Virus record (IMG/VR): IMGVR_UViG_3300029258_002338
Location: 6,175-70,174 of that record
Direction: 5' to 3' (one strand)
Length of the DNA: 64,000 bases
Origin: a virus
Under the pieces are notes generated by a model that was not told the origin of the DNA, ran no database searches, and saw only the letters and a program-made list of their open reading frames with translations. Positions within the stretch are counted from its first letter, which is position 1. Each line of letters begins with the position of its first letter. The position numbers and the translations under genes were made by a program. Positions 1-64,000 of the stretch are shown here, in pieces.

Positions 1-40
1 CGGCGCATCAGCTCGAACAGGAAGTCGACGGGTCCGGCCA

Positions 41-577
41 TTACGGAAGCACCTCGTACCAGGTCACCACGACGATGGGCGTCTGGGCGTCATCCGCGTC
101 CAGGTTGGTGACGCGCAGGGCGTACCGCTCACTCGCGAAGAGGATCCACTCGGGGTACTGCTCCCCGGAGGCGCCAGTCGCGAGCACGAGCTTGCCCCCG
201 GTGGCCGTCCGCGCGAGATCGATCTGGGTGCCAACTCCAGCGGGTACGCTCCCCACCAGCATCTGAGGTGCGAACTGTGAGTCGGCGCTCAGATCGACAC
301 GGCGCTGGCGGTTCTCTGGGGTGAGTTCTACAAGGCGCGGCGTGTCGTACCTCTCGAGCAGCTCGATCTGGAAGGCCAGCGGGCCGCTGACCTCGATCAC
401 GGTGTGGGCATCGACGAGGGCGTTGGTCAAATCGAGGGTGAAGTCTATGCTCCCACCCGCGGCGAGGTCGGGCTCCTCGAGCAGGTGCCAGACGATCCCC
501 TCGTGGACCTGGAACCGTGAGGTCTCGGAGATGCTCGCCGCGCCTCCAGCCTTCGGGTCGATGTGGTTGAAGCTCAC
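41..577 (-). CDS. hypothetical virion protein (beta-rich)
   Basis: 178-aa ORF in the tightly packed minus-strand structural operon, with an AGGAGG RBS upstream. Confidence 0.6.
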   Translation of the reverse strand: MSFNHIDPKAGGAASISETSRFQVHEGIVWHLLEEPDLAAGGSIDFTLDLTNALVDAHTVIEVSGPLAFQIELLERYDTPRLVELTPENRQRRVDLSADSQFAPQMLVGSVPAGVGTQIDLARTATGGKLVLATGASGEQYPEWILFASERYALRVTNLDADDAQTPIVVVTWYEVLP

Positions 578-586
578 GATGACCTC

Positions 587-1765
587 CTAGTACCAGCTCT
601 TGCGGTTGATCCAGAGGTTGACGTTGTCGTTGCTACCCGACACCCGGTACGCCCGCAGCCGGAGCCAGCGGTTGCTCAGATGCTGGTCGAGGTAGAACAT
701 CTTGCTGAAGGCCCCCAGGACGTTGCTCAAGGGAGCCTGCCCGGAGGTGGCGAAGATCTCGGTGTTCACCGGGGTCCAGTCCGTGGCGGCCAGCGCCCCC
801 GGCGTCACCGTCGGCACGTTGGTTGCGTAGATGTCCATGGCGATCAGGTCGGGCGTCTCCTCGCCCAGGTGCTCGACGATCACCTGCAAGGAGTGGCTCT
901 CGAAGCCGAACAGGTCGATGTAGTTCACGATGGTGCCAGGGGGCGCGGTGAGGGGAACCTCCGCGATCTCACCGATCACGTCCTGGTAGGTGTAGATCGG
1001 CGCGATCTCCTCGACGCGGAGGGCCTGGGCGACCCAGTTGAAACCGGCCAGCACCAGCTCGCCGAAGCGGTTGGTCGTCAGGCCGATCAGATCACCGTTG
1101 GCGTCCACTGGGGCGCGCTGGGAGTCCGTAGCGTAGGCGCCGACGAAGGCCGCCTCCCCGGGCACCGGGTCGTCCTCTGGGCCCGAGTAGGGCGGGTCCA
1201 CGGGGAGGGGCAGCGGCGAGACGATGATGACGTTGAGCGGGTCGGGGACCGCCCCTCCTCCACCACCGGCCGAGGCCGTGCCGACGACGAGCGTCGCGTC
1301 GTCCTTGCCGTAGCCCCAGACCTGAAGCCGCAGCCAGTCGACGTTGCCCACCTCGCTCTGGGAGGTGATCTGCCAGAACATCTTGGACGCCCCGCGGGTC
1401 TCGAAGACCCGGTGGGGAGCGTTTCCGGCTCCGGCGGCCTGGGGGTCGATGGCCACGTTGTAGACCGCGTCGGCGACCCAGCCGCCCGGCCCGAGGTTCG
1501 TCCCCGCACCCTCGCGCAGCGTCTTGTAGTAGCGCCAGGGCCGGACCTGCATCGTGGCCCCGCTGCCCACGGCGGTCGCTGGATCGGCGTAGAAGGCGGC
1601 GTGGACGCTGGCCCAGTCCTCGGTGTCGACGCCGACCTCTTCCTGGCTCGGGATCTTCTCGGACCCCGACAGCGTCTTCGCCTGGTTGGCCAGCTCGAAG
1701 TAGCGAGAGTCCGGGCCGATCTGCCCGTAGCCGTAGACGTTCTGGCGCGGAGGCTTGTTGGTCAT
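587..1765 (-). CDS. putative virion spike/minor structural protein
   Basis: 392 aa; two beta-rich regions joined by a Gly/Pro linker (GGGGGAVPDP...PLPLP); RBS present. Function inferred from context only. Confidence 0.55.
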   Translation of the reverse strand: MTNKPPRQNVYGYGQIGPDSRYFELANQAKTLSGSEKIPSQEEVGVDTEDWASVHAAFYADPATAVGSGATMQVRPWRYYKTLREGAGTNLGPGGWVADAVYNVAIDPQAAGAGNAPHRVFETRGASKMFWQITSQSEVGNVDWLRLQVWGYGKDDATLVVGTASAGGGGGAVPDPLNVIIVSPLPLPVDPPYSGPEDDPVPGEAAFVGAYATDSQRAPVDANGDLIGLTTNRFGELVLAGFNWVAQALRVEEIAPIYTYQDVIGEIAEVPLTAPPGTIVNYIDLFGFESHSLQVIVEHLGEETPDLIAMDIYATNVPTVTPGALAATDWTPVNTEIFATSGQAPLSNVLGAFSKMFYLDQHLSNRWLRLRAYRVSGSNDNVNLWINRKSWY

Positions 1766-1775
1766 CTCGTTCCTC

Positions 1776-2033
1776 TCACTCCTTGACGACCCGCGCGTCC
1801 GCGATGCGGATCTCGCGAGGCGGGTTCTGCTGCTGCTGACGGACCAAGCGCAAGATCCGAAGGTTGCGGCCGATCAGCTTCGCGGGGATGCCGCACGCCG
1901 GGCAGAGCGGGATCGTCCATCTGGCGAATCGGAGGTACAGCCGCACGTCCACGGCGGGCTCCCCGCAGACCTTGCAGGGAGGGTGGGCCGCGTAGGTCGC
2001 GTCGCCCTGCACCGCCGTGGCCGCGCTACTCAT
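1776..2033 (-). CDS. small zinc-ribbon protein
   Basis: CKVC...CPAC; start overlaps the upstream gene's stop. Confidence 0.55.
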   Translation of the reverse strand: MSSAATAVQGDATYAAHPPCKVCGEPAVDVRLYLRFARWTIPLCPACGIPAKLIGRNLRILRLVRQQQQNPPREIRIADARVVKE

Positions 2034-2491
2034 CGGCTTCGGCTCCAGTGAACGAGCGCCCCCACGGCGACCAGGGCCACGGCTCCACCGATGGCGATCT
2101 CGGTCCAGGGGATCTTCACCTCGGCCTCACCCTCGATCTTCACTGGGCCCGTCTCGTCCCCGGCCCCCTGAGCGAGCCACAGCGCGTCGAGGGCCTTGCT
2201 CTCCATGAAGCCCTCGGGCTCCTGCTCGACGGCGACCGAGAAGGCCCCGACGCCGTCACGCAGGTCGATCGGCGTCTTGCCGGGCATCTCGGCGTTCACG
2301 AAGGCCTTGTAGGCCGAGTAGCCCTCGAAGCCCGAGGGGGTCGAGGTGGGGCGGACCTTGACCATCCTGAAGCCGAAGCCCGAGGCCATGTCCGGCATGG
2401 CGTCGGGGTCCTGCGGCTGGGAGAACAGCAGCACGGCCTCGTGCCACTCCTCCACCGGGATCGACGCCTTGGCGTTCATCCAGCCGCTCAC
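2030..2491 (-). CDS. membrane-anchored virion protein
   Basis: C-terminal TM (IAIGGAVALVAVGALVHW) followed by basic residues. Confidence 0.65.
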   Translation of the reverse strand: MSGWMNAKASIPVEEWHEAVLLFSQPQDPDAMPDMASGFGFRMVKVRPTSTPSGFEGYSAYKAFVNAEMPGKTPIDLRDGVGAFSVAVEQEPEGFMESKALDALWLAQGAGDETGPVKIEGEAEVKIPWTEIAIGGAVALVAVGALVHWSRSR

Positions 2492-3165
2492 TTCGCGTAC
2501 CTCCAGATGGCGTAGCCCGCGGCGCCGATGCCGGCCAGCACGAGCAGCGCGACGAGGCCCTTGCCGCCGGGCATCCCGGCCTCCTCGATGGGCCGATGGG
2601 GCGTCGTGCGCCCACCGTTTCCGCCATTGCCGCCATTCGCGTCCGGGATGCCTCCGCCGGCGTCGTCCGGGCCGAATCCGTCATCGGCCTGGCCTCCAGG
2701 TCTGCCCTCCTTGCCGGGGAACCCCCGAGACTCCTCTTGCTCCTCGGGGGTCAGGCCGGCTTGTCCTCCCGGCCCCTCGGCGTCCTCGGGCCTGATCCCG
2801 GTGGGGAGGTCGGGCATCGGCGTCAGAGCCTCGGTGGAGACCTCCCACGGCTCGTAAGCCGTCTCGTAGGGCGGGATCCACAAGGGCTTGTACGGCGGGC
2901 ACAGGGCCGGCCAGCCCTTCGGCGGGGTGGTCTTGGCGCTCGTGCACTTGTCCGAGGCCTCGCGGTAGGTGTAGTGCTGCTGGTTCCACACCGAACGCTT
3001 GAGGGTACGGAAGTAGAAGAAGGTCCCGTTGCCGTAGGCCTTGTAGGCGATCCACGACAGGGTGTCGCCCCGCTTCGGGACGTAGAACGACCCCTCGCGC
3101 GGGTTCTCCCCGTTGCCGCCCTCGTAGACGGTCAGGTGCGAGTAGTCGGGATGCTTGTACGACAT
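2488..3165 (-). CDS. LysM-like domain protein with C-terminal TM anchor
   Basis: FYVPKRGDTLSWIAYKAYG LysM-type motif; Gly/Pro linker; C-terminal TM. Confidence 0.7.
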   Translation of the reverse strand: MSYKHPDYSHLTVYEGGNGENPREGSFYVPKRGDTLSWIAYKAYGNGTFFYFRTLKRSVWNQQHYTYREASDKCTSAKTTPPKGWPALCPPYKPLWIPPYETAYEPWEVSTEALTPMPDLPTGIRPEDAEGPGGQAGLTPEEQEESRGFPGKEGRPGGQADDGFGPDDAGGGIPDANGGNGGNGGRTTPHRPIEEAGMPGGKGLVALLVLAGIGAAGYAIWRYAK

Positions 3166-3175
3166 CGTCTACCTC

Positions 3176-3331
3176 TCAATCACAGGAGCCGCAGCCCTTC
3201 TTGGCCTTCTGGGGTGCTGGCTTCCGGGCCTTCTTCGAGGACTCGCTCGAGGCCATGCCCTCGCCGATCCCCTCGGCGATCCGCGCGATGCCGCGCAGGA
3301 TGCCGATCGTCTTTCTCTTCCTCTTCGCCAT
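3176..3331 (-). CDS. small basic protein (51 aa, not in ORF track)
   Basis: Translated by hand: MAKRKRKTIGILRGIARIAEGIGEGMASSESSKKARKPAPQKAKKGCGSCD; fills the gap between neighbours with a TAG-ATG junction. Confidence 0.65.
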   Translation of the reverse strand: MAKRKRKTIGILRGIARIAEGIGEGMASSESSKKARKPAPQKAKKGCGSCD

Positions 3332-3634
3332 CTACTTCCTCACCACGGTGAGCCCGATCTCGGCCTGGACGGCCGTCAGGGCCCACAGGACGTCCCCCGG
3401 GTCCATGTCCACCGGGTAGAGCGTCTCGTAGGGCACGGGCGTTCCGGTGGCCTCATGGCCCTTCCAGTCCTGGCCGGGCGACGCCAGGTTGCTGACCAGG
3501 ACGGGGGTGTTCTCGGTCTCGCCGTCCCAGGCCAGGTGGCAGACCGTGACGTAGACGATGCACGGGTAGTCGGCCCGGTACACCGCCTGCGGCTCGGACC
3601 GCACGATGGCCCGCAGGGTCCTCTGGTCGCTCAC
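3332..3634 (-). CDS. hypothetical small beta-rich virion protein
   Basis: 100 aa; start overlaps the upstream gene's stop. Confidence 0.6.
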   Translation of the reverse strand: MSDQRTLRAIVRSEPQAVYRADYPCIVYVTVCHLAWDGETENTPVLVSNLASPGQDWKGHEATGTPVPYETLYPVDMDPGDVLWALTAVQAEIGLTVVRK

Positions 3635-4617
3635 TTGGCCCCTCCTTGCTGCACGCCCTGGACCGTGGTCACGACGTCCACGCTGTCTTGCGACCCGCGG
3701 TACCAGAGGTCGATGAAGAACGACTCGCCCGGCTCGAGGATGTAGGGCACCTTGGGCCGGTGGATCACGTAGGGGTTGACCGGGGGGTCACCACCCGTGG
3801 CGATCGAGAGCTGCTCGGAGATGCCGGTCATCATGATGAACTCGTTCTCGTGCCACGCCGGCCCCTCGGGGGGCAGGAAGCGTAGGATGTTGGCCTGGAG
3901 GACGTTGTCGGGGAGGTACGTGTTCACCTGGTTGACGGTGAAGTGCGTGATGATGCAGTCCTCCATCGGCGCGTCGCGATCCTCGTCGAAGGCCACCGAG
4001 AAGTAGCCGACGAAGCCGGCAGGGGCTTGGAGCAGCTTCGCGAGCACGATCGGCTCCATGCTGTCGACCTTCCAGCCGTGCAGCTGGTTCGCCGCGACGA
4101 CGCCGAACGGGAGCGCGACGGGGCTGGAGTACTCCACGGCGAAGGTGCCGCCGCGCTGGAGGAAGTAGGGCGCCGGGAAGCGGTAGGCGAGCACGTTGTT
4201 CTCGGCGTAGACGTAGCGGTCCTCCTCGGTGTTGAGGGCGTGGACCGGCATCCAGCGGTCGATGATGCCCAGCCGTCCGCCGATGGCCACCTTGACCATC
4301 AGGTCGCTGTAGAAGTCGATCGAGTCGTAGAACGTCGTGTTGAGGAACCGCAGCTCGTCGATCTGGAGCTGATGCGGCGTGTTGTTGAAGAACGTCTCGG
4401 CGAACTGCGGGCGCCGCACCGCGACCTGCTGGTTCTGCGCCACGGTGGTCGTGACCTGCCGGATCCACGGGAAGCGGTTGGCCACGTACTTGCCGGTCGG
4501 GATCTTGTCGAGGCCGAGACGAGCCGCGGCCCAGCGCGACGCCGAGAGGCCACCAGGGACGCCCGACGCGACGGGTCCGGGCTCCTGGCCGGGCAGGAAG
4601 ATCATGTCGCCGGGCAT
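3631..4617 (-). CDS. capsid-family protein, two-domain paralog 3
   Basis: Two copies of a P-Y-x-L-x-x-G motif (YRFPAPYFLQRGG; HRPKVPYILEPGE), shared with neighbouring genes. Confidence 0.55.
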   Translation of the reverse strand: MPGDMIFLPGQEPGPVASGVPGGLSASRWAAARLGLDKIPTGKYVANRFPWIRQVTTTVAQNQQVAVRRPQFAETFFNNTPHQLQIDELRFLNTTFYDSIDFYSDLMVKVAIGGRLGIIDRWMPVHALNTEEDRYVYAENNVLAYRFPAPYFLQRGGTFAVEYSSPVALPFGVVAANQLHGWKVDSMEPIVLAKLLQAPAGFVGYFSVAFDEDRDAPMEDCIITHFTVNQVNTYLPDNVLQANILRFLPPEGPAWHENEFIMMTGISEQLSIATGGDPPVNPYVIHRPKVPYILEPGESFFIDLWYRGSQDSVDVVTTVQGVQQGGAK

Positions 4618-4620
4618 AGG

Positions 4621-5433
4621 CTACTCCTCCCTCCGCGGATCCTCGACTTCGAGGCAGCCCCGCAGGATGACGGTCATGGGCTTGTCGGTCTCCTCGAGGT
4701 TCTCGAACTCGAGGTTGAGGGTCTGGTCGGGCCGCAGCACCCACGAGGGCTGGAGCCGGCACGGAGCGACCGGGGGGTCGATGATGTTGGCCCAGTTCTC
4801 CCCCTGCCAGAAGGGGCGGTCCTGGGCGTCGATGATCTGGAGGATGCGCGAGCCGGTCTGCCGGTAGTCCCACTGGTGGGAGGCCACGCTGTAGAGGTCC
4901 ACCGGGGAGTCGCCGGGGCAGACGAGCTGCCGGTCGTCCATCACGATGGGCGTGGCGGGAGCCGCGCCTTCCTCGAACTCCCGCACCGCGTAGAGCATGA
5001 TCGGCTCGTCCTCGGAGATCTTGACCCCCGAGAAGACGGCCGAGTAGACGTCGCGGGCGCCCCTGACGGGAGGCCCCTGGTAGACCGTGATGCGCTCGCC
5101 GGGGTAGATGCGGTAGGGGCGCTTCCAGTACCAGACCGAGCAGAGCGGCACGACCCCGTCCTGGTAGCAGCGGTAGTCGTACAGGTCCTCGGTGAGGTAC
5201 GGGCCGCCGAAGACGCCCATGCGGAAGCGGATCGTGCCGCCGTCGTCGGTGTACTGGCCGCCCTCTTCCTCGTCGGTGCCCTCGAAGATGATCACATCAT
5301 CCAGGTGGGCTCGGATGCAACCAGCCGTGGAGAAGTCGGTGAGGCTCGTGGACGCGCGGTTGGTCAGCCCCGCGGCCGTGCCCGGCACCGTCAGCACCTC
5401 GCGGCGAGCGAATGGCAGGAAGTTGACTCCCAT
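4621..5433 (-). CDS. capsid-family protein, two-domain paralog 2
   Basis: Start reassigned to ATG 5433 (MGVNFLP...); motifs WKRPYRIYPGE and LQPSWVLRPDQ...VILRG. Confidence 0.55.
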   Translation of the reverse strand: MGVNFLPFARREVLTVPGTAAGLTNRASTSLTDFSTAGCIRAHLDDVIIFEGTDEEEGGQYTDDGGTIRFRMGVFGGPYLTEDLYDYRCYQDGVVPLCSVWYWKRPYRIYPGERITVYQGPPVRGARDVYSAVFSGVKISEDEPIMLYAVREFEEGAAPATPIVMDDRQLVCPGDSPVDLYSVASHQWDYRQTGSRILQIIDAQDRPFWQGENWANIIDPPVAPCRLQPSWVLRPDQTLNLEFENLEETDKPMTVILRGCLEVEDPRREE

Positions 5434-5435
5434 GA

Positions 5436-6329
5436 CTACTTGACCTCCAGCTCGCCGAAGAGGCAGAGGTGAACCGCCTGCCGCTGGCTGGTGATGTTCT
5501 GGAGCGTGAAGCCCATGCGCTGCCTCGGGTAGAGGTAGGTGTTGGCCGGGAAGACGCGCACGCGGGGCCCCTCGTCCTTGTCGTCGTACAGGCGCACCAT
5601 CGGCGCCAGGCACCCCACCGGGATCGGCGTGGGGTTGGGCATCCACTGAGTCCCGAAGGTCGGGTTCACGCGGTAGCCGATGTGGACCATGCCGCGCCCG
5701 TAGGGGTCGTTGTCCTCGTCCCGCCAGTTGGGCGTCTTGAAGAGGAGGCGCGTGATCCAGATGGACTCGCGGCCCCGGTTGAACAGGTCCGCCGAGTCCA
5801 TGTTGGCCTGCTGCTCGGGCTCGAGCCCCGATCCGATCCTCCCGGCCAGGATCGCGGGCTGGCCGTCGCGCTTGAAGCACTTGGCCAGGAACGTGATCTC
5901 GGGGAGGGTCGTCTCGTCTGGGGGCGCCAGCAGGTTGGCGACCGTGACGCGCAGGCCCTGGTCGCGAGGCAGCTCGTAGGGCACGGGGAACCGGATGTCG
6001 GTCGCCAGGTCGTTGGCGCCCAGGTGCTGCCGGGTGTGGAGCGTCGTAGAGCAGTAGCCGTTGAGGGCCGTCTGGACCAGGTTCTCATCCGAACAGCCGC
6101 TCTTGCCGACCTCGACGACGGTGCGCCGGCTGATGCCCCCGTCCACCGTGTTGAACGGAGGCTCGGCGACCACCACCTGCCCGGCGACGGCCAGCGAGAC
6201 GAGCCGCCAGCGGTACATCGACGTGTTCGCGAAGGTCGATGGAGCGACCTTGACGGTCTCCCCCGCGGGGATGCCGATCTCCTCGTGTAGCCACCGCGGC
6301 GTCTCGTAGCCGCGTTCGATCTGAGCCAT
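5436..6329 (-). CDS. capsid-family protein, two-domain paralog 1
   Basis: Motifs RFPVPYELPRDQGL and VFPANTYLYPRQRM...LCLFG; GAGGAGG RBS. Confidence 0.55.
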   Translation of the reverse strand: MAQIERGYETPRWLHEEIGIPAGETVKVAPSTFANTSMYRWRLVSLAVAGQVVVAEPPFNTVDGGISRRTVVEVGKSGCSDENLVQTALNGYCSTTLHTRQHLGANDLATDIRFPVPYELPRDQGLRVTVANLLAPPDETTLPEITFLAKCFKRDGQPAILAGRIGSGLEPEQQANMDSADLFNRGRESIWITRLLFKTPNWRDEDNDPYGRGMVHIGYRVNPTFGTQWMPNPTPIPVGCLAPMVRLYDDKDEGPRVRVFPANTYLYPRQRMGFTLQNITSQRQAVHLCLFGELEVK

Positions 6330-6370
6330 CCTTCAGCCTCCTCGCTCGCGGGCCCTTCATGCGCTGAAGT

Positions 6371-6401
6371 GGGGGCGGGAAGGCTTGCACCCTCCCGCCC
6401 C
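6371..6401 (-). terminator. GC-rich hairpin downstream of the major capsid gene (terminator or 3' stabiliser)
   Basis: GGGGGCGGGA/TCCCGCCCCC 10-bp stem; no U-tract, so the role is uncertain. Confidence 0.5.
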
Positions 6402-6433
6402 GCGTTCAGAGCACGATGTGAGCCGTCACGCCT

Positions 6434-7476
6434 CTAGGCGGTCGGGCGCTGCCGCGGGCCGGTGAGGCGCACGGTCAGGCCGAAGCCGTCGAAGAAGGCG
6501 TAGTCGGCCTGGTCGTTGTCCAGGGCGCCGCGCGGCCACTTGAGGACGACGTAGAAGTTCTCCAGGGACCCCAGGTGGATCGGCATGGCCAGCCGGCGCG
6601 TCGCGTGCCAGCCCTTCATGCCGTTGTTCAGGGTGTAGACCTCGGCGCCGTCGGTGTAGTTGAAGCTGTCGAACAGCAGGCCACCGCCCTGCGGGAAGTG
6701 GTCGAGGCGACCCTCCACGAAGGACTTGGTCTGCTCGACGACCAGCTCCAGCCACGTCTGGTGCATGATCTTGCGCCACTTCCACACCGCCGAGGCCACG
6801 AAGGGCTCGGGGGTGATCTGGGTGCGGTTGTCGGCGTCGGCGAACTCGTCCGGGATCACCTGGAGCGAGTACACCAACATCTGGTGCCCCATGGGGAGCT
6901 GCCCCACGCCGGGCATATTGGTGTCGGCCACGGTCGCGGTCTGACCCACGGCCTGGCCGGGCACCTGCCCGCCGCGGCGGTACTGGAAGAGGTAGGTGTC
7001 CGCGATCTGACCGGCGGCGATCGTGGCGATCGGGAACACGGCGCGGCTGTGGAGGGGGTAGTCCTATCCCCTAATCAACCGCTATGTCTTCGCAGGGTCT
7101 CCACCTGCTGCTCGGATTTCTCCGAGGATCGGACTATATCTTCGGCTGCTCGGGCAGCCGCCGGGCGCTCATGGGGTCGGTTATCGCTCGCGTTGCTCAC
7201 GACCCTAGTCTCTACACCTTCCGAGGTACCCTCATCGCTTCCCTCGGCTTGGCACGGGATTGCCACCAGCACGCCGTTGTCTGCGGCGCCTGCTGCGGTT
7301 TCCCCGTTAGCACACTCACTACTCGCTCTGTTACAGCAGTCGTGCACCCTGAGTCTCCTCAGTTCACCCGGTTTCTTACCCGTGGCTCACGCCGCGGGAG
7401 GGCAACTCCCTCTACCCCAGTCGGTGATGCGGACCACCGACCCGTCGCCGAAGGCGATCTGTCGAATGACGGCCAT
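6434..7476 (-). CDS. probable major capsid protein (single jelly-roll-like), spliced: join(7476..7414,7063..6434), 230 aa
   Basis: Strong RBS GAGAAAGGAAAC before ATG 7476. Exon 1 MAVIRQIAFGDGSVVRITDWG joins in frame to exon 2 DYPLHSRAVFPIAT...; a hairpin follows the gene. Capsid identity is inferred from beta-rich composition, position and paralogy. Confidence 0.65.
7064..7413 (-). ncRNA. group I self-splicing intron, 350 nt, no homing endonuclease ORF
   Basis: P GCTAACGGGGAA (~7311-7300), Q GGCAATCCCGTGCCAAGC (7264-7247), R GTGTAGAGACTAG (7217-7205), S GAAGATATAGTCC (7143-7131); P3 CCGGGTG/CGCCCGG; P9 CTCGGA-GAAA-TCCGAG; 5' exon ends in U and intron ends in G; P1 GGGGU/GCCCU. Confidence 0.93.
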
Positions 7477-7561
7477 TGTTGTTTCCTTTCTCTGTCACTT
7501 CGATCTCTCTTGAGGCCCGAGCTTCACGGCCCAGTGCCTCGCCCTTGTTTCGGACGCCGCC

Positions 7562-8158
7562 CTAGTAGGACGGCCTGGCGCCGAACGCCGCGGTGTCGAT
7601 CGCGGGGCGCAGCTGCGGAGCCACGGCCGCGGTCGGCATGACGCGAGCGCCGGAGCCGCTCGCCACCGCCTCGCCCATCCGGCGAGAGGCGGCCAGCAGA
7701 CCCGTACCACCGTTGGCACCGGCGCCCAGGTACTTGCCGCTCGCCCACTCGTAGGCGAAGAGGCCGCCACCGACCATCAGCGAGAACGCGGCGCTCTGCG
7801 CCATGCTCCGGCTGCCGTCGGGGCCCCACCAGTACATCGGCACCGACAGCAGGAGGCCGCCGGCCGCGCCGATGAGGGGGGCGTACTTGGTCACCGTGGG
7901 GTTGCCGCTGAAGTAGCGGAGCGCCAGGGTGGTGCCGAAGGTCGCGGTGCTCCCGACGAGGGCGGGCACGATGTTCCGCGCGTCGAAGACGTCGGTGAGG
8001 CCCATGAGCGCCGACTCGACCTCCTGGATGTCGAAGTAGCCGGTGCGCTCCGAGGCGTCGTCCGTCTTGGCCAGGAGCACGTCGGCCGTGTCGTCGGCGT
8101 ACTTGGCGCACCGACGCTTGCCGCTCGGTCCCGTCTGCCAATCCACGCACTGTCTCAT
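7562..8158 (-). CDS. multi-TM virion membrane protein with basic Cys N-terminus
   Basis: N-terminal RQCVDW...KRRCAKY; 2-3 hydrophobic helices; GAGGAG RBS. Confidence 0.65.
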   Translation of the reverse strand: MRQCVDWQTGPSGKRRCAKYADDTADVLLAKTDDASERTGYFDIQEVESALMGLTDVFDARNIVPALVGSTATFGTTLALRYFSGNPTVTKYAPLIGAAGGLLLSVPMYWWGPDGSRSMAQSAAFSLMVGGGLFAYEWASGKYLGAGANGGTGLLAASRRMGEAVASGSGARVMPTAAVAPQLRPAIDTAAFGARPSY

Positions 8159-8171
8159 CTTGCTTCTCCTC

Positions 8172-8639
8172 TCACGTTTTCCATTCGGGAAGATGTTCGC
8201 ACATCCTGTTGGGTACGAACTGCTTGTTGCCCGGCGACGTGCACTTGCACCGCTTCTTCCCGTTGCGCATCCTCACCACCTTGACGGTGTCTCGGCTGCA
8301 CGCCGGGATCTCGCGCCCGTGCCAGGTCGGCGCTTTGACGCGCTTCCCTGTTACCGGGGATATCGAACCAGGCTCCGTCCCTCTGGGGCGCCCCCTTCTC
8401 CGCTTTGGCGGAGCCGGAGGCAGCGCGGGATACGCGGCCTGTGTAAGATCGATCGTCTGTGCGCCAGGAGGCGCCTGAACGACTGATGTCATCGGGGTCT
8501 CACCCCCTTCGATCTGCTCGCGGCAGATCACCACGTAGGCGGTCAGAGGCTCGCTCCACGCCTTGACCGGCGTGCACCTCGAGTGTTGCTTCGGCTTGTA
8601 AGCCGGGAGTCCACTGAGCATGATGACCTTGCCTGCCAT
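8172..8639 (-). CDS. basic Cys-rich virion (core?) protein
   Basis: KRRRGRPRG (AT-hook-like) and KKRCKC motifs. Confidence 0.6.
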   Translation of the reverse strand: MAGKVIMLSGLPAYKPKQHSRCTPVKAWSEPLTAYVVICREQIEGGETPMTSVVQAPPGAQTIDLTQAAYPALPPAPPKRRRGRPRGTEPGSISPVTGKRVKAPTWHGREIPACSRDTVKVVRMRNGKKRCKCTSPGNKQFVPNRMCEHLPEWKT

Positions 8640-8643
8640 GCCG

Positions 8644-9042
8644 TTAATCCGGGGTTACCATGGCCCACGAGATTCGGCCCGAGGGCCGAGGCTGCATCTG
8701 GAGCGCGCCTCGTGAGATCATGGAGTTGGTGTTGAAGGCCGAGAGGATCGATCGGTCCTCACCTCGAGCCCCGACGGTCATGATGGGCTCGCCCGGAGGA
8801 GAGCCGCGACGCCGAGCCGGCGCGGGGAGCTGGGGGGAGATGTAGTTGGGGGGCGGCTTGGCTTCTCCACCGGGAGGCGGGGGCGTCGGGTACTCGGGCT
8901 CCCAGCCGCCACCGGGGCCGTTGCCCCACCCAGGCTCGCCGTACTCGCGCTCGCCTTCACCCTCCTCTTCGGGCCAGAGCCGCCAGAGGAGGAAGACGGC
9001 GCCAGCCGTCGCTCCGATACCAATGATCCACTTGAGCATCAC
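8644..9042 (-). CDS. N-terminal TM, Pro-rich protein
   Basis: Hydrophobic N-terminus WIIGIGATAGAVFLLW; PPPP tract. Confidence 0.6.
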   Translation of the reverse strand: MMLKWIIGIGATAGAVFLLWRLWPEEEGEGEREYGEPGWGNGPGGGWEPEYPTPPPPGGEAKPPPNYISPQLPAPARRRGSPPGEPIMTVGARGEDRSILSAFNTNSMISRGALQMQPRPSGRISWAMVTPD

Positions 9043-10280
9043 GCGGCTCCCTTGTAGACGAGCATCCCGCCGGCCACGACGGCCGCGGTGACGCCGACGA
9101 AGCCGAAGATGTGGGCCCAGGGGGTGCCGCGGCCAGAGGCCTCTGCGGCGGCTTCCTGGGCTCCGCCGTACTCGGGGGCGCCGGAGGGGGCCGTCTCGGG
9201 GATGAAGCCGCCAGGCTTCTGGGCGGCGGCCTTCTCCATCATGTCGCGCGCCTTGGCGGCCCAGGGGCAGCCCATGTCGAGCGCGCTGTCGAGGACGCCC
9301 ATCGCGGTCGCCTGGTCGCCGGACTTGTAGGCCTGCATGAAGGCCACGGCCTTCCTCTGGCAGGCGGTCATGCCCGGCGTCTTGCCCGAGGGAGAGTTGG
9401 CGGCGGGCTCGGCCCCAGACGGCGTGGCCGCCTGGACGTTGGACATCGCCTGGATGTTGGTCGAGAGCGGAGCCGCCTGCGTGCCGCCACCCCCGCCGTA
9501 CTGCGAGGTGTAGGGCATCTCGCCGATGGCCGGCGCGCCGTAGGTCTGGCAGACGAACCCGTCGTCCCCGCGGATGACGGTGCCCGGCTGCGCGCCGGCG
9601 ATGCCGCCCTCACGGCCGCCACCCGGGGCGTCGTAGGGCCCGGTGCCCGGGGCGTACTTGTTGAAGACGACGCCGTTGCTGTCGACCATCTGCGGCACCA
9701 CCGGCTTGCGGTTCAGCATATGCTGGACCGGCTCGCGCAGGCCGGGGTGGAGCTGGCCGATGCCGGTCTCGGTGACGTAGGTCGCCCGAGCTGGCGCGGC
9801 CGGGATGGCGAGGCCGGCGAGGGTCTCGGGACGCTGGACGCTCAGGCCCTCGGCGAGCTGGTTCACGCCCGAGGGCGAGAGGCCAGCCTCGGCGAGCACG
9901 CCCCGCTGGATCGGGGTGCCGACCTGGAAGGGGACGAGTTCGGGCTCGCCGGTCCGGCGAATGAGGTCGTCCTCCTCGAAGGTCAGGTGCTCGGGAGCCA
10001 TCGGGTCCATCTCGTGGCCCTCGTAGTAGTCCGAGGGGTTCGACGACACGGCGTTGTGGCCGCGGGGGTCGATGAGGGTCCCGGTCGGGTCGGCGACCTT
10101 GCCGTAGGTCCGCGCGACCTCCTTGACGAACCGATTGAGGTCCCGCTGGGCCACCTCGACCGGCTGGCCGAAGCCGTAGTCGTTCCGGCCCACGCCGAAG
10201 TCCCACGGGGCCGAGGGAGCACCGGAGCTACCCAGCGCGTCAGCCTCACCACCCGGAGCGTACCAGAAGTCCTTGTTCAT
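9039..10280 (-). CDS. large Gly/Pro-rich virion protein with C-terminal TM
   Basis: 413 aa; C-terminal IFGFVGVTAAVVAGGMLVY. Confidence 0.65.
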   Translation of the reverse strand: MNKDFWYAPGGEADALGSSGAPSAPWDFGVGRNDYGFGQPVEVAQRDLNRFVKEVARTYGKVADPTGTLIDPRGHNAVSSNPSDYYEGHEMDPMAPEHLTFEEDDLIRRTGEPELVPFQVGTPIQRGVLAEAGLSPSGVNQLAEGLSVQRPETLAGLAIPAAPARATYVTETGIGQLHPGLREPVQHMLNRKPVVPQMVDSNGVVFNKYAPGTGPYDAPGGGREGGIAGAQPGTVIRGDDGFVCQTYGAPAIGEMPYTSQYGGGGGTQAAPLSTNIQAMSNVQAATPSGAEPAANSPSGKTPGMTACQRKAVAFMQAYKSGDQATAMGVLDSALDMGCPWAAKARDMMEKAAAQKPGGFIPETAPSGAPEYGGAQEAAAEASGRGTPWAHIFGFVGVTAAVVAGGMLVYKGAA

Positions 10281-10315
10281 GATCGTCTACCTCTCCTATC
10301 CAGCTACCGCGTTGG

Positions 10316-10564
10316 TCATCTGGTTGCTCTCCCTTCGGCCTTGCCGAGCCTCGAAGCGGCTCGCGTCAGCCGATGTATCCCCATCCGGCAGGGCGCCTTG
10401 GTGCCGCCGGACACGTAGTGCTCGGCGTCCTTGAGATCCTGGTTGACGAAGCTCAGTATCCTACGACACTCGGCATCACAGTTGTCCCGCTTCCTCAACC
10501 GACGAGCACGTTCCCGAAAGAACCGGACTCTCGTCTTGACCGCACGCTCGCAGGACTTCGCCAT
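10316..10564 (-). CDS. small basic Cys-containing protein
   Basis: 82 aa, Arg/Lys-rich, 4 Cys; RBS present. Confidence 0.6.
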   Translation of the reverse strand: MAKSCERAVKTRVRFFRERARRLRKRDNCDAECRRILSFVNQDLKDAEHYVSGGTKAPCRMGIHRLTRAASRLGKAEGRATR

Positions 10565-10567
10565 CGT

Positions 10568-10867
10568 CTACCCTCTCTTCGCCTTCCAGGCTATCCGGCC
10601 ATCGACGATTTGCCTACGATAATCGTCGAAGACGAGGTATCCACAACCTCTACCACCGCCGGCTCCTCCACGCATCTTGCCCGCCAACCGCCTCGCTTGG
10701 GTCAACGTCAACCCCGTCGTGGCGGCCTGATCCGATTCCTTGGTCGCTGAGAGCCTCCCCCGCCTGCCCATGTGGACGCAGACGAAGCGCACCGAGAAGT
10801 GCCGAGCAGGCTCCCTCGGTCCGGTGTCCATCAAGCGGAGCAGTTTTTCGAGGCCACCCTCAGCCAT
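10568..10867 (-). CDS. small basic protein
   Basis: 99 aa; flanked by the direct repeat GGTAGACGATGGC. Confidence 0.6.
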   Translation of the reverse strand: MAEGGLEKLLRLMDTGPREPARHFSVRFVCVHMGRRGRLSATKESDQAATTGLTLTQARRLAGKMRGGAGGGRGCGYLVFDDYRRQIVDGRIAWKAKRG

Positions 10868-10870
10868 CGT

Positions 10871-11425
10871 CTACCTCACCTTCCGCGTCTCCACCCGGCC
10901 TCCGTGGAAGACGGCGTGGATTTCGTGCTTTCGGAACTGTCCGGGAGGCTCCCAGCCAGGGATGGCCGGCGCTTGCGTGGGGTCGAGGGCCATGTAGGCA
11001 CCGGGGTTAGCTCTCGAGTGGACGCCCACGGTGGTGTAGATGTGCCAGTTGCGGTTGTCCGCGCTGATGACCGTGGCGCCCACGCGGTAACCGAGGATCG
11101 CCAGGATCGAGCCGAGGAGGATGACCATGTCGTCGCAGTCGCCGGCCCGGACCTGGAGGGTGCGCTTGGCGGTGGCGTAGAGGTCGTAGTCACGCGGGTC
11201 TTGGCGATAGGCGATGTTGTTCTTGACCCACCAGAAGACGGTGGCGACCTCGGCGTCCTCGCAGGCCCACCCGGCGCACTGCTTGGGCAGGTGGGAGACC
11301 ATCGAGAGCGCGACGGCGCGAGTCTCCGGGTCTCGTTGGGACGCGTCGATCTGCTGGGCGATGAGGTCGAGCCGGTCGTTGATGCCGTGGACGTCTCGGA
11401 CCTGTGCCGTTCCGTAAAGGGCCAT
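10871..11425 (-). CDS. transglutaminase-like (papain-fold) cysteine protease
   Basis: Catalytic-type motifs GDCDD, WHIY and ALDPT (C-H-D triad). Confidence 0.85.
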   Translation of the reverse strand: MALYGTAQVRDVHGINDRLDLIAQQIDASQRDPETRAVALSMVSHLPKQCAGWACEDAEVATVFWWVKNNIAYRQDPRDYDLYATAKRTLQVRAGDCDDMVILLGSILAILGYRVGATVISADNRNWHIYTTVGVHSRANPGAYMALDPTQAPAIPGWEPPGQFRKHEIHAVFHGGRVETRKVR

Positions 11426-11469
11426 CCGAACTCCCGCGTGTCAGAAGGTACACCACCCTCTCGGGAGCC

Positions 11470-11498
11470 AGCTTACCGAGCTATCAGGGGCTTGTCAA
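11470..11498 (-). promoter_or_regulatory. sigma70-type promoter for the structural operon
   Basis: TTGACA (11498-11493), 17 nt, TAAGCT (11475-11470). Confidence 0.7.
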
Positions 11499-13363
11499 GC
11501 AGAAGTTACACTTTCGCCTTCACCTGCGGGCTGGGGCCCGGGCGTGACGGCGTGCTCTGGGGAAACATCTTGCACATCGGGGGGTTGGCTGTCAACCCCC
11601 TCGGGCTCGGTTTCCACCTCGATGACGGGGGGCTCGGGCTCGGAGGCCGAGGGCTCGACGATCTCCACGGTCCCGATGGGGCCCGGGGATCCGGGCTCGC
11701 CGACCATCTCCCCCTGGGCCCGTCTCCAGGCCTTGGGGGGCTTCATGTCGATGTCGTAGTGCTGCCGGTACTGCTCGGCGGCGGCCCACTCGTCCTCGGA
11801 CTCGGCGATGAACTGAGCCAGCTCGACGATGGCGTCCCGCGCCGCGACGATGCGCTCGTCGCTGATGTCGATCTGCCCGGTCTGGCGGAGGTTGACCAGG
11901 ATCCCCACCGTCCCGGCCTCGGCGTTCTCGAACCACTCCTCGGCGGCCTGGATGTTGGCCGTGGTGTGCTTCCAGAGCCGGTAGGCCGCCTCGTGGAGGT
12001 CGCCGTCTTCCTGGGCGATGGTCTTGATGATCCGCTGCATCCCCGAGTCCAGCTTGTCCAGCCGAATCACGACCTGGGGCGGCGCGGCTGCCTGCTCGCC
12101 GTCCGGGTGCGGCATCGGAGGCTGCGGGAGCTGCTGCGGAGGCATCCCCTGGTGAGCGGCCTGCATCGCCGGGTGTGGCATCACCTGACCGGGCATCCCG
12201 GCGACCATCTCCTCCTCCATCTCCGCGCCGCTGTTGAAGGCGGCCTCGGCGACCTGGACGACCCCGCCCAGCACCTCGCGCCCCATCTTGAGCCACGCCG
12301 GCTCGTTGGGGCTCTCCTGTGGCATCAGGTTGTTGGCGACCACGCCCATCACCTGCACGAAGTTGCCCATGAAGTTGGTCATGGTCTCGGCCTGCTTGGC
12401 GAGGCGATCTTCGTCGGACGGCTTGGCGAGCTGCATCTGGAGCATCTTGTCGTAGACGTTGAACATCTCCTTGCGAGACTCGCTGTCGGTCTGCGACTTG
12501 GTCTGCATGAAGGCTCCGACGCCAGCCACGGCCGACCCGAGAGCCCCCACGACGGAGGGAGCGAGGGCCTTGATGGTCTCGGCCGTGTCGTTGCCCTTCT
12601 GGCCGTCCATCAACTTGGCGATCATCTCCTCGTGCCGGCGTTGGGCTTCGAGTGCCTGCTCGCGGAACTCCCGCTGCATATTCTGAAGCTCGGCCTGGCG
12701 CTTCTCCTCGCGACGCTCCTCGCGCTCCTTGTTGCGCTCCTCGCGCAGCCGGCGCACCTCCTCGCTCTCCGCGTCGCCCTTCTGGGGCAGCAGCGCGGCG
12801 AGCAGGGTGTTCGTCGACTGGTTCATCATCATCATCATGTCCGAGGTGCTCATGCTCTGCCCTGACAGCCCCATGTACGAGCTGAAGGCCGGCCCGGCCA
12901 TCCATCCGGGCTGGCCGCCGGGCATCGCCTGCATGGCCATCGGGTTGACGCCCAGTCCGGCCTGCTTGTCGCGCATCGGCTTAGGGTCGAGGGGCGGCCC
13001 GGCGATGTCGTAGAGCGCGGTCTTGTCGGGGAGGCCTGGCACCTTGAAGACCACCTCGTACATCCCACCCCCGGCGTACTCGTTCAGGAGCGGCTCGACG
13101 CCGCCCTGCTGGAGGGTCTGGGGGTTCATGTTGTGGATGATGTCGAGGTACTGCGGGCGCGACGTGACGCTGTCGCGCTTGCGGATCACGAGGCTGACCG
13201 TCTTGGCCGCGTTGGCGGCCTTGTCGATCACGTCGTTGATCTCCCTCAGATCATCCGGCAACGCAGCGTCGGCCGGGTTGCCCACCGACTTGGCGACGGC
13301 CTTCCCGGCTTCCTTGATGACCTCAGCTCCGACCTGTGCGTGGACTTCTTTCTTCGCTGCCAT
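11495..13363 (-). CDS. large coiled-coil, Met/Gln/Pro-rich protein (scaffold/assembly?)
   Basis: 622 aa; charged coiled coil REERNKEREERREEKR; acidic tail; strong RBS. Confidence 0.7.
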   Translation of the reverse strand: MAAKKEVHAQVGAEVIKEAGKAVAKSVGNPADAALPDDLREINDVIDKAANAAKTVSLVIRKRDSVTSRPQYLDIIHNMNPQTLQQGGVEPLLNEYAGGGMYEVVFKVPGLPDKTALYDIAGPPLDPKPMRDKQAGLGVNPMAMQAMPGGQPGWMAGPAFSSYMGLSGQSMSTSDMMMMMNQSTNTLLAALLPQKGDAESEEVRRLREERNKEREERREEKRQAELQNMQREFREQALEAQRRHEEMIAKLMDGQKGNDTAETIKALAPSVVGALGSAVAGVGAFMQTKSQTDSESRKEMFNVYDKMLQMQLAKPSDEDRLAKQAETMTNFMGNFVQVMGVVANNLMPQESPNEPAWLKMGREVLGGVVQVAEAAFNSGAEMEEEMVAGMPGQVMPHPAMQAAHQGMPPQQLPQPPMPHPDGEQAAAPPQVVIRLDKLDSGMQRIIKTIAQEDGDLHEAAYRLWKHTTANIQAAEEWFENAEAGTVGILVNLRQTGQIDISDERIVAARDAIVELAQFIAESEDEWAAAEQYRQHYDIDMKPPKAWRRAQGEMVGEPGSPGPIGTVEIVEPSASEPEPPVIEVETEPEGVDSQPPDVQDVSPEHAVTPGPQPAGEGESVTSA

Positions 13364-13712
13364 CCTTCGCTTCCTTTCTCTGGAGGACTCGGCTCCACGT
13401 CTCGTCGACCGTTGACTCGTCTTCGGCGGCCAGTCCCCACCGAGCCTGGGCTACCGCCGCGATGACCGAAGACGAAAATGCGAGTTGGATCACTTCGAGG
13501 GGGCCGAAGCCCCCAACGAGGCTGATGACGGCGCCTCCCCACCAAGCGTTGCACGCCGGGCAGAAGGCGAGCGCGTCGAGACCACACCACCGCAGCAGCT
13601 TGCGCGCCGGCATCCTCACGAGGAAGCCGATCTTGCTCCCGGTGATGACGTAGGCCACCCCGAGGGCCACGATGCCGACGCTCAGGATGTCGAGGATGAA
13701 GACGATCTGCAT
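13323..13712 (-). CDS. DUF1360-like membrane protein
   Basis: TM helices with an FCPACNAWW (CPxCxxxW) motif. Confidence 0.6.
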   Translation of the reverse strand: MQIVFILDILSVGIVALGVAYVITGSKIGFLVRMPARKLLRWCGLDALAFCPACNAWWGGAVISLVGGFGPLEVIQLAFSSSVIAAVAQARWGLAAEDESTVDETWSRVLQRKEAKDGSEERSPRTGRS

Positions 13713-13719
13713 GGACGTG

Positions 13720-14016
13720 CTACACGAGCGAACGAGCCCTCAAGACGTTCCGCAGTAACGCCACGAAGTCAGCCTTCTCGATGCGACCCTCCTCGAACAT
13801 CTCGAGGATCTGCTCCTCGATCTTGTCGATCACTTCGGCGGCTTCGTCGACTCGCTCTTGCCTCATCGCCTCCACGACCTGCTCGGCGATGGCTTCGGCC
13901 GACGGGATGGTCGTGAAGGTGGTGGCCGGAAGAGGCCGCTGCGGACACGGATTCCAAGGCTGCTGGTCTCCGTCGGGGATCGGTGCCGCGTACATGAATG
14001 TCCCTTCCCAAGTCAT
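13720..14016 (-). CDS. hypothetical protein
   Basis: 98 aa, helical acidic C-terminus, GGAGGA RBS. Confidence 0.55.
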   Translation of the reverse strand: MTWEGTFMYAAPIPDGDQQPWNPCPQRPLPATTFTTIPSAEAIAEQVVEAMRQERVDEAAEVIDKIEEQILEMFEEGRIEKADFVALLRNVLRARSLV

Positions 14017-14025
14017 GTCTTCCTC

Positions 14026-14514
14026 CTAAAAATCCATCTGGCGCTTGCCCGAACGAGAGATCGAGAAGGCCTGCCCGCCGTTGGTGCGGGGCTTGAAGGC
14101 GGGGCACGGGATCCGCTCCATGCCTCCCTCTTGGATGTAGCCCTGGGGGCCGACGTAGCTCGAGTCGGTCACCCAGCGCGAGATGCGCGCGTCCATGTCG
14201 CGGAAGACGAGGGTGCCGTCCCAGGCGTCGCAGAGGCCGTAGGTGGAGGGGTCGCTGTACCACTCCTGCTTGTGGCCTTCTTCCTGTACGGCCTGCCAGA
14301 TGTTCTCGTCCCGCGCGGCCTCCTGGCCGGCGCGGTAGTTGAAGTTCTTGCACTCCCCGCAGGTGTGACGGACCTGCCGGATCGCTTCGACCTCGGCGTC
14401 ACTTGGGGCGATGATGGGGGACTTCGACTGGTCCGCCAGCCGGCGGCGCTCCTCCTCCGTCATCTTCTCGAGCTTCTCCTTCGGAACGACCTCGCCGTAC
14501 TCCCTCTTCGTCAT
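14026..14514 (-). CDS. Cys4 metal-binding protein (paralog A)
   Basis: CGEC...YGLC...IPC. Confidence 0.6.
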   Translation of the reverse strand: MTKREYGEVVPKEKLEKMTEEERRRLADQSKSPIIAPSDAEVEAIRQVRHTCGECKNFNYRAGQEAARDENIWQAVQEEGHKQEWYSDPSTYGLCDAWDGTLVFRDMDARISRWVTDSSYVGPQGYIQEGGMERIPCPAFKPRTNGGQAFSISRSGKRQMDF

Positions 14515-15082
14515 CTCGCTTCCTTTCTACGTAGAGCCCACACCCGAGGGTGGAGTCGTCCACCAGCGCGCGATGCTTGGTGCACAAGCCGACGCGATCC
14601 GGGTCGGGAGACGGCAAGCCGCGAGCGTCGGCCTCCAGCTCGCCCACGTCCTTCCACATCTGGCAGACGCCATTCTCGAAGACGTGGGTCTGCTTCAGGT
14701 ACTCCTCGCGGCCCCGCCGCTTGTCGTTGTAGAAGCAGTCCGCACACGAGACGTCGTGGACGGGTTCCCAGGGGAGGGGAGCGGCGCCCACGACGGGCCG
14801 GATGGCCATCAGCCACCCGCCACCCACGTCGGTCCAAGCGTTCGGCTCCTCCAGGTAGCTGCCTCCGTGCAGCAAGTGGCCGTTGGCGTAGACGTCATGG
14901 ACGACGCCTCGGATGCCCCCTTGGTCCTCGAAGGTCTCGTGCTTCACCTCGACGGTGATGCCCAAGTCGCTGAAATCGGGGGGGTTCTGCTCAGTGCCTT
15001 CACGCTCGACGGGCTCGTCGGAGAAGTCCTTCTTGGCCAACAGGGCATAAGTGTAGCGTGGCGCGTTGACTTTGGTGGACAA
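14399..15082 (-). CDS. Cys4 metal-binding protein (paralog B)
   Basis: Probable TTG start 15082 after GAAGGAGG; CADC...VGLC...LGC pattern resembles the downstream gene. Confidence 0.55.
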   Translation of the reverse strand: MSTKVNAPRYTYALLAKKDFSDEPVEREGTEQNPPDFSDLGITVEVKHETFEDQGGIRGVVHDVYANGHLLHGGSYLEEPNAWTDVGGGWLMAIRPVVGAAPLPWEPVHDVSCADCFYNDKRRGREEYLKQTHVFENGVCQMWKDVGELEADARGLPSPDPDRVGLCTKHRALVDDSTLGCGLYVERKRDDEEGVRRGRSEGEAREDDGGGAPPAGGPVEVPHHRPK

Positions 15083-15158
15083 AACCCCTCCTTCGCGATT
15101 TTTCCGCTTTTCTGAAAAGCGGATGGCCCGGTTTTTGCACTCCAGGCCGAGTGTGGGT

Positions 15159-15187
15159 ATTGTAGTTACACCCCCTCTATCTGTCAA
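15159..15187 (-). promoter_or_regulatory. near-consensus sigma70 promoter
   Basis: TTGACA (15187-15182), 17 nt, TACAAT (15164-15159). Confidence 0.8.
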
Positions 15188-15199
15188 CCCCTAAGTGAA

Positions 15200-15860
15200 G
15201 ATCAAGGTCACTTTCCTCCATAGGGGCTCTCCAGCGAGGTGGGAGAGGGCGGCCCTCGAGGGCTCCCTCGAAGGCTCCCTGGGAGGAGGGAAGAGGCCCT
15301 CGGGAAGGCTCCCTCTCCCTCCCTCCAAATTCTGCTCCTACTGTCAGGAGGTTTTGGATCCATAACCCCCCTCGAGGGAGCCCTAGAAGGGCCATAACTA
15401 CACGTCAGGAATTGTAGGCAACCGGCTACTGCTACATCCACGATGGTTTCGTTATGCGTGAGGCCTCTCAAAAAAGTGCTCAAAAGACCGAAACTATGAC
15501 CAAAACCTCGAGTTGCCACGTATTACGACACACCCATAAAAACAAGAAGGATTACCAAGGCTTACACGAACTACATCGCCTTCCCTCTTATAAGTTTTTA
15601 TTATATATTTTATTATTATTATCTATATATAAGAGAGAGCAGGGCAGCGAGATGACACAGCTTTTCGGAGAGAGGAGGAGGTTTAGGAGTTTTGGTCACG
15701 ACAACAGATCTTGTCTTGCAGGTAGTGTCTAGGTGGAGTCTGTAGGTCAGCTTTAGAGAGAGAAGGGGGGGTTTGGGAAAAAACTCCCTAAACCCCAAAA
15801 CTGGATCTAAGCAAGTAGGATCGTTGAAGAAATAGTTTTTCCCACCCCTGTTCGTAACCT
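15200..15860. other. non-coding region, candidate replication origin
   Basis: Repeated CCCTCGAGGG and GAAGGCTCCCT motifs; ~45-nt nearly pure AT tract at ~15589-15633; directly downstream of the primase-helicase-like gene. Confidence 0.45.
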
Positions 15861-15865
15861 TGGGG

Positions 15866-17107
15866 TCACTCCCCCCAGAAGTACAGCAATGGCGGACGCC
15901 CACCTTTGGAGCTAGAGGGCCCGGGACGCTGCACGACCTCCCCCACTTTCATCAGGGTGTCGAGGGTGGCTCGGGCCTTCCGCTTCGAGAGGTTGGTGTT
16001 CTTGGCGATCTCGGGGCAGCTGGCGCCAGGGTGGCCTCGGAGGTAGGCCTCGATCGTGCTCTCCTCCTGGCGGTCCTCGCTACCCACCACGATGCCGAAC
16101 AGCTCGAGGAGGGATCGCTTCAACAACCCACCGATCTGGAGGGCCCCCTCGACGTCTGACGCGTCGATGTGGACTACCTCTTCTATGGGATGGCGTTGGC
16201 GGGCGAGAGCGAGAGCGGCGGCGATCCTCGAGATCTTGTCTTGGAGCCGCCCCAAGCAGCTGAAGATCTCATTGGGGTACTCCCGCCGGCGAGCCTCCAC
16301 TTCTGCCTCCACCCAATCCGCGATGTACGCCGTCAGGGTGTGTGGGAGGTAGACGAGCCCTCGATCGGATTCGTTGAGTGTTTGGAGCCAGTGGCTCAAC
16401 ATGGTCTCGACGTCGGGGTTGGAGGATCGGTATCGGCGGTAGGTGGCACGGTCGGAGGCCCAGATGGTCATCCGCGGCATGAAGCCCGACCGCCAGTCGC
16501 TCGTCGTCGTCTTCTTGAGGAGGGTGTCGGGAGGGATGCCGCCGAGGATCGAGACGCGGACGCGAGCGATCGTGATGCGCCCGCCGGCCATCGTCTTCCG
16601 ATCCAGCGGGCCGCCATCGTAGGTCGAGAGCAGCCACGAGCCCAACCCGGTCAGGTAGCTCTTGCGGGCCGAGTCGAGCAGGAAGGCCATCTCGTCGTGG
16701 TAGAAGATGCCGATGCCCGCGGTGTCGGGCTCGGCCAGGTAGGTGTGCCACGCTTCTTGCGTCCCGTCCACGGGCATGACGTGTTGGGGCGCGGCTCGGG
16801 CCAAGAGGCTTCGACACAGCTTCATGGCCTGGGTCTTACGGCTGCCCGAGTCACCAACGATCATCGACCACAGCTGGAGGTTCTCCCGGTAGGACCCCTG
16901 GTCCGTACCGATCTGGAGTTCCCACTTGCCCGCCGCGGCGAGGAGGGTGGTCAAGACGGAGCCGAGCTGGAACCACAAGGGAGCGTCCGTGCATCCCTGC
17001 ACGTAGTCCATGTAGTCAGCTACGAACCCCTCGGGGGGTATCAGGGGGAGTACTTCGTCATTGTAGACTGCCCAGGGCTCACGGTACGTCCCCACATCCT
17101 GCGGCAT
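15866..17107 (-). CDS. DUF3987/YfjI-like primase-helicase ATPase with C-terminal wHTH
   Basis: Walker A GDSGSRKT, Walker B FYHDE, SGFMPR; start reassigned to ATG 17107 after GAAAGGGA. Confidence 0.75.
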   Translation of the reverse strand: MPQDVGTYREPWAVYNDEVLPLIPPEGFVADYMDYVQGCTDAPLWFQLGSVLTTLLAAAGKWELQIGTDQGSYRENLQLWSMIVGDSGSRKTQAMKLCRSLLARAAPQHVMPVDGTQEAWHTYLAEPDTAGIGIFYHDEMAFLLDSARKSYLTGLGSWLLSTYDGGPLDRKTMAGGRITIARVRVSILGGIPPDTLLKKTTTSDWRSGFMPRMTIWASDRATYRRYRSSNPDVETMLSHWLQTLNESDRGLVYLPHTLTAYIADWVEAEVEARRREYPNEIFSCLGRLQDKISRIAAALALARQRHPIEEVVHIDASDVEGALQIGGLLKRSLLELFGIVVGSEDRQEESTIEAYLRGHPGASCPEIAKNTNLSKRKARATLDTLMKVGEVVQRPGPSSSKGGRPPLLYFWGE

Positions 17108-17215
17108 GGGCCATCCCTTTCTCAACTTGTAGCACGAGAGGGACCATAGCAGGGCGCCCCCACCGCCGTCAAGGCACATTTGCGAAAAAATCGGCACGAA
17201 CCCCCAATTTTCCGC

Positions 17216-17244
17216 TTGACAGCCCGCTTTAAGCCCTTTAATCT
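17216..17244 (+). promoter_or_regulatory. sigma70 promoter, possibly giving a leaderless helicase mRNA
   Basis: TTGACA-17-TAATCT, ending 8 nt before ATG 17253; no RBS. A second TTGACA-17-TACTAT lies at 17311-17339. Confidence 0.6.
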
Positions 17245-17252
17245 GGCTGACC

Positions 17253-18917
17253 ATGAGCGTGGCCTGGGGAATCAAGGGCGTTTTGCCCGTCAATCGAGGG
17301 TGGTTTTCTGTTGACAAGGCTTCCATCCCCGAGTACTATCCGATACTGGCGGGGGAGTGCGGCCTACGCACGACCTTCAAGCGAGGTCACGAAGACGAAC
17401 TTCCCCATCGACTGTTGGTACACCTCACACACCTGCCCCTCTTGCCCGGCTGGGCTCCAGGCAGCGGTCCCGTCCTTGGCTCACAAACCGCCCCCGCAAC
17501 CTTGGAGCCCGCCGGGCCTCTTTCCACGCCCGCCTGGTGGGAGGAGTTGAAAGACGAGCAGCGCGAAGACGCCCTGTGGACCCGCGAGCGGCCGGGCGTC
17601 CTCATCGCCAACGGGCTCGGGAGCGGGAAGACGCGGACGGCCTTGGCCGGGTGCCGGCCGCCTGCCCTCATCATCTGCAAGAAGTCTGCGGTGCGGCGCG
17701 TGTGGGCCGACGAGCTGGACTACCTCGGCTGGAGCTACACGATCCTCGAAGGGCGCAACGTCAGCCTCGAGGCCATGGAGGAGCCCGTTCACGCCTGGAT
17801 CCTCAACTACCACGTCGCGCCGGCGTGGCTCCCCTACTTCGGCGTGGCCGGCATGGGCCCGAACCCCACGACCCTGATCGTGGACGAGGCCCATATGCTC
17901 CAGAAGCGGCAGCTGTCGTGGTCTCAGGCTCTCCGAAGCCTCAACCCCCAGCTCACCATCGCCCTGACGGCCACGCCCATCAGAAACCGGCTCAGGAGCT
18001 TCTACGGCGTGCTGGACGCCATCGCCCCGCGGGCCTTTGGTCACATCTTCGAGTTCCGGGTCCAGTACTGCGGAGCCGTGATGGGCGAGTACGGCCTGGT
18101 GGACGGGGAGCCTTCCGAGACCGCCCTCTGGCGCCTGCGGCAGAGGATCCGCCCCATCTTGCAGAAGCGGGACCGTGACCTCGCGATCCCGATCCACAGG
18201 GAGATCTCTCAGATCTACGTCGACCGAGACGACCTGGCCCGTCTGCAATCCGCAGCGGCTCAAGACGCCATCGCCAACGTGGGCAAGGGGCCGGGCATCC
18301 ACCTCAGTTGGGGCAACAGGGAGCGTCAGCTCGCGGGCCAGCTCAAGGTGCCGTCGGCGACCCAGTTCCTCGCGCGCAGAGCCGGGACCGACCGGGTGGT
18401 GGGGTGGTTCTGGCACAAGGACGTGCTCAAGGCCACCAAGGAGAAGCTGAAGGAGCTGCTCCCTTCGAATGTCAAGATCGACGTCCTCACCGGAGAGATC
18501 ACTCAGTCTCGCCGGGACAAGATCATCACCGAATGGCGTGACGGGGACCCTCACGAGCCTCGCGTGCTCCTCGCTACGATCGGGGCCGCGAGTGACTCGA
18601 TCGCCCTCACCACGGCAGCTCACGCCTTGTTCGTCGAGAACGATTGGGCCCCACTCCAGCTCCAACAGGCCGAGACGAGGACCCATCGTTACGGACAGAA
18701 GCACCCGGCGTGTCACGTCACCTACATGACGATCCCTCGCACGAAAGACGACGAGATCGCCCAGGCGTTGCTCGAGAAGGCCAAGGAGGCCGAGCAGGTC
18801 CTGGGAGAAGACGGCCAGCTGGCCCAGATGCAAGCCCTCGCCGGTGTCGACGAGGAACAGGGAGAGGCTTCCTTCATGGAGGACCTCGCGAACCAGATCA
18901 TCGGAGGAATCAGATGA
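17253..18917 (+). CDS. SNF2/DEAH-box superfamily 2 helicase
   Basis: GLGSGKT, IVDEAH, LTATPIRN, QAETRTHRYGQ. Confidence 0.9.
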   Translation: MSVAWGIKGVLPVNRGWFSVDKASIPEYYPILAGECGLRTTFKRGHEDELPHRLLVHLTHLPLLPGWAPGSGPVLGSQTAPATLEPAGPLSTPAWWEELKDEQREDALWTRERPGVLIANGLGSGKTRTALAGCRPPALIICKKSAVRRVWADELDYLGWSYTILEGRNVSLEAMEEPVHAWILNYHVAPAWLPYFGVAGMGPNPTTLIVDEAHMLQKRQLSWSQALRSLNPQLTIALTATPIRNRLRSFYGVLDAIAPRAFGHIFEFRVQYCGAVMGEYGLVDGEPSETALWRLRQRIRPILQKRDRDLAIPIHREISQIYVDRDDLARLQSAAAQDAIANVGKGPGIHLSWGNRERQLAGQLKVPSATQFLARRAGTDRVVGWFWHKDVLKATKEKLKELLPSNVKIDVLTGEITQSRRDKIITEWRDGDPHEPRVLLATIGAASDSIALTTAAHALFVENDWAPLQLQQAETRTHRYGQKHPACHVTYMTIPRTKDDEIAQALLEKAKEAEQVLGEDGQLAQMQALAGVDEEQGEASFMEDLANQIIGGIR

Positions 18918-19144
18918 ATCAGCAAGTCCACGACGAGAACATCAACATCCGCCGGGTAGGCGACCTCGAGGTCTGCGCGCAGTGCGGCAACCCCATCGTC
19001 AGCAAGCAGCACCACGCCTACCAGGGGCCGGACAACCAGTGGTGGGCTCGCCTCGAGTGCACGCACTGCAACTGCGTGCTGCACATCCGCGGGCCCTTCA
19101 AGGACATCTCCCAGACGGGTTGCGGCCTCCCCGGGGTGCGTTAG
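18914..19144 (+). CDS. zinc-ribbon protein
   Basis: ATGA overlap; CAQC...CTHC. Confidence 0.6.
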   Translation: MNQQVHDENINIRRVGDLEVCAQCGNPIVSKQHHAYQGPDNQWWARLECTHCNCVLHIRGPFKDISQTGCGLPGVR

Positions 19145-19645
19145 ATGGGGCAGCAGCGTAACATCACGGTGCTCGACAACGACCGCGGCGACCGACTCGT
19201 CGCCGAGCACCTGAAGCAAGCCATCACGGCCATCACGGCGACCGGGCACACCGAGGAGTCGGCGCGCCAGATCATCGACATGATGGCCGTGGAGACCCAC
19301 AAGATGGCCTTCGCGATGCTGCCATCGGCCACCGTGCACCAGCTCGCCGCGATCTGGGGCGCCGGCACGGCACTCGGCGTGGCCGAGCTGCTGATCGACG
19401 GGCACATCTCCGAGGGACAGGTGAGCGAGGTCGCAGAGATCTTCTGGTCCTCGTTCCGGCAGCGGATGCCCGAGGCCAAGCAGCGGATCGCGGCCTTCAA
19501 GGCCGAGTTCGAGAAGCAGCGCAAGGCCGCAGAGGACGCGCGAGCCCGAGCCGAGGCGGCGCAGGGCAAGCGGCCCGAGAGGTCGGACGGCCTCAAGCAA
19601 ACCCGGTCGGGGCTCTACGTGCCGAAGTCGATGCTCAAGGAGTAG
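19145..19645 (+). CDS. hypothetical protein
   Basis: 166 aa, abuts both neighbours. Confidence 0.6.
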   Translation: MGQQRNITVLDNDRGDRLVAEHLKQAITAITATGHTEESARQIIDMMAVETHKMAFAMLPSATVHQLAAIWGAGTALGVAELLIDGHISEGQVSEVAEIFWSSFRQRMPEAKQRIAAFKAEFEKQRKAAEDARARAEAAQGKRPERSDGLKQTRSGLYVPKSMLKE

Positions 19646-19650
19646 GGGAG

Positions 19651-20586
19651 ATGGACACCTGGGGAGACGTTTGGGCGACGAAGGCCGTCACGCCATCTTG
19701 GCAGGACGTCCTGAGCCCCGAGGAACGGCAGGGGGGAGGCACCCCGTGGGGCAGCTCGCGGTGGGCCGTGTTCGAGCGGTGCGAGTACCTCTACTGGCTC
19801 AAGTACGTCAAGCGGATGAAGCTGGCCGAGCCCAGCCACCCGCTCGAGATCGGCGGCCTCGTCCACGAGTGCCTGGCGGCCTACTTCCAGACCTTCCTCG
19901 ACTGGGCAGACGACGAGTCGAGCAAGGCCTGCGACCAGGCGTGTCTGGAGTCCATGTTCCGGCTGGTCGACCTCAACACCAAGCCGATCCCCCACATCGC
20001 CAACGAGGCGCGCCGGCTGCTCCAGGGGTGGCTGGTCATCAACGGACCCGGCACCTCGCACGACGAGCGGGCTCGGACCCTCGCGGTGGAGGCCTTCGCC
20101 GAGGTGAACCGAGACGGCTTCCCGTACTCGACCCGCTTCGACCGTCTCCTGTGGGACCCCGAACTCGACGGCGTGGTCATCGAGGAGACCAAGACCGCCT
20201 CGCGCTACAGCGAGAGCTTGCTGCTCGGCTACCGCATGGACCCGCAGTTCCTCGGCCAGCAGTACGTCTACCGCCGCGGACGCCTCGACCGGAAGTACGG
20301 CCCGCTGCGCGGCTACCGGGTCAACCTGATCGTGAAGACCAAGGGCCCGGACGTCTACCAGGAGACCGTCCCGATCCTCGTGCCCCAGATCCGGGACTGG
20401 ATGCAGGACAAGAAGCGGATGTGGTCCCGGCTCGTGCTCTGCGAGGCCGAGGGCCGGTGGCCCAAGCGGCGGGCCAACTGCGTGATGTACGGCCGGCGGT
20501 GCGAGGCGCACGACCACTGCGCTTGCCTCGGCAAGGGCGCGGGGGCCTATCGCGGGTGGGTCAAGAAGGAAGACTGGGAGGTCTGA
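19651..20586 (+). CDS. Cas4/RecB-like PD-(D/E)xK exonuclease with Fe-S cysteines
   Basis: RCEYLYW, GGLVHE, RFD...IEETKT, QxxxQ, CxxxxxxCxxxxxC. Confidence 0.85.
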   Translation: MDTWGDVWATKAVTPSWQDVLSPEERQGGGTPWGSSRWAVFERCEYLYWLKYVKRMKLAEPSHPLEIGGLVHECLAAYFQTFLDWADDESSKACDQACLESMFRLVDLNTKPIPHIANEARRLLQGWLVINGPGTSHDERARTLAVEAFAEVNRDGFPYSTRFDRLLWDPELDGVVIEETKTASRYSESLLLGYRMDPQFLGQQYVYRRGRLDRKYGPLRGYRVNLIVKTKGPDVYQETVPILVPQIRDWMQDKKRMWSRLVLCEAEGRWPKRRANCVMYGRRCEAHDHCACLGKGAGAYRGWVKKEDWEV

Positions 20587-20984
20587 TGGGTTACTTGCAG
20601 TTCAAGATGCGCTTGGTTCGGAAGGACGATGGTCTCCAGGTTCACAACGAGCTGGAGGGCAGCGACTTCGAGGCCTCGGTCTCGGAGATCTGCCTCACCT
20701 TCGCCAGCTACCTGGCTCAGATCCTCAAGGACCAGGCCATCAACAAGCTGGAGGAGCCCGACCCCACTCGGCCTCCAGACGTGCGCCAGGGGCACTTGCT
20801 GGGCTCCTACTTGCTTCAATCCATCGAGGCGACCCTCGACGCCTTCGCGGACGCCACCGACGACGACTCCCAGATCCTCGAGGACATGACCTTCGTGATG
20901 CAGCACACCTGGGAGAAGCAGCTGGCCAACAAGCTGGCCGAGATGGCGATGCGCCAGGGCGCCTCCTCCGACGAGGTCAACTGA
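20586..20984 (+). CDS. hypothetical protein
   Basis: Start ATG 20586 (TGATG overlap), MGYLQFKMR... Confidence 0.6.
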   Translation: MGYLQFKMRLVRKDDGLQVHNELEGSDFEASVSEICLTFASYLAQILKDQAINKLEEPDPTRPPDVRQGHLLGSYLLQSIEATLDAFADATDDDSQILEDMTFVMQHTWEKQLANKLAEMAMRQGASSDEVN

Positions 20985-21286
20985 TGCGCCACTGGGAGTA
21001 CAGGGTCCTGACGGACGCGGACGAGAGCTACTTCTGCGAGGAGTGCCAGATGGAGCACCGCGTACCCCTCGAAGACACCCTGAACCACGAGCACAACTTC
21101 GGCTGGGAGCCCGTGAGCGTGGGCATGGGCGGCGTGAGCGACGACGGGAATCCGAACTACCTGGTGATCCTGCGGCGGCCCATCCGGCCTCCGCATCTCT
21201 GCAAACACCGAGACGACGAGACGACGCGAGAGTCAACGACCAAGAAAGGATGTGAAGATGGCCCTCAACGTGAAACGGACGAGTGA
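20984..21286 (+). CDS. DUF4177-like small protein
   Basis: WEYRVL...LN...GWEPVSV...LRRP pattern with an inserted CxxC. Confidence 0.5.
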   Translation: MRHWEYRVLTDADESYFCEECQMEHRVPLEDTLNHEHNFGWEPVSVGMGGVSDDGNPNYLVILRRPIRPPHLCKHRDDETTRESTTKKGCEDGPQRETDE

Positions 21287-22040
21287 GATCGCCGGGCCCG
21301 GAGCCCGCGCGACCGTGCTCTGCTACGGGAGGAACGGCAGCGGCAAGACCCGCTTCGCCGCGACCTTCCCCCACCCCTACTTCCTCGTGCCACAGAGCGC
21401 GGCCAACGAGATGAAGACGGTCGCAGCCTACGACCTGCCCGTCATCACCTTCGGCTCCGTGCAGGAGCTGGGCTCGCAGGCCAAGGAGCTGGTCACGATG
21501 GTCCAGTCCGGCAAGGTGACCGACTGCAAGACGATCGTGGTCGACAACCTCACCGCGATCCAGCAAGACGCCGAGCAGGAGTTGAAGCAGCGCCTCGGTC
21601 GGCGCCAGCTCCGCATCCAGGACTGGGGCGAGTTCGGCGACTTCTTCGTCGGCTTGCTCCACGCCCTGCACCAGAGCCCGACCCACGTCGTCTGGATCAC
21701 GCACAGCGAGGTCACGACCATCACGAGCGAGAGCCAGCCCGACACCGTGGTGCACGGCTACACCCTGATCGGCAACCGCTCCAAGCGCCTGTTCCCCAAC
21801 CGCGCGGACTTCATCCTCTACCACGAGGCCGTCGATCGCGGCGTGCACTACGCCAAGACCCACGACGGGCAGCAGACCGAGTACCTCGTGAACCTGAAGC
21901 CCAAGGGTCCGTGGGACGCCCGCATCCGCGTCGAGGCCAACCGGAACCGCGACATCCCGCAGACCATCCCCAACCACTACGACGAGCTGGCCACCATTGT
22001 GGGCTGGCCGTCCCAGCAAGAGGCCGAGGAGGCCGCGTAG
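21252..22040 (+). CDS. Sak4-like AAA ATPase (recombination/annealing)
   Basis: YGRNGSGKT, IVVDNLT, QDWG, ITH; lies between the exonuclease and the SSB. Confidence 0.8.
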   Translation: MKMALNVKRTSEIAGPGARATVLCYGRNGSGKTRFAATFPHPYFLVPQSAANEMKTVAAYDLPVITFGSVQELGSQAKELVTMVQSGKVTDCKTIVVDNLTAIQQDAEQELKQRLGRRQLRIQDWGEFGDFFVGLLHALHQSPTHVVWITHSEVTTITSESQPDTVVHGYTLIGNRSKRLFPNRADFILYHEAVDRGVHYAKTHDGQQTEYLVNLKPKGPWDARIRVEANRNRDIPQTIPNHYDELATIVGWPSQQEAEEAA

Positions 22041-22126
22041 GAGGTGACCCACACGAAAGACGCTGAGTAACCGGTGCTGCAAGCGACAACGTGAAAGACG
22101 AAGACGACAACAAAGGAGAAAAAAAG

Positions 22127-22621
22127 ATGAGCGTTTTCGGATTCGAGTGGGATGGCCACGAGGCCGTCGGGACCGGGTTCCCGGAGCTGCCCCCCGGGCA
22201 GTACGTGTTCGAGATCAAGGACGCCTCTCCGGGCGTCGAGACCGACACGTCGGGCAAGCCCTACTTCCAGCTCCAGCTCGAGGTGATGGAGGACATCACC
22301 CACAACGGCAAGCACGTCGGGATGCGCCGCGGCGAGTACTGCTCGCTGGACTCCGAGCGCGGCCCCAGCGGCTTCGCCCGCATCCAGTTCACCAAGGGCT
22401 TGCTCGAGGACATGGGCCGCGAGGACGTGCTGCGCCCCGACAAGGGGCCGCAGGACCTGATCGGGCACGTCTTCAAGGCCGCCATCCGCAAGAAGGGCGA
22501 CTACCTCAACCTCGTGGGCGCCGAGCCGTTCGACGGCCCGGTCGAGGCCACGCGCGAAGACCCGGCCCCGGCGCCCCAGGCGGCGCAGCCGGCCCCGCGG
22601 CGCACGGGCGCCCGGCGGTAG
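22127..22621 (+). CDS. DUF669-like single-stranded DNA-binding protein
   Basis: ELPPGQYVFEIKD, DLIG; Pro/Ala tail; follows the Sak4-like gene. Confidence 0.7.
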   Translation: MSVFGFEWDGHEAVGTGFPELPPGQYVFEIKDASPGVETDTSGKPYFQLQLEVMEDITHNGKHVGMRRGEYCSLDSERGPSGFARIQFTKGLLEDMGREDVLRPDKGPQDLIGHVFKAAIRKKGDYLNLVGAEPFDGPVEATREDPAPAPQAAQPAPRRTGARR

Positions 22622-22628
22622 TCGCGAG

Positions 22629-23388
22629 ATGACCGGACGGGGATCGGGGATTCCGGTGATTCCGCTCGAACGGGAGTTCCCGGGACTGCGGGTGAGGCTG
22701 CTGGCTGATCGTCAGGAAGGCGTCGTCCTCTGGGACGTGTGGACGCTGGACGACGACGGAGAGGTGATCCGCCACGAGTCTCGTCGACTCGAGCCACAGG
22801 AGCTGCACTACATGGGCGACATGGTGTCGCTCTTGAAGGAGGCCCTCAAAGCCTTGACTCCACGGCGTCGGGTTGACCACTGGAAGCTCCGATCCCCCGA
22901 CGGGGTGACATCATGAAATCAACCAAGACCTTCAACTACTCCCGAGGGTTCCAAGACGCCCTCGACGAAATAGCTCGCGTCCGCGCCGCCCTGCTGCAAG
23001 CCGAGCCCCCCGAGATGGAGAACCCTCTCGGCTTGGCCTACACCGCGAGAGTGCTCGAGCAGGTCCACTCCCACTTGCAGCTCTACGTCACGGGCACCGA
23101 TCCCAAGCTGGCCCGGCTGCTGCTCCGGCCTTCGGAAGGAGAAGCCTGATGCCCCACTTCAAGATCCCCGGGTACGTGAAGCTCGAGAAGTTCGTCTCCG
23201 AGGAGGCGCTCGACTCCCTCTACCGCGTGTGCTGGATGGCGCTGGACGACGCCTCGCCCGTCCGCCTCCAGATCCAGGGGCGGCTACCCGACGAGGAGCT
23301 GGGCGAGCGCAACCGCCGCGTGATGGCCGTCAAGGAGTTCGCGGCGTTGGTCTGGGAGGCCTTGCAGCGCAAGCGCGGCGAGGGATAG
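22629..23388 (+). CDS. three small coupled hypothetical genes (22629-22916, 22913-23149, 23149-23388)
   Basis: Overlapping stop/start junctions. Confidence 0.55.
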
Positions 23389-23405
23389 CGAGAGGAGATA
23401 TCGAG

Positions 23406-24860
23406 ATGCCTATCGACAAGAGTCAATCCGCCGCGGGGATGCTGTGGCGGTCTTCGACCTGCGTCCAAAGTGAAACGTTGCCTCGCAGCGTCGCAGGGGT
23501 GGAGCGCCACGCCGTTTTCGAGGGGTGGGTACAACCCGGCAAGCTGCCCGACGGCGTCCGGTTGTCCATGGGGGCCGCGGCTCGCCTCGATGACGACAAC
23601 GTCCGCCAAGACTACGAAGTGGACGGTGAGGGCCACCTCGTCCGGCTGGGCAACCAGATCGACGAGGAGCTGTACCCTGCATATGGGCTGAAGTACATCG
23701 ACAACGCCGGGGAGCGCTGCACCAACTATGGGATGGCAGAATTCACGGCAGACACATTCGGCACCGTCGCAAAGGTGGAGCGTTGGGGCGGCTTCGGCTC
23801 CTGGGCCGACACCCCCCGCAACCGCGAGCTGGGGCTCTTCAAGGGCGAGGAGCCCGAGAAGCAGTGCATGGTCTGCAACGGCGCGGTGGACCCCAACGAC
23901 AACCACCAGACCTGCAACCCGATGTTCACAGGCAACCTGTGCGCCCAGTGTGACGGGACATGGGCTGCCTCCCATGGGGGCAACACTGATGGCATCTTCG
24001 GCGAGATGCAGGCGTTCCTCGAGCGTCACGGGTTCGGCCCCGACAAGCCGCCCAAGCAGGCCGACCTCGTCGCTGCCTACCGGGGCACCATGGATCCCTA
24101 CTGGTGGCAGCACAAGATGTGCTCCCCGAAGAAGGGTTGGCGCGACACCGAAGCACTCGACGAGCCCGAGAAGCCCAAGGGGCCAGATGGGGCTGTCTTC
24201 AAACGCACCTGCGACTACTGCTTTGGTACCGGCGACGTGGACGAATCGGGTCTGTGCGAGGACTGCCGGCAGTACATAGCGGACCACAAACCTCACACCG
24301 AGCACACCGCCTGGATCAAGGCCAAGCTCGCAGACGGCCGCGTCGTCGAGTCGCCGATGCCCTCGCCCAAGGACGGCTGGGTCGAGACGTGGTCGGAGCG
24401 GTGGCAGGAGGGTGAGTGCGCGACGTTGGCGGGTTCTGCGGCCAACACGGTGCATTGCCAGGACGTGTGGCACCCTACAGGAACCACCACTGATCTGCAA
24501 TTCTTCGAAGGTAGCCCAGAGGCCTTGTGGGTGAGGGACATGCGAGGTCCCCTCGTCAAGCGCCGCTCCGTTGGCGCGACGACAATCCAGCCCTCTATCC
24601 TCGAAGCCAAACGCTTCGAGCGCAAGGTCGAGCCCGAGGAGCTGCCGGGGTACGCGACGGCGCAGTCTGTGGAGGACCGGACAGTTGCGGAGCTGAAGTC
24701 GATGCAGGCCCACTACGGCTACGGCGACGGCGGCTGGGGCCAGCCCAAGCAGGAGCCCTCCAAGTACCAGCAGAAGCTCCAAGAGGAGACCGCCGAGGAT
24801 GGCCAGCGCCAAGACGCCAAGGCGCTGAAGGCCTACCCTCCGGGGAGTTGGGAGGAGTAG
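23406..24860 (+). CDS. hypothetical protein with multiple CxxC pairs
   Basis: Start ATG 23406 after GAGGAG; CMVC, CAQC, CDYC, CEDC. Confidence 0.65.
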   Translation: MPIDKSQSAAGMLWRSSTCVQSETLPRSVAGVERHAVFEGWVQPGKLPDGVRLSMGAAARLDDDNVRQDYEVDGEGHLVRLGNQIDEELYPAYGLKYIDNAGERCTNYGMAEFTADTFGTVAKVERWGGFGSWADTPRNRELGLFKGEEPEKQCMVCNGAVDPNDNHQTCNPMFTGNLCAQCDGTWAASHGGNTDGIFGEMQAFLERHGFGPDKPPKQADLVAAYRGTMDPYWWQHKMCSPKKGWRDTEALDEPEKPKGPDGAVFKRTCDYCFGTGDVDESGLCEDCRQYIADHKPHTEHTAWIKAKLADGRVVESPMPSPKDGWVETWSERWQEGECATLAGSAANTVHCQDVWHPTGTTTDLQFFEGSPEALWVRDMRGPLVKRRSVGATTIQPSILEAKRFERKVEPEELPGYATAQSVEDRTVAELKSMQAHYGYGDGGWGQPKQEPSKYQQKLQEETAEDGQRQDAKALKAYPPGSWEE

Positions 24861-24862
24861 CC

Positions 24863-27800
24863 GTGGGCAGGAACAGCTACTGGTGCAAACTCACCGGCTC
24901 CGCGTGTATGTTGGAGGTCGAGTACACCTGCGCCTGCGCGGGGGTACCAGACGCCGACGGGGACGACAGGTGCCACTACTACGAGCCCGGTGACCGGCGG
25001 ATGTGGCCCGAGTCGCTGGACGGTGAGCGCCCGACCATGCTCTGCAAGCACTACCGGGAGGGCGATCTGTGCCGGTGCCCCACGGCGGTGAAGAAGTGGG
25101 CCGAGAGCACCATCGAGGACCTCTGGGCCGTGGGGGAGTAGGTGGCTGACACTGGGACAATCACCATCACCTTCGAGGAGGGCGAAGACGGTGAGCAGAC
25201 CGTGAGGACTTGGGTGAAGGGGTCTATCGATTTGGATCGTCTGGTGGAGGGGTTCATGTGGAGTCTGACCTCGATCCTGCGGAACAACGGGGTGGACGAC
25301 ACCGAGATCCCCGACCACGTCCGCGAGCATCTGCGTGACGCGATGCTCGGCGAGTCTTCCAAGAAGGAGTAGCCATGCCAACGAAGACCCTGCCCTACGA
25401 CGCCAAGGAGAAGATCGTCAGCAACGTCCACTTCGTCCGCGCAGCCTTCGAGAGGATGGTGCAAGAGGGCATCGTGGACTTCGCCTTCGACCCGAGGTCG
25501 GATTACCACTACGACTTCATCGAGCACACCGTCACCTTCCACGTCACCTTCCGCACGGAGTACTCATCCGAGGAGGCCCGCCAGAAGATGATAGAGGTGC
25601 TGGGGCTGGAGCCGGAGGAGGGGTAGATGGATCCGCGACAGGTAGTGTACACCAGCGCGCAGGTCATGGCGCAGGCGGCCGAGAAGCTCGTTGACGAGAT
25701 CGGCGCGGTGGCCTATGCGCAGTTGGTACTCAAGGCCCTCGGAGTTCCCCCCCACAAGATTTCAGATGATCCGCAGACGCTCAGCACCCAGATGGCCCAG
25801 GCCCTCCAAGTGCTGATGCTGTCAGAGACGAGCGACGACCAGTTCTACAACCTAATCGGTGAGGTCGCGAAGGCCGGGGGGACTGAGGTCAAGCAGTGCA
25901 TCGCCGCCGAGCTGTTGCTGATCCAGCAACTGGGATTGAAGTTCGAGGAGGAGGAGGAGGAGTGAGGATGACACTTTGGCAACGTTTTAAGTTGTGGTTC
26001 AAGCCGCGGCGCGAACGGGAGCTATTCCTCGCCATGGGTGGGGGCCGTAACGTGTACCGTAGTTTGCGCGTCGAGCCTGGATCGATGTCCATGGAGGTAG
26101 GCACCACGGTGGCGGGCGCAACGGATCAAGACCTGCGTGAAGAGGTGGAGCCAGTAGAGGTTCTGCGCCTACTCGAAGAACCCGTGAAGTTCAGCATCGA
26201 GGCCCTCGACGAGAAGATTACCAAGCTCGAAGATCATGCGTTGCTGGCGGCCGAGGCCAACGATTCGGTGCCTGGCGATGTCTACCACGCCATCCAGGTA
26301 CTCAAGGCACGCCGCCGCTACAACGATGTAGCCCACGAGATCTGCTGGCCGACCACGACGCAACAACGCATCGACGAGCTGTGCACAAAATACAAGCTGC
26401 GTCACGGTTCAGCTGTAATGTTCCTTCCTGGCCTCCCCGCCCAGGCCCTACGCGAGATGTCGAAGTATCGTAGGGCCGTCTACGACAAGGTGGTAAAGAA
26501 GGGCGAATCTCTAGACCCACGGCCAGACTACTCGCTCATCGCCAAGCCCCAGCACTTCCGTACTGAGCGAAAGGGAGATCCTATCCTGTTGGCGAAATCT
26601 CCGTTCGGGGAGTTCTTCTACGTCCTCTGTGCCTGGGATGAGGAGGTCAACATTGTCGAGGAGTTGCTGGCATGAAACAGCTCTACGAGTACCTAGGATG
26701 AAGTTTGAACCCCACCACTGCGGATTTTGCCTCCACTCGTCTCCGTCGCCCAAGTATGGGCGTGGGTTCCAGGTGTGCATGATCCACCCCGACGACTCCG
26801 AGGACGGCTACGAGCTGTGTGGGTGGGTGAGGCAGCGCAGCAACATCATCCCACTGGGTGGCGAGCGTGGGGACTTCTGCCCCGATCACACCCCCATCGC
26901 GACGGCCCAGTGGGCCGATACAGGAGAACGATAAAATGACCGCCATCACCCACTACTGCCCCAGCTGCGACACCCCGCTCGAGGTTCGTGAGTACGGACC
27001 CGAGGAGGATTGTGGCCTCGGCGAGCCCGGCCACGATGCCTACCTCGAATGCCCGCGCTGCAACTGGGAAGCCAGCGCCATCGAGCAGGACTCGTTCTGC
27101 GCGGCCTGGGCGCACGTCACCGGGTGCCACAGTCGCGGCATCACCCTGATCAACGAGCCCAGGGAGAAATAACATGACCAAGAACATCATCAGATCCATA
27201 ACCGTCTGGGACGAGTACGCTGGTGGCGAGCGCCGTCCGCACCTCATCGAGGCCAAGGATCTCGCCGACGCGCGGGATCAGGTCTGCAAGCTCATCCGCA
27301 AGGTGGGCTGCCAGCGGCAGCTCCCTCTGACCCACCAGGCGATCATCCACCGCGGCTGGCCCCCGAAGCCCGGCGACTACGTCATCCACGTCGGGGCGCT
27401 GGAGAGCATCGAAGACGTGTTCCTGGGCAAAGCCGCGTCGGTGGCCGTTGGCGCGCACGACCGGATAACTCGCGACTGCACGCCACACAACCCGACGTAC
27501 ACGTTGGAGTCGGGCACGATGGTGCACCTCACCAACGAGGGGCGGCTGTTCGACGAGAAGAACCCCGCCAGGGTCTGCCACTTCTGCGGGCACGCCTTCT
27601 TCAGCGAGACGCTGATCCAGATCGACGGGGCGGACGAGGACGGGCTGAACGAGTGGGCGTGCTCGACGTGTTACGGCGAGCTGGTCCCCCGCGCCAACGC
27701 CCTCCTCTGGCGCGTCCGCAAGATCCTCGAAAGCGACATGGCTCACACCGACCCAGTGGCCCTGGTGGCGAAGCTGCAGAAGCTCGTGGCGCAGAAGTAG
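24863..27800 (+). CDS. run of small accessory genes (24863-25141, 25142-25372, 25375-25626, 25627-25965, 25968-26675, 26698-26934, 26936-27172, 27174-27800)
   Basis: Contiguous ORFs, most with an RBS; several Cys-rich; 25968-26675 ends in a DPILL...WDEE motif common in phage proteins. Confidence 0.55.
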
Positions 27801-28579
27801 GGCCGATGCCCGTCGTCCACAAGCTCGAGAAGGGGCCCATGCCGACGCGCACGATGTGCGGCTTGGTGCCTTGGTATATGCACCCAACCTGGGACTGGCC
27901 CAAGGACAACCGCTTCGCTCGCACGGTGCACCAGAGCTGGCGCGGCGTGACCTGCAAGCGCTGCTTGCGCACCAAGCCTCGATGACCGACCTCCACGCTC
28001 TCATGCTCCGGCTGTTCAAACGCATCGCCGTCGCAGGCCCCGCGAAGTGCTGGGAGTGGCAGGGCTACCGGCAACCCTCGGGCCATGGCCACGTCAAGGT
28101 CGGCGGCCGGGCGCTGAAGAGCCACCGCGTGGTCTACGAGCTGTTCCACGGTCCACTGGAGCGCGACGAGGTGGTCCGCCACCTGTGTGGCAACGCCGCC
28201 TGCTGCAACCCCAGCCACCTCGCCGTGGGGACGCGCCAGGAGAACGCCTGGGACTCGCAGAGGCACCGCACGTTCCCCCAGAACGGCGCCCGCCTCGACG
28301 CTGACACCGTCATCGAGCTGCGGGAGAGGTACGCCCTGGGCTTCCGCGGCTTCAAGGCTCTGGGGAGTCTGTACGGGGTCAGCGAGGCCACCGCCTCCGA
28401 CATCGTCCACCGTCGCACCTGGCGCGACGTGGAGTACCGCGACTGCTACGACCCGGAGGCACCGGTTCCCTTCTGATTATTTTATTACACTCCACTGGAG
28501 CGTCGGGTAGAACTTTTGACTCACAAGGGGAGGCTCAAACATGGCAAAATTGAAGGTGTAGAAGCTCGTGGCGCAGAAG
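27778..28579 (+). mobile_element. HNH cassette flanked by 20-bp direct repeats
   Basis: AGAAGCTCGTGGCGCAGAAG at 27778-27797 and 28560-28579 encloses 27806-27985 and the HNH gene. Confidence 0.6.
27982..28476 (+). CDS. free-standing HNH homing endonuclease with C-terminal HTH
   Basis: CWEWQG...SHRVVY...RHLCGNAACCNPSHL...EN. Confidence 0.9.
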   Translation: MTDLHALMLRLFKRIAVAGPAKCWEWQGYRQPSGHGHVKVGGRALKSHRVVYELFHGPLERDEVVRHLCGNAACCNPSHLAVGTRQENAWDSQRHRTFPQNGARLDADTVIELRERYALGFRGFKALGSLYGVSEATASDIVHRRTWRDVEYRDCYDPEAPVPF

Positions 28580-28647
28580 GAAGACGCCAAGTAAAAAGTG
28601 CTTGACACCTCGATCCTCCCCATGATAGCAAGTAAACTAGGCCGGGA

Positions 28648-31185
28648 GTGTACCCTAAAATGATACCTTGCAAAGAAGGCGCATCGTGCCCCAGCTGTCC
28701 GCTCTACGAGGTGGGCATCCCGGTGGCTGACCGTCCCGCAGCCTCGGGCGTGAAGCTGGCCCTGGTGGGCGAGATGCCCGGCAAGGACGAGGTCGTCGAG
28801 AGCCTGTGCTTCGTCGGCCAAACCGGCCAGATGGTCGAGGCCGCCATCCGCCAGCTCGGGTCCCCGCAGCCCTACATGACCAACGCGGTGCGCTGCGGGC
28901 TCCCCCGCGGAGCCAAGCCCTCTCCGTCTCAGATGCAGGCCGCCGCGGACATCTGCGTGGGCGACGTGGTCGCCAACCTGCGCGAGGGAGGCTTCTCGGT
29001 CGTCATGGCCCTGGGCGGCTTCCCCTGGGAGCAGCTCTCGGGCTTCAAGGGCATCGAGAAGTACCGTGGCTGCGTGATGGACGACCCGCTGGGCGAGCCC
29101 TGGAAGCTGACGTGCAGCATCCACCCCGCGGCGATCCTGCGCCAGGAGATGTACTACCCCTGGGTCGAGCTGCTCGTCGCCGACCTCGGCAAGGCCTTCA
29201 AGCTGGCGTCCGGCGAGCTGGACGTCTGGAAGCCCACGGTGCTCGACGGGTGCGACTACGACGCCGTCCAACGCTTCCTGCGGGCCCTCCGGGGGCCGGT
29301 CGCCTGCGACGTGGAGACGGACGGCCTGGACGCCCTCTCGTGCAACCTCAAGACCGTCGGCCTCGCGAACCAGGGCGTCGCGGTCTCGATCCCGGTCGGC
29401 ACCTACTACGACGACCTGTGGAAGACCGGGGAGTGGAACCGCGTCGCCGCCTTGCTCCGCCAGATGTGCGACGACCCCAACATCCCGATGGTCTTCCACA
29501 ACAAGGTCTACGACGTGCCGGTCATGGAGCGGTACTTCGGCCCGATCCGCGGAGAGCGCCACGACACCCTGCTCGAGCACCACGCCTGCTTCCCCAAGCT
29601 CCCCCACACCCTCCAGCAGGTCACCACGCAGTTCCTGGCGGCCGAGCCCTGGAAGGTCCTCTTCGACGAGTCGATGGGCAAGAAGAAGTGGACCGAGAAG
29701 GAGACCGGCGACGAGCTGGCCCAGCTGCTCTGGTACAACGCCTCGGACACCGGGGCCACCGAGTACCTCCACCACCGTCTGAAGCCCGAGATCGCCTCCC
29801 ACGGCGTGCGAGAGGTCGTGGACGGCGACCGCAAGCTCGTCGACATCGCCATCGACTGGCACCAGGTCGGCATCGCCGTCGACCGCGAGCGGGCCGCCCA
29901 GCTGGAGGAAGAGTACCGCTTGCAGATCGACGAGATGTGGGACGCCCTCCAGTCCACGGTCGCCGAGGAGACCAAGGACCCGGATCGCCTGGGTCTCAAG
30001 GGCTTCATGGAGACCGACCACAAGCGGCTCCTCAAGGGCCACGGCTTCAACCCCCGCAGCCCGGACCAGCTCGCCAACTTCCTGTTCACGATCCTCGGGC
30101 TGCGCCCGCGCAAGCTCACCGCCACGGGCAAGCGGTCCACCGCCAAGGACGCCCTCTTCGAGCTGCGCGACGAGCACCCCTTCATCCGCGACCTGCTCGA
30201 GTATCGGGAGATCGCCAAGCTCTGGTCCACCTACCTCAAGAACCTCGAGTCTCAGCTCGGCGAGGACGGACGCCTCCACGCGGTCTACAAGCTGGCCGCC
30301 ACGCCCTCGGGCCGGTTCGGGACCTCTCCGAACGTCCAGAACTGGCCCTACTCGATGCGCGAGATGCTGGTGGCTCCTCCCGGGCGCAAGCTCATCGGGG
30401 CCGACTACGCGGCGCTGGAGCTGCGCCTCTCGGCCCTGCTCGCCGGCCAGGAGGACCTCATCGAGGCCTTCAACGCCGACGTCGACATCCACGCTCGCCA
30501 CGCGGGGTGGTTCTTCGGCGAGACCTGGCAGAAGCTCGAGGACGAGCTGGCGCGCACCGACCTGACCGACGAGGAGCGCAAGCGCCTGCTCGCCGCCCGC
30601 AAGGCGCTGCGTGGCCGCGGCAAGAACGTCACCTTCGGCAAGATCTACCGGGCCGGAGCCAAGACCCTCTTCGAGCAGATCCGCGAGAAGCTGCCCGGGG
30701 AGGACCAGGACCGGCTGATGCGCGAGGTGACGTTCATGTCGGCCACCCTGGACGCCAAGTATCCGCAGATCGTGGCCGCGGCGGATCACTACTGGGAGAG
30801 CGCCTGCCGCGACTTCTGCCTGCGGACCTTCCTGTCCGGCCGGCTCCGCAAGTACCCGATGGCCAAGCGGTTCCCTCCGCCCCCGACCGAGACGGCCAAC
30901 CACCCGATCCAGGGAGGCGCGGCGGACATCATCAACATGGCCACGCTCCGGTGGGTCTGGGAGCTGGAGGACGAGGGCCTCTACCACGACGGCGTCTGGC
31001 CCATCCTCCAGATCCACGACGCGCTCTACGCCGAGGTGGACGAGGACATCGCGCAGCAGGAGGCCGAGCGGCTCGAGCGGTGTATGTTCACCGAGCTGGA
31101 GCACGTCTCCCCGATCACGGGCCGCACCAACCGCCTGCGTTTCCCCGCGGAAGCCTCCGTGGGCGACCGGATCAGCGAGGTGTGA
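28648..31185 (+). CDS. family A DNA polymerase fused to an N-terminal family-4 uracil-DNA glycosylase and a 3'-5' exonuclease
   Basis: UDG: CPSCPL, VGEMPG, FVG, TNAVRC, HPAAIL. Exo: DVET, FHN, YD. Pol: SGR, DYAALELR, KNVTFGKIY, NHPIQG, QIHD. Confidence 0.92.
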   Translation: MYPKMIPCKEGASCPSCPLYEVGIPVADRPAASGVKLALVGEMPGKDEVVESLCFVGQTGQMVEAAIRQLGSPQPYMTNAVRCGLPRGAKPSPSQMQAAADICVGDVVANLREGGFSVVMALGGFPWEQLSGFKGIEKYRGCVMDDPLGEPWKLTCSIHPAAILRQEMYYPWVELLVADLGKAFKLASGELDVWKPTVLDGCDYDAVQRFLRALRGPVACDVETDGLDALSCNLKTVGLANQGVAVSIPVGTYYDDLWKTGEWNRVAALLRQMCDDPNIPMVFHNKVYDVPVMERYFGPIRGERHDTLLEHHACFPKLPHTLQQVTTQFLAAEPWKVLFDESMGKKKWTEKETGDELAQLLWYNASDTGATEYLHHRLKPEIASHGVREVVDGDRKLVDIAIDWHQVGIAVDRERAAQLEEEYRLQIDEMWDALQSTVAEETKDPDRLGLKGFMETDHKRLLKGHGFNPRSPDQLANFLFTILGLRPRKLTATGKRSTAKDALFELRDEHPFIRDLLEYREIAKLWSTYLKNLESQLGEDGRLHAVYKLAATPSGRFGTSPNVQNWPYSMREMLVAPPGRKLIGADYAALELRLSALLAGQEDLIEAFNADVDIHARHAGWFFGETWQKLEDELARTDLTDEERKRLLAARKALRGRGKNVTFGKIYRAGAKTLFEQIREKLPGEDQDRLMREVTFMSATLDAKYPQIVAAADHYWESACRDFCLRTFLSGRLRKYPMAKRFPPPPTETANHPIQGGAADIINMATLRWVWELEDEGLYHDGVWPILQIHDALYAEVDEDIAQQEAERLERCMFTELEHVSPITGRTNRLRFPAEASVGDRISEV

Positions 31186-31243
31186 TCGTGACGACTGACG
31201 AGATCGACGATCTGTGATATGGAGGAGGGGGCGACCTCTACAA

Positions 31244-32211
31244 GGGAGGACTAGATGGCGAGGACGTACCGTCGTCGGCCGAAACCTGAGTGCGAAGGAC
31301 GAGTCCTAAAGTACGGCCGCAAGTGGGAGTGTTCGATCCGCCACGAGGGCTCGAAGCTCTGGGCCGATTGCCCAAGCAACTACGGCACCCGCAAGCAGGC
31401 AGAGTCGGCACTCAAACGCAAGGCTCGGGGCCTGTGCACTCTACAGCGCTGGTCGGTGCGGAGCTAGTGATGGATGAGCCCCGCTGCGCCGCCTGCGGCC
31501 TCACCCGCGACGAGCACATCGCTCGCATCTGGTGCCCCGACGCGCTCCACGGGGAGGCCCTGTTCCAGCCCGCTGACGACCCGGCGCTGCTGATCAACGT
31601 GTTGTGGGAGGACTAGACGAGGGAATGAAACCGAAGAGCACCAGTCAGTCGCTGCGAGGCAAGATACTCAAAGAGAGCAGCAAGGCCGAGTTCCTAGTTC
31701 TAGCTCACATGATGGCTGAAGCGTTGTGGGAGGACATAGAGCAGCGGGATCAACCATCGTACGGTAGGACACACTACCCAGGGAGTGTGGTTGATGGGGA
31801 GATCGAGTTCACCTTGACGGTGGGCTTGGCTGATGATTGTGGGGAGGACTAGATGGCGATCAGGTTCCGCAGGCGAGGAGGTGCTGGGGTCCCATCTGGT
31901 GAAGAGGAAGGTCGCCGACCCGCTTGCTTTATGATCTACGCCGGGAAGGGCGACTTGAGAGCGGCCCGCGGCGTCGTGTCTCGCGCCATTCGCAAGGCGT
32001 TGACCAAGGCAGAGCTGGAGCGGGCAACCCTCGTTTACTACCCAGCACGGAGCGCCCACGGCAGCCCCAGATACTGCTACAACGTGACCGACGAAGAGAA
32101 CAAGCGCATCTCGGCTGAGATCCGTAGGGAGGCCGAGAAGGCTGGGTTCAACCGCCCACCGGGCGAAGGGTATCACGATTGATGGGCAACGTGTTGAGGG
32201 AGGACTAGATG
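31244..32211 (+). repeat. four GGGAGGACTAGAYG gene-junction repeats
   Basis: Copies at 31244-31257, 31606-31619, 31842-31855 and 32198-32211. Confidence 0.8.
31255..32182 (+). CDS. four small genes (31255-31467, 31470-31616, 31625-31852, 31853-32182)
   Basis: Contiguous ORFs punctuated by the repeated RBS junction; the first and last are basic. Confidence 0.6.
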
Positions 32212-32919
32212 CCAATCGCGGGATACAGACCGAAGCGGAAGAAGCGGGTCTTCAAGGAGTATTATACACTCCCTAAGAGGCCGAAGCTCGCCGACGTAAT
32301 CCGCAGGTGGTGCCGCCGCAAGGAAGCAGGCGAAGACCACTACTACCGCATGGTCCCCGTCAAAGACCTCTGGCGCTACCGCGAGTACACATGGTCTCGT
32401 GGGGCTGCTCGCCGCAACCGAGAAGAGTGGGACGAGCTGAAGCAGAGCATGGCCGAGGAGGGGTGGAACACTGACAACCCTCTCCTCTTCACCATCGGGC
32501 AAAAGAGCTGCGTGTCTTTCGTCGGAGAGGGCAATCACCGACTAGCTATCGCCCGCGACCTGGGCATCACGCACGCCCCCGTGCGCTTCATCTTTTCGGA
32601 GGAGGGTTCCTCTCCTTGGACCGTCCAGGAAGACCTTCACGACTACAGGAGATGGCGTCGACAGGAGGGGATGGAGCGGGTGAACTACGCCTTTGATCGG
32701 AGGAATGCGATCCGGCTCGAGAAGGGTTCGCGGGTCATGGAGAGGCGCCTCCCCGCCGAACACGTCAAGGTGTGCTCCTGGGACAAACCTCGTACTTCTC
32801 CCTCCAAGCTGCCCAGAAGGCTGCCAAAAGACTCTGGAGACCAGATAGAGGCTCAGGTCACGGCGCGGAGGGCGGTAGACAAGTGGGAGAAGTACATAGA
32901 GTGCTTGAAGGAGCAGTAA
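32209..32919 (+). CDS. ParB/Srx-like nuclease-domain protein
   Basis: WDELKQSMAEEGW...P...GEGNHRLAIARDLG...APV. Confidence 0.75.
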   Translation: MPIAGYRPKRKKRVFKEYYTLPKRPKLADVIRRWCRRKEAGEDHYYRMVPVKDLWRYREYTWSRGAARRNREEWDELKQSMAEEGWNTDNPLLFTIGQKSCVSFVGEGNHRLAIARDLGITHAPVRFIFSEEGSSPWTVQEDLHDYRRWRRQEGMERVNYAFDRRNAIRLEKGSRVMERRLPAEHVKVCSWDKPRTSPSKLPRRLPKDSGDQIEAQVTARRAVDKWEKYIECLKEQ

Positions 32920-33149
32920 TGGCGTGTCACTACCGCATTGACGACTCGAAGGGCCGCACCGGCGACGACTACTACGGCGGCAAGACCAAGAAGGCCGCCC
33001 AGCGCCGCAAGAAGGCGCTCAAGGTCACCGGGCGCATCTACCGTCACTGCGCTCGCAAGGGTGCCAAGGCGCCGCGGACCATGCCCCCTGCTCTACAGTG
33101 GGCCTACATCGGCATCTTCGGCGCCGGGATCTGGCTGGCGCTGCGATGA
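32919..33149 (+). CDS. small basic protein with C-terminal TM
   Basis: TAATG overlap; Lys/Arg-rich; WAYIGIFGAGIWLAL. Confidence 0.6.
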   Translation: MACHYRIDDSKGRTGDDYYGGKTKKAAQRRKKALKVTGRIYRHCARKGAKAPRTMPPALQWAYIGIFGAGIWLALR

Positions 33150-33403
33150 CCCGTCGCATCAACGAGACCGTGGCCGTCAAGGTCACGCCAGAGTTCAAGG
33201 AGGCGCTCGAAGCCTGGGGCTACGAGCACGGCCTCACAGCGGGCCAGTCGCTCCGCGCGCTGGCCCAACTCGCCCTGGAGCAACGCCTCGGCGGGCAACC
33301 CTTCCGTGCGGCCCTGGAGTCCGCGCGGGCCAACCTCGTGCAGGCGATCTCGGAGCGGTCCAAGGCCGCCTTCGAGTCAGTCCTGCGCGACCTGGAGATC
33401 TGA
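33146..33403 (+). CDS. ribbon-helix-helix-like DNA-binding protein
   Basis: ETVAVKVTPEFKEALEAWG...GLTAGQSLR pattern. Confidence 0.55.
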   Translation: MTRRINETVAVKVTPEFKEALEAWGYEHGLTAGQSLRALAQLALEQRLGGQPFRAALESARANLVQAISERSKAAFESVLRDLEI

Positions 33404-33419
33404 GAGGAGATGTGGGGAG

Positions 33420-33812
33420 ATGTCAGGATTCAAAGAGCAGATCATACAGTGGACGGAGACCGCGGCCGACGTGTCGGAGAAGTGCTCCACCATCGTCGCC
33501 CGTAGCGGCGCCAGCGTCATCAACACGCTGTCCCCGCTGATGGTCCAGTGGGAGCGGTCCAAGCTCCGCCGCGAGGACGTCTTCCGGGACGGCATCGCCG
33601 AGTGGATCACCAAGCTCCAGGAGGCCGGCCTGGGCGCCCCCGAGGCCAAGCACCTGGCCTCGCTCGAGATCCAGCACCGCCACCGGGCGCGCGACCAGGA
33701 GGGGACCATCGAGAGGTTGGTGGCCGACCTGCTCACGCAGATCATCGGCATCGGGCTGGCGAGCCTGCCGGCCAACCTGCCGGGGATCGGCGGGGAAGGG
33801 GAAGACCAATGA
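33420..33812 (+). CDS. hypothetical protein
   Basis: Helical ORF coupled to the hydrolase gene. Confidence 0.55.
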   Translation: MSGFKEQIIQWTETAADVSEKCSTIVARSGASVINTLSPLMVQWERSKLRREDVFRDGIAEWITKLQEAGLGAPEAKHLASLEIQHRHRARDQEGTIERLVADLLTQIIGIGLASLPANLPGIGGEGEDQ

Positions 33813-34471
33813 AGCGCGGGAGGTTCGTGAGGGAGCACGACGGCACCGAGTACGTGCCGAGCAACGAGGACGTCGAGTGGCTCGCCAAGTCTCTCTGGGG
33901 TGAGGGCGGCAGCGACATCACGCGCACCGAGGCCGCGGCCGTCGCCTGGACCATGATGCGCCGCTTCTTGCTCTGGCCCGGCGACCGCTGGGACTCCTTC
34001 ACGCAGCTCGTCCGCAGCTTCTCCCAGCCGGTCAACCCGGCCTGGCTCGATCCCTCCGGCCCGAAGTGCCGGAAGCACCCCGACTACTGCCAGGACTCCC
34101 ACATCCGCCGGCGCCGCAAGATCCAGGGCGCCTCGTGGGGGGACGTCCCCGAGAAGGCGCGGCTCCACGCCGTCTCCTTCCTCGCCGGCGTGCTGCCCGA
34201 CCAGCTGGGCGCCGAGTACGTCGACTTCGCCTCCACGCCGCGAGCCCGCCGCATCGGGCGCGACGTGGGCGGCAACTTCTTCCTCACCAAGTCCCAGACC
34301 GACATGGGCTGGCTGCCGGGCGGCGTGCGCGTCGATCCCCAGTACGCTGGTCCCGAACTCCCCGACGTGGGGTGGGAGCCTTCCACTCCGGGAACGCTCC
34401 CGACCACCCTCGCCATCCTGGCGTGGGCTGGTCTGACGGCGTGGGCCGTCAAGAAAGTCTTCTTCGAATAA
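33809..34471 (+). CDS. SleB/Hydrolase_2-like cell-wall hydrolase with C-terminal TM
   Basis: DVEWLAKSLWGEG...AAVAWTMMRR...FSQ. Confidence 0.65.
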   Translation: MKRGRFVREHDGTEYVPSNEDVEWLAKSLWGEGGSDITRTEAAAVAWTMMRRFLLWPGDRWDSFTQLVRSFSQPVNPAWLDPSGPKCRKHPDYCQDSHIRRRRKIQGASWGDVPEKARLHAVSFLAGVLPDQLGAEYVDFASTPRARRIGRDVGGNFFLTKSQTDMGWLPGGVRVDPQYAGPELPDVGWEPSTPGTLPTTLAILAWAGLTAWAVKKVFFE

Positions 34472-34482
34472 GGAGGTTAGTC

Positions 34483-35076
34483 ATGCGTTGGATCACCAGC
34501 CCTTCACGGGTTGGCGAGTGGGCGTACCTGTGTTTGCTCGCCTTCGTCAGTCAGAGCGTCCTGGTGGCGGCCGAGCCCGCCGAGCCCGTCTCGATCGGGG
34601 AGCCCCGCGAAGGGGTCTCCGAGGTGGCCGAGGTCGAGACCTACATCAAGACCTTCGTCGCCAACGGTCGCAAGGAGCAACGAGCGGCCCGAGACCGCCG
34701 CTGGAAGGCCATCCCCGAGCTGGCGGCCCTCATCGTCGAGGTGGCCCGAGAGTGGAGCCTAGACCCCCTCCTGGTGGCCGTGGTCGTCAAGTACGAGTCG
34801 AGCTTCTACCAGGCCAGCGTGGGGGCCGTGGGCGAGCTGGGCCTGATGCAGGTCTGGGGCAAGGCCGCCCGCGACGACGACGGCAAGCCCTACGACCTGG
34901 ACACCTCGCGCGGGCAGCTCATGGCCGGCTGTCACCACTTCGTGCGCTGCCTCGAGCAGTGCGGCGGCGACGTCCTCTCTGCTCTGAAGGCGTACCAGTC
35001 CGGCCAGTGCGGCGCCTCTCGCACTGGGGCGGGGCTACGGTACAGGGAATATCTAGCAGTCCGAAGCAAACGGTAG
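34483..35076 (+). CDS. lytic transglycosylase (SLT) with N-terminal signal/anchor
   Basis: LDPLLVAVVVKYESSF, GELGLMQV, ALKAYQSG. Confidence 0.85.
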   Translation: MRWITSPSRVGEWAYLCLLAFVSQSVLVAAEPAEPVSIGEPREGVSEVAEVETYIKTFVANGRKEQRAARDRRWKAIPELAALIVEVAREWSLDPLLVAVVVKYESSFYQASVGAVGELGLMQVWGKAARDDDGKPYDLDTSRGQLMAGCHHFVRCLEQCGGDVLSALKAYQSGQCGASRTGAGLRYREYLAVRSKR

Positions 35077-35460
35077 GGTATTAGCTTACCTGTCAGGAAT
35101 TATCCCACATATTTACCATGTGCCGCTATGGCAACCTAGCAAATACCATGCCACATATCCATAGGATACCCCTATAGTATAAGGTATATATAGCAATAAG
35201 TATGCCAAGTCTATATGGGTATACTATGCAAAAAGTATATAGATTCCCTATGGATTCGGACGGAAATGTCGTGGTTTTTCCTATCCTGTCGGGTATCCAT
35301 AAACCTACGATTTCCCAATTCCCCAGTGATTTCAATAGGTTATAGCATATAGGGAATCTTGGCCTATTCCCTGCATATTCCCTATATGTTCGCGGTTCTT
35401 TCACAATCGATTCCCTGTGCCAGCTGGCGATTCCTAGCGTATCCCTGGCTATGAGCACGC
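35077..35460. other. AT-rich non-coding segment with recurring ATAT/TATAG/CATAT motifs
   Basis: Sharp GC drop; no credible ORF; sits between lysis-type genes and a probable early region. Confidence 0.6.
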
Positions 35461-35482
35461 ACTGCGTTCTTTGACTGCGAAA

Positions 35483-35600
35483 ACCGCTTGTAGGTTTGCC
35501 GACGAAATCCGACAGGGTTTGCGGGTTTATGCGCTTGTTTCGTTTCCTTTCTCAGCGCGGGTTGCTCGCACGTCGCCCGGTTCGATTCCGGGAAGCGGTG
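35483..35600 (+). ncRNA. tRNA-like structured RNA with an anti-SD loop (not a canonical tRNA)
   Basis: Acceptor-like stem ACCGCTT/AAGCGGT stacked on T-arm CCCGG-TTCGATT-CCGGG; further stems CGACG/CGTCG, AAATCC/GGGTTT, GCGGGT/GCTCGC, TGCGCT/AGCGCG; loop TGTTTCGTTTCCTTTCTC. Confidence 0.75.
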
Positions 35601-35633
35601 TCGTGTTCTTTGAAACCCGAAAGGAGAAAAGGA

Positions 35634-36005
35634 ATGGAACAGCAGATCTTCTCGAATGACTTCTTCCTGCCGGAGATGCCCGGAATCGACGGCGACCGAT
35701 TCGAGTTGTGTCCGTGTACAATGGTCCACGGTCACCTCTTGGACGTCGAGGCCGGAGTCGAGTTTCTGGTCTTCCGGTCGGGAACCGTCGAGGGGAAGCA
35801 CGCCGCTTTGGTGCTGGCGCTTCCCTTGGCCGAGGGGCTTTCCTTGCCGGATCCCAAGCTGATGATCATCGATCTCGACATCGCCCGCGACAAGGGATCC
35901 GTATTTCAGGATCTCACCTTCACTTCGCAGTCGTTGGCTGACTGGGCCAGCGAGAACGACGAGTGGGATTTCGTCGCTCCCTGCGACTGCGCCGACTGCC
36001 TCTAG
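35634..36005 (+). CDS. hypothetical acidic protein
   Basis: ATG 35634 after AAAGGAG; C-terminal CDCADC. Confidence 0.6.
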   Translation: MEQQIFSNDFFLPEMPGIDGDRFELCPCTMVHGHLLDVEAGVEFLVFRSGTVEGKHAALVLALPLAEGLSLPDPKLMIIDLDIARDKGSVFQDLTFTSQSLADWASENDEWDFVAPCDCADCL

Positions 36006-36180
36006 CCTACCTTTCTTGATTCCCCGATGCGAGGCGGCGAGTCCTGCTCGCCGTCTCGGATCTCGGAACCAAACTCCGAGAGTTTCTCCGGGTCTTTGAC
36101 AATCTGGATTCGGATGCACTTGCAACGCGCGCGGCGCGTTGTCGCGCGCATTCAAAACCCGAAAGGGAAGGGAGTCCAAA

Positions 36181-36411
36181 ATGATCAAGGTCACTTTCAT
36201 CAACAACATGGGCGGTGGTTACGGCATGACGAAGGACGTGCCGGACGGCACCACGATCGACAGCTTCCTGCGCGAGACCCTCGGCGAGGGTTTCGATCCG
36301 CACAGCTACAAGATCTCGGTGAACAGGAGTCCGGTCGCCGCCAGCTACACGCTGGTCGACGGCGACCGGATCTCCGCCACCCCGACCAAGATCGAGGGGG
36401 CCGGCCGCTAG
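36181..36411 (+). CDS. ubiquitin-like (ThiS/MoaD beta-grasp) protein
   Basis: 76 aa; VPDGTTIDSFL...ISVN...LVDGDRISATP...EGAGR. Confidence 0.85.
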   Translation: MIKVTFINNMGGGYGMTKDVPDGTTIDSFLRETLGEGFDPHSYKISVNRSPVAASYTLVDGDRISATPTKIEGAGR

Positions 36412-36423
36412 GCTGGAACCCTC

Positions 36424-37551
36424 ATGACCGATCCCGAACTCAATCGGGAAGCTCTGCGGCTGGCCGTGCGGTTCCTTCGGGAGCCGCCGGCCCGGCCCCG
36501 GGCTTCTCAGCTCCAACTTGCAAGCTGCATCCGTGACGCGGTCTCGCGACTCGAGACTGCGTACAAGCACATTCGTCGGCACTCACGGGTCTCGGACCCG
36601 TACAAGCAGGACCGCTACAGACGGTCCATCCAGAGGATCGTCTGCTCGAACGCCCACTGCTTTCGGCAGTGGGATGACGAGCAGACCATCGAGGACGAGC
36701 TTCGTCAGCTCCACCCGCTCCAGCCGAATCTCCGGGACGTCTACGATGACATCCTGGCGATTCAGGACGAGTGGGGGGCAGCTCTGGATCTGAGGCAGAA
36801 GACGATCGTGGTCGTGACCGACCCGATCGTCCTAGAAGGGATCAACCTGGGTCGGATGAGCATCAAGCTCTACATCCGCCCCGGAGATCTCAGCTTTCGG
36901 ATCCATCCCTTGGAGCCCAACTACGGGCGCAACGACTATTTCCACCCGCACGTCAGTGCGGGAGGGGATATGTGCGAGGGAGACGCTGAGACCAAGATCA
37001 ACAACGCCATCATCAACGGTTCGATCTACGACGTCGTTCAGATCCTGATGTCCACGCTCACCACCTACAATTCGTCTTCGCCATACCTGGCGCTGGAAGA
37101 CTGGGATGGTCACTCGGAGACTTGCCCCAACTGTGGGGATGAGATCTCCGAGGACGACGCCTACAGCTGTGATAGCTGCACTGAGACCCACTGTGGGATC
37201 TGCGTGCACTACTGCGAGGAGTGCGGAGGGTACTATTGCGAGGGATGCAGAACCGTCTACTCGTGTGAGCAGTGCCATTCGTCCATCTGTTCCCGCTGTT
37301 CCTACACCTGTTCCGTCTGTGGCGAGCAGTTCTGCGACGTGTGCCTCAATTCCTGCGAGGATTGCGGTTCGCTCTTCTGCGAGGAGTGCAACCGCGATCC
37401 CGATGGGCGCTGCTGCCCGGAGTGCTACGAGCGCGAGGAGGAAGAAGATGACGAAGAAGAAGAAGAAGCCGAAGTCGGGGACAAAGTCAAAGTCGGAGAC
37501 AACGACTACGACGGCGACCACGATCACACCGGCTACGCCCGAGCCGTCTAA
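36424..37551 (+). CDS. prokaryotic E2-like protein with Cys-rich repeats and acidic tail
   Basis: YFHPHVSAGGDMCEG (HPxV...C E2 active-site pattern), then a long CxxC array. Confidence 0.75.
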   Translation: MTDPELNREALRLAVRFLREPPARPRASQLQLASCIRDAVSRLETAYKHIRRHSRVSDPYKQDRYRRSIQRIVCSNAHCFRQWDDEQTIEDELRQLHPLQPNLRDVYDDILAIQDEWGAALDLRQKTIVVVTDPIVLEGINLGRMSIKLYIRPGDLSFRIHPLEPNYGRNDYFHPHVSAGGDMCEGDAETKINNAIINGSIYDVVQILMSTLTTYNSSSPYLALEDWDGHSETCPNCGDEISEDDAYSCDSCTETHCGICVHYCEECGGYYCEGCRTVYSCEQCHSSICSRCSYTCSVCGEQFCDVCLNSCEDCGSLFCEECNRDPDGRCCPECYEREEEEDDEEEEEAEVGDKVKVGDNDYDGDHDHTGYARAV

Positions 37552-38371
37552 GGCGGCTCTCACACCGATTCCGAAACCGCCTCGCGCAACCCTCTGTCTC
37601 ACGCAGGAGGCGGCGGCCAAGGCTGCTTTCCTCCGGGACAACTACCAGCACGAAATCGGCGCCTTCGGCGTCGCGCTCAACGCCGACGATCCGCTGCTGA
37701 TCCACGACTTCGTAGTGGTGAAGCAGGAAGTCAGCTGTGCATCGGTGGAGTTCGACGATCAAGCAGTGAGCGACCTTTTCAACGACTGCTTCGACGAGGG
37801 GATCCATCCGTACCAGTGCGGACGGGTCTGGATGCACACGCATCCGTCCGGGGTGACGTCTCCGTCCGGGACCGACGAGCAGACCTTCGAGAAGGTCTTC
37901 GGTTCCTGCGACTGGGCCGTCATGTTGATCTTCCCCAAGGGGGCGGCCAAGCCCTACTGCTGTCTCCAGTTCAACGGCGTCGTCTCCCACCGGGTCGAAA
38001 TCCCGGTGGAGATTCTGCCCTACGAGGCAGACACCGCCGAGTGGGAAGCCGAGGTGGCGGCCAACGTCACCGAGGAAGTCTTCATCTACAGCGGCACGGC
38101 CAAGGCGGCATCCGACGCCGGAGTGCGGGATTCCGATCTCGCAATCTACGATCTGTTCGAGCCCTACGACTCCGAGCCTCGCGAGTCCGACCCGTTCTAT
38201 TTCGACGCGCAAGGGCGCCGGGTCTGGTGTGGTGGAAACGAGGACGAACTCACCGAGTTCGCCCACGACGAAGGCTACATCATCCACGAGCACGCCGACG
38301 GGACCCAGGAGCTTCTCGACGAGGATGAGATCTGCTGGTACCCCGACGACGAGGGGACGGGCTATGCATAG
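37448..38371 (+). CDS. JAB/MPN metallo-isopeptidase
   Basis: EIG...WMHTHPSGVTSPSGTD (E...HxHx7Sx2D-type); start ATG 37448 after GAGGAGG. Confidence 0.85.
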   Translation: MTKKKKKPKSGTKSKSETTTTTATTITPATPEPSKAALTPIPKPPRATLCLTQEAAAKAAFLRDNYQHEIGAFGVALNADDPLLIHDFVVVKQEVSCASVEFDDQAVSDLFNDCFDEGIHPYQCGRVWMHTHPSGVTSPSGTDEQTFEKVFGSCDWAVMLIFPKGAAKPYCCLQFNGVVSHRVEIPVEILPYEADTAEWEAEVAANVTEEVFIYSGTAKAASDAGVRDSDLAIYDLFEPYDSEPRESDPFYFDAQGRRVWCGGNEDELTEFAHDEGYIIHEHADGTQELLDEDEICWYPDDEGTGYA

Positions 38372-38999
38372 ACGCGACGCCGACATCATCAATCAGGATC
38401 GTCTCTCGCAGCTCGACTTCATGGTAGTCGGTGTCGGAGCGGTAGGCCGGAACGTCGCTCTGATGCTGGCCTACATCGGCGCCGCCAGGATCACTCTCGT
38501 GGACTTCGACACCGTCGAGCCCGAGAACCTGGCGACTCAAGGGTTCGTCCCGGCACAGCTGGGCGAGCCCAAGGTCAACGCCGTCTGCGAGGACATCAAG
38601 CGGATCGATCCCGAGATCGACGTCACGGTTCATTTCTCACGCTGGAAGCGCAGCATGGCCGCCGAGGTGGTCTTCTGCTGCGTGGACTGCATCAAGGCCA
38701 GGAAGTTCATCTTCAACGCGGTGAAAAACGACTGCCGTCTGTTCCTGGACGGCCGCATGACCGCTGAGACCTTCCAGGCCCACGCCGTCTACGACGACGA
38801 CACCACCGTCGACTATCGTGAGACCTTCTTCGCCCCGGGCGAGGCGCAGGGAGAAGCCTGCACCGCGAAGGCCACGATATACAACTCCAACATCGCCGCC
38901 GGCTTCCTCACGGCGGCCTTCACCAAGTGGCTTCGGGGCATCGACCCGGAGCCGTGCGTCAACGTCAACGTGCTCACCGCCGAGGTGGTGGTGGGCTGA
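38364..38999 (+). CDS. ThiF/E1-like activating enzyme
   Basis: VVGVGAVG, DFDTVEPENL, KV, CCVD...R, DGR, and candidate catalytic Cys in EACT. Confidence 0.9.
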   Translation: MHRRDADIINQDRLSQLDFMVVGVGAVGRNVALMLAYIGAARITLVDFDTVEPENLATQGFVPAQLGEPKVNAVCEDIKRIDPEIDVTVHFSRWKRSMAAEVVFCCVDCIKARKFIFNAVKNDCRLFLDGRMTAETFQAHAVYDDDTTVDYRETFFAPGEAQGEACTAKATIYNSNIAAGFLTAAFTKWLRGIDPEPCVNVNVLTAEVVVG

Positions 39000-39052
39000 T
39001 CCGCATCCGAATCCAGATCTGAACGAGCCCCGGCGATTCGAGACCGGAAAGA

Positions 39053-39087
39053 GGCGGGGGAGTGCAACCGCTCCCCCGTCCATTTCT
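39053..39087 (+). terminator. hairpin after the E1 gene, possible terminator
   Basis: GGCGGGGGAG/CTCCCCCGTC stem followed by CATTTCT. Confidence 0.45.
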
Positions 39088-39298
39088 GCTCTCGAACCTA
39101 GCTCTCTGAAAAAGGATGATCGAGAATTGGATGGTGTATGGTGTATGGTAGGTGGTTTCTCCGTCCTTTTTCGGGGCTCTCCAGGAAGCGCAGGATCGCG
39201 TGTGCGCGCGATTGCGCGGCCAATCTCCCTTCCGGTCTCAAAGAGGATTCGCAAGCGTTCTTGCGCTTCCTCGAGATCCCTGATCTCGATTTGTCCAC

Positions 39299-39327
39299 TT
39301 GCGCCCTTGGCCTATAGACACTACATT
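39299..39327 (+). promoter_or_regulatory. sigma70-type promoter for the DUF932 gene
   Basis: TTGCGC-17-TACATT. Confidence 0.55.
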
Positions 39328-39394
39328 GGGGTAGTGCAGTTGGCCTGGGGATGCGAATCCTCTTTGAAAACGAGTTGCAAGAAGGGAGAAACCA

Positions 39395-40585
39395 ATGCAG
39401 ATCTACAAGGCTTTCGATCAGTGGTGCAAGCGCCCGATCGACGAGCGTTTCTGGACGCTCGACGAGATGGTGCGCGCGACTCACTCCTGCTACGTCAACG
39501 CGGCCCAGGGCCAGGCGAGCTACGGCGATCTCTCCGTCATGGCCGAGGGGGACTCGATGTTCCTCGCGGGCAAGTCGGGCGTCAAGGCTCGCCTCTCGAA
39601 CTGGGCGTTCGGCCAGCTCTGCTCGCGGGCCGGCGCGCCGGCGTCGTACCTCCGTCAGCTCCCGGCCCCGATGGCCCAGGACTGCCTGAACCACGGGCTC
39701 CGGGAGCAGGTGGAAGACGGCAACGCGCGGATCCTGTTCCACGGATCCCAGCCGTCTTCGACCGCTGCGGATCTGGCTCGCGATCCCAACCTGCTCGCCC
39801 GAGCTTTCACGTCCATGACCTACAAGCGGGTCTGGAACTGGGAGATCGGCAAGCGCCTGATCCAGCTCCGCGACGACGGGGGCTGGGTCACCCCTCCGGC
39901 CCGTCCCGCCCACCCCAACGACCCCCGGACCCGGAAGGCCACCGAGGCCGACTGTGGTCCGCACACGCTCGTCCAGCCCGGCGATCTGATCGCGCCGTCC
40001 GGCATCTACGCCAGCGACCACGATACGTTCGTTTTCATGGTCAACCCGGAGCGGACGGTCAGCGACGGCAAGAACGAGCTGTCCCGCGGCTTCTTCTGCT
40101 GGAACTCCGAGGTCGGCGCTGCCAGCTTCGGGGTCATGGCGTTCCTCTACAACCACACCTGCTCGAACCACATCGTGTGGGGAGCGCAGGGGGTCCACGA
40201 GATCCGCGTCCGCCACGTCGGCAACGCGGACGAGCGGGCCTTCAACGAGCTGTCCGTCGAGCTGCGCAAGTACGCCGACGAGTCCACTTCGGACATGGAC
40301 GCCAAGATCGCCAGCGCGAAGAAGTACGTCATCCCCGGCAACGACAAGTCGTCCGTCGTGGACGCGATCTTCGGGATCGCGCGCCAGAAGCGCGTGCAGA
40401 TCCCGCAGAAGGCGTTCCGGGCGGCCTACGACATCGCCGACCAGCGGGAGGACGACTACGGTCACCCCAACACGCTCTGGGCCCTGACCCAGGGTCTCAC
40501 CCAGCTCTCCCAGCAGTCCGAGTTCGCCGACAAGCGGGTCGACCTCGACCGGCAGGCGGGCAAGCTGCTGGAGATCGCGTTCTAG
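39395..40585 (+). CDS. DUF932-family protein
   Basis: AFGQLC...P..Y; RGFFCWNSEVG...YNHTCSNHIV...RHVG; NTLW...GLT. Confidence 0.75.
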   Translation: MQIYKAFDQWCKRPIDERFWTLDEMVRATHSCYVNAAQGQASYGDLSVMAEGDSMFLAGKSGVKARLSNWAFGQLCSRAGAPASYLRQLPAPMAQDCLNHGLREQVEDGNARILFHGSQPSSTAADLARDPNLLARAFTSMTYKRVWNWEIGKRLIQLRDDGGWVTPPARPAHPNDPRTRKATEADCGPHTLVQPGDLIAPSGIYASDHDTFVFMVNPERTVSDGKNELSRGFFCWNSEVGAASFGVMAFLYNHTCSNHIVWGAQGVHEIRVRHVGNADERAFNELSVELRKYADESTSDMDAKIASAKKYVIPGNDKSSVVDAIFGIARQKRVQIPQKAFRAAYDIADQREDDYGHPNTLWALTQGLTQLSQQSEFADKRVDLDRQAGKLLEIAF

Positions 40586-40610
40586 GGATCTGACAGATCG
40601 GAGGGGTGAG

Positions 40611-42307
40611 ATGACCGAGATCAAGCGGAACGACGAAGGCATCCCCGTCTGCCCCGACTGCGGGGCGGCGTGGTGGGGGGAACACTACAGGGCGGAGGTC
40701 CACCACAACATCGACATCAGGCGCTCCTGCGACAAGGTGACGCTGGAGTGGGGGCTCTACGAGGCTCGCCTGGACGGCAGCGAGGTGGGTCAAACAATCT
40801 ACTGTCGCGGGTGCGGCGAGGACGCGCCGGAGGAGGTGGCGGAGGCCGTCTACGCCATGATCGACTGAAGGCCGAGAGGCCTCGGCTCCTGGGGAGATCA
40901 CGCTCAAACCAGGGGCCCCGCAGGGCAATCGCGCCCTGCCGATTGCGAAGGGAGGTTTCGAGATGCAACTCTTTGACAACCGAGGAGAGGAGGAGAGATC
41001 ATGAGCGTGGTGGTAGGCCTGTTCGACTACGAGCGGGACGGGAAGGTGCTGCTGAAGATGGTCGAGGCCGAGCTGGGAGAAGACGGCAAGCGGATTTCCT
41101 GGCGGAAGTTGCAGCCCAAGTTCAACAAGGCGTTCGGTCTCGACCTGACGCGGGGCCAGTGGTCTCGCGTCGTGCACCAGTGTCGCGTCGATCACGGTGT
41201 TCCGCTACGCGAGTCGGGCTACGGGTTCATCGCGACGCGAGGCCGGGAGCTGTACGAGCTGACCAAGGACGTCGAGGACCTCGCCGTCACCCTCCGCGGA
41301 GGGTTGGCCGAGGAGCTGGACGAGTTCTTCGAGGCTCCGCGGTCCTGGGCCTCGTGGAGGACGATGATCATCCGCTGCCGTCAACGGTACGGGAACGGAT
41401 CCGACGCAGCTCCGCCGGAGCCCGAGCCCCCGCCCGCCAGGCCCAAGAAGCCCGAGAAGTCCAAGGGCAAGCCCAAGGGCAAGCGGTTCCACCTGAAGCG
41501 CAGCCCGGAGCGCGTGGCGCGCGGCATGGCCGCCAGCGTCGATGCGACGAGCGAGGCGATCGAGAACGCCAAGGCGTCGCTGCCCAAGGGGGACGAGGGC
41601 GTGCCCGGCTACGCCGGCCTGTCTCCAGCCCCCGCCCCAGCCCCCACTCCCGCTCCGCCCCGGCGCCTGGCCAAGAACTGCTTCGAGGTCACCTTGGAGC
41701 AAGAGGACGTGGATCGTCTGCACGCCTTCATGAAGGGCGTGCGGCGCAACCTGGAGCGCCTCGGTCTCGAGGCGGACTTCACCAGCGAGAAGGCCCTGCG
41801 CGTGCTCGTCAAGCGTGGGCTGGACGAGGAGGAGCAGTGATGATGTCCAACGGTATGCCGACCATGAAGGAACTCTTCGACGGGATCGTCATCGACCCCG
41901 AGGAGATCGCCAACCGGCACCTGCGCTACGCCCCCGAGCTGAAGGGTCACGTCCTGCACGTCCAGGCCCTGGAGTCGGTCCAGCCGATCGCGGACATGGG
42001 CGACGAGGACGAGGACGACGACCTGCCCGACGTGGACTGGGAGGCCATGTTCTCGGAGGAAGACGGCTGGGAGCCGGCCGAGAAGCCCGAGCCCTGCGAC
42101 GAGGTGTGCTCTCAGTGCGAACGCTACGAGTGCACCGGGCAGCAGGAGCCCGAGCCCACCGAGGGGATCGACATCCGCGTGGTGGTCAAGGTCGCCCCCA
42201 AGGGGCAGCGAGCCTCGCGGAGCGCGCCCGTCTGGAAGACGATCACGTTCCGATCTCCCCCTCTCGCTCGGTACATCAACGACGTCTGCGACTTCCACGA
42301 TATGTGA
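40611..42307 (+). CDS. three hypothetical genes (40611-40868 Zn-ribbon, 41001-41840, 41840-42307)
   Basis: RBS and coupled junctions; CPDC...CRGC in the first. Confidence 0.6.
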
Positions 42308-42308
42308 T

Positions 42309-43325
42309 TCAACCGGGACCTCCCCTCCAGGGCTCGTCCTCGGAGGGGAGCTTCTCCCGGATCCCCACCACGTCGCGCACCCGCACGAACGACCTGTAGC
42401 CAGCCACCTGGGCCGCCCCCACGAGGTTCCCGGTGTGATCGTAGTACCGCTGGGCGATCGTCATCCGCAGCCGCGAGACGCGGCTTCTGGGGTCCACCCC
42501 GGCGCGATCCCACAGCACCCCCACCATCTTGAGGACCCGGGCTCCGGCCGTGTCCGGGCGGTTGTCGGGAGCCGCCAGCGGCGAGATCAGGTCGGCCAGG
42601 ATGCCCCAGCGGGAGGGCATCCGGCGCAGCACGTCCAGCTCCTCGGGGGCCACGTCCTTGGGGATCTCCCGCACCTTGCCCGTGGCGGCCACCTTGAGCG
42701 TGCCCTTCTTGCGGCGCAGCTGCTTGCGCTCCAGGTACACCAGCTCCGACTTGACCCGCATCGAGCAGCGGACCACCAGGCGCAGGCAGGGCCAGGCCCA
42801 CGGCACGCGCGGGTCGCCCTTCCAGTGGTCGCAGGCGTCGAGCAGGGCCTGGTACTCCTCGTCGGAGTAGGGGGTTAGGGGCTCCCTCGCCGGCTTCCCT
42901 CCTCCCCGACCCTGGCGCGGGCGCACGAGCTTGCTCCACAGCAGGGAGTCACCCTTGTAGGCCGCCCAGTGCTTGAGCGCGTTGCGGAAGTGGTCGAGCC
43001 GCCCTTGGGAGTAGCCGCGGTGCAGCAGGATCTCGGCCGGGTCGTCGTTGGTCAGGCAGCGGACGTTCCAGACGAGCCCCACGATCCGCTTGGCCGCGGA
43101 TCGGTTGAAGCCCTCGCTCTGGATCAGCCAGTCGAGGAAGTCGGCCATCACCTCGCGCCCGGCCTGGGCGTGCTTCTGCGCCGCCTCGCGCAGCAGGGAG
43201 TTGTCCACCCGGCCGAACTCCACGATCTCGCCCCCCAGGAACATCCGGCCACGGCTGATGAGCTTCCCCTCCTCGATCAGGGAGTCCTCGAGTAGGTCCT
43301 GCACCTTCTTGTCAGTCATCGGCAT
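42309..43325 (-). CDS. tyrosine-recombinase-fold protein, catalytically degenerate
   Basis: Shares WPCLRL and W..ADLISP with 50021-50899; HxxR is replaced by SRLR and LGH...Y by AGY...(no Tyr). Confidence 0.7.
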   Translation of the reverse strand: MPMTDKKVQDLLEDSLIEEGKLISRGRMFLGGEIVEFGRVDNSLLREAAQKHAQAGREVMADFLDWLIQSEGFNRSAAKRIVGLVWNVRCLTNDDPAEILLHRGYSQGRLDHFRNALKHWAAYKGDSLLWSKLVRPRQGRGGGKPAREPLTPYSDEEYQALLDACDHWKGDPRVPWAWPCLRLVVRCSMRVKSELVYLERKQLRRKKGTLKVAATGKVREIPKDVAPEELDVLRRMPSRWGILADLISPLAAPDNRPDTAGARVLKMVGVLWDRAGVDPRSRVSRLRMTIAQRYYDHTGNLVGAAQVAGYRSFVRVRDVVGIREKLPSEDEPWRGGPG

Positions 43326-44313
43326 CCACCTTCAGGGCCATCGCCCGACAGACCGGGCAGATTCCATAGTATCCGGGTTCGTCCGGGACGTGGCGGGGGG
43401 ACTCGATGCTCCACGTCGCCTGCGCCGGGCACGAGCAGCGCCAGGCCAGCACCACGTCGAAGTTCTTGAGCGTCGTCAGGTCCCCGCCGGCCACCAGCCG
43501 CGCCAGCGCGTCTCGCCCCCGCTCTCCGGGCCGCAGGTCGAGCACCAGGGAGATCACGGCCTCGCGCTCGGCCACCAGCCGGAGCGCCACGGAGACGCGC
43601 GACAGGCGGCTCCAGATGGCCGTCAGCGCCTCGGGGCGCCTGATGCCCCTCTCGTCCTCGCGGATCTCGTAGCCGGGCTCCACGGAGCCGCTGGAGGCCG
43701 TCGTGGCGACGTGGGCCTCTGGGTCGATCTCCCCCGCGGGATCGATCCACCAGCCGCGGCGCCTCGTCCAGTTCAACGCCGAGGGGTAGCTCTTCCCGCT
43801 CCGATATACCACCTTCCGGTCGTAGTGCCGGCGCTCGACGGCTCCGTCGGGCAGCGAGGCCTTGATGGTGCGGCAGTCGTCGCTGCAACAGTTGATGTAC
43901 TTGGCCCGCGCTCGCCGGCGCTCCCTGGGGTTGGCGACCAGCCGTGGGGGCAGCGTGATCGGGCCGCCGCAGACCACGCAGTAGACCTTCAGCGGGGGCA
44001 GCTTCAACCACTTCCGCTCGACCCCGTGCCGGTCCAGGATCTCGTAGAGCTTCTGCCGCCCCACCCCGTAGCGGTCGCACAGCTCGCTCCAGGTCTTCCA
44101 CCCCCTGTACTCCTCGCAGATCTCCCGCTCCACCTCGGGGCTCACGGGCTTGTGGGGGGCCCGAGCCGGGCCCAACCGAGCCCGCCGCACCGTCTTCACC
44201 GCCTCGTAGCTGATGCCCATGTCGCGGGCGATGGCCTTCATCGCCTCCCCATCCTGCACCCGCCGCACGATCTCGTCCCTCTGGGCATCGGTGAGGTAGG
44301 GCCGCTTGCTCAC
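43312..44313 (-). CDS. double-HTH and Zn-finger DNA-binding protein
   Basis: LTDAQRDEI...AIARDMGIS; LCDRYGVGRQKLYEIL; CVVC, CPVC. Confidence 0.7.
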   Translation of the reverse strand: MSKRPYLTDAQRDEIVRRVQDGEAMKAIARDMGISYEAVKTVRRARLGPARAPHKPVSPEVEREICEEYRGWKTWSELCDRYGVGRQKLYEILDRHGVERKWLKLPPLKVYCVVCGGPITLPPRLVANPRERRRARAKYINCCSDDCRTIKASLPDGAVERRHYDRKVVYRSGKSYPSALNWTRRRGWWIDPAGEIDPEAHVATTASSGSVEPGYEIREDERGIRRPEALTAIWSRLSRVSVALRLVAEREAVISLVLDLRPGERGRDALARLVAGGDLTTLKNFDVVLAWRCSCPAQATWSIESPRHVPDEPGYYGICPVCRAMALKVDADD

Positions 44314-47300
44314 TCGCCAGGCTCCTCGACGGGCTCGGCCGGCTCGGCGTACTCTCGCCACTCGGGGCGCAGGGCGTCGTCGAGCACTAGCTCGGGCGCG
44401 ACGTCCTCGTACCCCTCCGGGCGGGTGATGCGGACGAGGACGTCACTCACCGTCGTCCTCCTCGGGCGCGGGGGTGGGGATGGTAGTCTCCGGTAGGACC
44501 AACGCCCTGAGCCGCTCTACAAGGCTCGGGGTGCCCTCACCAAAGTACGCCATCTCGCTTGCGATATCCCTCACCTCCTTCAAGGTGCGCTCCAGCTTGA
44601 CGATACGGGCTGACATCTTCTCACGCTGGGCCAGCACAGATCTGCGCTTACGCTTCTCGCGCATCATGTCCTCTTCTGTGTAGATGATCCAATCTCTACC
44701 CATCTCAGTCCTCCTCGTCGGCGGGTTGCGCGGGGGTGGGGATCTCCGGGGGAAACTCTATCTGCATATCGTCTTCGGCCAACAGTCGTGCCGCTGCTTG
44801 CACCTCTTTGTCGGTCCACTCGGGCGCGGGGGTGGGGGTGGTGTCGAGCAACTTGACTGCCTCTGCCGCGCGCTCAAGGATCCAGGCACCAAGGGGCTTG
44901 CCTGATTCGTGCCAGCCGACCGCCTCCGTCAATTTCTCCCTCACCGTCTCCAAGGTGCGCTCGGCTTGCATAGCGCGATCTATCCAATAGGTGTCACTGG
45001 CAAGCCTGTCACACTCGGCAACCGCATGGTCCCGCTCGGCCTCCAGCTCGGCGACGCGGGCGCGCAACGCCGACTCGGTCTCCTCCCGAACTCGCTCCCA
45101 CATTCCCTCGCCGAACTCGGCGATGACCCAGTCCCTGACGGATTGTCGAGCCACTGGTACCCCACCCGCCGAGCACGATTCACCCTTATCGGGCTCGGGG
45201 GTGGATAGGCCGACAACGCCAGCGCCAACGGTCAATGGCTCTATCCCTTCGCCGACGGTCAGACCAACGACGCTAGCACCGACCGTGCATCCCGCCGGCT
45301 CTGTCGACGGTTGGTCGGTCCACTCGGGGGTGGGGTTCCGTAGCCGCCCCACCTCGGCCCGCGCCTCGGCGAGGTCGTGTTCCAGCTTCTCGGTGCGGGT
45401 TCGGAGTGCAGCGTGATCCGCGCACTCCGTATATTCCTTGTCTCCAGTCCACCCGCAGCCGCACCGTTTACTCAGCTCTCGCTCCAACTCGGCGACGCGG
45501 GCCTCGGCCTCATTGCGCTCGTCTCTCATCCTGATCGCCAACTCATCCAGGCTATCGCAGTCACCCAAGATGGACACCAACACAGCGCGTTCCTGGTCGT
45601 GCGCTAAACACTCGGCCTCCAGCTCGGCGACCCGGCGCTCGGCCTTCTCGGCGCGGTCGCGCTGCCGCAAGCACTCCTCGATGACCTCGTCCTTCGGAGA
45701 CTCCTTGAGGCTCGTGTAGTAGGCGCTCATCTGGCCCTCCTCAGCAGGTTGAATATTGACCGCGGGATAGATACCCACCGCTTAGTGTTCAGGACTGACT
45801 CCCGCGCGCTCTCCATCACAGCGTCGCACGCCTCGCGCAGCGCCTCCAACGTCGCCTGTGCCTCGTCGCGCTCGTACTCGGCCACTTCAATATCGTGCCG
45901 ATAGGCCACTACATCTGCTTGGTGTTCGATGGCTTGGGCTTGAAATGCCTCAACCTTCTTCACCTCGGCCCGCGCTTTGTCGCACTCAGAGAGGGCTTGC
46001 TCGGCACGGTTAAACGCGGCCTGTTTTTTGGCACTTTCGCGGCGCAGCTGCCCCTCTAACAACTTGATCTTGTGTCTCCACCTAGCGTCACGCTCCGTCT
46101 GCTCCCTACGCAGTTCCTTGACCTCCCGCGCCAGCCGCGCCGTCACGCCGTCCGGGCGGTAGCGTAGGACGTGCCTCACGAACTCGGTGTCGAGCGGGTC
46201 GTTGTTGGTGCTCATCTCACTCTCCGTGGTTCAGCGAGTCACTGTCCAACGACAGCCTCGTCCGCTCGTTACCGTCGACCCACCAGAGCTGCACCTCGAC
46301 GCGAGTGTGCGCGCCCCAGGTGTCGTAGTCGGTGTCCGTCTCAACCTCGACGCGGAGGTGCCTCTGGAGCAACTGTTTGATCTCTTCTTTCATACTCACT
46401 GACGCTTCCTCCTCCTCCACAGCGGTCTCCTGGGAGTCGGCGTTGGAGGGAACCCGCGCCGCTCCAGCTCGTTGAGCAGCTCGTCCCACGCCTCGGCCAT
46501 CCGCTCCTGGTCCCTCGGTAGGGGGTACTCAGACAAAAACTCGTTGTTGTGGTCGTTGTTCAGTAGATGATAGGCATACTGCACGGCGTGCCGCTTGGCC
46601 TCGCGCTTGTTCATGCTCTCACTCCTCCCATCTCAGCATCTGCCGGGTCAGCTCCACGCGCCCCGTGAGCGAGAGGTCATAGCCGCAGATCTCGCAGCGT
46701 GGCCCCACTGAGTCCTTGGAGCACGTCCCGTAGTCGAAGGTGACTCCACCGAGGCGCTGATGCTTGAGCTGCGGGAAGGTGAGCACGAGGCACGGGGTCT
46801 TCTCCGTGGGGCCGCTGCACTCGCGGGCTGCGATCAAGTCACGCTCCGCTTGCGTCCGCTGTAGCTCCAGGCCCAGGAAGATGATGCCCCCGACCGCGAT
46901 CACCAGCGTCACGGCGACTCCGACGGTGTTGAATTTCATCATCAGAGACCCCTCCGCCGCCTCTGTTCACCGATTTCTCGCGCGAGATCTCGGACTTTCT
47001 CCGCAGCGATATTACGGTAGGCGGTGTAGACGGCGCCCTCCCAGGAGGCCAAACCGTCTCGCTTGATTATCTGCTCGATGTGCGGGATATTCTTGCGGCA
47101 GATCTTGGTAATCGCCTTCACGTCTTCTTCTATGTGGACGCTCACAATCTCGCGCAAGAACTTGCCCACCGTTGTTTGATTTTCGTCCATCAGCTCACCT
47201 CCTTGGGGGCGTCTGGGGTCACTCGGCGCGACGCGGCGTGCCTTGGGCTTCATCCTTCACTCCTCTCCTGGGTGGCCCGCCGCAGGCGGTAGACCCACGT

Positions 47301-50024
47301 CCCGTGCGGCTTGCCGTTCTGGCGCCTCCGCACGAGGGGGCCGCCGTCTCGGGAGAGCCGCTCGATCAGCGGGACGTAGGACCCCCACCCCATGAAGGCG
47401 TCGGGGTAGCGCGGCTGGAAGTAGTTGCGGAAGAACCCGGCGTGCGTGAACTCGACCCCCGGGGGCACCTCGGCCAGCGTGTCGAGGATCATGTGCCACA
47501 CCTCGTCAGCCGGCAGGCGGTTGATCGTACCTTGTGGCCCTCTCATCTCACCGCTTCCTCTCTCCCTGGTACGGTGCCGTCTCGACGCAGATCCTCAAGG
47601 GCTCGTGAGCAGGCCCGTACAGGTAGCCTGGGGGAAGCTCCACGTCGAAGACCTCGCAGTACCACCGCTTCGCCCCATCGCGGCGCGCTTCGTCGGTCTT
47701 CCGCAGCTGCGGGCAACCCGTACAGTGATCGTGGTTCGGTATCTCGAAGTCGTAGTCGATCCCATCGACCTTCGCCTTGAATCGTCTCATCAGTTTTCCC
47801 CCTCCTTCTCCACGGTCAGCCTGGCGTGCTCCCACGCTTGGCCGCCTCTGGTGTGTTGTTGGGATCGCTGTAGGCGCAGTCAGCGCACCACGTAGCCCGC
47901 TTGGCCCCAGTGAATCCGCGCCCGCATTTGAGGCATCTACAGAGGTAGCCGCCAGGTGCCCAGCCTTTTCGCTGCGGGCGCTCGTCTCCTGGATCGTTCA
48001 TCGCCTGTTGGACGGTCAGCGCTGTTTCCTTTTTTCCCATCATCGGTCGTCCTCTTTCTTCCGCCGCGCATCCCACGTCTCCTGGTAGGGGTGCTGCAAC
48101 TCGAACTCCCCGGGGCCGAGGATGCGGCGATCCCGCGGAGACAAGACCCCGTACTCAGGAATTCGGCCGTCCTCCGCGTTGATCGGGTGCTCGCCAATGC
48201 TGCGGAACCAGTCGAGCGCGAGATCGAAGCAGTCCACCTTCTCAGTCGAGAAGAAGATGCGGCCAACGATCTGCGTCTCGTCGGCCGGGAACTTCTCGTA
48301 GCCCCAGCCAGGGCACGGGACGAAGTAGCGGTCGCCCATCCCCCTGATCTTGGACTCCAGCCGCTCCCTCTGCTTCTCGGGGTCCAAGGGGCGTGGGCCG
48401 ATCCAGCGGCGCGTCACCTTGTGCGTGACGATGCGACCCTCGCAGAGCACGGCGATGGCTTCGGCGTAGTGCTCGTGCTCGGGCAGCTGCTCCGTGGTGA
48501 AGGGACCCTCGAAGTGCCTGTTGTCGGTCATCGGTCGTCCTCCCCTTTCTCCGCCCTCAGTGGGCGTTGATAACCTTCACTTATCAAGGGCCTCCTCCTC
48601 CTCCGAGGTCCACAGCTCCTTGATGACGCGGCGGATGGACGCGAACCGGGCGCCCACCAGCACCTCGAAGGTCTCGAGATCGTGGTAGCGGATCTTCCTG
48701 GTCGCCAGCTCGAGGATCTTCTCCAGCGCCTTCTCGCGCCGGTTGACCAGACGCTCGAGCCTCTTGCAGGTCTCACACTCCATCACTTCCCTCCGTGGAG
48801 CCAGACGTTGCCGTAGCCGGGGAGGATGACGGTGCCGTGGCGGCTCATCTCCTCGGCGATGCCCTCCTACTGAGCTTGACGACGTTCGGTGAAGATGTAG
48901 GCTACAGTGAAGCGTTTCATCGTTCCTCCAAGATGTTGCACATGGTCTTGCTGTAGGTGTGCGGGAGGCACACCAGGAGGCTGCGCCACCCCGCGTTCCA
49001 GGCGCGGTACAGGCGCCGGTATCTGCGGTGCGATTCCGCGTCGATGTCGCAGAGCCGACGGACCGTGCCGTAGCCCTGTCCCATGAGGCGAGCCACCTCC
49101 AGGTCGATCATCCGCGCGGTCTCGTAGTCGTGGCGGGCGTCCCACCAGCGCGCCGTGAGCCGCCGCGTGGCGCCGTCGATAGAGGCGACGAGTAGCTTGG
49201 CGTCCTCGATCTCCTGGAGCCGCGCGCACGCGTCCCAGACAATCAGCTCTACCTCGGCGAATGATCGTAGAGCCTGCACCGCCAGCGCGCGCACCTCGGC
49301 GTCGAACGCCTCGAGATCTTCGATGGGATCGATCACTTGTCGTTCTCCTCCGCTGCTCATCTGTCGCTCTCCTTCCGCGGCACGAAGATCAGTCTCCTGC
49401 GGCGTGACCCAGTCCATGTCCGAGCTGCTCGTCATCACCTCGACGTTCTGGTTCATCCGTTCCCGTCCTCGTCGTCGTAGGGGTTGTCGGGCACGTCCTC
49501 GCGGATCGCCTCGCGCTCGAGCTTGTTGACCTCGCGGATCAGCTCGTCGCGCGCCTCCTTCAGCGCCACGTTCTCCTCTTCGAGGTCGCGCTTCTCGAGC
49601 GTGAGGGCGTCGATCTTCTGGTTGAGGGTCGTGATCGCCCTCAAGCCCTCCTCGCGGTGCTTGATGGCCTCGCGCAGCTCGCGCTGCAACGCGGCGACCT
49701 CTCCCTGAAGCTGGTGGATCCGCTGGTCGCGCGCCACGTCCATCGCCTTGCCCGCCAGGCCACCCAAGAATCCCATCCATCCCGCTCCGCTCATCCGTTC
49801 CTCCCGGCCTTCTCGGCCTCGCGGCACCCCTCGCACCGCTGGTAGTGGTACCCCTCCCGTCGCATGATGAGGCCGAGCCGCGAGTCGTAGCTCCGACACC
49901 ACATCATGAGGGGGTCGCCCGTCTTGACGTACCGCTGGGGGCAGTCGAGCCCGCACCGCGTCTCCCCCTCGACCCAGACCTGGCAGTCGAACCCGACCCG
50001 GTCCTTGAGGATCATCTTCTTCAT
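44310..50024 (-). CDS. array of small accessory genes (44310-44450, 44443-44703, 44705-45730, 45727-46215, 46217-46393, 46396-46614, 46619-46942, 46942-47190, 47250-47546, 47548-47790, 47816-48043, 48040-48531, 48577-48786, 48917-49456, 49453-49794, 49791-50024)
   Basis: Co-oriented, mostly abutting ORFs with RBS; several coiled-coil (RVAELE repeats) or CxxC proteins. Confidence 0.55.
49391..49456 (-). pseudogene. N-terminal remnant of a phage Dam-like adenine methyltransferase
   Basis: MNQNVEVMTSSSDMDWVTPQ resembles the typical N-terminus (V-x-x-SS-x-x-x-x-W-x-TP); no catalytic motifs follow. Confidence 0.4.
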
Positions 50025-50899
50025 TCCTCCCGCTCCTTCTTCAACCGGCGTAGGGCGTCGCCCACGCGTCGGGTGCGGCTGCCCCGGAGGTACCGCTCGG
50101 TGGTGGCCACGCTGGAGTGGCCGAGGAAGTCCTTGACGTCGAGGATGTCGCCCTCGGCGTCGTAGAGGCGGCGGGCCATCGTGTGGCGGAAGCGGTGGGT
50201 CCAGACCTCGTCCGCGTCCAGCCCGGCCTCGTCGGCCACCCGCTTGACCCAGCGCCTCACCTGCTCGTAGGCCGCCGCGGCACGTCGCGCCTTGGCCGAC
50301 CGGGGGGAGATCAGGTCCGCCACCTCGTCCCAGTCCCCCAGCTCCAGCAAGGCCGCCAGCTCCTCGTCCACGATGCCCTCGACGGCCAGGTCGCGCTCCC
50401 GGTCCCGCTTGGTCCAGATGCGCAGCACGCCGGTCTCCTGCGCCTCCTCGACGGCCTCGCGCTGGACGTGGGCCAGGTCGGCCCCGGCGCGCAGCCCGAG
50501 CTGGGTCATCAGCCGCAGGCAGGGCCAGAGCCAGACCGGCTCCTCGTCCCGGTAGGCGTCGAGCGCCTCGTCGAAGGCCTCGGCTTGCTCCTCGGTCAGC
50601 GGCGTGACGATCTTGCTGCGCAGGCTGCCCTTGCCCCCGCGCATCATCTTCACCGCGGCCCGGGAGGAGAGCGCCTCCTCCAGCGTCCCGTCGTCTCGCC
50701 AGCGGGCCCAGCGCAGCAGGGCGGCCCGGTAGAGCCGCTTGGTCGCCGGGCGGATCTTGCGGCGAGCCAGCACCCGCCAGGGCTCCTCCTCGTCGTACTC
50801 CAACGCGGCCTTGACCGCGTTGAAGTAGTTCTGCACGGAGCGGGGCTCGAGCCCCTCCACCTCCAGGTACGCCCGGAAGGCCTCCAGGGTGTCGCTCAT
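50021..50899 (-). CDS. tyrosine recombinase/integrase (XerC/D-like)
   Basis: Complete R-K-H-R-H-Y set: GLR, TKR, THRFRHT, LGHSS, TERY; N-terminal SAM-like region. Confidence 0.9.
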   Translation of the reverse strand: MSDTLEAFRAYLEVEGLEPRSVQNYFNAVKAALEYDEEEPWRVLARRKIRPATKRLYRAALLRWARWRDDGTLEEALSSRAAVKMMRGGKGSLRSKIVTPLTEEQAEAFDEALDAYRDEEPVWLWPCLRLMTQLGLRAGADLAHVQREAVEEAQETGVLRIWTKRDRERDLAVEGIVDEELAALLELGDWDEVADLISPRSAKARRAAAAYEQVRRWVKRVADEAGLDADEVWTHRFRHTMARRLYDAEGDILDVKDFLGHSSVATTERYLRGSRTRRVGDALRRLKKEREE

Positions 50900-51117
50900 T
50901 CCGGCCACCACCCGCAGTGCTCGGCGAGCAGCTCGTTGAGCCTGAACACCTTGCCCGCCGTCCATCCGATGCCGTAGCCGTCGCGGTCCACGAACCCACG
51001 GGCGCGGATCATCGCGCTGACTTCACCCACGCGGAAGGCGGTGTCGGCGATCTCGGCGTAGGGCTCGGGGAGCACCGTCTTCAGCAAACCCATCTCTCCC
51101 TTGGGGTCCTGTCCCAT
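50896..51117 (-). CDS. hypothetical protein
   Basis: Follows the GAGGAGG junction repeat. Confidence 0.5.
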   Translation of the reverse strand: MGQDPKGEMGLLKTVLPEPYAEIADTAFRVGEVSAMIRARGFVDRDGYGIGWTAGKVFRLNELLAEHCGWWPE

Positions 51118-51659
51118 CACGCTACCTCCTCGTCGCCCTCCACCATCGCTAACATGAGCGCCTCCCCCAGCAGCACCGGGTGGTAGTCCCACACGTCAAC
51201 GCCGACGTTGACGACGTTGCGCTGCTTCTTGAACAGCCTATGTATGTGGCCGCAGAAGACGGGGGATCGAGGCCCCCACACGGTCGCGACCGCAGGATCG
51301 TGGACCAGCAGTAGTGAGCACGGTGCCGGAGTTTGTCGGTACAACACGAAGGACGTGTGCACCGACTGGAAGCCGAGTTCGACGAGCCGCAACGGCCGGA
51401 TGCGGTCGTGGTTGCCAAGGATCAGGATCTTGGTGCCGTGCAGCTTGCGGAGGATCCGCTCCACGTAGTCGGAGCGTTGAGGGCCGACCATCGTGAAGTC
51501 GCCCAAGAAGTAGGTGGTGTCCTCGGCGGACACGCGCTCGTTGAAGTTGCGGATCAGCGCCTTGTCCATCTCCGCGGCGTTCTTGAACGGACGCTGAGTG
51601 TACTTGATGATGTTCTCGTGGCCGAAGTGCTGATCGGCCGTGACCCAGACAGTCATCAC
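51117..51659 (-). CDS. calcineurin-like metallophosphoesterase
   Basis: DQHFGH, LGDF, GNHD, GHIH, NVGVD. Confidence 0.9.
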   Translation of the reverse strand: MMTVWVTADQHFGHENIIKYTQRPFKNAAEMDKALIRNFNERVSAEDTTYFLGDFTMVGPQRSDYVERILRKLHGTKILILGNHDRIRPLRLVELGFQSVHTSFVLYRQTPAPCSLLLVHDPAVATVWGPRSPVFCGHIHRLFKKQRNVVNVGVDVWDYHPVLLGEALMLAMVEGDEEVA

Positions 51660-51668
51660 GCTACCTCC

Positions 51669-52549
51669 TCATTCCGGCGCCCCCATCCGGGCTGTGGCAT
51701 CCTTCACGCAATCGCGGTAGACCTCCAGCGCCGTCTCCGGGTTCTTCCCCGTCCAGTCCTGGGCCCCCCCGTGGAAGGGCTCGAAGACCATCTCCCAGCA
51801 CGCCTCCTCGATTGCGGCGGGGGCGGGGGCAAGACCCATGAGGTAGTCCGCCAGTCCGAGCCCTGCCAATATCAGAGCGAAGAAGAGGCCGACCCCTACC
51901 ATCATCAACATCCCATCCAGTCCACTCCTCGCCTTGCCGTTCACGATACCTCCTCGCCGGCCAGGAACCTGGCCACCCTCTCGAAGTCGGCCAGGACGCC
52001 GACCAGCTCGCCGTTCAGGAACGCCTCGTAGTGCTCCAGGTCTCGGCGCCAGACGGCCAGCCGCTCCCCCACGTCCCGCTCCGGGGGCTTGAGGTAGAGC
52101 GGCCGGTAGGACGCGCCCTGGCTGTGCCACTCGCGCAGGATCGTCAGGTCAGTCATCTACCTCCCCATCCTCTCGGGGTTCTCGACCCAGCGCAGATCGG
52201 AGATGGCCTTCGCAGCCTCTTTGAGCACCACCCCATACAAGGCGGCCAAACACTCCACGCAGACGGGCCGGTGTTTGTGGGAGGAGTACCAGTCCACCTT
52301 GATGGGCACGAGGGAGGTCTCCACGCGATCTGCCCCACAGCACCAACAGATTCGAGAGGGTTCGGGGAGGGGCCGCGGAATGGCGGCCTGTATCGCCCGG
52401 AGGCTCACCACCATCGCCTTCTGAGGGGGGATGGGGGCCTCTGCTAGGTGCCTCAGAAACTCCTCCAACGAGGCGACGTCCTGCTTCAGGGCCAACTCGT
52501 ACCACTCCTCAGCGTGTAGGTCCGCCCAATCCTGTTTCTCGAGCTTCAT
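51669..52549 (-). CDS. three small genes (51669-51944 TM, 51941-52156, 52157-52549)
   Basis: First genes after the leftward promoter; coupled junctions. Confidence 0.55.
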
Positions 52550-52609
52550 GGCTCATTCCTCCTTCGCGAAACGGCGCGTGATCGCGCCGATCTCCAGGCC
52601 AACGCCCAC

Positions 52610-52638
52610 AATATAGGACAAATAGGATGCTTTGTCAA
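52610..52638 (-). promoter_or_regulatory. sigma70 promoter for the leftward accessory/recombinase operon
   Basis: TTGACA (52638-52633)-17-TATATT (52615-52610). Confidence 0.8.
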
Positions 52639-52857
52639 CCGCCTGTTCAGAGGCTAGTTTACCATGGTAAACCAAGCCCTTGCCTCAGAAACAGGCCACA
52701 TTTGCGGGCCAGGAAGCTGGACAAAATCGACGTGAACGACTACCTTTATAAGCGGCCAGGCCCCCAGCCCCCCACATCCCCTTCGTGCACTCCAGGCCAA
52801 CGACTGCACGTCGGAACCGGGGGTCCTGGCCTTCTTTCTCTCTCCCCCACTAACACC

Positions 52858-52886
52858 TTGACAACATCTGCAAGCGTGGCTAGACT
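52858..52886 (+). promoter_or_regulatory. divergent sigma70 promoter
   Basis: TTGACA-17-TAGACT, then GGAGG and ATG 52912. Confidence 0.75.
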
Positions 52887-52911
52887 CCCCCGTAGGCCTG
52901 GAGGTGAAGCC

Positions 52912-54437
52912 ATGAGAGACGTATCCGAAGAGTGGGTCCCGTTGATCCACGTCGTAAAGAAAGACCGCGTCGAAGAGGAGCTGTCCTTGGCGCAGGGAGC
53001 CCCCGAGTCCGTGCAGGACGCCTTGGCCCTCGCTTTGTCCGCCGCCAAGTGGATGGAGGCAGCCGTCCAGATGAAGCGGTCGGGGCGCCTAAGGGACAGC
53101 ATCCCACTCGGCTACATGGCCAACTGTGGGGCTTGCCGTCGGTGGCACTTCGTGTCTCAGACATCGGAGGGATGTGGGATCTGCCCCCTGCGGGAAGGCC
53201 AGCCCGAAATCTACTGCTTGCGCGTCGGGGGTCCCAGTGGAGGGCTAATAGGCTGGCGCAACCGCGAGGGCATCATCAAGATCTTCAACCACATCATGGC
53301 CTGCTACGCGAAGGCCTACGCAGCGGTGCCGCCGGAGTACCGCGGGGAGGAGTGAGATCGGTGAAAATCAAGAGTGCGAAGCACGGAGACGGCGAGGCCC
53401 CGGACGGGTTCGAGCCGCTCCCGGACGAGGTCGTCCAGACCGAGCGAGGACGCGTCGAGGCGCTGGTGAAGCAGGTGGTGGCCTGGACGATGCGGGACCG
53501 CCTGGAGGTCGCTCAGGAGCTGCTGAGGGGCGATCCTGCGGCCGTCGAGGACGGGCCCGCCAACAACGTCGTCGAGAACCACGTCTCCCAGCTGGCCCGG
53601 CGGCTGTTCCAGAAGTGGTCCGAGGAGGAGTCCCTCGACGGGGTCGAGCTGTGGGAGGGCCACTGCGTGACCGACACCCACGGGTGGTTCCAGATCCGCG
53701 GTGACGCCGAGCGGCTGGAGGACGCGACCTACTGGTTCATCGTCGATCCGGGGAGCCGCGGCGTCTACGCCATGCGCCCCGGAGACGGCGGCGAGCCCAC
53801 CGTGATGTCCGACATCCTGGTCATCTCGCCGGACTCACCGCTCAAGCAGGCCTACCTGGGCCGGAGAGTGAGGAGGGTCTGATGCCCCGAGAAGCCGTCC
53901 TGACCGAGTCCCTGTCGTTCCAGTCGAGCAGGGAGTTCAAGAACCTGCTGCAAGAGACCGCGCAGACCCACGGGCTCACCATGAGCGACGTGGTCCGCAG
54001 GTCCGTCGAGGCCTTCGCCGAGGGAGGGGGCCTCAAGGCCCTGAAGGCCAAGGGCAAGCGGATCGTCATCTCGGCCAACTCCGACCCCGAGGACCTGGAG
54101 GCCGCCGCCAACATCCTGCGGATGATGCGGGGGGAGGAGTGAGGTGGGAGACCTGAACGAGTTCTGCAAGCTCTGCGGGGAGAGGGCGACCGCGTCGCTG
54201 TCGAAGAACAGCGGGGCGAGCCTGGGGACGCTGGAGCACCGGGAGATCGAGGTGCAGGCCGAGGACGGGTCGCTGGTGCGGGTGGGGTGGAACGCCCACG
54301 CCTTCCTGATGGCCAGCTCGCCGTACCGTGAGATCCCGATCTGCCGGGCCTGCATGGACTCCCTGATGAGCGGGGCTCACCCGACCCAGGTCGCCAACAA
54401 CTCCTCGTTCCCACCCCACGCCGTCCGCCGGCGCTAA
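52912..54437 (+). CDS. four-gene unit (52912-53355 Cys-rich, 53361-53882, 53882-54142 RHH-like, 54144-54437 Zn-ribbon)
   Basis: RBS and coupling; RHH pattern SLSFQSSREFKNLLQETAQTHGLTMSDVVRRSV. Confidence 0.6.
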
Positions 54438-54438
54438 C

Positions 54439-55191
54439 CTACCCCTCCAGCCCGAGCCGCTCGCGCAGCTTCGCCAGGTGGCCCCAGGTCTCCTCCCACT
54501 CGTCGCGGTGGATCCCGTAGGGCGGCTCCTCCAGGGGCGGCAGCTCCTCGGCCTCGAGGGCGATGTCGTTCTCGAACTTCGAGGTGCGGTGCCAGGTGTT
54601 GGCGGAGTGAATGAGGATGATGCCGGGCACCTCCCACTTGAACCACCGCATCACCTCGGCCTCCTCGAGGCTGCGAGAGAGCGGCATCACCCACTCCGAG
54701 TCCTCCCCGATCAGCTTGTTGGGGAAGCGGAAGGCCTGGGCCGTGTCCTTGTGGAAGGCGCAGAAGGGGATGTGCGGGTAGGTCATCGAGTCCCGCGCCC
54801 GGAACCACAGCATCTCGTCGAGGATCAGCCGGTGGTTGACGCAGAGCATGGCCATCCGGTGCCCGCTCTCGATCGCCTCGCCGAGCAGCTCGTGGTGCCG
54901 CGGGTGGTGCCAGTCGTCGTCGTCGTGCCACAGCAGGACGTCGTGCTCGATCGCCTCCAGGCCCACCTGGCGAGAGCGCCCGACCAGGGCCGAGGGCTCG
55001 AGCCGGATGAACTCCAGGTCGGACACGCCGGTCTCCCGGCGCACGTCGTCCGGCCTGACGGCCCGACCCGCTTCCGACGAGTCCACGACGATCAGCTGGT
55101 CCGTGGGCCGGGTCTGCTTGCGCAGGTTCCAGGCCCACCACTCGAGCCACTCCGGCCGGTTCTTGGTGACGACGATCGTGGAGAGTTTCAC
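54439..55191 (-). CDS. glycosyltransferase family 2 (GT-A)
   Basis: STIVVTKNR, LIVVDSS, WHDDDDW. Confidence 0.85.
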   Translation of the reverse strand: MKLSTIVVTKNRPEWLEWWAWNLRKQTRPTDQLIVVDSSEAGRAVRPDDVRRETGVSDLEFIRLEPSALVGRSRQVGLEAIEHDVLLWHDDDDWHHPRHHELLGEAIESGHRMAMLCVNHRLILDEMLWFRARDSMTYPHIPFCAFHKDTAQAFRFPNKLIGEDSEWVMPLSRSLEEAEVMRWFKWEVPGIILIHSANTWHRTSKFENDIALEAEELPPLEEPPYGIHRDEWEETWGHLAKLRERLGLEG

Positions 55192-55958
55192 AGCTCACCT
55201 CCTCCGAGGAAGGGACACGCGCGCAGCAGGGGCATTACGTTGCGGGAGACGTCGTGGGGCTTGCACATCGCCGCGAGCTGGCGAGCCGGCAGCTGATCCA
55301 CTTCGCGCAGGTCGACCGGGTCCGGGGGGAACCGCATCCCGAGACCCTGGTAGTAGTCGTGGAACTTGAAGCCTCGTCCGAGCACCCGGCCGCTGAACTC
55401 GACCCACAGGGACGGGATGCCGTAGGAGTCAGCCGCGATCAGGCCGTGCAGCGCCGACGAGGCGATGGCCTTGCAGCGCAAGACGTCCGCGATGACCTGA
55501 GAGGGCGGCGACGTGACGTCGATGAAGCAGACGTCGGCCGGCAGGTGCCGCAAGGCCGGGTGGTCGTGGTCCACGTAGTGCGGGATGATGCCCAGGGAGT
55601 ACTGGTCGGTGCGCTCCCCACCGTAGGCCAGAGGGAGCAGGATCGCCGGGTCGCCGTAGACGGCCGGGCACTCGACGCCCTGGTCCTGGAGCCACTTGCG
55701 TGAGAGCGGGCCGCGGACCGCGTGGACCTTCTTTGGCTTGCAGATGAGCTTCAGGTGCGGCCCGATCACGCCCGAGCCCCAGACCTCCATCGGACCACAG
55801 GGGTGGTCGAGGATCGAGCCGCTGACCAAGTAGCCCGGGGGGTTGATCGTGATGCGCGTGGGGCGGCCCGACAGCTTGCTGACCAGCCGCGCGTTGATCG
55901 CGTCCCCGAAGTTCGGGTCCTGGTGATAGTAGAAGATCGGGATCGCTTCTCGCTTCAT
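55188..55958 (-). CDS. polysaccharide pyruvyl transferase
   Basis: NFGD, GSIL, WGSG, VRGPLS, GDPA, IIPH, SSALHGLI...YGIP. Confidence 0.9.
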   Translation of the reverse strand: MKREAIPIFYYHQDPNFGDAINARLVSKLSGRPTRITINPPGYLVSGSILDHPCGPMEVWGSGVIGPHLKLICKPKKVHAVRGPLSRKWLQDQGVECPAVYGDPAILLPLAYGGERTDQYSLGIIPHYVDHDHPALRHLPADVCFIDVTSPPSQVIADVLRCKAIASSALHGLIAADSYGIPSLWVEFSGRVLGRGFKFHDYYQGLGMRFPPDPVDLREVDQLPARQLAAMCKPHDVSRNVMPLLRACPFLGGGEL

Positions 55959-56869
55959 AGGAGCCCCTGGATGCGCAAGATGACGTGGTGGGTCAGCGTG
56001 GCCCGCGCGAGGCGGTAGGCCTCGTCCGTCAGCCCGAACCGATACCGCCGGGCCGCGGCGATGATGCCGTCGTACTCCTCCTGGCTCATGGTCAACAGGC
56101 GCTCGCGGAGCTGCCTCGTGTGGAACCACTTGGTCTTGGGGTTGAAGTACGGCGAGAGGTCCACGTAGGCCTCGGCGGGCACCAGCTCGCTCACGGTGGG
56201 TGAGCCCAGGTAGAGAGCCACCCGGTCGGTCAGGAAGGCGTCGTGTAGCTTCTCGCTGACGTAGTTGGGGCAGCGGCAGTTCTCGAGCGCGAAGACGAAG
56301 GCCGCGTTGCACTCGGCGATCTCGGCCCACTTCCTCTGGCGCCACGCGCCGTCAGGCTCGCCGGTCTTGGTGTCCACGTCCCAGCCGGACCCCCGCACCA
56401 CCATGCTGGGGTAGTCTTCGAGGAACCGCTCGACGATTCCGGCCCGCGGCCCGTAGAGGTTGACGCACCCCGGGTAGTCGGGCATCTGCTCGAACCCGTA
56501 CCGACTCCCCGCGTAGTAGATCGTGCGGTCACCCAGGGCCGTCGTGGATCGCACCACGGACTCCGCCCACCGGGAATGGTAGGGGAAGACCATCGGGTTC
56601 GACGTGTTGGAGAAATCTCCCAGCACCCACGGCCTGCGCATGAAGCCGTAGAAGCTATGAAAGCCCCCGTGGTCCCCGTAGAGCTTGATCCGGTGCGGCG
56701 CTAGCGGCGGCTCGTTCATGACGATGATCGAGCGGTTCGGGGGCGTGGGGTGGCGATAGGTGCTGAAGTAGACCCAGAAGTCAGCCTCCTCCGGGTCGTC
56801 GGTCACCCGGAACTGCCGATCCATGAGGGCCGGGTCCAAGCTCGAGAACTCATCGACGAAGACCCTCAC
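55955..56869 (-). CDS. GT10 alpha-1,3-fucosyltransferase-like protein
   Basis: FVFALEN...YVSEK..DAF....ALYLG motif. Confidence 0.85.
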   Translation of the reverse strand: MRVFVDEFSSLDPALMDRQFRVTDDPEEADFWVYFSTYRHPTPPNRSIIVMNEPPLAPHRIKLYGDHGGFHSFYGFMRRPWVLGDFSNTSNPMVFPYHSRWAESVVRSTTALGDRTIYYAGSRYGFEQMPDYPGCVNLYGPRAGIVERFLEDYPSMVVRGSGWDVDTKTGEPDGAWRQRKWAEIAECNAAFVFALENCRCPNYVSEKLHDAFLTDRVALYLGSPTVSELVPAEAYVDLSPYFNPKTKWFHTRQLRERLLTMSQEEYDGIIAAARRYRFGLTDEAYRLARATLTHHVILRIQGLL

Positions 56870-57522
56870 TTCGGATCCTCGTAGCCGTAGGCCTTGGCCA
56901 CGGCGGCGTAGGGCGCCCACAGGCGCTTCCAGTGCTCCTCCGGTACTTCTTCCCGCCACGCACCGGCGCGCCCCTTGCGGAAGAACCTGGGCGTCTCCGC
57001 GTGGAAGTCCGAGAAGGGCGGCAGGGGCTCGCTGGTCAACACCGGGGGCTCGTGCCGCAGGATCCGGCCTAGAGCGGCGCGGAGGGTCTCGACGCCGTCC
57101 TTCAGGAGGTCCTCGTACCGCACGAAGTCGGAGATGTGGCCGCCCCAGTCCTCGAGCCACTTGACGTACCACCCCACCCACTTGTCACGCCTCCAGACGC
57201 ACTCCAGGGCCTCCTCGAAGGGGCCTGGGTCTCCCTCGTAGACCTGGGCGTAGTGAGCCCGAGAGACGAGCGTGTCGAGGGGGTGGCGGACGACCACGAG
57301 AGCCGGGTTGTGGCTGACGTGGCGCCGCTCGTGGGTCTTGTAGGCCCACAGCCGGCTCTCGGGGGCGTCTCGGTTCAGCTTGCTGGCCAGGGGGCCCTTC
57401 AACGGGCTCGAGGCGCGGTAGGGCGACACCGTCGAGATGCCGAAGTGGTGCTCCAGCAAGAGCCGGGTGAAGGTGTTGCCGGTACGCGGGTAGGACGCGA
57501 GGAAAAAGTTGTGGTGCTTCAC
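56866..57522 (-). CDS. PAPS-dependent sulfotransferase
   Basis: SYPRTGNT, KTH, VRHPLDTLVS, RYEDL, FFRKG...W; GTG start after GGAGG. Confidence 0.9.
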   Translation of the reverse strand: MKHHNFFLASYPRTGNTFTRLLLEHHFGISTVSPYRASSPLKGPLASKLNRDAPESRLWAYKTHERRHVSHNPALVVVRHPLDTLVSRAHYAQVYEGDPGPFEEALECVWRRDKWVGWYVKWLEDWGGHISDFVRYEDLLKDGVETLRAALGRILRHEPPVLTSEPLPPFSDFHAETPRFFRKGRAGAWREEVPEEHWKRLWAPYAAVAKAYGYEDPK

Positions 57523-57543
57523 GGGGAACCTCCAGGCTCTACC

Positions 57544-57573
57544 AAGGTAGCCATCCGCGGCCCACCATGTCAA
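57544..57573 (-). promoter_or_regulatory. sigma70-type promoter for the glycan operon
   Basis: TTGACA-18-TACCTT. Confidence 0.5.
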
Positions 57574-57684
57574 GGGGAGACGCCTCCCCGAGAGGGGAGG
57601 ACGCCTGTGCTTACAGTCGAGAAGGGAGATACCGAGAAACCCGACAGGGCTTGCCGGGAAGGTATCAGATTCGGGGTCGGACGG

Positions 57685-58209
57685 TCAAGCCTTTTTGGGG
57701 GGAGGCTGCACGGCTTCAGCGTAGTCGTGAGCCTCGGATCCCCCCTCGATGCGCTTCACCGCCCGGCCGTTCTTGAACACGATCGCGGTCGGCAAAGCCT
57801 CCACCTTGTGCTTGCTGGACAGGGCCTCGTTCTTGTCCACGTCCACCATCAGCACCTCGGCTTTGTCGCAGACGTGGCGCGCTGCCTGCCGGATCTCCGG
57901 CTTGGTCTCCTGGCAGGCTCCGCACCAGTTCGCGACGAAGGCCACCATGACGGGCTTCTTGGACGACTTGATGATCCTCCGGGCCTCTTCCGCCTCGACC
58001 GTCCGCACGGTGCGCTTGCACTTGCGCGGGAGCGGCTTGGTGTGTTTCCGTAGATCGTCCAGTCCCATCACGGATCCGTTGGCGAGCGCGTTGGCGTCCT
58101 GGGGGTTGAGCTGACGCTCCCTCCCCTGGTGCTGCAACACGTACCCCTTCCGCGTCCGGGTCACCGGCCCGAGGAAGGTGAAGGTGGTCTCGCCGATCCC
58201 GATCGTCAT
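57685..58209 (-). CDS. thioredoxin with N-terminal extension
   Basis: FVANWCGAC, VDVD, ALPT, FKNG. Confidence 0.9.
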   Translation of the reverse strand: MTIGIGETTFTFLGPVTRTRKGYVLQHQGRERQLNPQDANALANGSVMGLDDLRKHTKPLPRKCKRTVRTVEAEEARRIIKSSKKPVMVAFVANWCGACQETKPEIRQAARHVCDKAEVLMVDVDKNEALSSKHKVEALPTAIVFKNGRAVKRIEGGSEAHDYAEAVQPPPKKA

Positions 58210-58225
58210 CGCAGGTGGGGGCGGC

Positions 58226-58393
58226 CTACTTGCCGCGCAGCAGGCACCGCTTCTTGCCCTTGCGGGGACCGCTCTTGGCCGCCTTGGACCACTTGAGGCA
58301 CTTGCCCTTCTTCTTCTTGGACTTGGGCTTGGCCCACTTGAGGCACCGCTTCTTGCCAGCCGCCCGCTTCAGACACCGTCGCTTCGTCGCCAT
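58226..58393 (-). CDS. protamine-like Lys/Arg/Cys repeat protein (55 aa, not in ORF track)
   Basis: MATKRRCLKRAAGKKRCLKWAKPKSKKKKGKCLKWSKAAKSGPRKGKKRCLLRGK; strong RBS AGAAAGGAAAC. Confidence 0.8.
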   Translation of the reverse strand: MATKRRCLKRAAGKKRCLKWAKPKSKKKKGKCLKWSKAAKSGPRKGKKRCLLRGK

Positions 58394-58450
58394 GATTCGT
58401 TTCCTTTCTTTCTTCTCCGAGGGCTCCCTCGCCCTCTTGGTTCCCGCGCG

Positions 58451-58798
58451 TTAGCGCGTCACGCGGACCGGCCCGAACCGGCGCCGCATCTCCTTGTAGC
58501 TCCGTGGGGATCCCGTCGCCCGGCAGTCCCTCATCGGGATGAGCCTCGGCCCGACCCAGCCGTTCGACTGCGCGACGCACGCGCACCGCCAGCCCCGGTC
58601 GCCCATGCGCATCTTGAAGTGATCGCTGATGCAGCGGGCGTTCTTCTTCGGGCCGGTTCCGCTCTTGCGAGCGCGGCTCTTCTTCGGGGCCGCCTTCTTG
58701 CCCTTGCACTTCGCCATCGGCGCCGGCTTCATCTTGGTCGAGATCTCGTAGCAACGCATCCCGGCCTTCGTGCGCTTCTGGCGGTATTCCTTTGCCAT
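58451..58798 (-). CDS. basic Cys-rich protein
   Basis: ATG 58798 after GAGAAAGGGA; Lys/Arg-rich, 6 Cys. Confidence 0.7.
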   Translation of the reverse strand: MAKEYRQKRTKAGMRCYEISTKMKPAPMAKCKGKKAAPKKSRARKSGTGPKKNARCISDHFKMRMGDRGWRCACVAQSNGWVGPRLIPMRDCRATGSPRSYKEMRRRFGPVRVTR

Positions 58799-58907
58799 TG
58801 TCCCTTTCTCCTTTTCGTAGTCTCCAAAGGCCCCAAGCCTTGGAGGATCATCTTGCACTCTGCCGCGCTTCAGCCTACCACGTCGGCTTCTCCGAGTCCA
58901 CGCAAAG

Positions 58908-60830
58908 TTAGACTATGGGTCCGTGACGGCTCACCCCCGCGGCGTTCAACCTGTCGTTGATCCACCCCTCCACTCCCTCGAACTCACCCAGGCTGCTGAT
59001 CAGGTCGTCGGCGTAACCCCACGTCTCGTCCAAATTCTCGTACACGTTGTCGAGCTGCTCGATGTCCGCGTTGGTCAGAGCCTCGAGGCCAGCCTTCGTG
59101 GACCGGAGCGCGATCTGCCGCAAGAGGGCGCCGAAGTTGCCCCCGGTCAGCTCGATCTCGTAGAACCCCGTCTTCAGGGTCTGCTCCATGATGTCCATCA
59201 GGAAGGTCATGCCGATGCTGATGGCCATCTGGAGCCCCACGCCGAGTGGAGGGCAGGCGGCCGTGACGAACCCGGCGACCGAGCTGCCGATGGCCATCGA
59301 CGCCTGCGTGAAGATCATCAGCGCCTTACCACTCGACTTCTTGGATGCGCTGTTTTGCCGCCGGGCGAAGATGGTGTTCTGCCACTCCTTCGGCCAGGTG
59401 ATCATCGGGCGCATCGGGCCGGCGGCCCCGCTCCACGCGCCGAGGCGCATCGACCCGTCGGAGGCGGCCAGCAGCTCCGTCCCGGAGGGGATGGCTCCCG
59501 GCTTGGGAACCCGCTCGACGATCTCCCGGAGCAGCCACTCGGTCGGCATCGGGCCGGCGTCGCTCACGACCACGCCCGTCGTGGTCAACGGCATCCGCTC
59601 ACCCGTGTCCGGGTGCTCGAGGACGCCGTACCGCTGCTGGTTCATCGTCCGCATCTCGTTGACGCGCGTGCGAGAGGCACAGCCGATGCCCCAGGCCAGG
59701 CAGTGCCTGATCCACCACCCGGGTGGGTCGTAGAGCCCGCTGTGGATGCGCCACATCTCGGCGGCCCAGACGAGCCACTGGCAGTTGGCATAGTACTCGG
59801 CGACCGCCTTCGCGTGCTGCTCGTTGTGGAAGACGAACTCCCCCTTGTGCCTCGGGACGGCCCTGGAGGATTGGCAGTCGCGGAGTTGGCTGACCTGCTC
59901 CGCCGACAGCTCCCAGATGTCCGCGTCCTGGTACTCTCGGACCTGATCCTCGGTGAGTTCGCAGTTCGGGCCGAAGTCGAACCCCTCCATCACGGCGTCG
60001 AAGAGCGAGGAGCCGAAGTGGAAGCGGTTGAAGCGCCAGGGAGCCACGACGTCTCCGGTGTTGCTGCGCTCCATGTCCCACTCGATCAGAGACTTACCAG
60101 CCTCGTAGAAGAAACTGGCGATGCTCTTGCCGTTCAAGCTCTGCCACTTGTCCTGGATGCCTCGCTGCTTGTGGCCGAGGATGTACCCCCAGTCGTAGAA
60201 CGCGAGCCATCCGGGGGGTACGCTGCCGTGTCCCACAGCTGTAGCGAACGGGATCATCGGGGAGGGGAACTCGGCGTACCGCTTGATCCAGACGTCTTGG
60301 ACCTGATAGTCCTCGCGGATGACCTTATCGGGGTTGGTGCTCGCCGCGTCAGAGAATCCACAGTCGAACGAGTAGTGCGCCTTGGCGAGCATATAGTGGG
60401 TCATGGCGTTCTGGGTCATCGTGCCGTGCAGCACGAGCGCACCCAACCAACCGGGGTAGGGGCACGGGCCCTCACGCCGGAAGGTCGTGCCGAACGCTGC
60501 CCCACCGGGGGAAGGCTTCCACCGCCCCCGCGACTTCCACCGCTCCCGCGACTTCCACGGAGTCCAACGCTCCGGGTCGGCGGCGATCAGCCGGGCGTTG
60601 TTCTCGACGGTCGTCAGGTGGCCCCCGTACATGGCGTTGAGCTGCGGTCTACTCAGGCGGACGGGGGGCTGGCCGCGGAACTTGCCCGTCAGGACGCCAC
60701 GGAGGGCCGCAGCGCCGAATCCGACGCCGGCAGCCGCCAGGGCGGCCTTCCAGTTCCGGGTCGCGTAGTAGCCGGCTCCAGCGCCGCCTGACGCGAGCAC
60801 GAGCCCTTCGATGAGGGGTCGGTACCTCAT
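58908..60830 (-). CDS. large membrane-associated virion protein (entry/DNA delivery?)
   Basis: 640 aa from ATG 60830; N-terminal hydrophobic helices and a C-proximal hydrophobic hairpin. Confidence 0.6.
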   Translation of the reverse strand: MRYRPLIEGLVLASGGAGAGYYATRNWKAALAAAGVGFGAAALRGVLTGKFRGQPPVRLSRPQLNAMYGGHLTTVENNARLIAADPERWTPWKSRERWKSRGRWKPSPGGAAFGTTFRREGPCPYPGWLGALVLHGTMTQNAMTHYMLAKAHYSFDCGFSDAASTNPDKVIREDYQVQDVWIKRYAEFPSPMIPFATAVGHGSVPPGWLAFYDWGYILGHKQRGIQDKWQSLNGKSIASFFYEAGKSLIEWDMERSNTGDVVAPWRFNRFHFGSSLFDAVMEGFDFGPNCELTEDQVREYQDADIWELSAEQVSQLRDCQSSRAVPRHKGEFVFHNEQHAKAVAEYYANCQWLVWAAEMWRIHSGLYDPPGWWIRHCLAWGIGCASRTRVNEMRTMNQQRYGVLEHPDTGERMPLTTTGVVVSDAGPMPTEWLLREIVERVPKPGAIPSGTELLAASDGSMRLGAWSGAAGPMRPMITWPKEWQNTIFARRQNSASKKSSGKALMIFTQASMAIGSSVAGFVTAACPPLGVGLQMAISIGMTFLMDIMEQTLKTGFYEIELTGGNFGALLRQIALRSTKAGLEALTNADIEQLDNVYENLDETWGYADDLISSLGEFEGVEGWINDRLNAAGVSRHGPIV

Positions 60831-61024
60831 CCCCTGGCCTTCCACCAGTAGTAGCCGAGGTACCCGGCTCCCAGGACTCCAGCCCCGATCCACAGCCACA
60901 TGAAGGGCGGCATGGCCCCCGTCGCCGTGGCCCCGACGGTCATCTTCGGCAGCGCAGAGGTCTTCGGATCCGCTGGGGGCCTCCGGTGCACGCCATGGGG
61001 CTCGATCGGTGTGAAGGTCCTCAT
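60827..61024 (-). CDS. small C-terminal TM protein
   Basis: FMWLWIGAGVLGAGYLGYYWW. Confidence 0.6.
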   Translation of the reverse strand: MRTFTPIEPHGVHRRPPADPKTSALPKMTVGATATGAMPPFMWLWIGAGVLGAGYLGYYWWKARG

Positions 61025-61287
61025 CCGTCCTCACACGCCGCGTCGCAGTAGTTGGCCATCGTCAGGCACCAGTTCCCCATGGTGCTGCACACGGCCGAGG
61101 CCTCGGCCCCAGCGTACCCCTCGTAGCAGCTCTCCTCCCCGTTGCGGGCATCCTCCTGGCACTCCTCGTAGACCTCGTCGCAATCGTCTCGGCACTCGCC
61201 GTCCTCGCAAGCCACGACCATCAGAGCTATTGAGATTATCAACATCCTCATCATGACACCTCCTATGCGGTATAGGTAAGACATCAT
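61021..61287 (-). CDS. Cys-rich acidic lipoprotein
   Basis: Signal peptide with lipobox VVAC, followed by CxxxC repeats. Confidence 0.65.
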   Translation of the reverse strand: MMSYLYRIGGVMMRMLIISIALMVVACEDGECRDDCDEVYEECQEDARNGEESCYEGYAGAEASAVCSTMGNWCLTMANYCDAACEDG

Positions 61288-61302
61288 GACGTGTCCGTCA
61301 AC

Positions 61303-61923
61303 TCAATGGACCACGAAGGGCCGATCCGCGCCCACGATCACGGACTCGCGGGCCCAGAGGGGCAAGCCGGCGAAGGTGGCGTCCTGCTCGGGCACACACG
61401 GATTGCGCCAGAGGTCCGGGCCGCCCATGCGGAGCCAGACGCCGTAGAGGAGCAGGGAGCCCGCCCCGCCGATGCCGAGGCCGGTCAGGACGCCGGTGAG
61501 GGACTTGGACACGCCCACGCCGATGACGCTGCCCAGCGCGCTCCCGGCGAGCCCGACGATGGTCAGGGTCTTGGCGTAGCTCGTCTTCGCTGCCGCAGTC
61601 GCCATGGCCTACTTCCTCTCGCCCACTGGGTCCCAGGAGTCCCAGGTGTCCACACGATCCTGGCAGCGCCAAGCGACTACCTTGAGGGCCACGCCCTTCT
61701 CGCCGCGCTTCATCCCCCAAGCCTCGGCGGCCTTCCGGCCTCGACGCCTGGCGGCCTCGATGTTCTTCGCGTAGAGCTTGTACTCCACGATTTCTCGAAC
61801 GCCGATGCCCCTGTCGAGATCGCGCTCCGTCACCTCTGTACGGTGGGTGTAGGCTTGCACGACGTAGCACCGCTTGCCTCGGGGCTTCGCCTCCCACTTG
61901 TAGATCCTGACTGGTCTCGCCAT
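61303..61923 (-). CDS. two genes: 2-TM protein (61303-61605) and basic protein (61609-61923)
   Basis: Gly-rich TM helices in the first; Arg/Lys-rich second ORF. Confidence 0.6.
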
Positions 61924-61927
61924 CGTC

Positions 61928-62779
61928 CTAGCCCCAGCGCAAGCGGTAGCGAGGGGGCATCGAGGTCATCTGCCCCATGCCGGCCATCTCCGACCCGCGA
62001 GCGTACTTGTTGACCGCGAAGCCGCCCAGGAGGCCCACCAGGGAGCCTGCCGCGCCGGTGGCGATCCGCGAGGCCGTGGGGGCCACCTTGTCGCCGGTGG
62101 CGACGCCCAGCAGGGCTCCGCTCGCCGCTCCGAGGGCCATGATCATCGCGCTGGTCCAGTCGAAGCCCTCGGCTACCGGGGCCGGAGGGGGAGCGGGAGG
62201 CGTGATCGGGCCCACGGGTCCGGGTGGCGGCCCGGGTGGCGGAGTGGGATCGGGCGGCTCGGGGTCGGGCGGGATGACGCCCTCGGGGGCGTACCAGGGC
62301 TCGCAGATGTCGTGGTACTTCTGCGCGAAGTCCGGGGGGAGCCCCAGACCCTCGAAGAAGACGACGCCCAGCGAGGGCTGGTCGAGCCCGAGCACCTCGA
62401 GCTGGTAGCGGTAGGCCGCACCGCAGGTCTTGGGGCCGGGGATCCCGTCGATGTTGCCGGGGTCGTAGTCCGGTCCCTGCGCCTTGAGGCTCGCCTGGAT
62501 GGTCTTGATGTCGTTGCGCTTGCGCTTGGACTTGCTGCCCCCCGCGCCCTGCGTCCCCGCGGGGCAGGCCCAGAACTCCTCGCCGTCCAGGTGCTGGTAG
62601 CGGTAGTAGACGTTGCCGTCTTCGTCCTGGTAGATCGCCTGCATCCAGTAGGGATCGTCCGTCGCCTGGGGCTCCGACGTCGCCGTCAGGCCCGAGGGCT
62701 GCGCGCATCGGTTGTACCCCATGGGGACGGGCGGGTAGACCTTCTCCGGGTCCAGCTGCCCCATTCCGTAGAACCTCAT
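61928..62779 (-). CDS. peptidoglycan-binding-domain protein with Pro linker and TM helices
   Basis: IKTIQASLKAQG.....IDGIPGPKT..A..YQ; start ATG 62779 after GAGGAGGAG. Confidence 0.75.
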   Translation of the reverse strand: MRFYGMGQLDPEKVYPPVPMGYNRCAQPSGLTATSEPQATDDPYWMQAIYQDEDGNVYYRYQHLDGEEFWACPAGTQGAGGSKSKRKRNDIKTIQASLKAQGPDYDPGNIDGIPGPKTCGAAYRYQLEVLGLDQPSLGVVFFEGLGLPPDFAQKYHDICEPWYAPEGVIPPDPEPPDPTPPPGPPPGPVGPITPPAPPPAPVAEGFDWTSAMIMALGAASGALLGVATGDKVAPTASRIATGAAGSLVGLLGGFAVNKYARGSEMAGMGQMTSMPPRYRLRWG

Positions 62780-62790
62780 CGTCTCCTCCT

Positions 62791-63213
62791 CTACTCGCTC
62801 CCGAAGGCCGAGGCGTCCATCGAGGGCGAGCCTCCTCTGGGCTTCGTGGGCAAGTCGATCACCTGACCCGACTGGGCCTCCATGGTGTCGATCGGCGTCG
62901 TCAGTCCGCTGGTCTGGCCGTCGGCCGCGACCCCTCCCACCTCGGGCGTCTCGCCCTCGGGGGCGGGAAGGGATCCCTCTGGGGCGGCCGGCAACGCCGG
63001 CGTCTCGGGCATCGGCTCGATGCCACGAGCCGCGTCGATGGCCCTGCGGACGATCCCCTGGGCCAGGTAGCCGGTGATCCAGCCGACGCCGGCGGCTCCC
63101 ATGACGGCGTACCAGGGCTTGCCCCGCGAGCCCCACAGGGCCGCGGCTCCCACGCTCGTCGTCACCGGCACTCCGTACCGGACGACGTCAGCGACGACCT
63201 TCTCGACCTCCAT
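62791..63213 (-). CDS. 2-TM virion protein
   Basis: Two hydrophobic segments and a Pro/Glu tail. Confidence 0.6.
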   Translation of the reverse strand: MEVEKVVADVVRYGVPVTTSVGAAALWGSRGKPWYAVMGAAGVGWITGYLAQGIVRRAIDAARGIEPMPETPALPAAPEGSLPAPEGETPEVGGVAADGQTSGLTTPIDTMEAQSGQVIDLPTKPRGGSPSMDASAFGSE

Positions 63214-63222
63214 CGGACTGCT

Positions 63223-63588
63223 CTAGTAGCAGCCGTAGCAGGCGCCGAAGGGACGGTTGACGGCCGCGCGGGTGACGTCCATCAGGCCCATCGGCTGGCC
63301 GTAGTCCACGGCGCCCATGCTGCGCTGCACGTCCAGGAGGCCCATGCTGCGCTGGACGTCGAGCAGGCCGAGACCCGCGGCGGCGCCGTTGCCGGGCTTG
63401 GCCACGAAGTAGACCGCGATGGCGGTCCCGAGGGCCACGCCGGTGCTCGCCAGGGTGGCCAGGGCGCCCGACTTGAAGTTCGAGGAGCCCTGATCCTTCT
63501 GCGAGCCGAAGACGGTGTAGCCGAGGCTGCCGCTCAGGAAGCTGCCGACCGTGCCGATTCCGAATGCCAAGAGTCGCTGAGTGTCCAT
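63223..63588 (-). CDS. 2-TM virion protein with GLLDVQRSM tandem repeat
   Basis: ATG 63588 after GAGAAAGGAAAC; 27-bp tandem duplication; ends CYGCY. Confidence 0.7.
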   Translation of the reverse strand: MDTQRLLAFGIGTVGSFLSGSLGYTVFGSQKDQGSSNFKSGALATLASTGVALGTAIAVYFVAKPGNGAAAGLGLLDVQRSMGLLDVQRSMGAVDYGQPMGLMDVTRAAVNRPFGACYGCY

Positions 63589-63613
63589 GTTTCCGTTTCC
63601 TTTCTCCTGACCC

Positions 63614-63766
63614 CTATCCGTGCAGGAGCCACTTTTTTCCCGCCTCGTACACGTCCCGCAGGAAGTAGAGGCCAAATGCTCCGGCTGCCACCAAGGCTCC
63701 GTAGAGGAGGGCCTGGCCGTAGGCTTGGCCCCAGGTCTTCCTCTCTTGTAGCTTCAGCGACGCCAT
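63614..63766 (-). CDS. small TM protein (50 aa, not in ORF track)
   Basis: MASLKLQERKTWGQAYGQALLYGALVAAGAFGLYFLRDVYEAGKKWLLHG. Confidence 0.55.
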   Translation of the reverse strand: MASLKLQERKTWGQAYGQALLYGALVAAGAFGLYFLRDVYEAGKKWLLHG

Positions 63767-63774
63767 TTACCTTC

Positions 63775-64000
63775 TCACCCTCCCGAGTGCTCCCGGTCGA
63801 TGTGGGCCACCATCCCGCGCTCCGTCTTGAGCACGCGCCCGCAGTGGAGGCACTCGAAGCGGCCGTCCTCGGTCTCCGCGTAGTCGTAGGACTCCACGCT
63901 CACCTCGTCGTCCGCGGTGCCGAGCTTGCCATCCGGCCCGGCCTCCACGGTGGTTTTCGTGGTGCCGATCTTGACCTGGACTTTCGGCGGGGCTTCGGGG
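63775..64000 (-). CDS. partial gene with C2H2 zinc finger
   Basis: ...AGPDGKLGTADD...FECLHCGRVLKTERGMVAHIDREH; 5' end lies outside the window. Confidence 0.6.
   Translation of the reverse strand, partial: PEAPPKVQVKIGTTKTTVEAGPDGKLGTADDEVSVESYDYAETEDGRFECLHCGRVLKTERGMVAHIDREHSGG

Follow-up and report, generated by a model that had tools for sequence, protein, structure and literature searches.

A tRNA-like element without an anticodon carries an anti-RBS loop in the genome of a phage

Introduction

What is the function of a 118-nt segment that has the acceptor stem and T-arm of a tRNA, yet carries a long branched arm with a pyrimidine-rich loop where the anticodon arm should be? The segment lies at positions 35483–35600 of the window, by which we mean the whole stretch of DNA analysed here, 64,000 of the 70,174 bases of a record that represents a single complete virus genome with terminal repeats. 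A sequence-only reading of this locus had proposed a small RNA that silences or times several late genes at once, its loop being antisense to the ribosome-binding sites (RBSs) of five genes on the opposite strand. Here we ask which parts of this proposal stand and what else the element might be.

The phage has a genome of ~65% GC, with its genes arranged in strand blocks (minus from 1 to 17 kb, plus from 17 to 41 kb, and minus again from 42 to 64 kb). DNA metagenomes from sediment and seawater, which may be where the phage comes from, contain it without a single difference; the metagenome contigs X1, X2 and X4 are identical to the window over 33000–38000, and X5 consists of short identical pieces only. 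All sequencing runs found to contain the phage are DNA runs, with no RNA run among them. Among deposited phages, a blastn search with 34500–37500 returned no match, and tblastn with the PolA protein reached only ~25% identity at best. Searches of viral contigs with single proteins (the 123-aa product encoded downstream of the element, SLT, ThiF and PolA) likewise detected no close kin.

Results

The element combines tRNA-specific parts with an anticodon-less central arm

The element lies in the gap between the SLT gene and the next gene (35077–35633), which has a GC content of 46%. Both flanking genes are on the plus strand, so that plus-strand RNA is the expected transcript. A scan of 34900–35800 for promoters and terminators gave 0 sites. 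The downstream 123-aa ORF has no relatives in Pfam, PHROG or Atlas. In the portions retrieved from the records of related phages, nothing corresponds to the genes at 35634–41840, downstream of the SLT gene, which places the element at the border of a lineage-specific block.

The acceptor stem, T-arm, GG-containing linker, branched arm and 18-nt loop that had been proposed for the element were all confirmed by the sequence and by RNAfold, in the minimum free energy (MFE) as well as the centroid prediction (Table 1). For the isolated 118 nt, the tRNA-like fold is both the MFE structure, at −44.5 kcal/mol, and the centroid. RNAfold predicts a central arm composed of a closing helix of 5 bp (35500–04/35571–75), a second helix (35521–26/35564–69), an apical helix (35530–35/35554–59) and a side hairpin (35505–20). 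The energy of this fold is ordinary (z −1.33; matched by 21 of 200 shuffles), and the significance of the element rests instead in its tRNA-specific parts. When we scanned for a 5-bp T-stem with a TTCRANN loop and an adjoining 7-nt strand that has a perfect upstream complement, the 70,174-bp genome, searched on both strands, proved to contain a single such module, the T-arm with its adjacent 7-bp acceptor, and 2 of 300 first-order Markov genomes yielded one. The sequence GGTTCGATTCC has a single occurrence in the genome. The GG of the linker occupies the same positions in a four-member family of elements from related phages and in locus L089 (see below). The segment 35483–35600 is a genuine tRNA-like module without an anticodon, with a loop of anti-RBS sequence.

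Table 1. Positions of the element, its candidate pairing sites and related features (window coordinates unless a locus is named).
Feature	Position	Strand	Evidence or remark
Acceptor 5' strand, ACCGCTT	35483–35489	+	7 of 7 Watson–Crick pairs with 35593–99
Linker, 10 nt, GG at element positions 11–12, no D-stem	35490–35499	+	Unpaired in centroid fold
Central arm replacing D and anticodon arms	35500–35575	+	Predicted by RNAfold (MFE and centroid)
Apical loop, 18 nt, pyrimidine-rich, anti-RBS sequence	35536–35553	+	RNAfold; complementarity scans
T-arm, 5-bp stem and TTCGATT loop (CCCGG-TTCGATT-CCGGG)	35576–35592	+	Directly precedes AAGCGGT
Acceptor 3' strand AAGCGGT and discriminator G (35600)	35593–35600	+	CCA not encoded
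Trans site 1: RBS of intron-split conserved beta-sandwich gene, ATG 7476	7481–7492	-	12 contiguous Watson–Crick bp
Trans site 2: RBS of 622-aa protein, ATG 13363	13366–13380	-	10 Watson–Crick bp, 16 with G-U
Trans site 3: RBS of 162-aa Cys-rich protein, ATG 14514	14516–14528	-	Run of 17, G-U needed
Trans site 4: RBS of 55-aa highly basic protein, ATG 58393	58396–58409	-	14 Watson–Crick bp
Trans site 5: RBS of 121-aa Gly/Ala-rich protein, ATG 63588	63588–63606	-	13 Watson–Crick bp and 5 across a one-base bulge
Cis target: leader, two SD-like boxes and AUG (35634–36) of downstream gene	35614–35641	+	Predicted duplex
Upstream intergenic repeat-rich region	35077–35482		ATTCCCTAT-type motifs in both orientations
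Downstream orphan ORF, 123 aa	35634–36005	+	ATG after AAAGGAG...AAGGA; third-position GC rises here
Four-member family (R2) in related phages	L032:9858–9950, L034:9859–9951, L084:1884–1974, L085:1740–1832		Upstream of PolA

The element is neither a regular tRNA nor a tmRNA

The element shares with canonical tRNAs a 7-bp acceptor with a discriminator base, joined to a 5-bp T-stem with a TTCRANY-type loop. In contrast to tRNAs, which have a D-stem and an anticodon arm with a 7-nt loop, it has the 10-nt linker, the branched arm and the 18-nt loop, and neither default ARAGORN nor the tRNA-clan models of Rfam recognise it. In the entire window, default ARAGORN found 0 tRNA or tmRNA genes and Rfam 15 gave nothing at gathering thresholds; sub-threshold matches to miRNA and RAGATH-36 models that appeared at E<=10 in 35300–35750 were read as noise. 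The locus thus does not match any known Rfam family with another function.

When run in its intron mode (-i), ARAGORN calls exactly 35483–35600 as a tRNA-Ala(tgc) with a 26-nt intron, and it also calls intron-bearing tRNAs in the related loci L080, L083 and L087. Oversized tRNA-like genes with proper D-arms do exist in the clade. These calls speak for a true but aberrant tRNA gene with a short insertion or intron in its anticodon region. However, the D and anticodon stems drawn by ARAGORN contain mismatches, and for this reason we do not accept the tRNA-Ala(tgc) assignment. Moreover, every tRNA-clan model of Rfam fails on the element, and its acceptor has C3-G70 rather than the G3-U70 expected for alanine, G3-U70 being the alanine identity pair. 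To our knowledge, there is no splicing system in bacteria for tRNA introns of 14–28 nt. We regard an aberrant tRNA gene as quite improbable.

The tRNA-like domain (TLD) of tmRNA dispenses with a D-stem and has a long helix instead of an anticodon arm. The element resembles it in these two respects and also in having the acceptor on the T-arm and a GG analogue of the D-loop. It differs in its C3-G70 pair, where tmRNA has G3-U70, and in having neither a tag frame nor pseudoknots; it is just 118 nt long, and the tmRNA models of Rfam remain silent on it. YrlA (bacterial Y RNA-like) mimics the acceptor, T-arm and D region of a tRNA without decoding, and its ends lie in the Ro-binding stem, not in the acceptor. 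Imitation of a tRNA without decoding is common to YrlA and the element, for which no Rfam family reached threshold.

Tyrosine integrases of phages raise a further possibility, namely that the element is a site of the attP type, derived by copying the 3' end of a host tRNA and used for integration. The phage does encode a tyrosine integrase (window 50021–50965; 55.8 bits), and no serine recombinase was found in it. The short repeats upstream of the element, present in both orientations, could be arm-type sites, and one metagenome assembly (X4) breaks at 35433–35462. Yet the integrase gene is ~14.5 kb away, and the phage has both acceptor strands, not only the 3' half. In addition, a 21-nt pattern of T-arm and acceptor matched no tRNA in 185,579 species genomes, all three of its matches lying outside ARAGORN-called tRNAs and apparently in coding sequence. 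An integration site is the explanation to which we give the least credence, a very improbable one.

The apical loop matches an extended RBS motif of minus-strand genes

We assessed the pairing of the loop genome-wide with an ungapped complementarity scan. The complementarities to five minus-strand RBSs that the sequence-only reading had listed were all found (Table 1), that at 14516–28 requiring G-U pairs. A GC3-based gene caller missed three of the five targets, and its ranking was left out of the evidence. The loop has four non-self sites of at least 10 contiguous Watson–Crick base pairs in the genome, and all four lie directly before an ATG. At least four such sites were obtained with 27 of 1000 shuffled loops when counted anywhere, and with 2 of 1000 when counted next to an ATG. 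In contrast, with G-U pairs allowed and a minimum of 12 bp, the loop has 47 sites against a shuffle mean of 39.6 and is no more specific than the shuffles. The loop is an extended anti-RBS sequence whose Watson–Crick matches to RBSs are in excess of those of composition-matched controls.

The sites share a 10-mer motif, GAAAGGAA[AG]C, which has six copies in the genome, every one of them in minus-strand orientation. In five cases an ATG follows 13–16 nt further on; the remaining copy is the loop itself, behind which there is no ATG, GTG or TTG, just as had been claimed for the opposite strand of the element. The extension A[AG]C is present in all five RBSs with the AGAAAGGA core, and the loop is its exact complement. 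Because every RBS with this core also carries the extension, the shared RBS motif is longer than the Shine-Dalgarno (SD) sequence; the Watson–Crick matches of the loop reach 2–10 nt past the 8-nt SD core.

Since all six motif copies share the minus orientation, the loop could also be a dead RBS, the sixth minus-strand copy, marking a vestigial gene start that came to lie by chance inside a decayed tRNA-derived sequence that has no RNA function. At the spacing where the other five copies have ATG, the loop copy has AAG, which opens a stop-free frame of 141 codons, a length reached by 17 of 2000 shuffles of the intergenic region. Against this, the GC1/2/3 values of the frame are 0.40/0.47/0.46, compared with a GC3 of ~0.8–0.98 in genes of this genome; the frame has no tblastn relative among phages, and both neighbouring genes are on the plus strand. 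A dead RBS also leaves unexplained the acceptor/T-arm module, so rare in the Markov genomes, and the cis complementarity described below. We consider this origin of the loop improbable.

What the target genes encode

The sequence-only reading had described the targets as genes of a virion module, with the major capsid gene among them. At trans site 1, the ATG behind the motif at 7490 opens just 29 codons. They are followed by ~350 nt without a GC3 signal, after which a strongly coding frame resumes. Homologs of the resumed frame are ~230–240 aa long, mostly 56–72% identical, and their first 21 residues align to the 29-codon ORF. By manual reading of the junctions, the exon ends at T 7414 and the intervening sequence ends at G 7064, and the Rfam group I intron model matches 7110–7414 end to end, at a score below the gathering score (22.4 bits, E 0.0018). 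Judging from these alignments, the 29-codon ORF is a first exon, followed by a probable group I intron. The homologous gene of the related phage G002 is uninterrupted, and its RBS is of the ordinary GGAG type.

An AlphaFold model of a full-length homolog of the site 1 protein is beta-rich (pLDDT 63.5, pTM 0.60). Fold searches with the conserved 232-aa protein returned weak matches of beta-sandwich or jelly-roll type, the best PDB match having an E of 0.018 and the best viral match an E of 4.1e-5 with a TM of 0.44. These matches are too weak for a capsid call. The identity as a major capsid protein is plausible in that the protein is among the more conserved ones of the clade (56–72% identity versus ~40% for PolA).

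The other targets encode low-complexity (622 aa), Cys-rich (162 aa), very basic (55 aa) and Gly/Ala-rich (121 aa) proteins. PHROGs gave 0 matches for 10 proteins, which included four target products and exon 2 of the fifth. Among 10 large minus-strand ORFs searched against Pfam, two had matches (DUF3987 and HTH-type domains), neither of them structural; the 622-aa protein, the only target in that scan, had no match. PDB sequence searches of target proteins produced 0, 0 and 1 insignificant match. With no structural family from either PHROGs or Pfam, and with fold matches as weak as those above, the labels of major capsid and virion module were not confirmed.

The loop side of the element can also pair with the next gene start

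The downstream gene starts 33 nt 3' of the element. The sequence-only reading had overlooked that the RBS and AUG of this immediately adjacent gene recur, inverted, on the loop side of the element. The complementarity amounts to 23 bp in three blocks (35536–46 with 35631–41, including the AUG; 35548–53 with 35624–29; and 35558–63 with 35614–19) and takes in non-SD sequence. The cis duplex is calculated at −30.2 kcal/mol, against a dinucleotide-shuffle mean of −16.6, and was matched by 2 of 1000 target shuffles, 0 of 1000 loop-side shuffles and 3 of 936 genomic windows. The loop alone does less against the downstream RBS, 138 of 500 shuffles being as good.

When the downstream start is added to the folded sequence, the MFE structure switches to a long hairpin that buries the RBS. 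This fold is ~11 kcal/mol more stable than the extended transcript with the tRNA-like structure enforced; its total energy is ordinary compared with shuffles (z −1.06). Since the loop side repeats the downstream RBS and AUG in inverted form, the two folds, RBS-burying and tRNA-like, compete with each other. The motif recurs, diverged and on the plus strand, as the downstream RBS itself, and the cis and trans signals are therefore related to one another rather than independent. A role in cis is at least as well supported as a role in trans.

In this respect the element is reminiscent of RBS-sequestering leaders such as anti-SD hairpins, thermometers and riboswitch platforms, which have an upstream pyrimidine segment complementary to the SD and AUG of the gene that follows and alternate between two mutually exclusive folds; the same arrangement is present in the element, and the predicted structures would permit the same alternation. 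The element differs in presenting its anti-SD segment as the apical loop of a module shaped like a tRNA, with no ligand or temperature logic evident, and in that the sequestering pairing is not conserved in four relatives.

Related phages carry tRNA-like genes of their own

A search with PolA delineated a clade of ~26 proteins, 38–53% identical, that have the same UDG-exonuclease-PolA fusion, several of them encoded on contigs of 50–80 kb. From an alignment of 24 of these proteins we obtained six full-length viral loci and ~30 metagenome loci. Synteny holds across the replication module. A covariance model of our element (R1), which scores the element itself at 151.7 bits, had no convincing match in five whole records of relatives (one of them 94% complete) and only weak ones in 40 relative loci (L036 17.7, L101 13.7, L085 12.3 bits (E 1.9)). 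In viral contigs, the 24-nt string of T-arm and acceptor revealed no close relative. A pattern of loop core, gap and T-arm had 24 matches there; none was homologous to our element, the matches being ends of permuted tmRNAs, unrelated tRNA-like modules and a single real tRNA.

When 417 kb of clade DNA were scanned with relaxed structural criteria, eight modules of acceptor plus T-arm came to light, as opposed to 0.05 in Markov controls, whereas default ARAGORN reported one tRNA in the clade loci. Four of the modules form a family (Table 1), each member lying 49–50 nt upstream of a PolA ATG on the same strand. Its members have an acceptor and a central helix of 7 bp each, separated by a 9-nt linker with GG at positions 11–12; the pyrimidine loop of the apical hairpin measures 17 nt and is conserved, and a T-arm and a discriminator complete the element. 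Every pair of the central helix forms in all four sequences (100%), and three of the seven pairs have changed on both sides. Over the whole family there are four double-change pairs compared with 1.3 in shuffles (5 of 500), and the covariation score was reached by 1 of 500 shuffles. Because the four sequences are close (91% column identity), this covariation support is thin, but it is consistent. The family model (R2) recovers only its own four members, our window not being among its matches at E<=10, and a pattern of family linker, gap and T-arm added no new member. The best Rfam candidate for the family, tRNA-Sec, was dismissed at 19.6 bits against a gathering score of 47.

Other loci depart from this layout. 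L089 and L101 contain minimal versions, made up of acceptor, GG linker and a T-arm with the exact GGTTCGATTCC, with no central arm; by manual reading, the stems of the two differ by paired changes. L080, L083, L087 and L103 carry tRNA-like genes of 79–118 nt, three of the four with a D-arm, which ARAGORN accepts only in intron mode or at relaxed thresholds.

Our element and the R2 family have the same order of parts, pyrimidine loops of 17–18 nt and a same-strand ATG 33–50 nt downstream. They differ in that our element has an extra side hairpin and helix, follows the SLT gene instead of preceding PolA, and has another loop, and there is no detectable sequence homology between them. At least by architecture, the element belongs to a set of tRNA-like genes in this phage clade.

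In the 65.6-kb, 94% complete genome of the relative G002, 17 non-self sites of 8 nt or more were counted for the family loop, the shuffles having 17.0, and no non-self site reaches 10 nt. Pairing of the loop alone with the downstream RBS beats shuffles in one of five elements (L034, 25 of 500). In the four relatives the element fold is the MFE structure, and loop-RBS pairing is marginal in one of the four. Because the conserved loop of the relatives matches their own RBSs at shuffle level, silencing of multiple targets is not shared by the class. Both the multi-RBS antisense match and the simple cis anti-SD pairing are specific to our copy and not class-wide, which lowers, without removing, the case for regulation by pairing in our phage. 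The proposed silencer or timer of late genes has partial support: the module is real and unlikely to have arisen by chance, as is its anti-RBS loop real, while the late or virion identity of the targets is putative.

These comparisons speak for a functional tRNA-like module that does not act as antisense RNA. Such a module could serve, as it may in the relatives, as processing punctuation, as a stable tRNA mimic or as a scaffold presenting the loop to a protein or the ribosome, the RBS match being a by-product of an anti-SD-like loop meeting similar strong RBSs. The family of the relatives keeps its loop, yet this loop matches no set of RBSs nor, in three of four members, the PolA RBS beyond chance. 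The minimal forms in L089 and L101 suggest that a constant function resides in the acceptor/T-arm core, and the lack of loop specificity with G-U pairs fits as well. On the other hand, a by-product would not be expected to extend its Watson–Crick matches past the SD core, or to occur at start codons beyond composition-matched loops (2 of 1000), and the three-block cis complementarity with its non-SD sequence speaks against it too. We view a module of this kind as unlikely, though deserving serious attention.

Discussion

We tentatively favour, with a confidence that falls a little short of even, the interpretation that 35483–35600 is a functional tRNA-like RNA that controls translation by RBS occlusion in cis, in trans or both. 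The structural parts of the element, their rarity and the two sets of complementarity are directly observed, and from them we infer transcription, processing and an effect on translation. The apical loop and its 3' flank would act as an anti-RBS sequence. In an unprocessed plus-strand transcript, the loop segment may pair with the leader, the SD-like boxes and the AUG 33 nt downstream, burying the start, and the tRNA-like fold would be the competing conformer. By analogy with known RNAs, the tRNA-like fold could also be a handle for tRNA-processing enzymes, with RNase P cutting at 35482/35483 and 3' trimming near 35600. Cleavage would then separate the anti-RBS segment from the mRNA downstream and yield a stable RNA of ~118 nt, whose exposed loop could pair in trans with the shared 11–18-nt RBS motif of the five minus-strand genes. 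Among the points against translational control, the sequencing runs with the phage include no RNA run, neither of the two folds beats shuffles in energy, and the element has no detectable homolog in the R1 and R2 searches.

Known phage RNAs offer a partial precedent. P1/P7 c4 and P4 CI are small structured phage RNAs with loops that pair at or near RBS regions, as the loop of the element does in silico. The Rfam C4 model does not match the element, which differs in carrying an explicit T-arm and a 7-bp acceptor. Its candidate targets are one cis gene and five dispersed genes, in contrast to an immunity operon. RNase P processes phage C4 antisense RNA, pre-tmRNA and mRNAs, according to a review.

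A more far-reaching version of our interpretation, which we think doubtful, holds that the element is a tRNA-scaffolded anti-SD RNA, the first such example from a phage. Matured by RNase P, it would gate the downstream gene in cis and then repress a regulon on the opposite strand, probably of late or structural genes, and the tRNA-like genes beside PolA in the clade would be variants of it. Made from the early/replication strand, this RNA would have its loop stand in for the 16S anti-SD tail, out-pairing it with 11–18 bp on a dedicated, extended RBS motif.

If our favoured interpretation holds, the element would join tRNA mimicry, with its benefits of processing and stability, to anti-SD pairing; among the titles and opening lines of abstracts that we surveyed, we encountered nothing on a phage RNA shaped like a tRNA and bearing such a loop. 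It would also provide a compact and testable model of how a phage switches a gene set through a private, extended RBS code. Whatever the mechanism, a poorly known clade of ~50–80-kb phages with the UDG-exonuclease-PolA fusion repeatedly carries anticodon-less or oversized tRNA-like genes. Standard tRNA finders miss these genes, and this affects counts of the 'tRNA' content of viruses.

tRNA-like genes in related and unrelated viruses

Six loci retrieved as relatives of the phage through their family A DNA polymerase (PolA) genes carry a tRNA-like gene of their own (Table), with sizes ranging from oversized to minimal. All six genes lie on the same strand as PolA and precede the PolA match by 0.7-3.7 kb, and none was called by ARAGORN at default settings. 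In the phage itself, PolA forms part of a polypeptide in which it is fused to a uracil-DNA glycosylase and a 3'-5' exonuclease; this fusion is the clade's signature.

Modules of similar kind were seen in two unrelated viral contigs, L012 and L023, where a T-arm accompanies an acceptor paired at 7/7 positions and the hairpin loop includes the TTCCTTTCT core also present in the loop of the element. By our reading, acceptor position 3:70 would be a G-U pair. Because both contigs were chosen by a pattern search, the TTCCTTTCT core and the T-arm were preselected, and only the acceptor pairing counts as independent evidence. A separate family of seven contigs (L003, L006, L014, L019, L020, L022 and L025) has the TTCCTTTCT motif in a stem.

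Genomic surroundings of the element

The upstream intergenic region, whose motifs include 12-nt perfect inverted repeats, could harbour regulator binding sites or an origin. This region also contains a minus-strand stop-free frame of 141 codons, in which coding signal was absent. The assembly of X4, a DNA metagenome run containing the phage, is split at 35433-35462, a site that ends about 20 nt before the element begins, into two contigs sharing a 30-nt overlap; these are otherwise identical to the window, and the remaining runs are continuous across the site. Downstream of the element lies an accessory block, of which no counterpart was detected in those portions of the relatives' records that were retrieved.

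Table. Features of the window, and tRNA-like genes and modules in other loci
Feature	Position	Strand	Remarks
Putative group I intron	7064-7413	minus	within gene 6434-7476; ~350 nt
UDG-exonuclease-PolA fusion	28648-31185	plus	single polypeptide
Intergenic region	35039-35421		46% GC; ATTCCCTAT / ATAGGGAAT motifs, dense, both orientations
Accessory block	35634-41840		lower GC
Orphan ORF	in accessory block		123 aa
JAB-domain protein	37106-38371		in accessory block; weak match
ThiF/E1-like protein	38229-38999		in accessory block
DUF932 protein	39395-40585		in accessory block
Tyrosine integrase	50021-50965	minus	Pfam Phage_integrase, 55.8 bits
Basic protein	58226-58393	minus	55 aa
tRNA-like gene, relative	L080:9150-9246
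tRNA-like gene, relative	L083:6186-6303
tRNA-like gene, relative	L087:4073-4179
tRNA-like gene, relative	L103:7918-7996
tRNA-like gene, relative	L089: about 5959-6001
tRNA-like gene, relative	L101:8940-8986
tRNA-like module, unrelated contig	L012: about 1000-1090		~85 nt
tRNA-like module, unrelated contig	L023		~85 nt

Lifestyle and possible virion proteins

The tyrosine integrase gene suggests that the phage is temperate; an attP was not located. The sequence-only reading had labelled the basic protein protamine-like, in keeping with its Lys/Arg-rich repeats and regularly spaced Cys residues, and no family match to it was found, PHROGs included.

The insertion in gene 6434-7476 is probably a group I intron, as judged from an end-to-end match to Rfam Intron_gpI (22.4 bits, E 0.0018, below gathering) and from T and G as the terminal bases at its junctions. 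Homologs align through their N-termini with exon 1, and the copy in the relative phage G002 is uninterrupted. The product, of about 232 aa and among the more conserved proteins of the clade, is predicted to adopt a beta-sandwich fold and is possibly the capsid protein. A fold search with it returned jelly-roll-like matches, weak throughout, among them capsid entries of SH1 and HHIV-2 (E ~0.1). None of the 10 window proteins tested belonged to a PHROG family, and terminase, portal and HK97-type capsid families were not seen in Pfam. The virus may be something other than a typical tailed phage.

Follow-up and report, generated by a model that had tools for sequence, protein, structure and literature searches.

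A 16-nt inverted repeat and a boxA-like element around a phage Ubl-E2-JAB-E1 operon: a possible counterpart of the rrn leader-trailer helix

Why should four protein genes of a phage be bordered by two short noncoding arms that are exactly complementary to each other across almost 3 kb? The locus lies in IMG/VR virus record IMGVR_UViG_3300029258_002338, which is complete with a length of 70,174 bp. The window, the whole stretch of DNA that was analysed, covers positions 6,175 to 70,174 of this record (64,000 nucleotides), and its numbering is used below. The operon genes, repeat arms, hairpins and boxA-like sites are all given on the + strand. The initial annotation had compared the arms to the processing stalk of rRNA operons. 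In these operons, an antitermination complex consisting of NusA/B/E/G, SuhB and S4 acts with the leader boxA, and RNase III processes the leader-trailer helix.

The operon and its setting

The operon is 2.8 kb long and has the gene order Ubl-E2-JAB-E1, which is the same in the homologous loci long enough to contain all four genes. The Ubl gene (36181-36411) encodes a 76-aa β-grasp protein, the model of which (pLDDT 86.5) matches the folds of archaeal ubiquitin, SUMO2 and MoaD. At least 38 homologues of Ubl were found, 30 of which were aligned with the phage protein, and a ...KIEGA stretch is conserved near the C-terminus. The product of the E2-like gene (36424-37551, 375 aa) has an HPHV...C core and an acidic tail, and its C-terminal part is rich in Cys. 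His174, Pro175, His176, Cys184 and 21 further Cys residues are invariant in an alignment of 35 sequences, and the model matches UBC E2 enzymes weakly (E 0.02-0.16). The JAB/MPN peptidase gene (37448-38371) matches Pfam Prok-JAB at an E value of 2e-4, which is under the curated cut-off, and the JAB models of PADLOC; tblastn matches are found in 40+ loci. The start of this gene is uncertain. Translation may begin at an in-frame ATG at 37448, where the gene would overlap the tail of E2, or later, and homology sets in at approximately 37575. The last gene (38364-38999) encodes a 211-aa E1, an adenylating enzyme of the ThiF family (Pfam ThiF, 1.2e-25) with PDB matches to E1s, MoeB and BubCD. No family match was found for E2 and Ubl in Pfam, PADLOC or PHROGs, and the only matches of PADLOC 2.0 on the operon were generic ones to JAB and CBASS E1-E2. 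A widespread, poorly annotated Ubl-E2-JAB-E1 family exists, with 56 metagenome loci and at least one complete phage genome.

The gene order equals the Ubl-E2-DUB(JAB)-E1 order of the BilABCD operons (Type I/II), as given in the accessible part of a preprint (bioRxiv 10.1101/2023.09.26.559546). The phage Ubl is also similar in having a conserved Gly near the C-terminus with few residues after it. Contrarily, the phage E1 is a minimal ThiF domain, the long Cys-rich part and the acidic tail of E2 are distinctive, and the carrier of the operon is a phage. The operon has the order and domains of the BilABCD type, with a weak match for E2 and a sub-cut-off match for JAB.

The operon region is contained in a run of + strand genes (17253-41840). 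A promoter scan found no sigma-70-like promoter in 34800-39600, so the operon is probably read within a longer + strand transcript. The G+C content of the operon block is lower than that of its surroundings. Contigs from three runs of three studies (X1-X3) are identical and colinear, and a search for relatives of the phage with sequence variation gave no close one. The sequence was found in no RNA run. A 708-aa phage protein matched none of 201 genomes of the class Phycisphaerae (0/201). The comparison with rrn operons below therefore rests on a candidate host group, the Phycisphaerae. The two Phycisphaerae MAGs with the closest operon relatives, taken as candidate-host genomes, both have NusB and RNase III genes.

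Complementarity between the operon flanks

The left (leader) arm, ATCTGGATTCGGATGC, is located at 36102-36117, and the right (trailer) arm at 39003-39018 is its exact reverse complement; the two are 2,885 nt apart. The stop codon of E1 (TGA, 38997-38999) ends 3 nt before the right arm begins. The initial annotation had reported this perfect 16-bp inverted repeat around the operon, and all of its coordinates and sequences proved right. The 16-mer occurs in the 70,174-bp genome only as these two copies, even when up to two mismatches are allowed. The 16-bp helix includes neither a G-U pair nor a mismatch. Both arms are outside coding sequence, and no similarity is found past the 16 nt on either side of either arm.

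The length of the repeat should be judged together with its position. With no limit on distance, the window contains five inverted pairs that are perfect over 16 nt, and thus this length by itself is not rare in the window; a match of this length between the two operon flanks is rare. When the flanks (36006-36180 and 39000-39394) were shuffled 20,000 times with dinucleotides preserved, the longest perfect flank-flank run never reached 16 nt, and runs of 15 and 14 nt appeared once and six times, respectively. Among noncoding-noncoding long-range repeats within 8 kb, the next longest after the 16-nt pair are 12 and 11 nt. Weighted or energy-based scores of flank pairing do not set the window apart from shuffles (z -0.94), and by a second score, the value of the window (47) is equalled by the highest of 25 shuffles (47). 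Comparable imperfect duplexes arise by chance in GC-rich flanks.

These observations bear on the possibility that the repeat is neutral, that is, a chance match or a recombination leftover from the arrival of the operon, and that the boxA-like sites described later have roles apart from it, in antitermination or the control of translation. The unexceptional energy-based scores and the five 16-nt pairs in the window are in line with such an origin, as rare coincidences are to be expected when very many windows are scanned. The perfect identity of the arms, with no G-U pairs, is in keeping with a young DNA duplication, and a recent DNA event explains it as well as selection on RNA does. Moreover, the operon is a portable module. 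Two Phycisphaerae MAG loci (L005 and L006) share only the four genes with the phage and have unrelated flanks; the homology between these two loci stops inside the 3' end of E1. The lower G+C content of the block points the same way. However, the absence of a 16-nt run in the shuffles argues against chance, and the similarity that ends at exactly 16 nt on both sides does not look like a simple inverted duplication. The noncoding arms are also placed as in rrn operons, one adjoining a boxA-like element and the other following the last stop codon and preceding a terminator-like hairpin. We therefore consider a neutral origin unlikely, while giving it appreciable weight.

The distribution among homologues should also be noted. 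Conservation of the complementarity in homologous operons, the lack of which the initial annotation had named as evidence against a stalk, is found in none of the 20 complete homologous operons, though these are only 27-45% identical and stand in unrelated contexts. The longest perfect flank-flank runs in them (7-10 nt) do not rise above the shuffle level (null means 7.4-8.2), and only one of the 20 has a boxA-like site upstream. This absence is a further point for a neutral relic. The helix would be an addition specific to the lineage of this phage and not a property of the operon family.

In predicted co-folds of the two flanks, the 16-bp helix is retained, and folding the flanks together gains -19 to -25 kcal/mol compared with folding each alone; the duplex by itself has -27.9 kcal/mol. 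The co-fold extends the helix by 2 bp past a one-base bulge, then by 3 bp and 5 bp. The nested outer pairings of the initial annotation are retained in part. The sequences exist, and the short helix between CCGGG (36088-36092) and CCCGG (39029-39033) survives co-folding. The outermost 10-bp pairing between GTCTCGGATC (36053-36062) and GATTCGAGAC (39035-39044), with one G-U pair, is absent from the co-fold, because both of its arms lie in far stronger local hairpins. One is a GC-rich hairpin with a 13-bp stem after the upstream gene (36030-36058), which occupies the left arm and is kept in the co-fold, and the other is a long hairpin (39037-39096) with a terminator-like core (39053-39080), which occupies the right arm. 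The segment 36006-36185 folds with -83 kcal/mol (z -5.2), and the left 16-nt arm is predicted to form a local hairpin with 36087-36095 as an alternative. Another GC-rich hairpin is predicted in the 5' untranslated region (36127-36149), and a purine-rich ribosome-binding site (approximately 36166-36175) is located on its 3' side.

A second helix (39233-39372) is formed by arms at 39233-39253 and 39352-39372, which are complementary perfectly over 16 nt and at 90% over 21 nt. Its 3' arm contains a boxA-like site at 39359, upstream of a DUF932 gene. A 10-nt core, [TA]GGATTCG[GC]A, is found in five copies (35251, 36105, 39015, 39244 and 39361), all noncoding and around the operon. Such a recurring core could be read at the level of DNA, with the arms being recombinase sites that make the operon invertible or excisable, or sites for a DNA-binding protein that bridges the operon ends. 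The inverted orientation and exact identity of the arms suit recombination sites, and invertons of the Gin/Hin/Cin or tyrosine-recombinase type likewise have short inverted repeats around a segment of a few kilobases in phage genomes. The phage encodes a tyrosine recombinase (integrase, 50024-50965). However, this nearest recombinase is 11 kb off the operon, none is adjacent as in the invertons, and no serine invertase was found among 92 ORFs scanned against Pfam. Only a single orientation is seen in the contigs of the three runs, in which no strand-switch joint was found at the arms. The colinear contigs are weak evidence against inversion, because contigs drop rare forms, and a rare inverted form could escape them. 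In addition, the two 16-nt repeat pairs (that of the operon flanks and that within 39233-39372) are each perfectly complementary and share a core of only 7 nt, as base pairing, rather than recognition by one protein, would predict. A function of the arms in DNA is accordingly rather improbable, and the DNA inversion site that the initial annotation had offered as an alternative is supported neither by the contigs nor by the genes nearby. Its other alternative, a mobile-cassette end, fares similarly. The bases flanking the arms are not repeated as a target-site duplication and no third copy of the 16-mer exists, which make a transposon or MITE end unlikely; no transposase domain above its cut-off was detected in the 92 ORFs with Pfam.

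boxA-like sites and likeness to rrn loci

The element adjoining the left arm, GGTCTTTGACAA (36091-36102), agrees with the rrn-leader motif of Phycisphaerae, G[CT]TCTTTGACAAG, at 11 of 12 positions, the motif being that of a candidate host group. The exception is position 2, which is G in the phage and C or T in the rrn sites. Its boxA-like part, GTCTTTGACAA (36092-36102), shares one base with the 16-nt arm. The site is on the sense strand, 90 nt upstream of the ATG of Ubl, and untranslated; it is presumably transcribed. The stretch TCTTTGACAA occurs twice in the window (0.03 copies expected), the second copy being at 40970-40979. These matches support the boxA-like element that the initial annotation had placed against the left arm, and the site is a putative rrn-type boxA, a candidate element for NusB/NusE binding. 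The E. coli consensus is given as GYTCTTTAANA in the accessible text of PMC5725501. Among 31 Phycisphaerae rrn leaders, 20 contain the loose pattern [CT]T[CT]TTT[GA]A.A, in 18 of which it takes the form G[CT]TCTTTGA[CA]A.

The region contains more of these sites. BoxA-like sites are found upstream of the operon at 35395, 35466 and 35605, the last of which is a perfect match to GYTCTTTGANA and is located 19 nt before a ribosome-binding site and the ATG at 35634. Downstream, GCTCTCTGAAA (39101-39111, one mismatch) directly follows the hairpin 39037-39096 and is predicted to be locally base-paired, and ACTCTTTGACAA (40968-40979), 22 nt upstream of the ATG at 41001, is identical to a natural spacer boxA of locus L067. 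In the 5.6-kb block 35395-40978, seven sense-strand boxA-like sites are observed against 0.17-0.19 expected, with a maximum of two in any of 150 block shuffles. When each of the 10 boxA-like sites in the genome was tested, a run of at least 16 nt within 8 kb was seen for 36091 alone; three of 1,500 random probes gave such a run. No partner arm was found for the site at 40968 or the other boxA-like sites.

The element includes TTGACA (36096-36101), which could instead be the -35 box of a promoter belonging to the operon; the operon would then resemble a moron, which brings a promoter and a terminator with it. In that case, the left arm would be untranscribed promoter spacer, which makes an RNA stalk impossible. 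The order of hairpin 36030-36058, TTGACA, operon and terminator-like hairpin 39053-39080 is moron-like, promoters of the TTGACA-N17-TAnnnT type are used elsewhere in the phage, and no other sigma-70-like promoter is available in 34800-39600. However, the hexamers located 16-18 nt downstream (ACTTGC, CTTGCA and TTGCAA) lack A2 and T6 and match TATAAT at only one or two of six positions, and the site is missing from the list of the promoter scan. Nine other TTGACA sites in the genome have -10 boxes of the TAnnnT type, and none of the nine has the TCT prefix. The conserved stretch is TCTTTGACAA, which is common to 40970-40979 and the rrn boxA and not to these nine promoter-like sites. A promoter at this position is thus very unlikely.

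We compared the layout with 18 Phycisphaerae rrn loci for which both flanks are available, a comparison framed after the data were seen. Their longest perfect runs between leader and trailer measure 8-18 nt, and 11-18 nt in 13 of the 18. In nine of the 13 boxA-bearing loci, the run begins 6-15 nt downstream of boxA position 2; the 16-nt run of the phage begins 10 nt after the same position. The analogy to an rrn stalk drawn in the initial annotation therefore stands, as the 16S leader-trailer helix of Phycisphaerae likewise begins right after boxA and is of similar size. The boxA of the rrn loci and the boxA-like element of the phage both directly precede the leader strand, and the complementary trailer comes kilobases later, just past the RNA that is, or in the phage would be, looped out. 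A boxA-like site after the trailer is also shared, a spacer boxA being present in six of the 18 rrn loci.

The differences should be noted as well. The enclosed RNA is a translated four-gene mRNA and not rRNA, and no RNA family of Rfam was detected in 34800-41200; the phage helix would thus work like an rrn helix while lying outside that family. Since the trailer arm starts 3 nt past a stop codon, terminating ribosomes would overlap the arm, unlike in rrn operons. The phage helix is short and perfect and has no counterpart in homologous operons; the helices of rrn loci covary across genomes. According to the accessible text of PMC10250234, the E. coli 16S helix requires >17 bp; the phage helix has 16 bp.

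Possible looping of the operon mRNA

The elements are arranged in the order of boxA-like site (36091), 5' arm, operon, 3' arm, terminator-like hairpin and boxA-like site (39101). This rrn-like layout suggests that the phage may loop out and process its mRNA likewise. We estimate at about 0.5 the probability that an rrn-like boxA and a leader-trailer helix act in RNA at this locus, where they would loop out the mRNA of the operon so that RNase III can process it or its ends are protected. NusB/NusE and other Nus factors would bind boxA on the nascent RNA and remain with RNA polymerase, which would become resistant to termination while the 5' arm is kept near the RNA exit. The 3' arm would emerge 2.9 kb later and pair with the 5' arm, the predicted pairing consisting of the 16 bp and the co-fold extension, to loop out the operon mRNA. 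RNase III may then cut the helix, or the helix may shield both ends of the mRNA; either event would separate the operon message from the transcript on both sides of it. If the helix is cut, boxA would moreover be released from the polymerase just ahead of the terminator hairpin. The initial annotation had suggested that the looped-out mRNA may be excised, stabilised or circularised.

Parts of this scheme resemble known phage systems. Lambdoid phages use the host boxA signal on their own transcripts, and in lambda sib, an RNase III structure past the 3' end of a gene controls the mRNA of that gene. The boxA-like site at 36091 is of the full rrn type and not the short form of lambda nut, and the phage pairing spans 2.9 kb, whereas sib is a local hairpin. 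No N-like protein or boxB was identified in the phage (92 ORFs scanned against Pfam); the N/nut system is outlined in the accessible text of PMC10250234. Elements of the boxA type are also found upstream of protein genes, suhB and others, and were searched for within 50 nt of the start codon (Baniulyte et al. 2017, PMC5725501); the phage sites at 35605, 39359 and 40968 lie within this distance. In the accessible text of that paper, the elements act on single genes, by repression of translation or by promoting termination by Rho, and no long-range partner helix is described for them.

More tentatively, the phage may have copied a host rrn design onto a protein-coding operon, in which Nus factors recruited by boxA would serve as an RNA chaperone and the leader-trailer helix would allow excision by RNase III from a long early transcript. 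To our knowledge, a role of the rrn antitermination complex as a chaperone of RNA pairing over long distances is described for ribosomal RNA only. A wider use of co-transcriptional RNA looping is put as an open question in the accessible part of a 2026 preprint. The seven boxA-like sites in one transcription block suggest that host Nus factors are heavily used by phages other than the lambdoid ones, too. If the proposed looping is true, the helix would be the first known leader-trailer helix around an mRNA and would show RNA looping by Nus factors occurring naturally outside rRNA, and the phage operon, with boxA and helix in one layout, would be a compact natural test case.

The enclosed operon and its genome

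A perfect 16-nt inverted repeat, with a left arm at 36102–36117 and a right arm at 39003–39018, encloses four genes. They encode a ubiquitin-like protein (Ubl; 36181–36411, 76 aa), an E2-like protein (36424–37551, 375 aa), a JAB peptidase (ending at 38371, start uncertain), and a ThiF-type E1 (38364–38999). The model of Ubl (pLDDT 86.5) matches archaeal ubiquitin, SUMO2, and MoaD. Nearly all top matches of the E2 model (pLDDT 74.7) are UBC E2 enzymes, with weak E-values of 0.02–0.16, and HPH...C and 21 further Cys residues are invariant in the E2 alignment. The 22 invariant Cys residues include the presumed catalytic C184. The protein also has CxxC pairs arrayed along an extended C-terminal stretch, followed by a poly-Glu/Asp tail, and its RING-like PDB sequence matches are only faint (E-values of at least 0.076). 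The JAB frame overlaps the E2 tail (37448–37551) and reads there as a Lys/Thr-rich stretch, so that the two genes may overlap by approximately 100 nt. In the Ubl family (38 distinct homologues, loci L005–L062), an almost invariant TP(T/L)KIEGA is followed by 0–6 variable residues. The sequences suggest that the Ubl C-terminus is trimmed by the JAB peptidase before activation.

The gene order, Ubl-E2-DUB(JAB)-E1, is the same as that of the BilABCD operon, Ubl-E2-DUB-E1, as outlined in bioRxiv 10.1101/2023.09.26.559546. The operon family is widespread, being found at 56 metagenome loci with a relative of the E2 core (31–45% identity) and in two contigs of Phycisphaerae MAGs (L005 and L006), and the gene order is constant in every homologous contig that is long enough. 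L005 and L006 have the four genes in common with the phage and nothing else, the flanks being unrelated. The two MAG contigs (L005, 6452–10327; L006, 6444–10327) share 85% identity over a region that begins 1.2 kb upstream of Ubl and ends approximately 70 nt before the E1 stop codon, and they are unrelated beyond that point, which indicates a recombination boundary at the operon's 3' end. Both have a 57-bp direct repeat near 6150 and 6450.

The virus record is 70,174 bp long, has direct terminal repeats and is rated complete; the window (G+C content, 65.6%) corresponds to its bases 6175–70174. Most of the 92 ORFs in the Pfam scan have no family. Those assigned include a set for replication and recombination (a family A DNA polymerase bearing a UDG domain, SNF2 helicase, DUF3987, PD-(D/E)XK nuclease, and HNH), SLT transglycosylase, DUF932, and glycosyltransferases. 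A run of plus-strand genes spans approximately 17253 to 41840. Within it, a 420-bp spacer (35077–35495) has a G+C content of 47% in a 66% genome and is rich in short repeats (ATTCCCT, TATAG, and similar ones); it may serve as an origin, contain a group of binding sites, or consist of unusual promoters. In an attempt at host assignment, no tRNA gene was found in the phage genome, and a 708-aa phage protein had no match in 201 Phycisphaerae genomes. Single-protein scans of viral contigs with E2, E1, and the DNA polymerase gave no close phage relatives. An E2 alignment scan of viral and genome contigs, in which the search pattern was the E2 acidic tail, and tblastn of E2 against a phage collection gave no match. 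L004, a candidate relative from the P0002 scan of viral contigs, was discarded, as its sole match is a 24-residue Cys-rich piece.

boxA-like sites and the rrn layout

The initial annotation compared the repeat, together with a CCGGG/CCCGG pairing and an outermost 10-bp helix, to an rRNA processing stalk. The observation is real, and all the coordinates and pairings are present in the sequence. The 16-mer has two copies in the genome, which are the arms. The window has five perfect 16-nt inverted pairs at any distance, and thus length alone is not rare. In 20,000 dinucleotide-preserving shuffles of the two flanks, however, a run of 16 nt appeared in none, 15 nt in one, and 14 nt in six. The sole other 16-nt repeat between noncoding regions within 8 kb is a local hairpin (39238–39253/39352–39367), and the next longest long-range ones within 8 kb measure 12 and 11 nt. 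The two intergenic regions have other short matches in common, but these are not colinear, so that duplication of the entire 5' UTR in inverted orientation was ruled out.

The left arm overlaps a boxA-like site (36091–36102) by one base. In the rrn leaders of both MAGs that have the closest operon relatives, a TTGACA-N17-TAnnnT promoter is followed by GCTCTTTGACAA, which lies approximately 317 nt ahead of 16S. We searched 41 genomes of the class Phycisphaerae and obtained 31 rrn leaders for which 300 nt or more of sequence upstream was available. Of the 31, 20 match the loose pattern [CT]T[CT]TTT[GA]A.A, and 18 of these 20 have G[CT]TCTTTGA[CA]A, mostly as G[CT]TCTTTGACAAG, in agreement with the boxA consensus GYTCTTTAANA as cited in PMC5725501. 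The phage site, GGTCTTTGACAA, departs from the motif of this class, a candidate host group, at position 2 only, and its assignment as a candidate boxA is supported.

The TTGACA in this site should be noted, since it could also be a −35 box with the left arm as the promoter spacer. This is very improbable, because A2 and T6 are missing from the hexamers downstream, and because the TCT prefix is absent from all nine other TTGACA sites, which do have proper −10 boxes; the −35 reading is weaker than the boxA reading. TTGACA-N17/18-TAnnnT promoter-like sites are at 11498, 11595, 15187, 17216, 17311, 28602, 52638, 52858, and 57573, and several of the nine have in common a GGCCTGGAG-like motif 10–20 nt past the −10 box.

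The window contains two occurrences of TCTTTGACAA (36093 and 40970; expected, 0.03), both on the plus strand upstream of genes. Ten sites in the genome are within one mismatch of GYTCTTTGANA, and the seven on the plus strand are all located in 35395–40978, where block shuffles give approximately 0.17–0.19 expected sites (maximum of 2 in 150 shuffles). Three sites (35605, 39359, and 40968) precede an RBS and ATG by 19–25 nt (genes at 35634, 39395, and 41001), placed as described for suhB-type boxA regulation. The sites at 39101 and 39359 are predicted to be locally base-paired, and not all of the seven clustered sites need be active. Immediately past the site at 39101 are the motif AAGGA and an ORF of 11 codons (39115–39150 including the stop codon) overlapping a tandem GGTGTATGGTGTATGG repeat; the ORF may be a leader peptide or meaningless. 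A minus-strand gene in 39100–39394 was ruled out, only spurious ORFs being present. The boxA-like sites of the homologous loci, being for the most part a coding motif conserved in the JAB gene, are uninformative.

We compared this layout with 18 rrn loci of the same class (candidate host group) that have both 16S flanks. The longest perfect leader–trailer run is 8–18 nt, with at least 11 nt in 13 of the 18 loci. In 9 of the 13 boxA-bearing loci, the run starts 6–15 nt after boxA position 2, abutting or overlapping boxA. The arms vary between genomes yet remain complementary, as expected for a real 16S leader–trailer helix. The phage arm is alike, starting 10 nt after boxA position 2 and being 16 nt long. 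When all 10 boxA-like sites were examined for a complement within 8 kb downstream, a 16-nt one was found only at 36091, against 3 of 1,500 random probes; the runs at the other sites are 8–12 nt, within the null, and a search for a partner arm of the site at 40968 gave none. Past the trailer arm and hairpin lies a further boxA-like site, that at 39101, in parallel with the spacer boxA after 16S in rrn operons. Such a spacer boxA is present in 6 of the 18 loci, and that of the rrn locus L067 is the same as the phage's ACTCTTTGACAA. The order of boxA and leader strand holds in Escherichia coli rrn as well, beyond the candidate host class: boxC, which belongs to both the leader strand and the RNase III site, is located 18–19 nt after boxA, and the helix must exceed 17 bp, as described in PMC10250234. 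The rrn analogy is better founded than could be recognized at its proposal.

Pairing, homologous operons, and DNA-level function

The stalk is partly retained in the co-fold. The 16 bp and CCGGG/CCCGG form, the helix continuing with 2 bp past a one-base bulge, 3 bp, and then CCGGG/CCCGG (gain, −19 to −25 kcal/mol), whereas the outermost 10-bp helix (36053–36062/39035–39044) is replaced by local hairpins at 36030–36058 and 39037–39096. The latter hairpin contains a terminator-like core (39053–39080). The flanks are strongly structured when folded singly (z, −5.2 and −3.8), and weighted and energy scores of their pairing are no better than those of shuffles. RNAduplex gives spurious full-length duplexes on long flanks, and the Smith-Waterman-type score is dominated by imperfect GC-rich matches. 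Since these two scores fail to separate the window from shuffles, they are uninformative on homologues, and the statistical case consists in the perfect run and its placement, not in free energy. Rfam gave two chance-level matches only. The spacer 39097–39400 as a whole has a fold z of −5.0. The second repeat (39238–39253/39352–39367; 21 nt at 90%), located within 39233–39372, has arms 98 nt apart, and its 3' arm holds the boxA-like site at 39359, just before the DUF932 gene.

Conservation in homologues, suggested in the initial annotation as a check, is not observed. In none of the 20 complete operons flanked by 100 nt or more on either side (L038 was dropped for its short flank) is the flank–flank perfect run above chance (7–10 nt versus null means of 7.4–8.2), and an upstream boxA-like site is present in L046 only. 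Judging from these distant operons in other contexts, the stalk is not a family feature. This does not imply that it is functionless here. We regard it as rather unlikely that the repeat is a neutral relic. Contigs from the sequencing runs X1, X2, and X3 (three studies) have 0 differences from the window over 3.6 kb (35800–39400) and thus provide no covariation signal; X5 has short pieces only, and no RNA run is listed among those that contain the sequence. Two of the three sources are sediment (2018) and one is seawater (2021); they are possible sources of the record and maybe not independent.

The repeat could instead be a DNA-level site, such as an inversion site or the end of a mobile cassette. 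This is a doubtful reading, since no invertase is encoded nearby and the only candidate, a tyrosine integrase found in the Pfam scan (50024–50965), is 11 kb off. The contigs of X1–X3 have no strand-switch (inverted) joint at the arms; their one joint (37846 to 38497, in one X3 contig, side 24) has nothing to do with the arms. Neither a target-site duplication nor an extra copy of the 16-mer in the genome accompanies the repeat. A 10-nt core, [TA]GGATTCG[GC]A, occurs five times, always in noncoding regions around the operon (35251, 36105, 39015 on the minus strand, 39244, and 39361 on the minus strand). The copy at 35251 is solitary, and each of the other four is the core of an arm in the two 16-nt repeat pairs. 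Each pair is perfect while the two have a 7-nt core alone in common, suggesting that base pairing is favored over the binding site of a single protein.

A possible leader–trailer helix around the operon

Judging from the sequence features, we give a probability of approximately 0.5 to an RNA-level helix that would enclose the operon as leader and trailer do in rrn. The parts of the proposed stalk and their order are seen directly. In the boxA, leader–trailer, and phage literature searched, no such helix around a protein-coding operon is described, though supplementary tables (Bil, boxA) could list phage-borne operons or boxA targets.

No sigma-70-like promoter was found in 34800–39600, and the operon is thus probably read from upstream. 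Nus factors with SuhB are described as tethering the RNA to the elongating polymerase, which makes it loop (PMC4807359). Genes for NusB and RNase III are present in both MAGs with the closest operon relatives. In the proposed mechanism, Nus factors would load at boxA, and the tethered 5' arm would pair with the 3' arm on its emergence. The helix would then be cut by RNase III, or would shield the two ends. Cleavage would release boxA immediately ahead of the terminator-like hairpin, and the complex could be reloaded at the next boxA-like site. The position of the 3' arm should also be noted. The arm begins 3 nt past the E1 stop codon, so that it would be partly covered by a ribosome terminating on E1, suggesting that pairing of the arms may depend on translation of E1.
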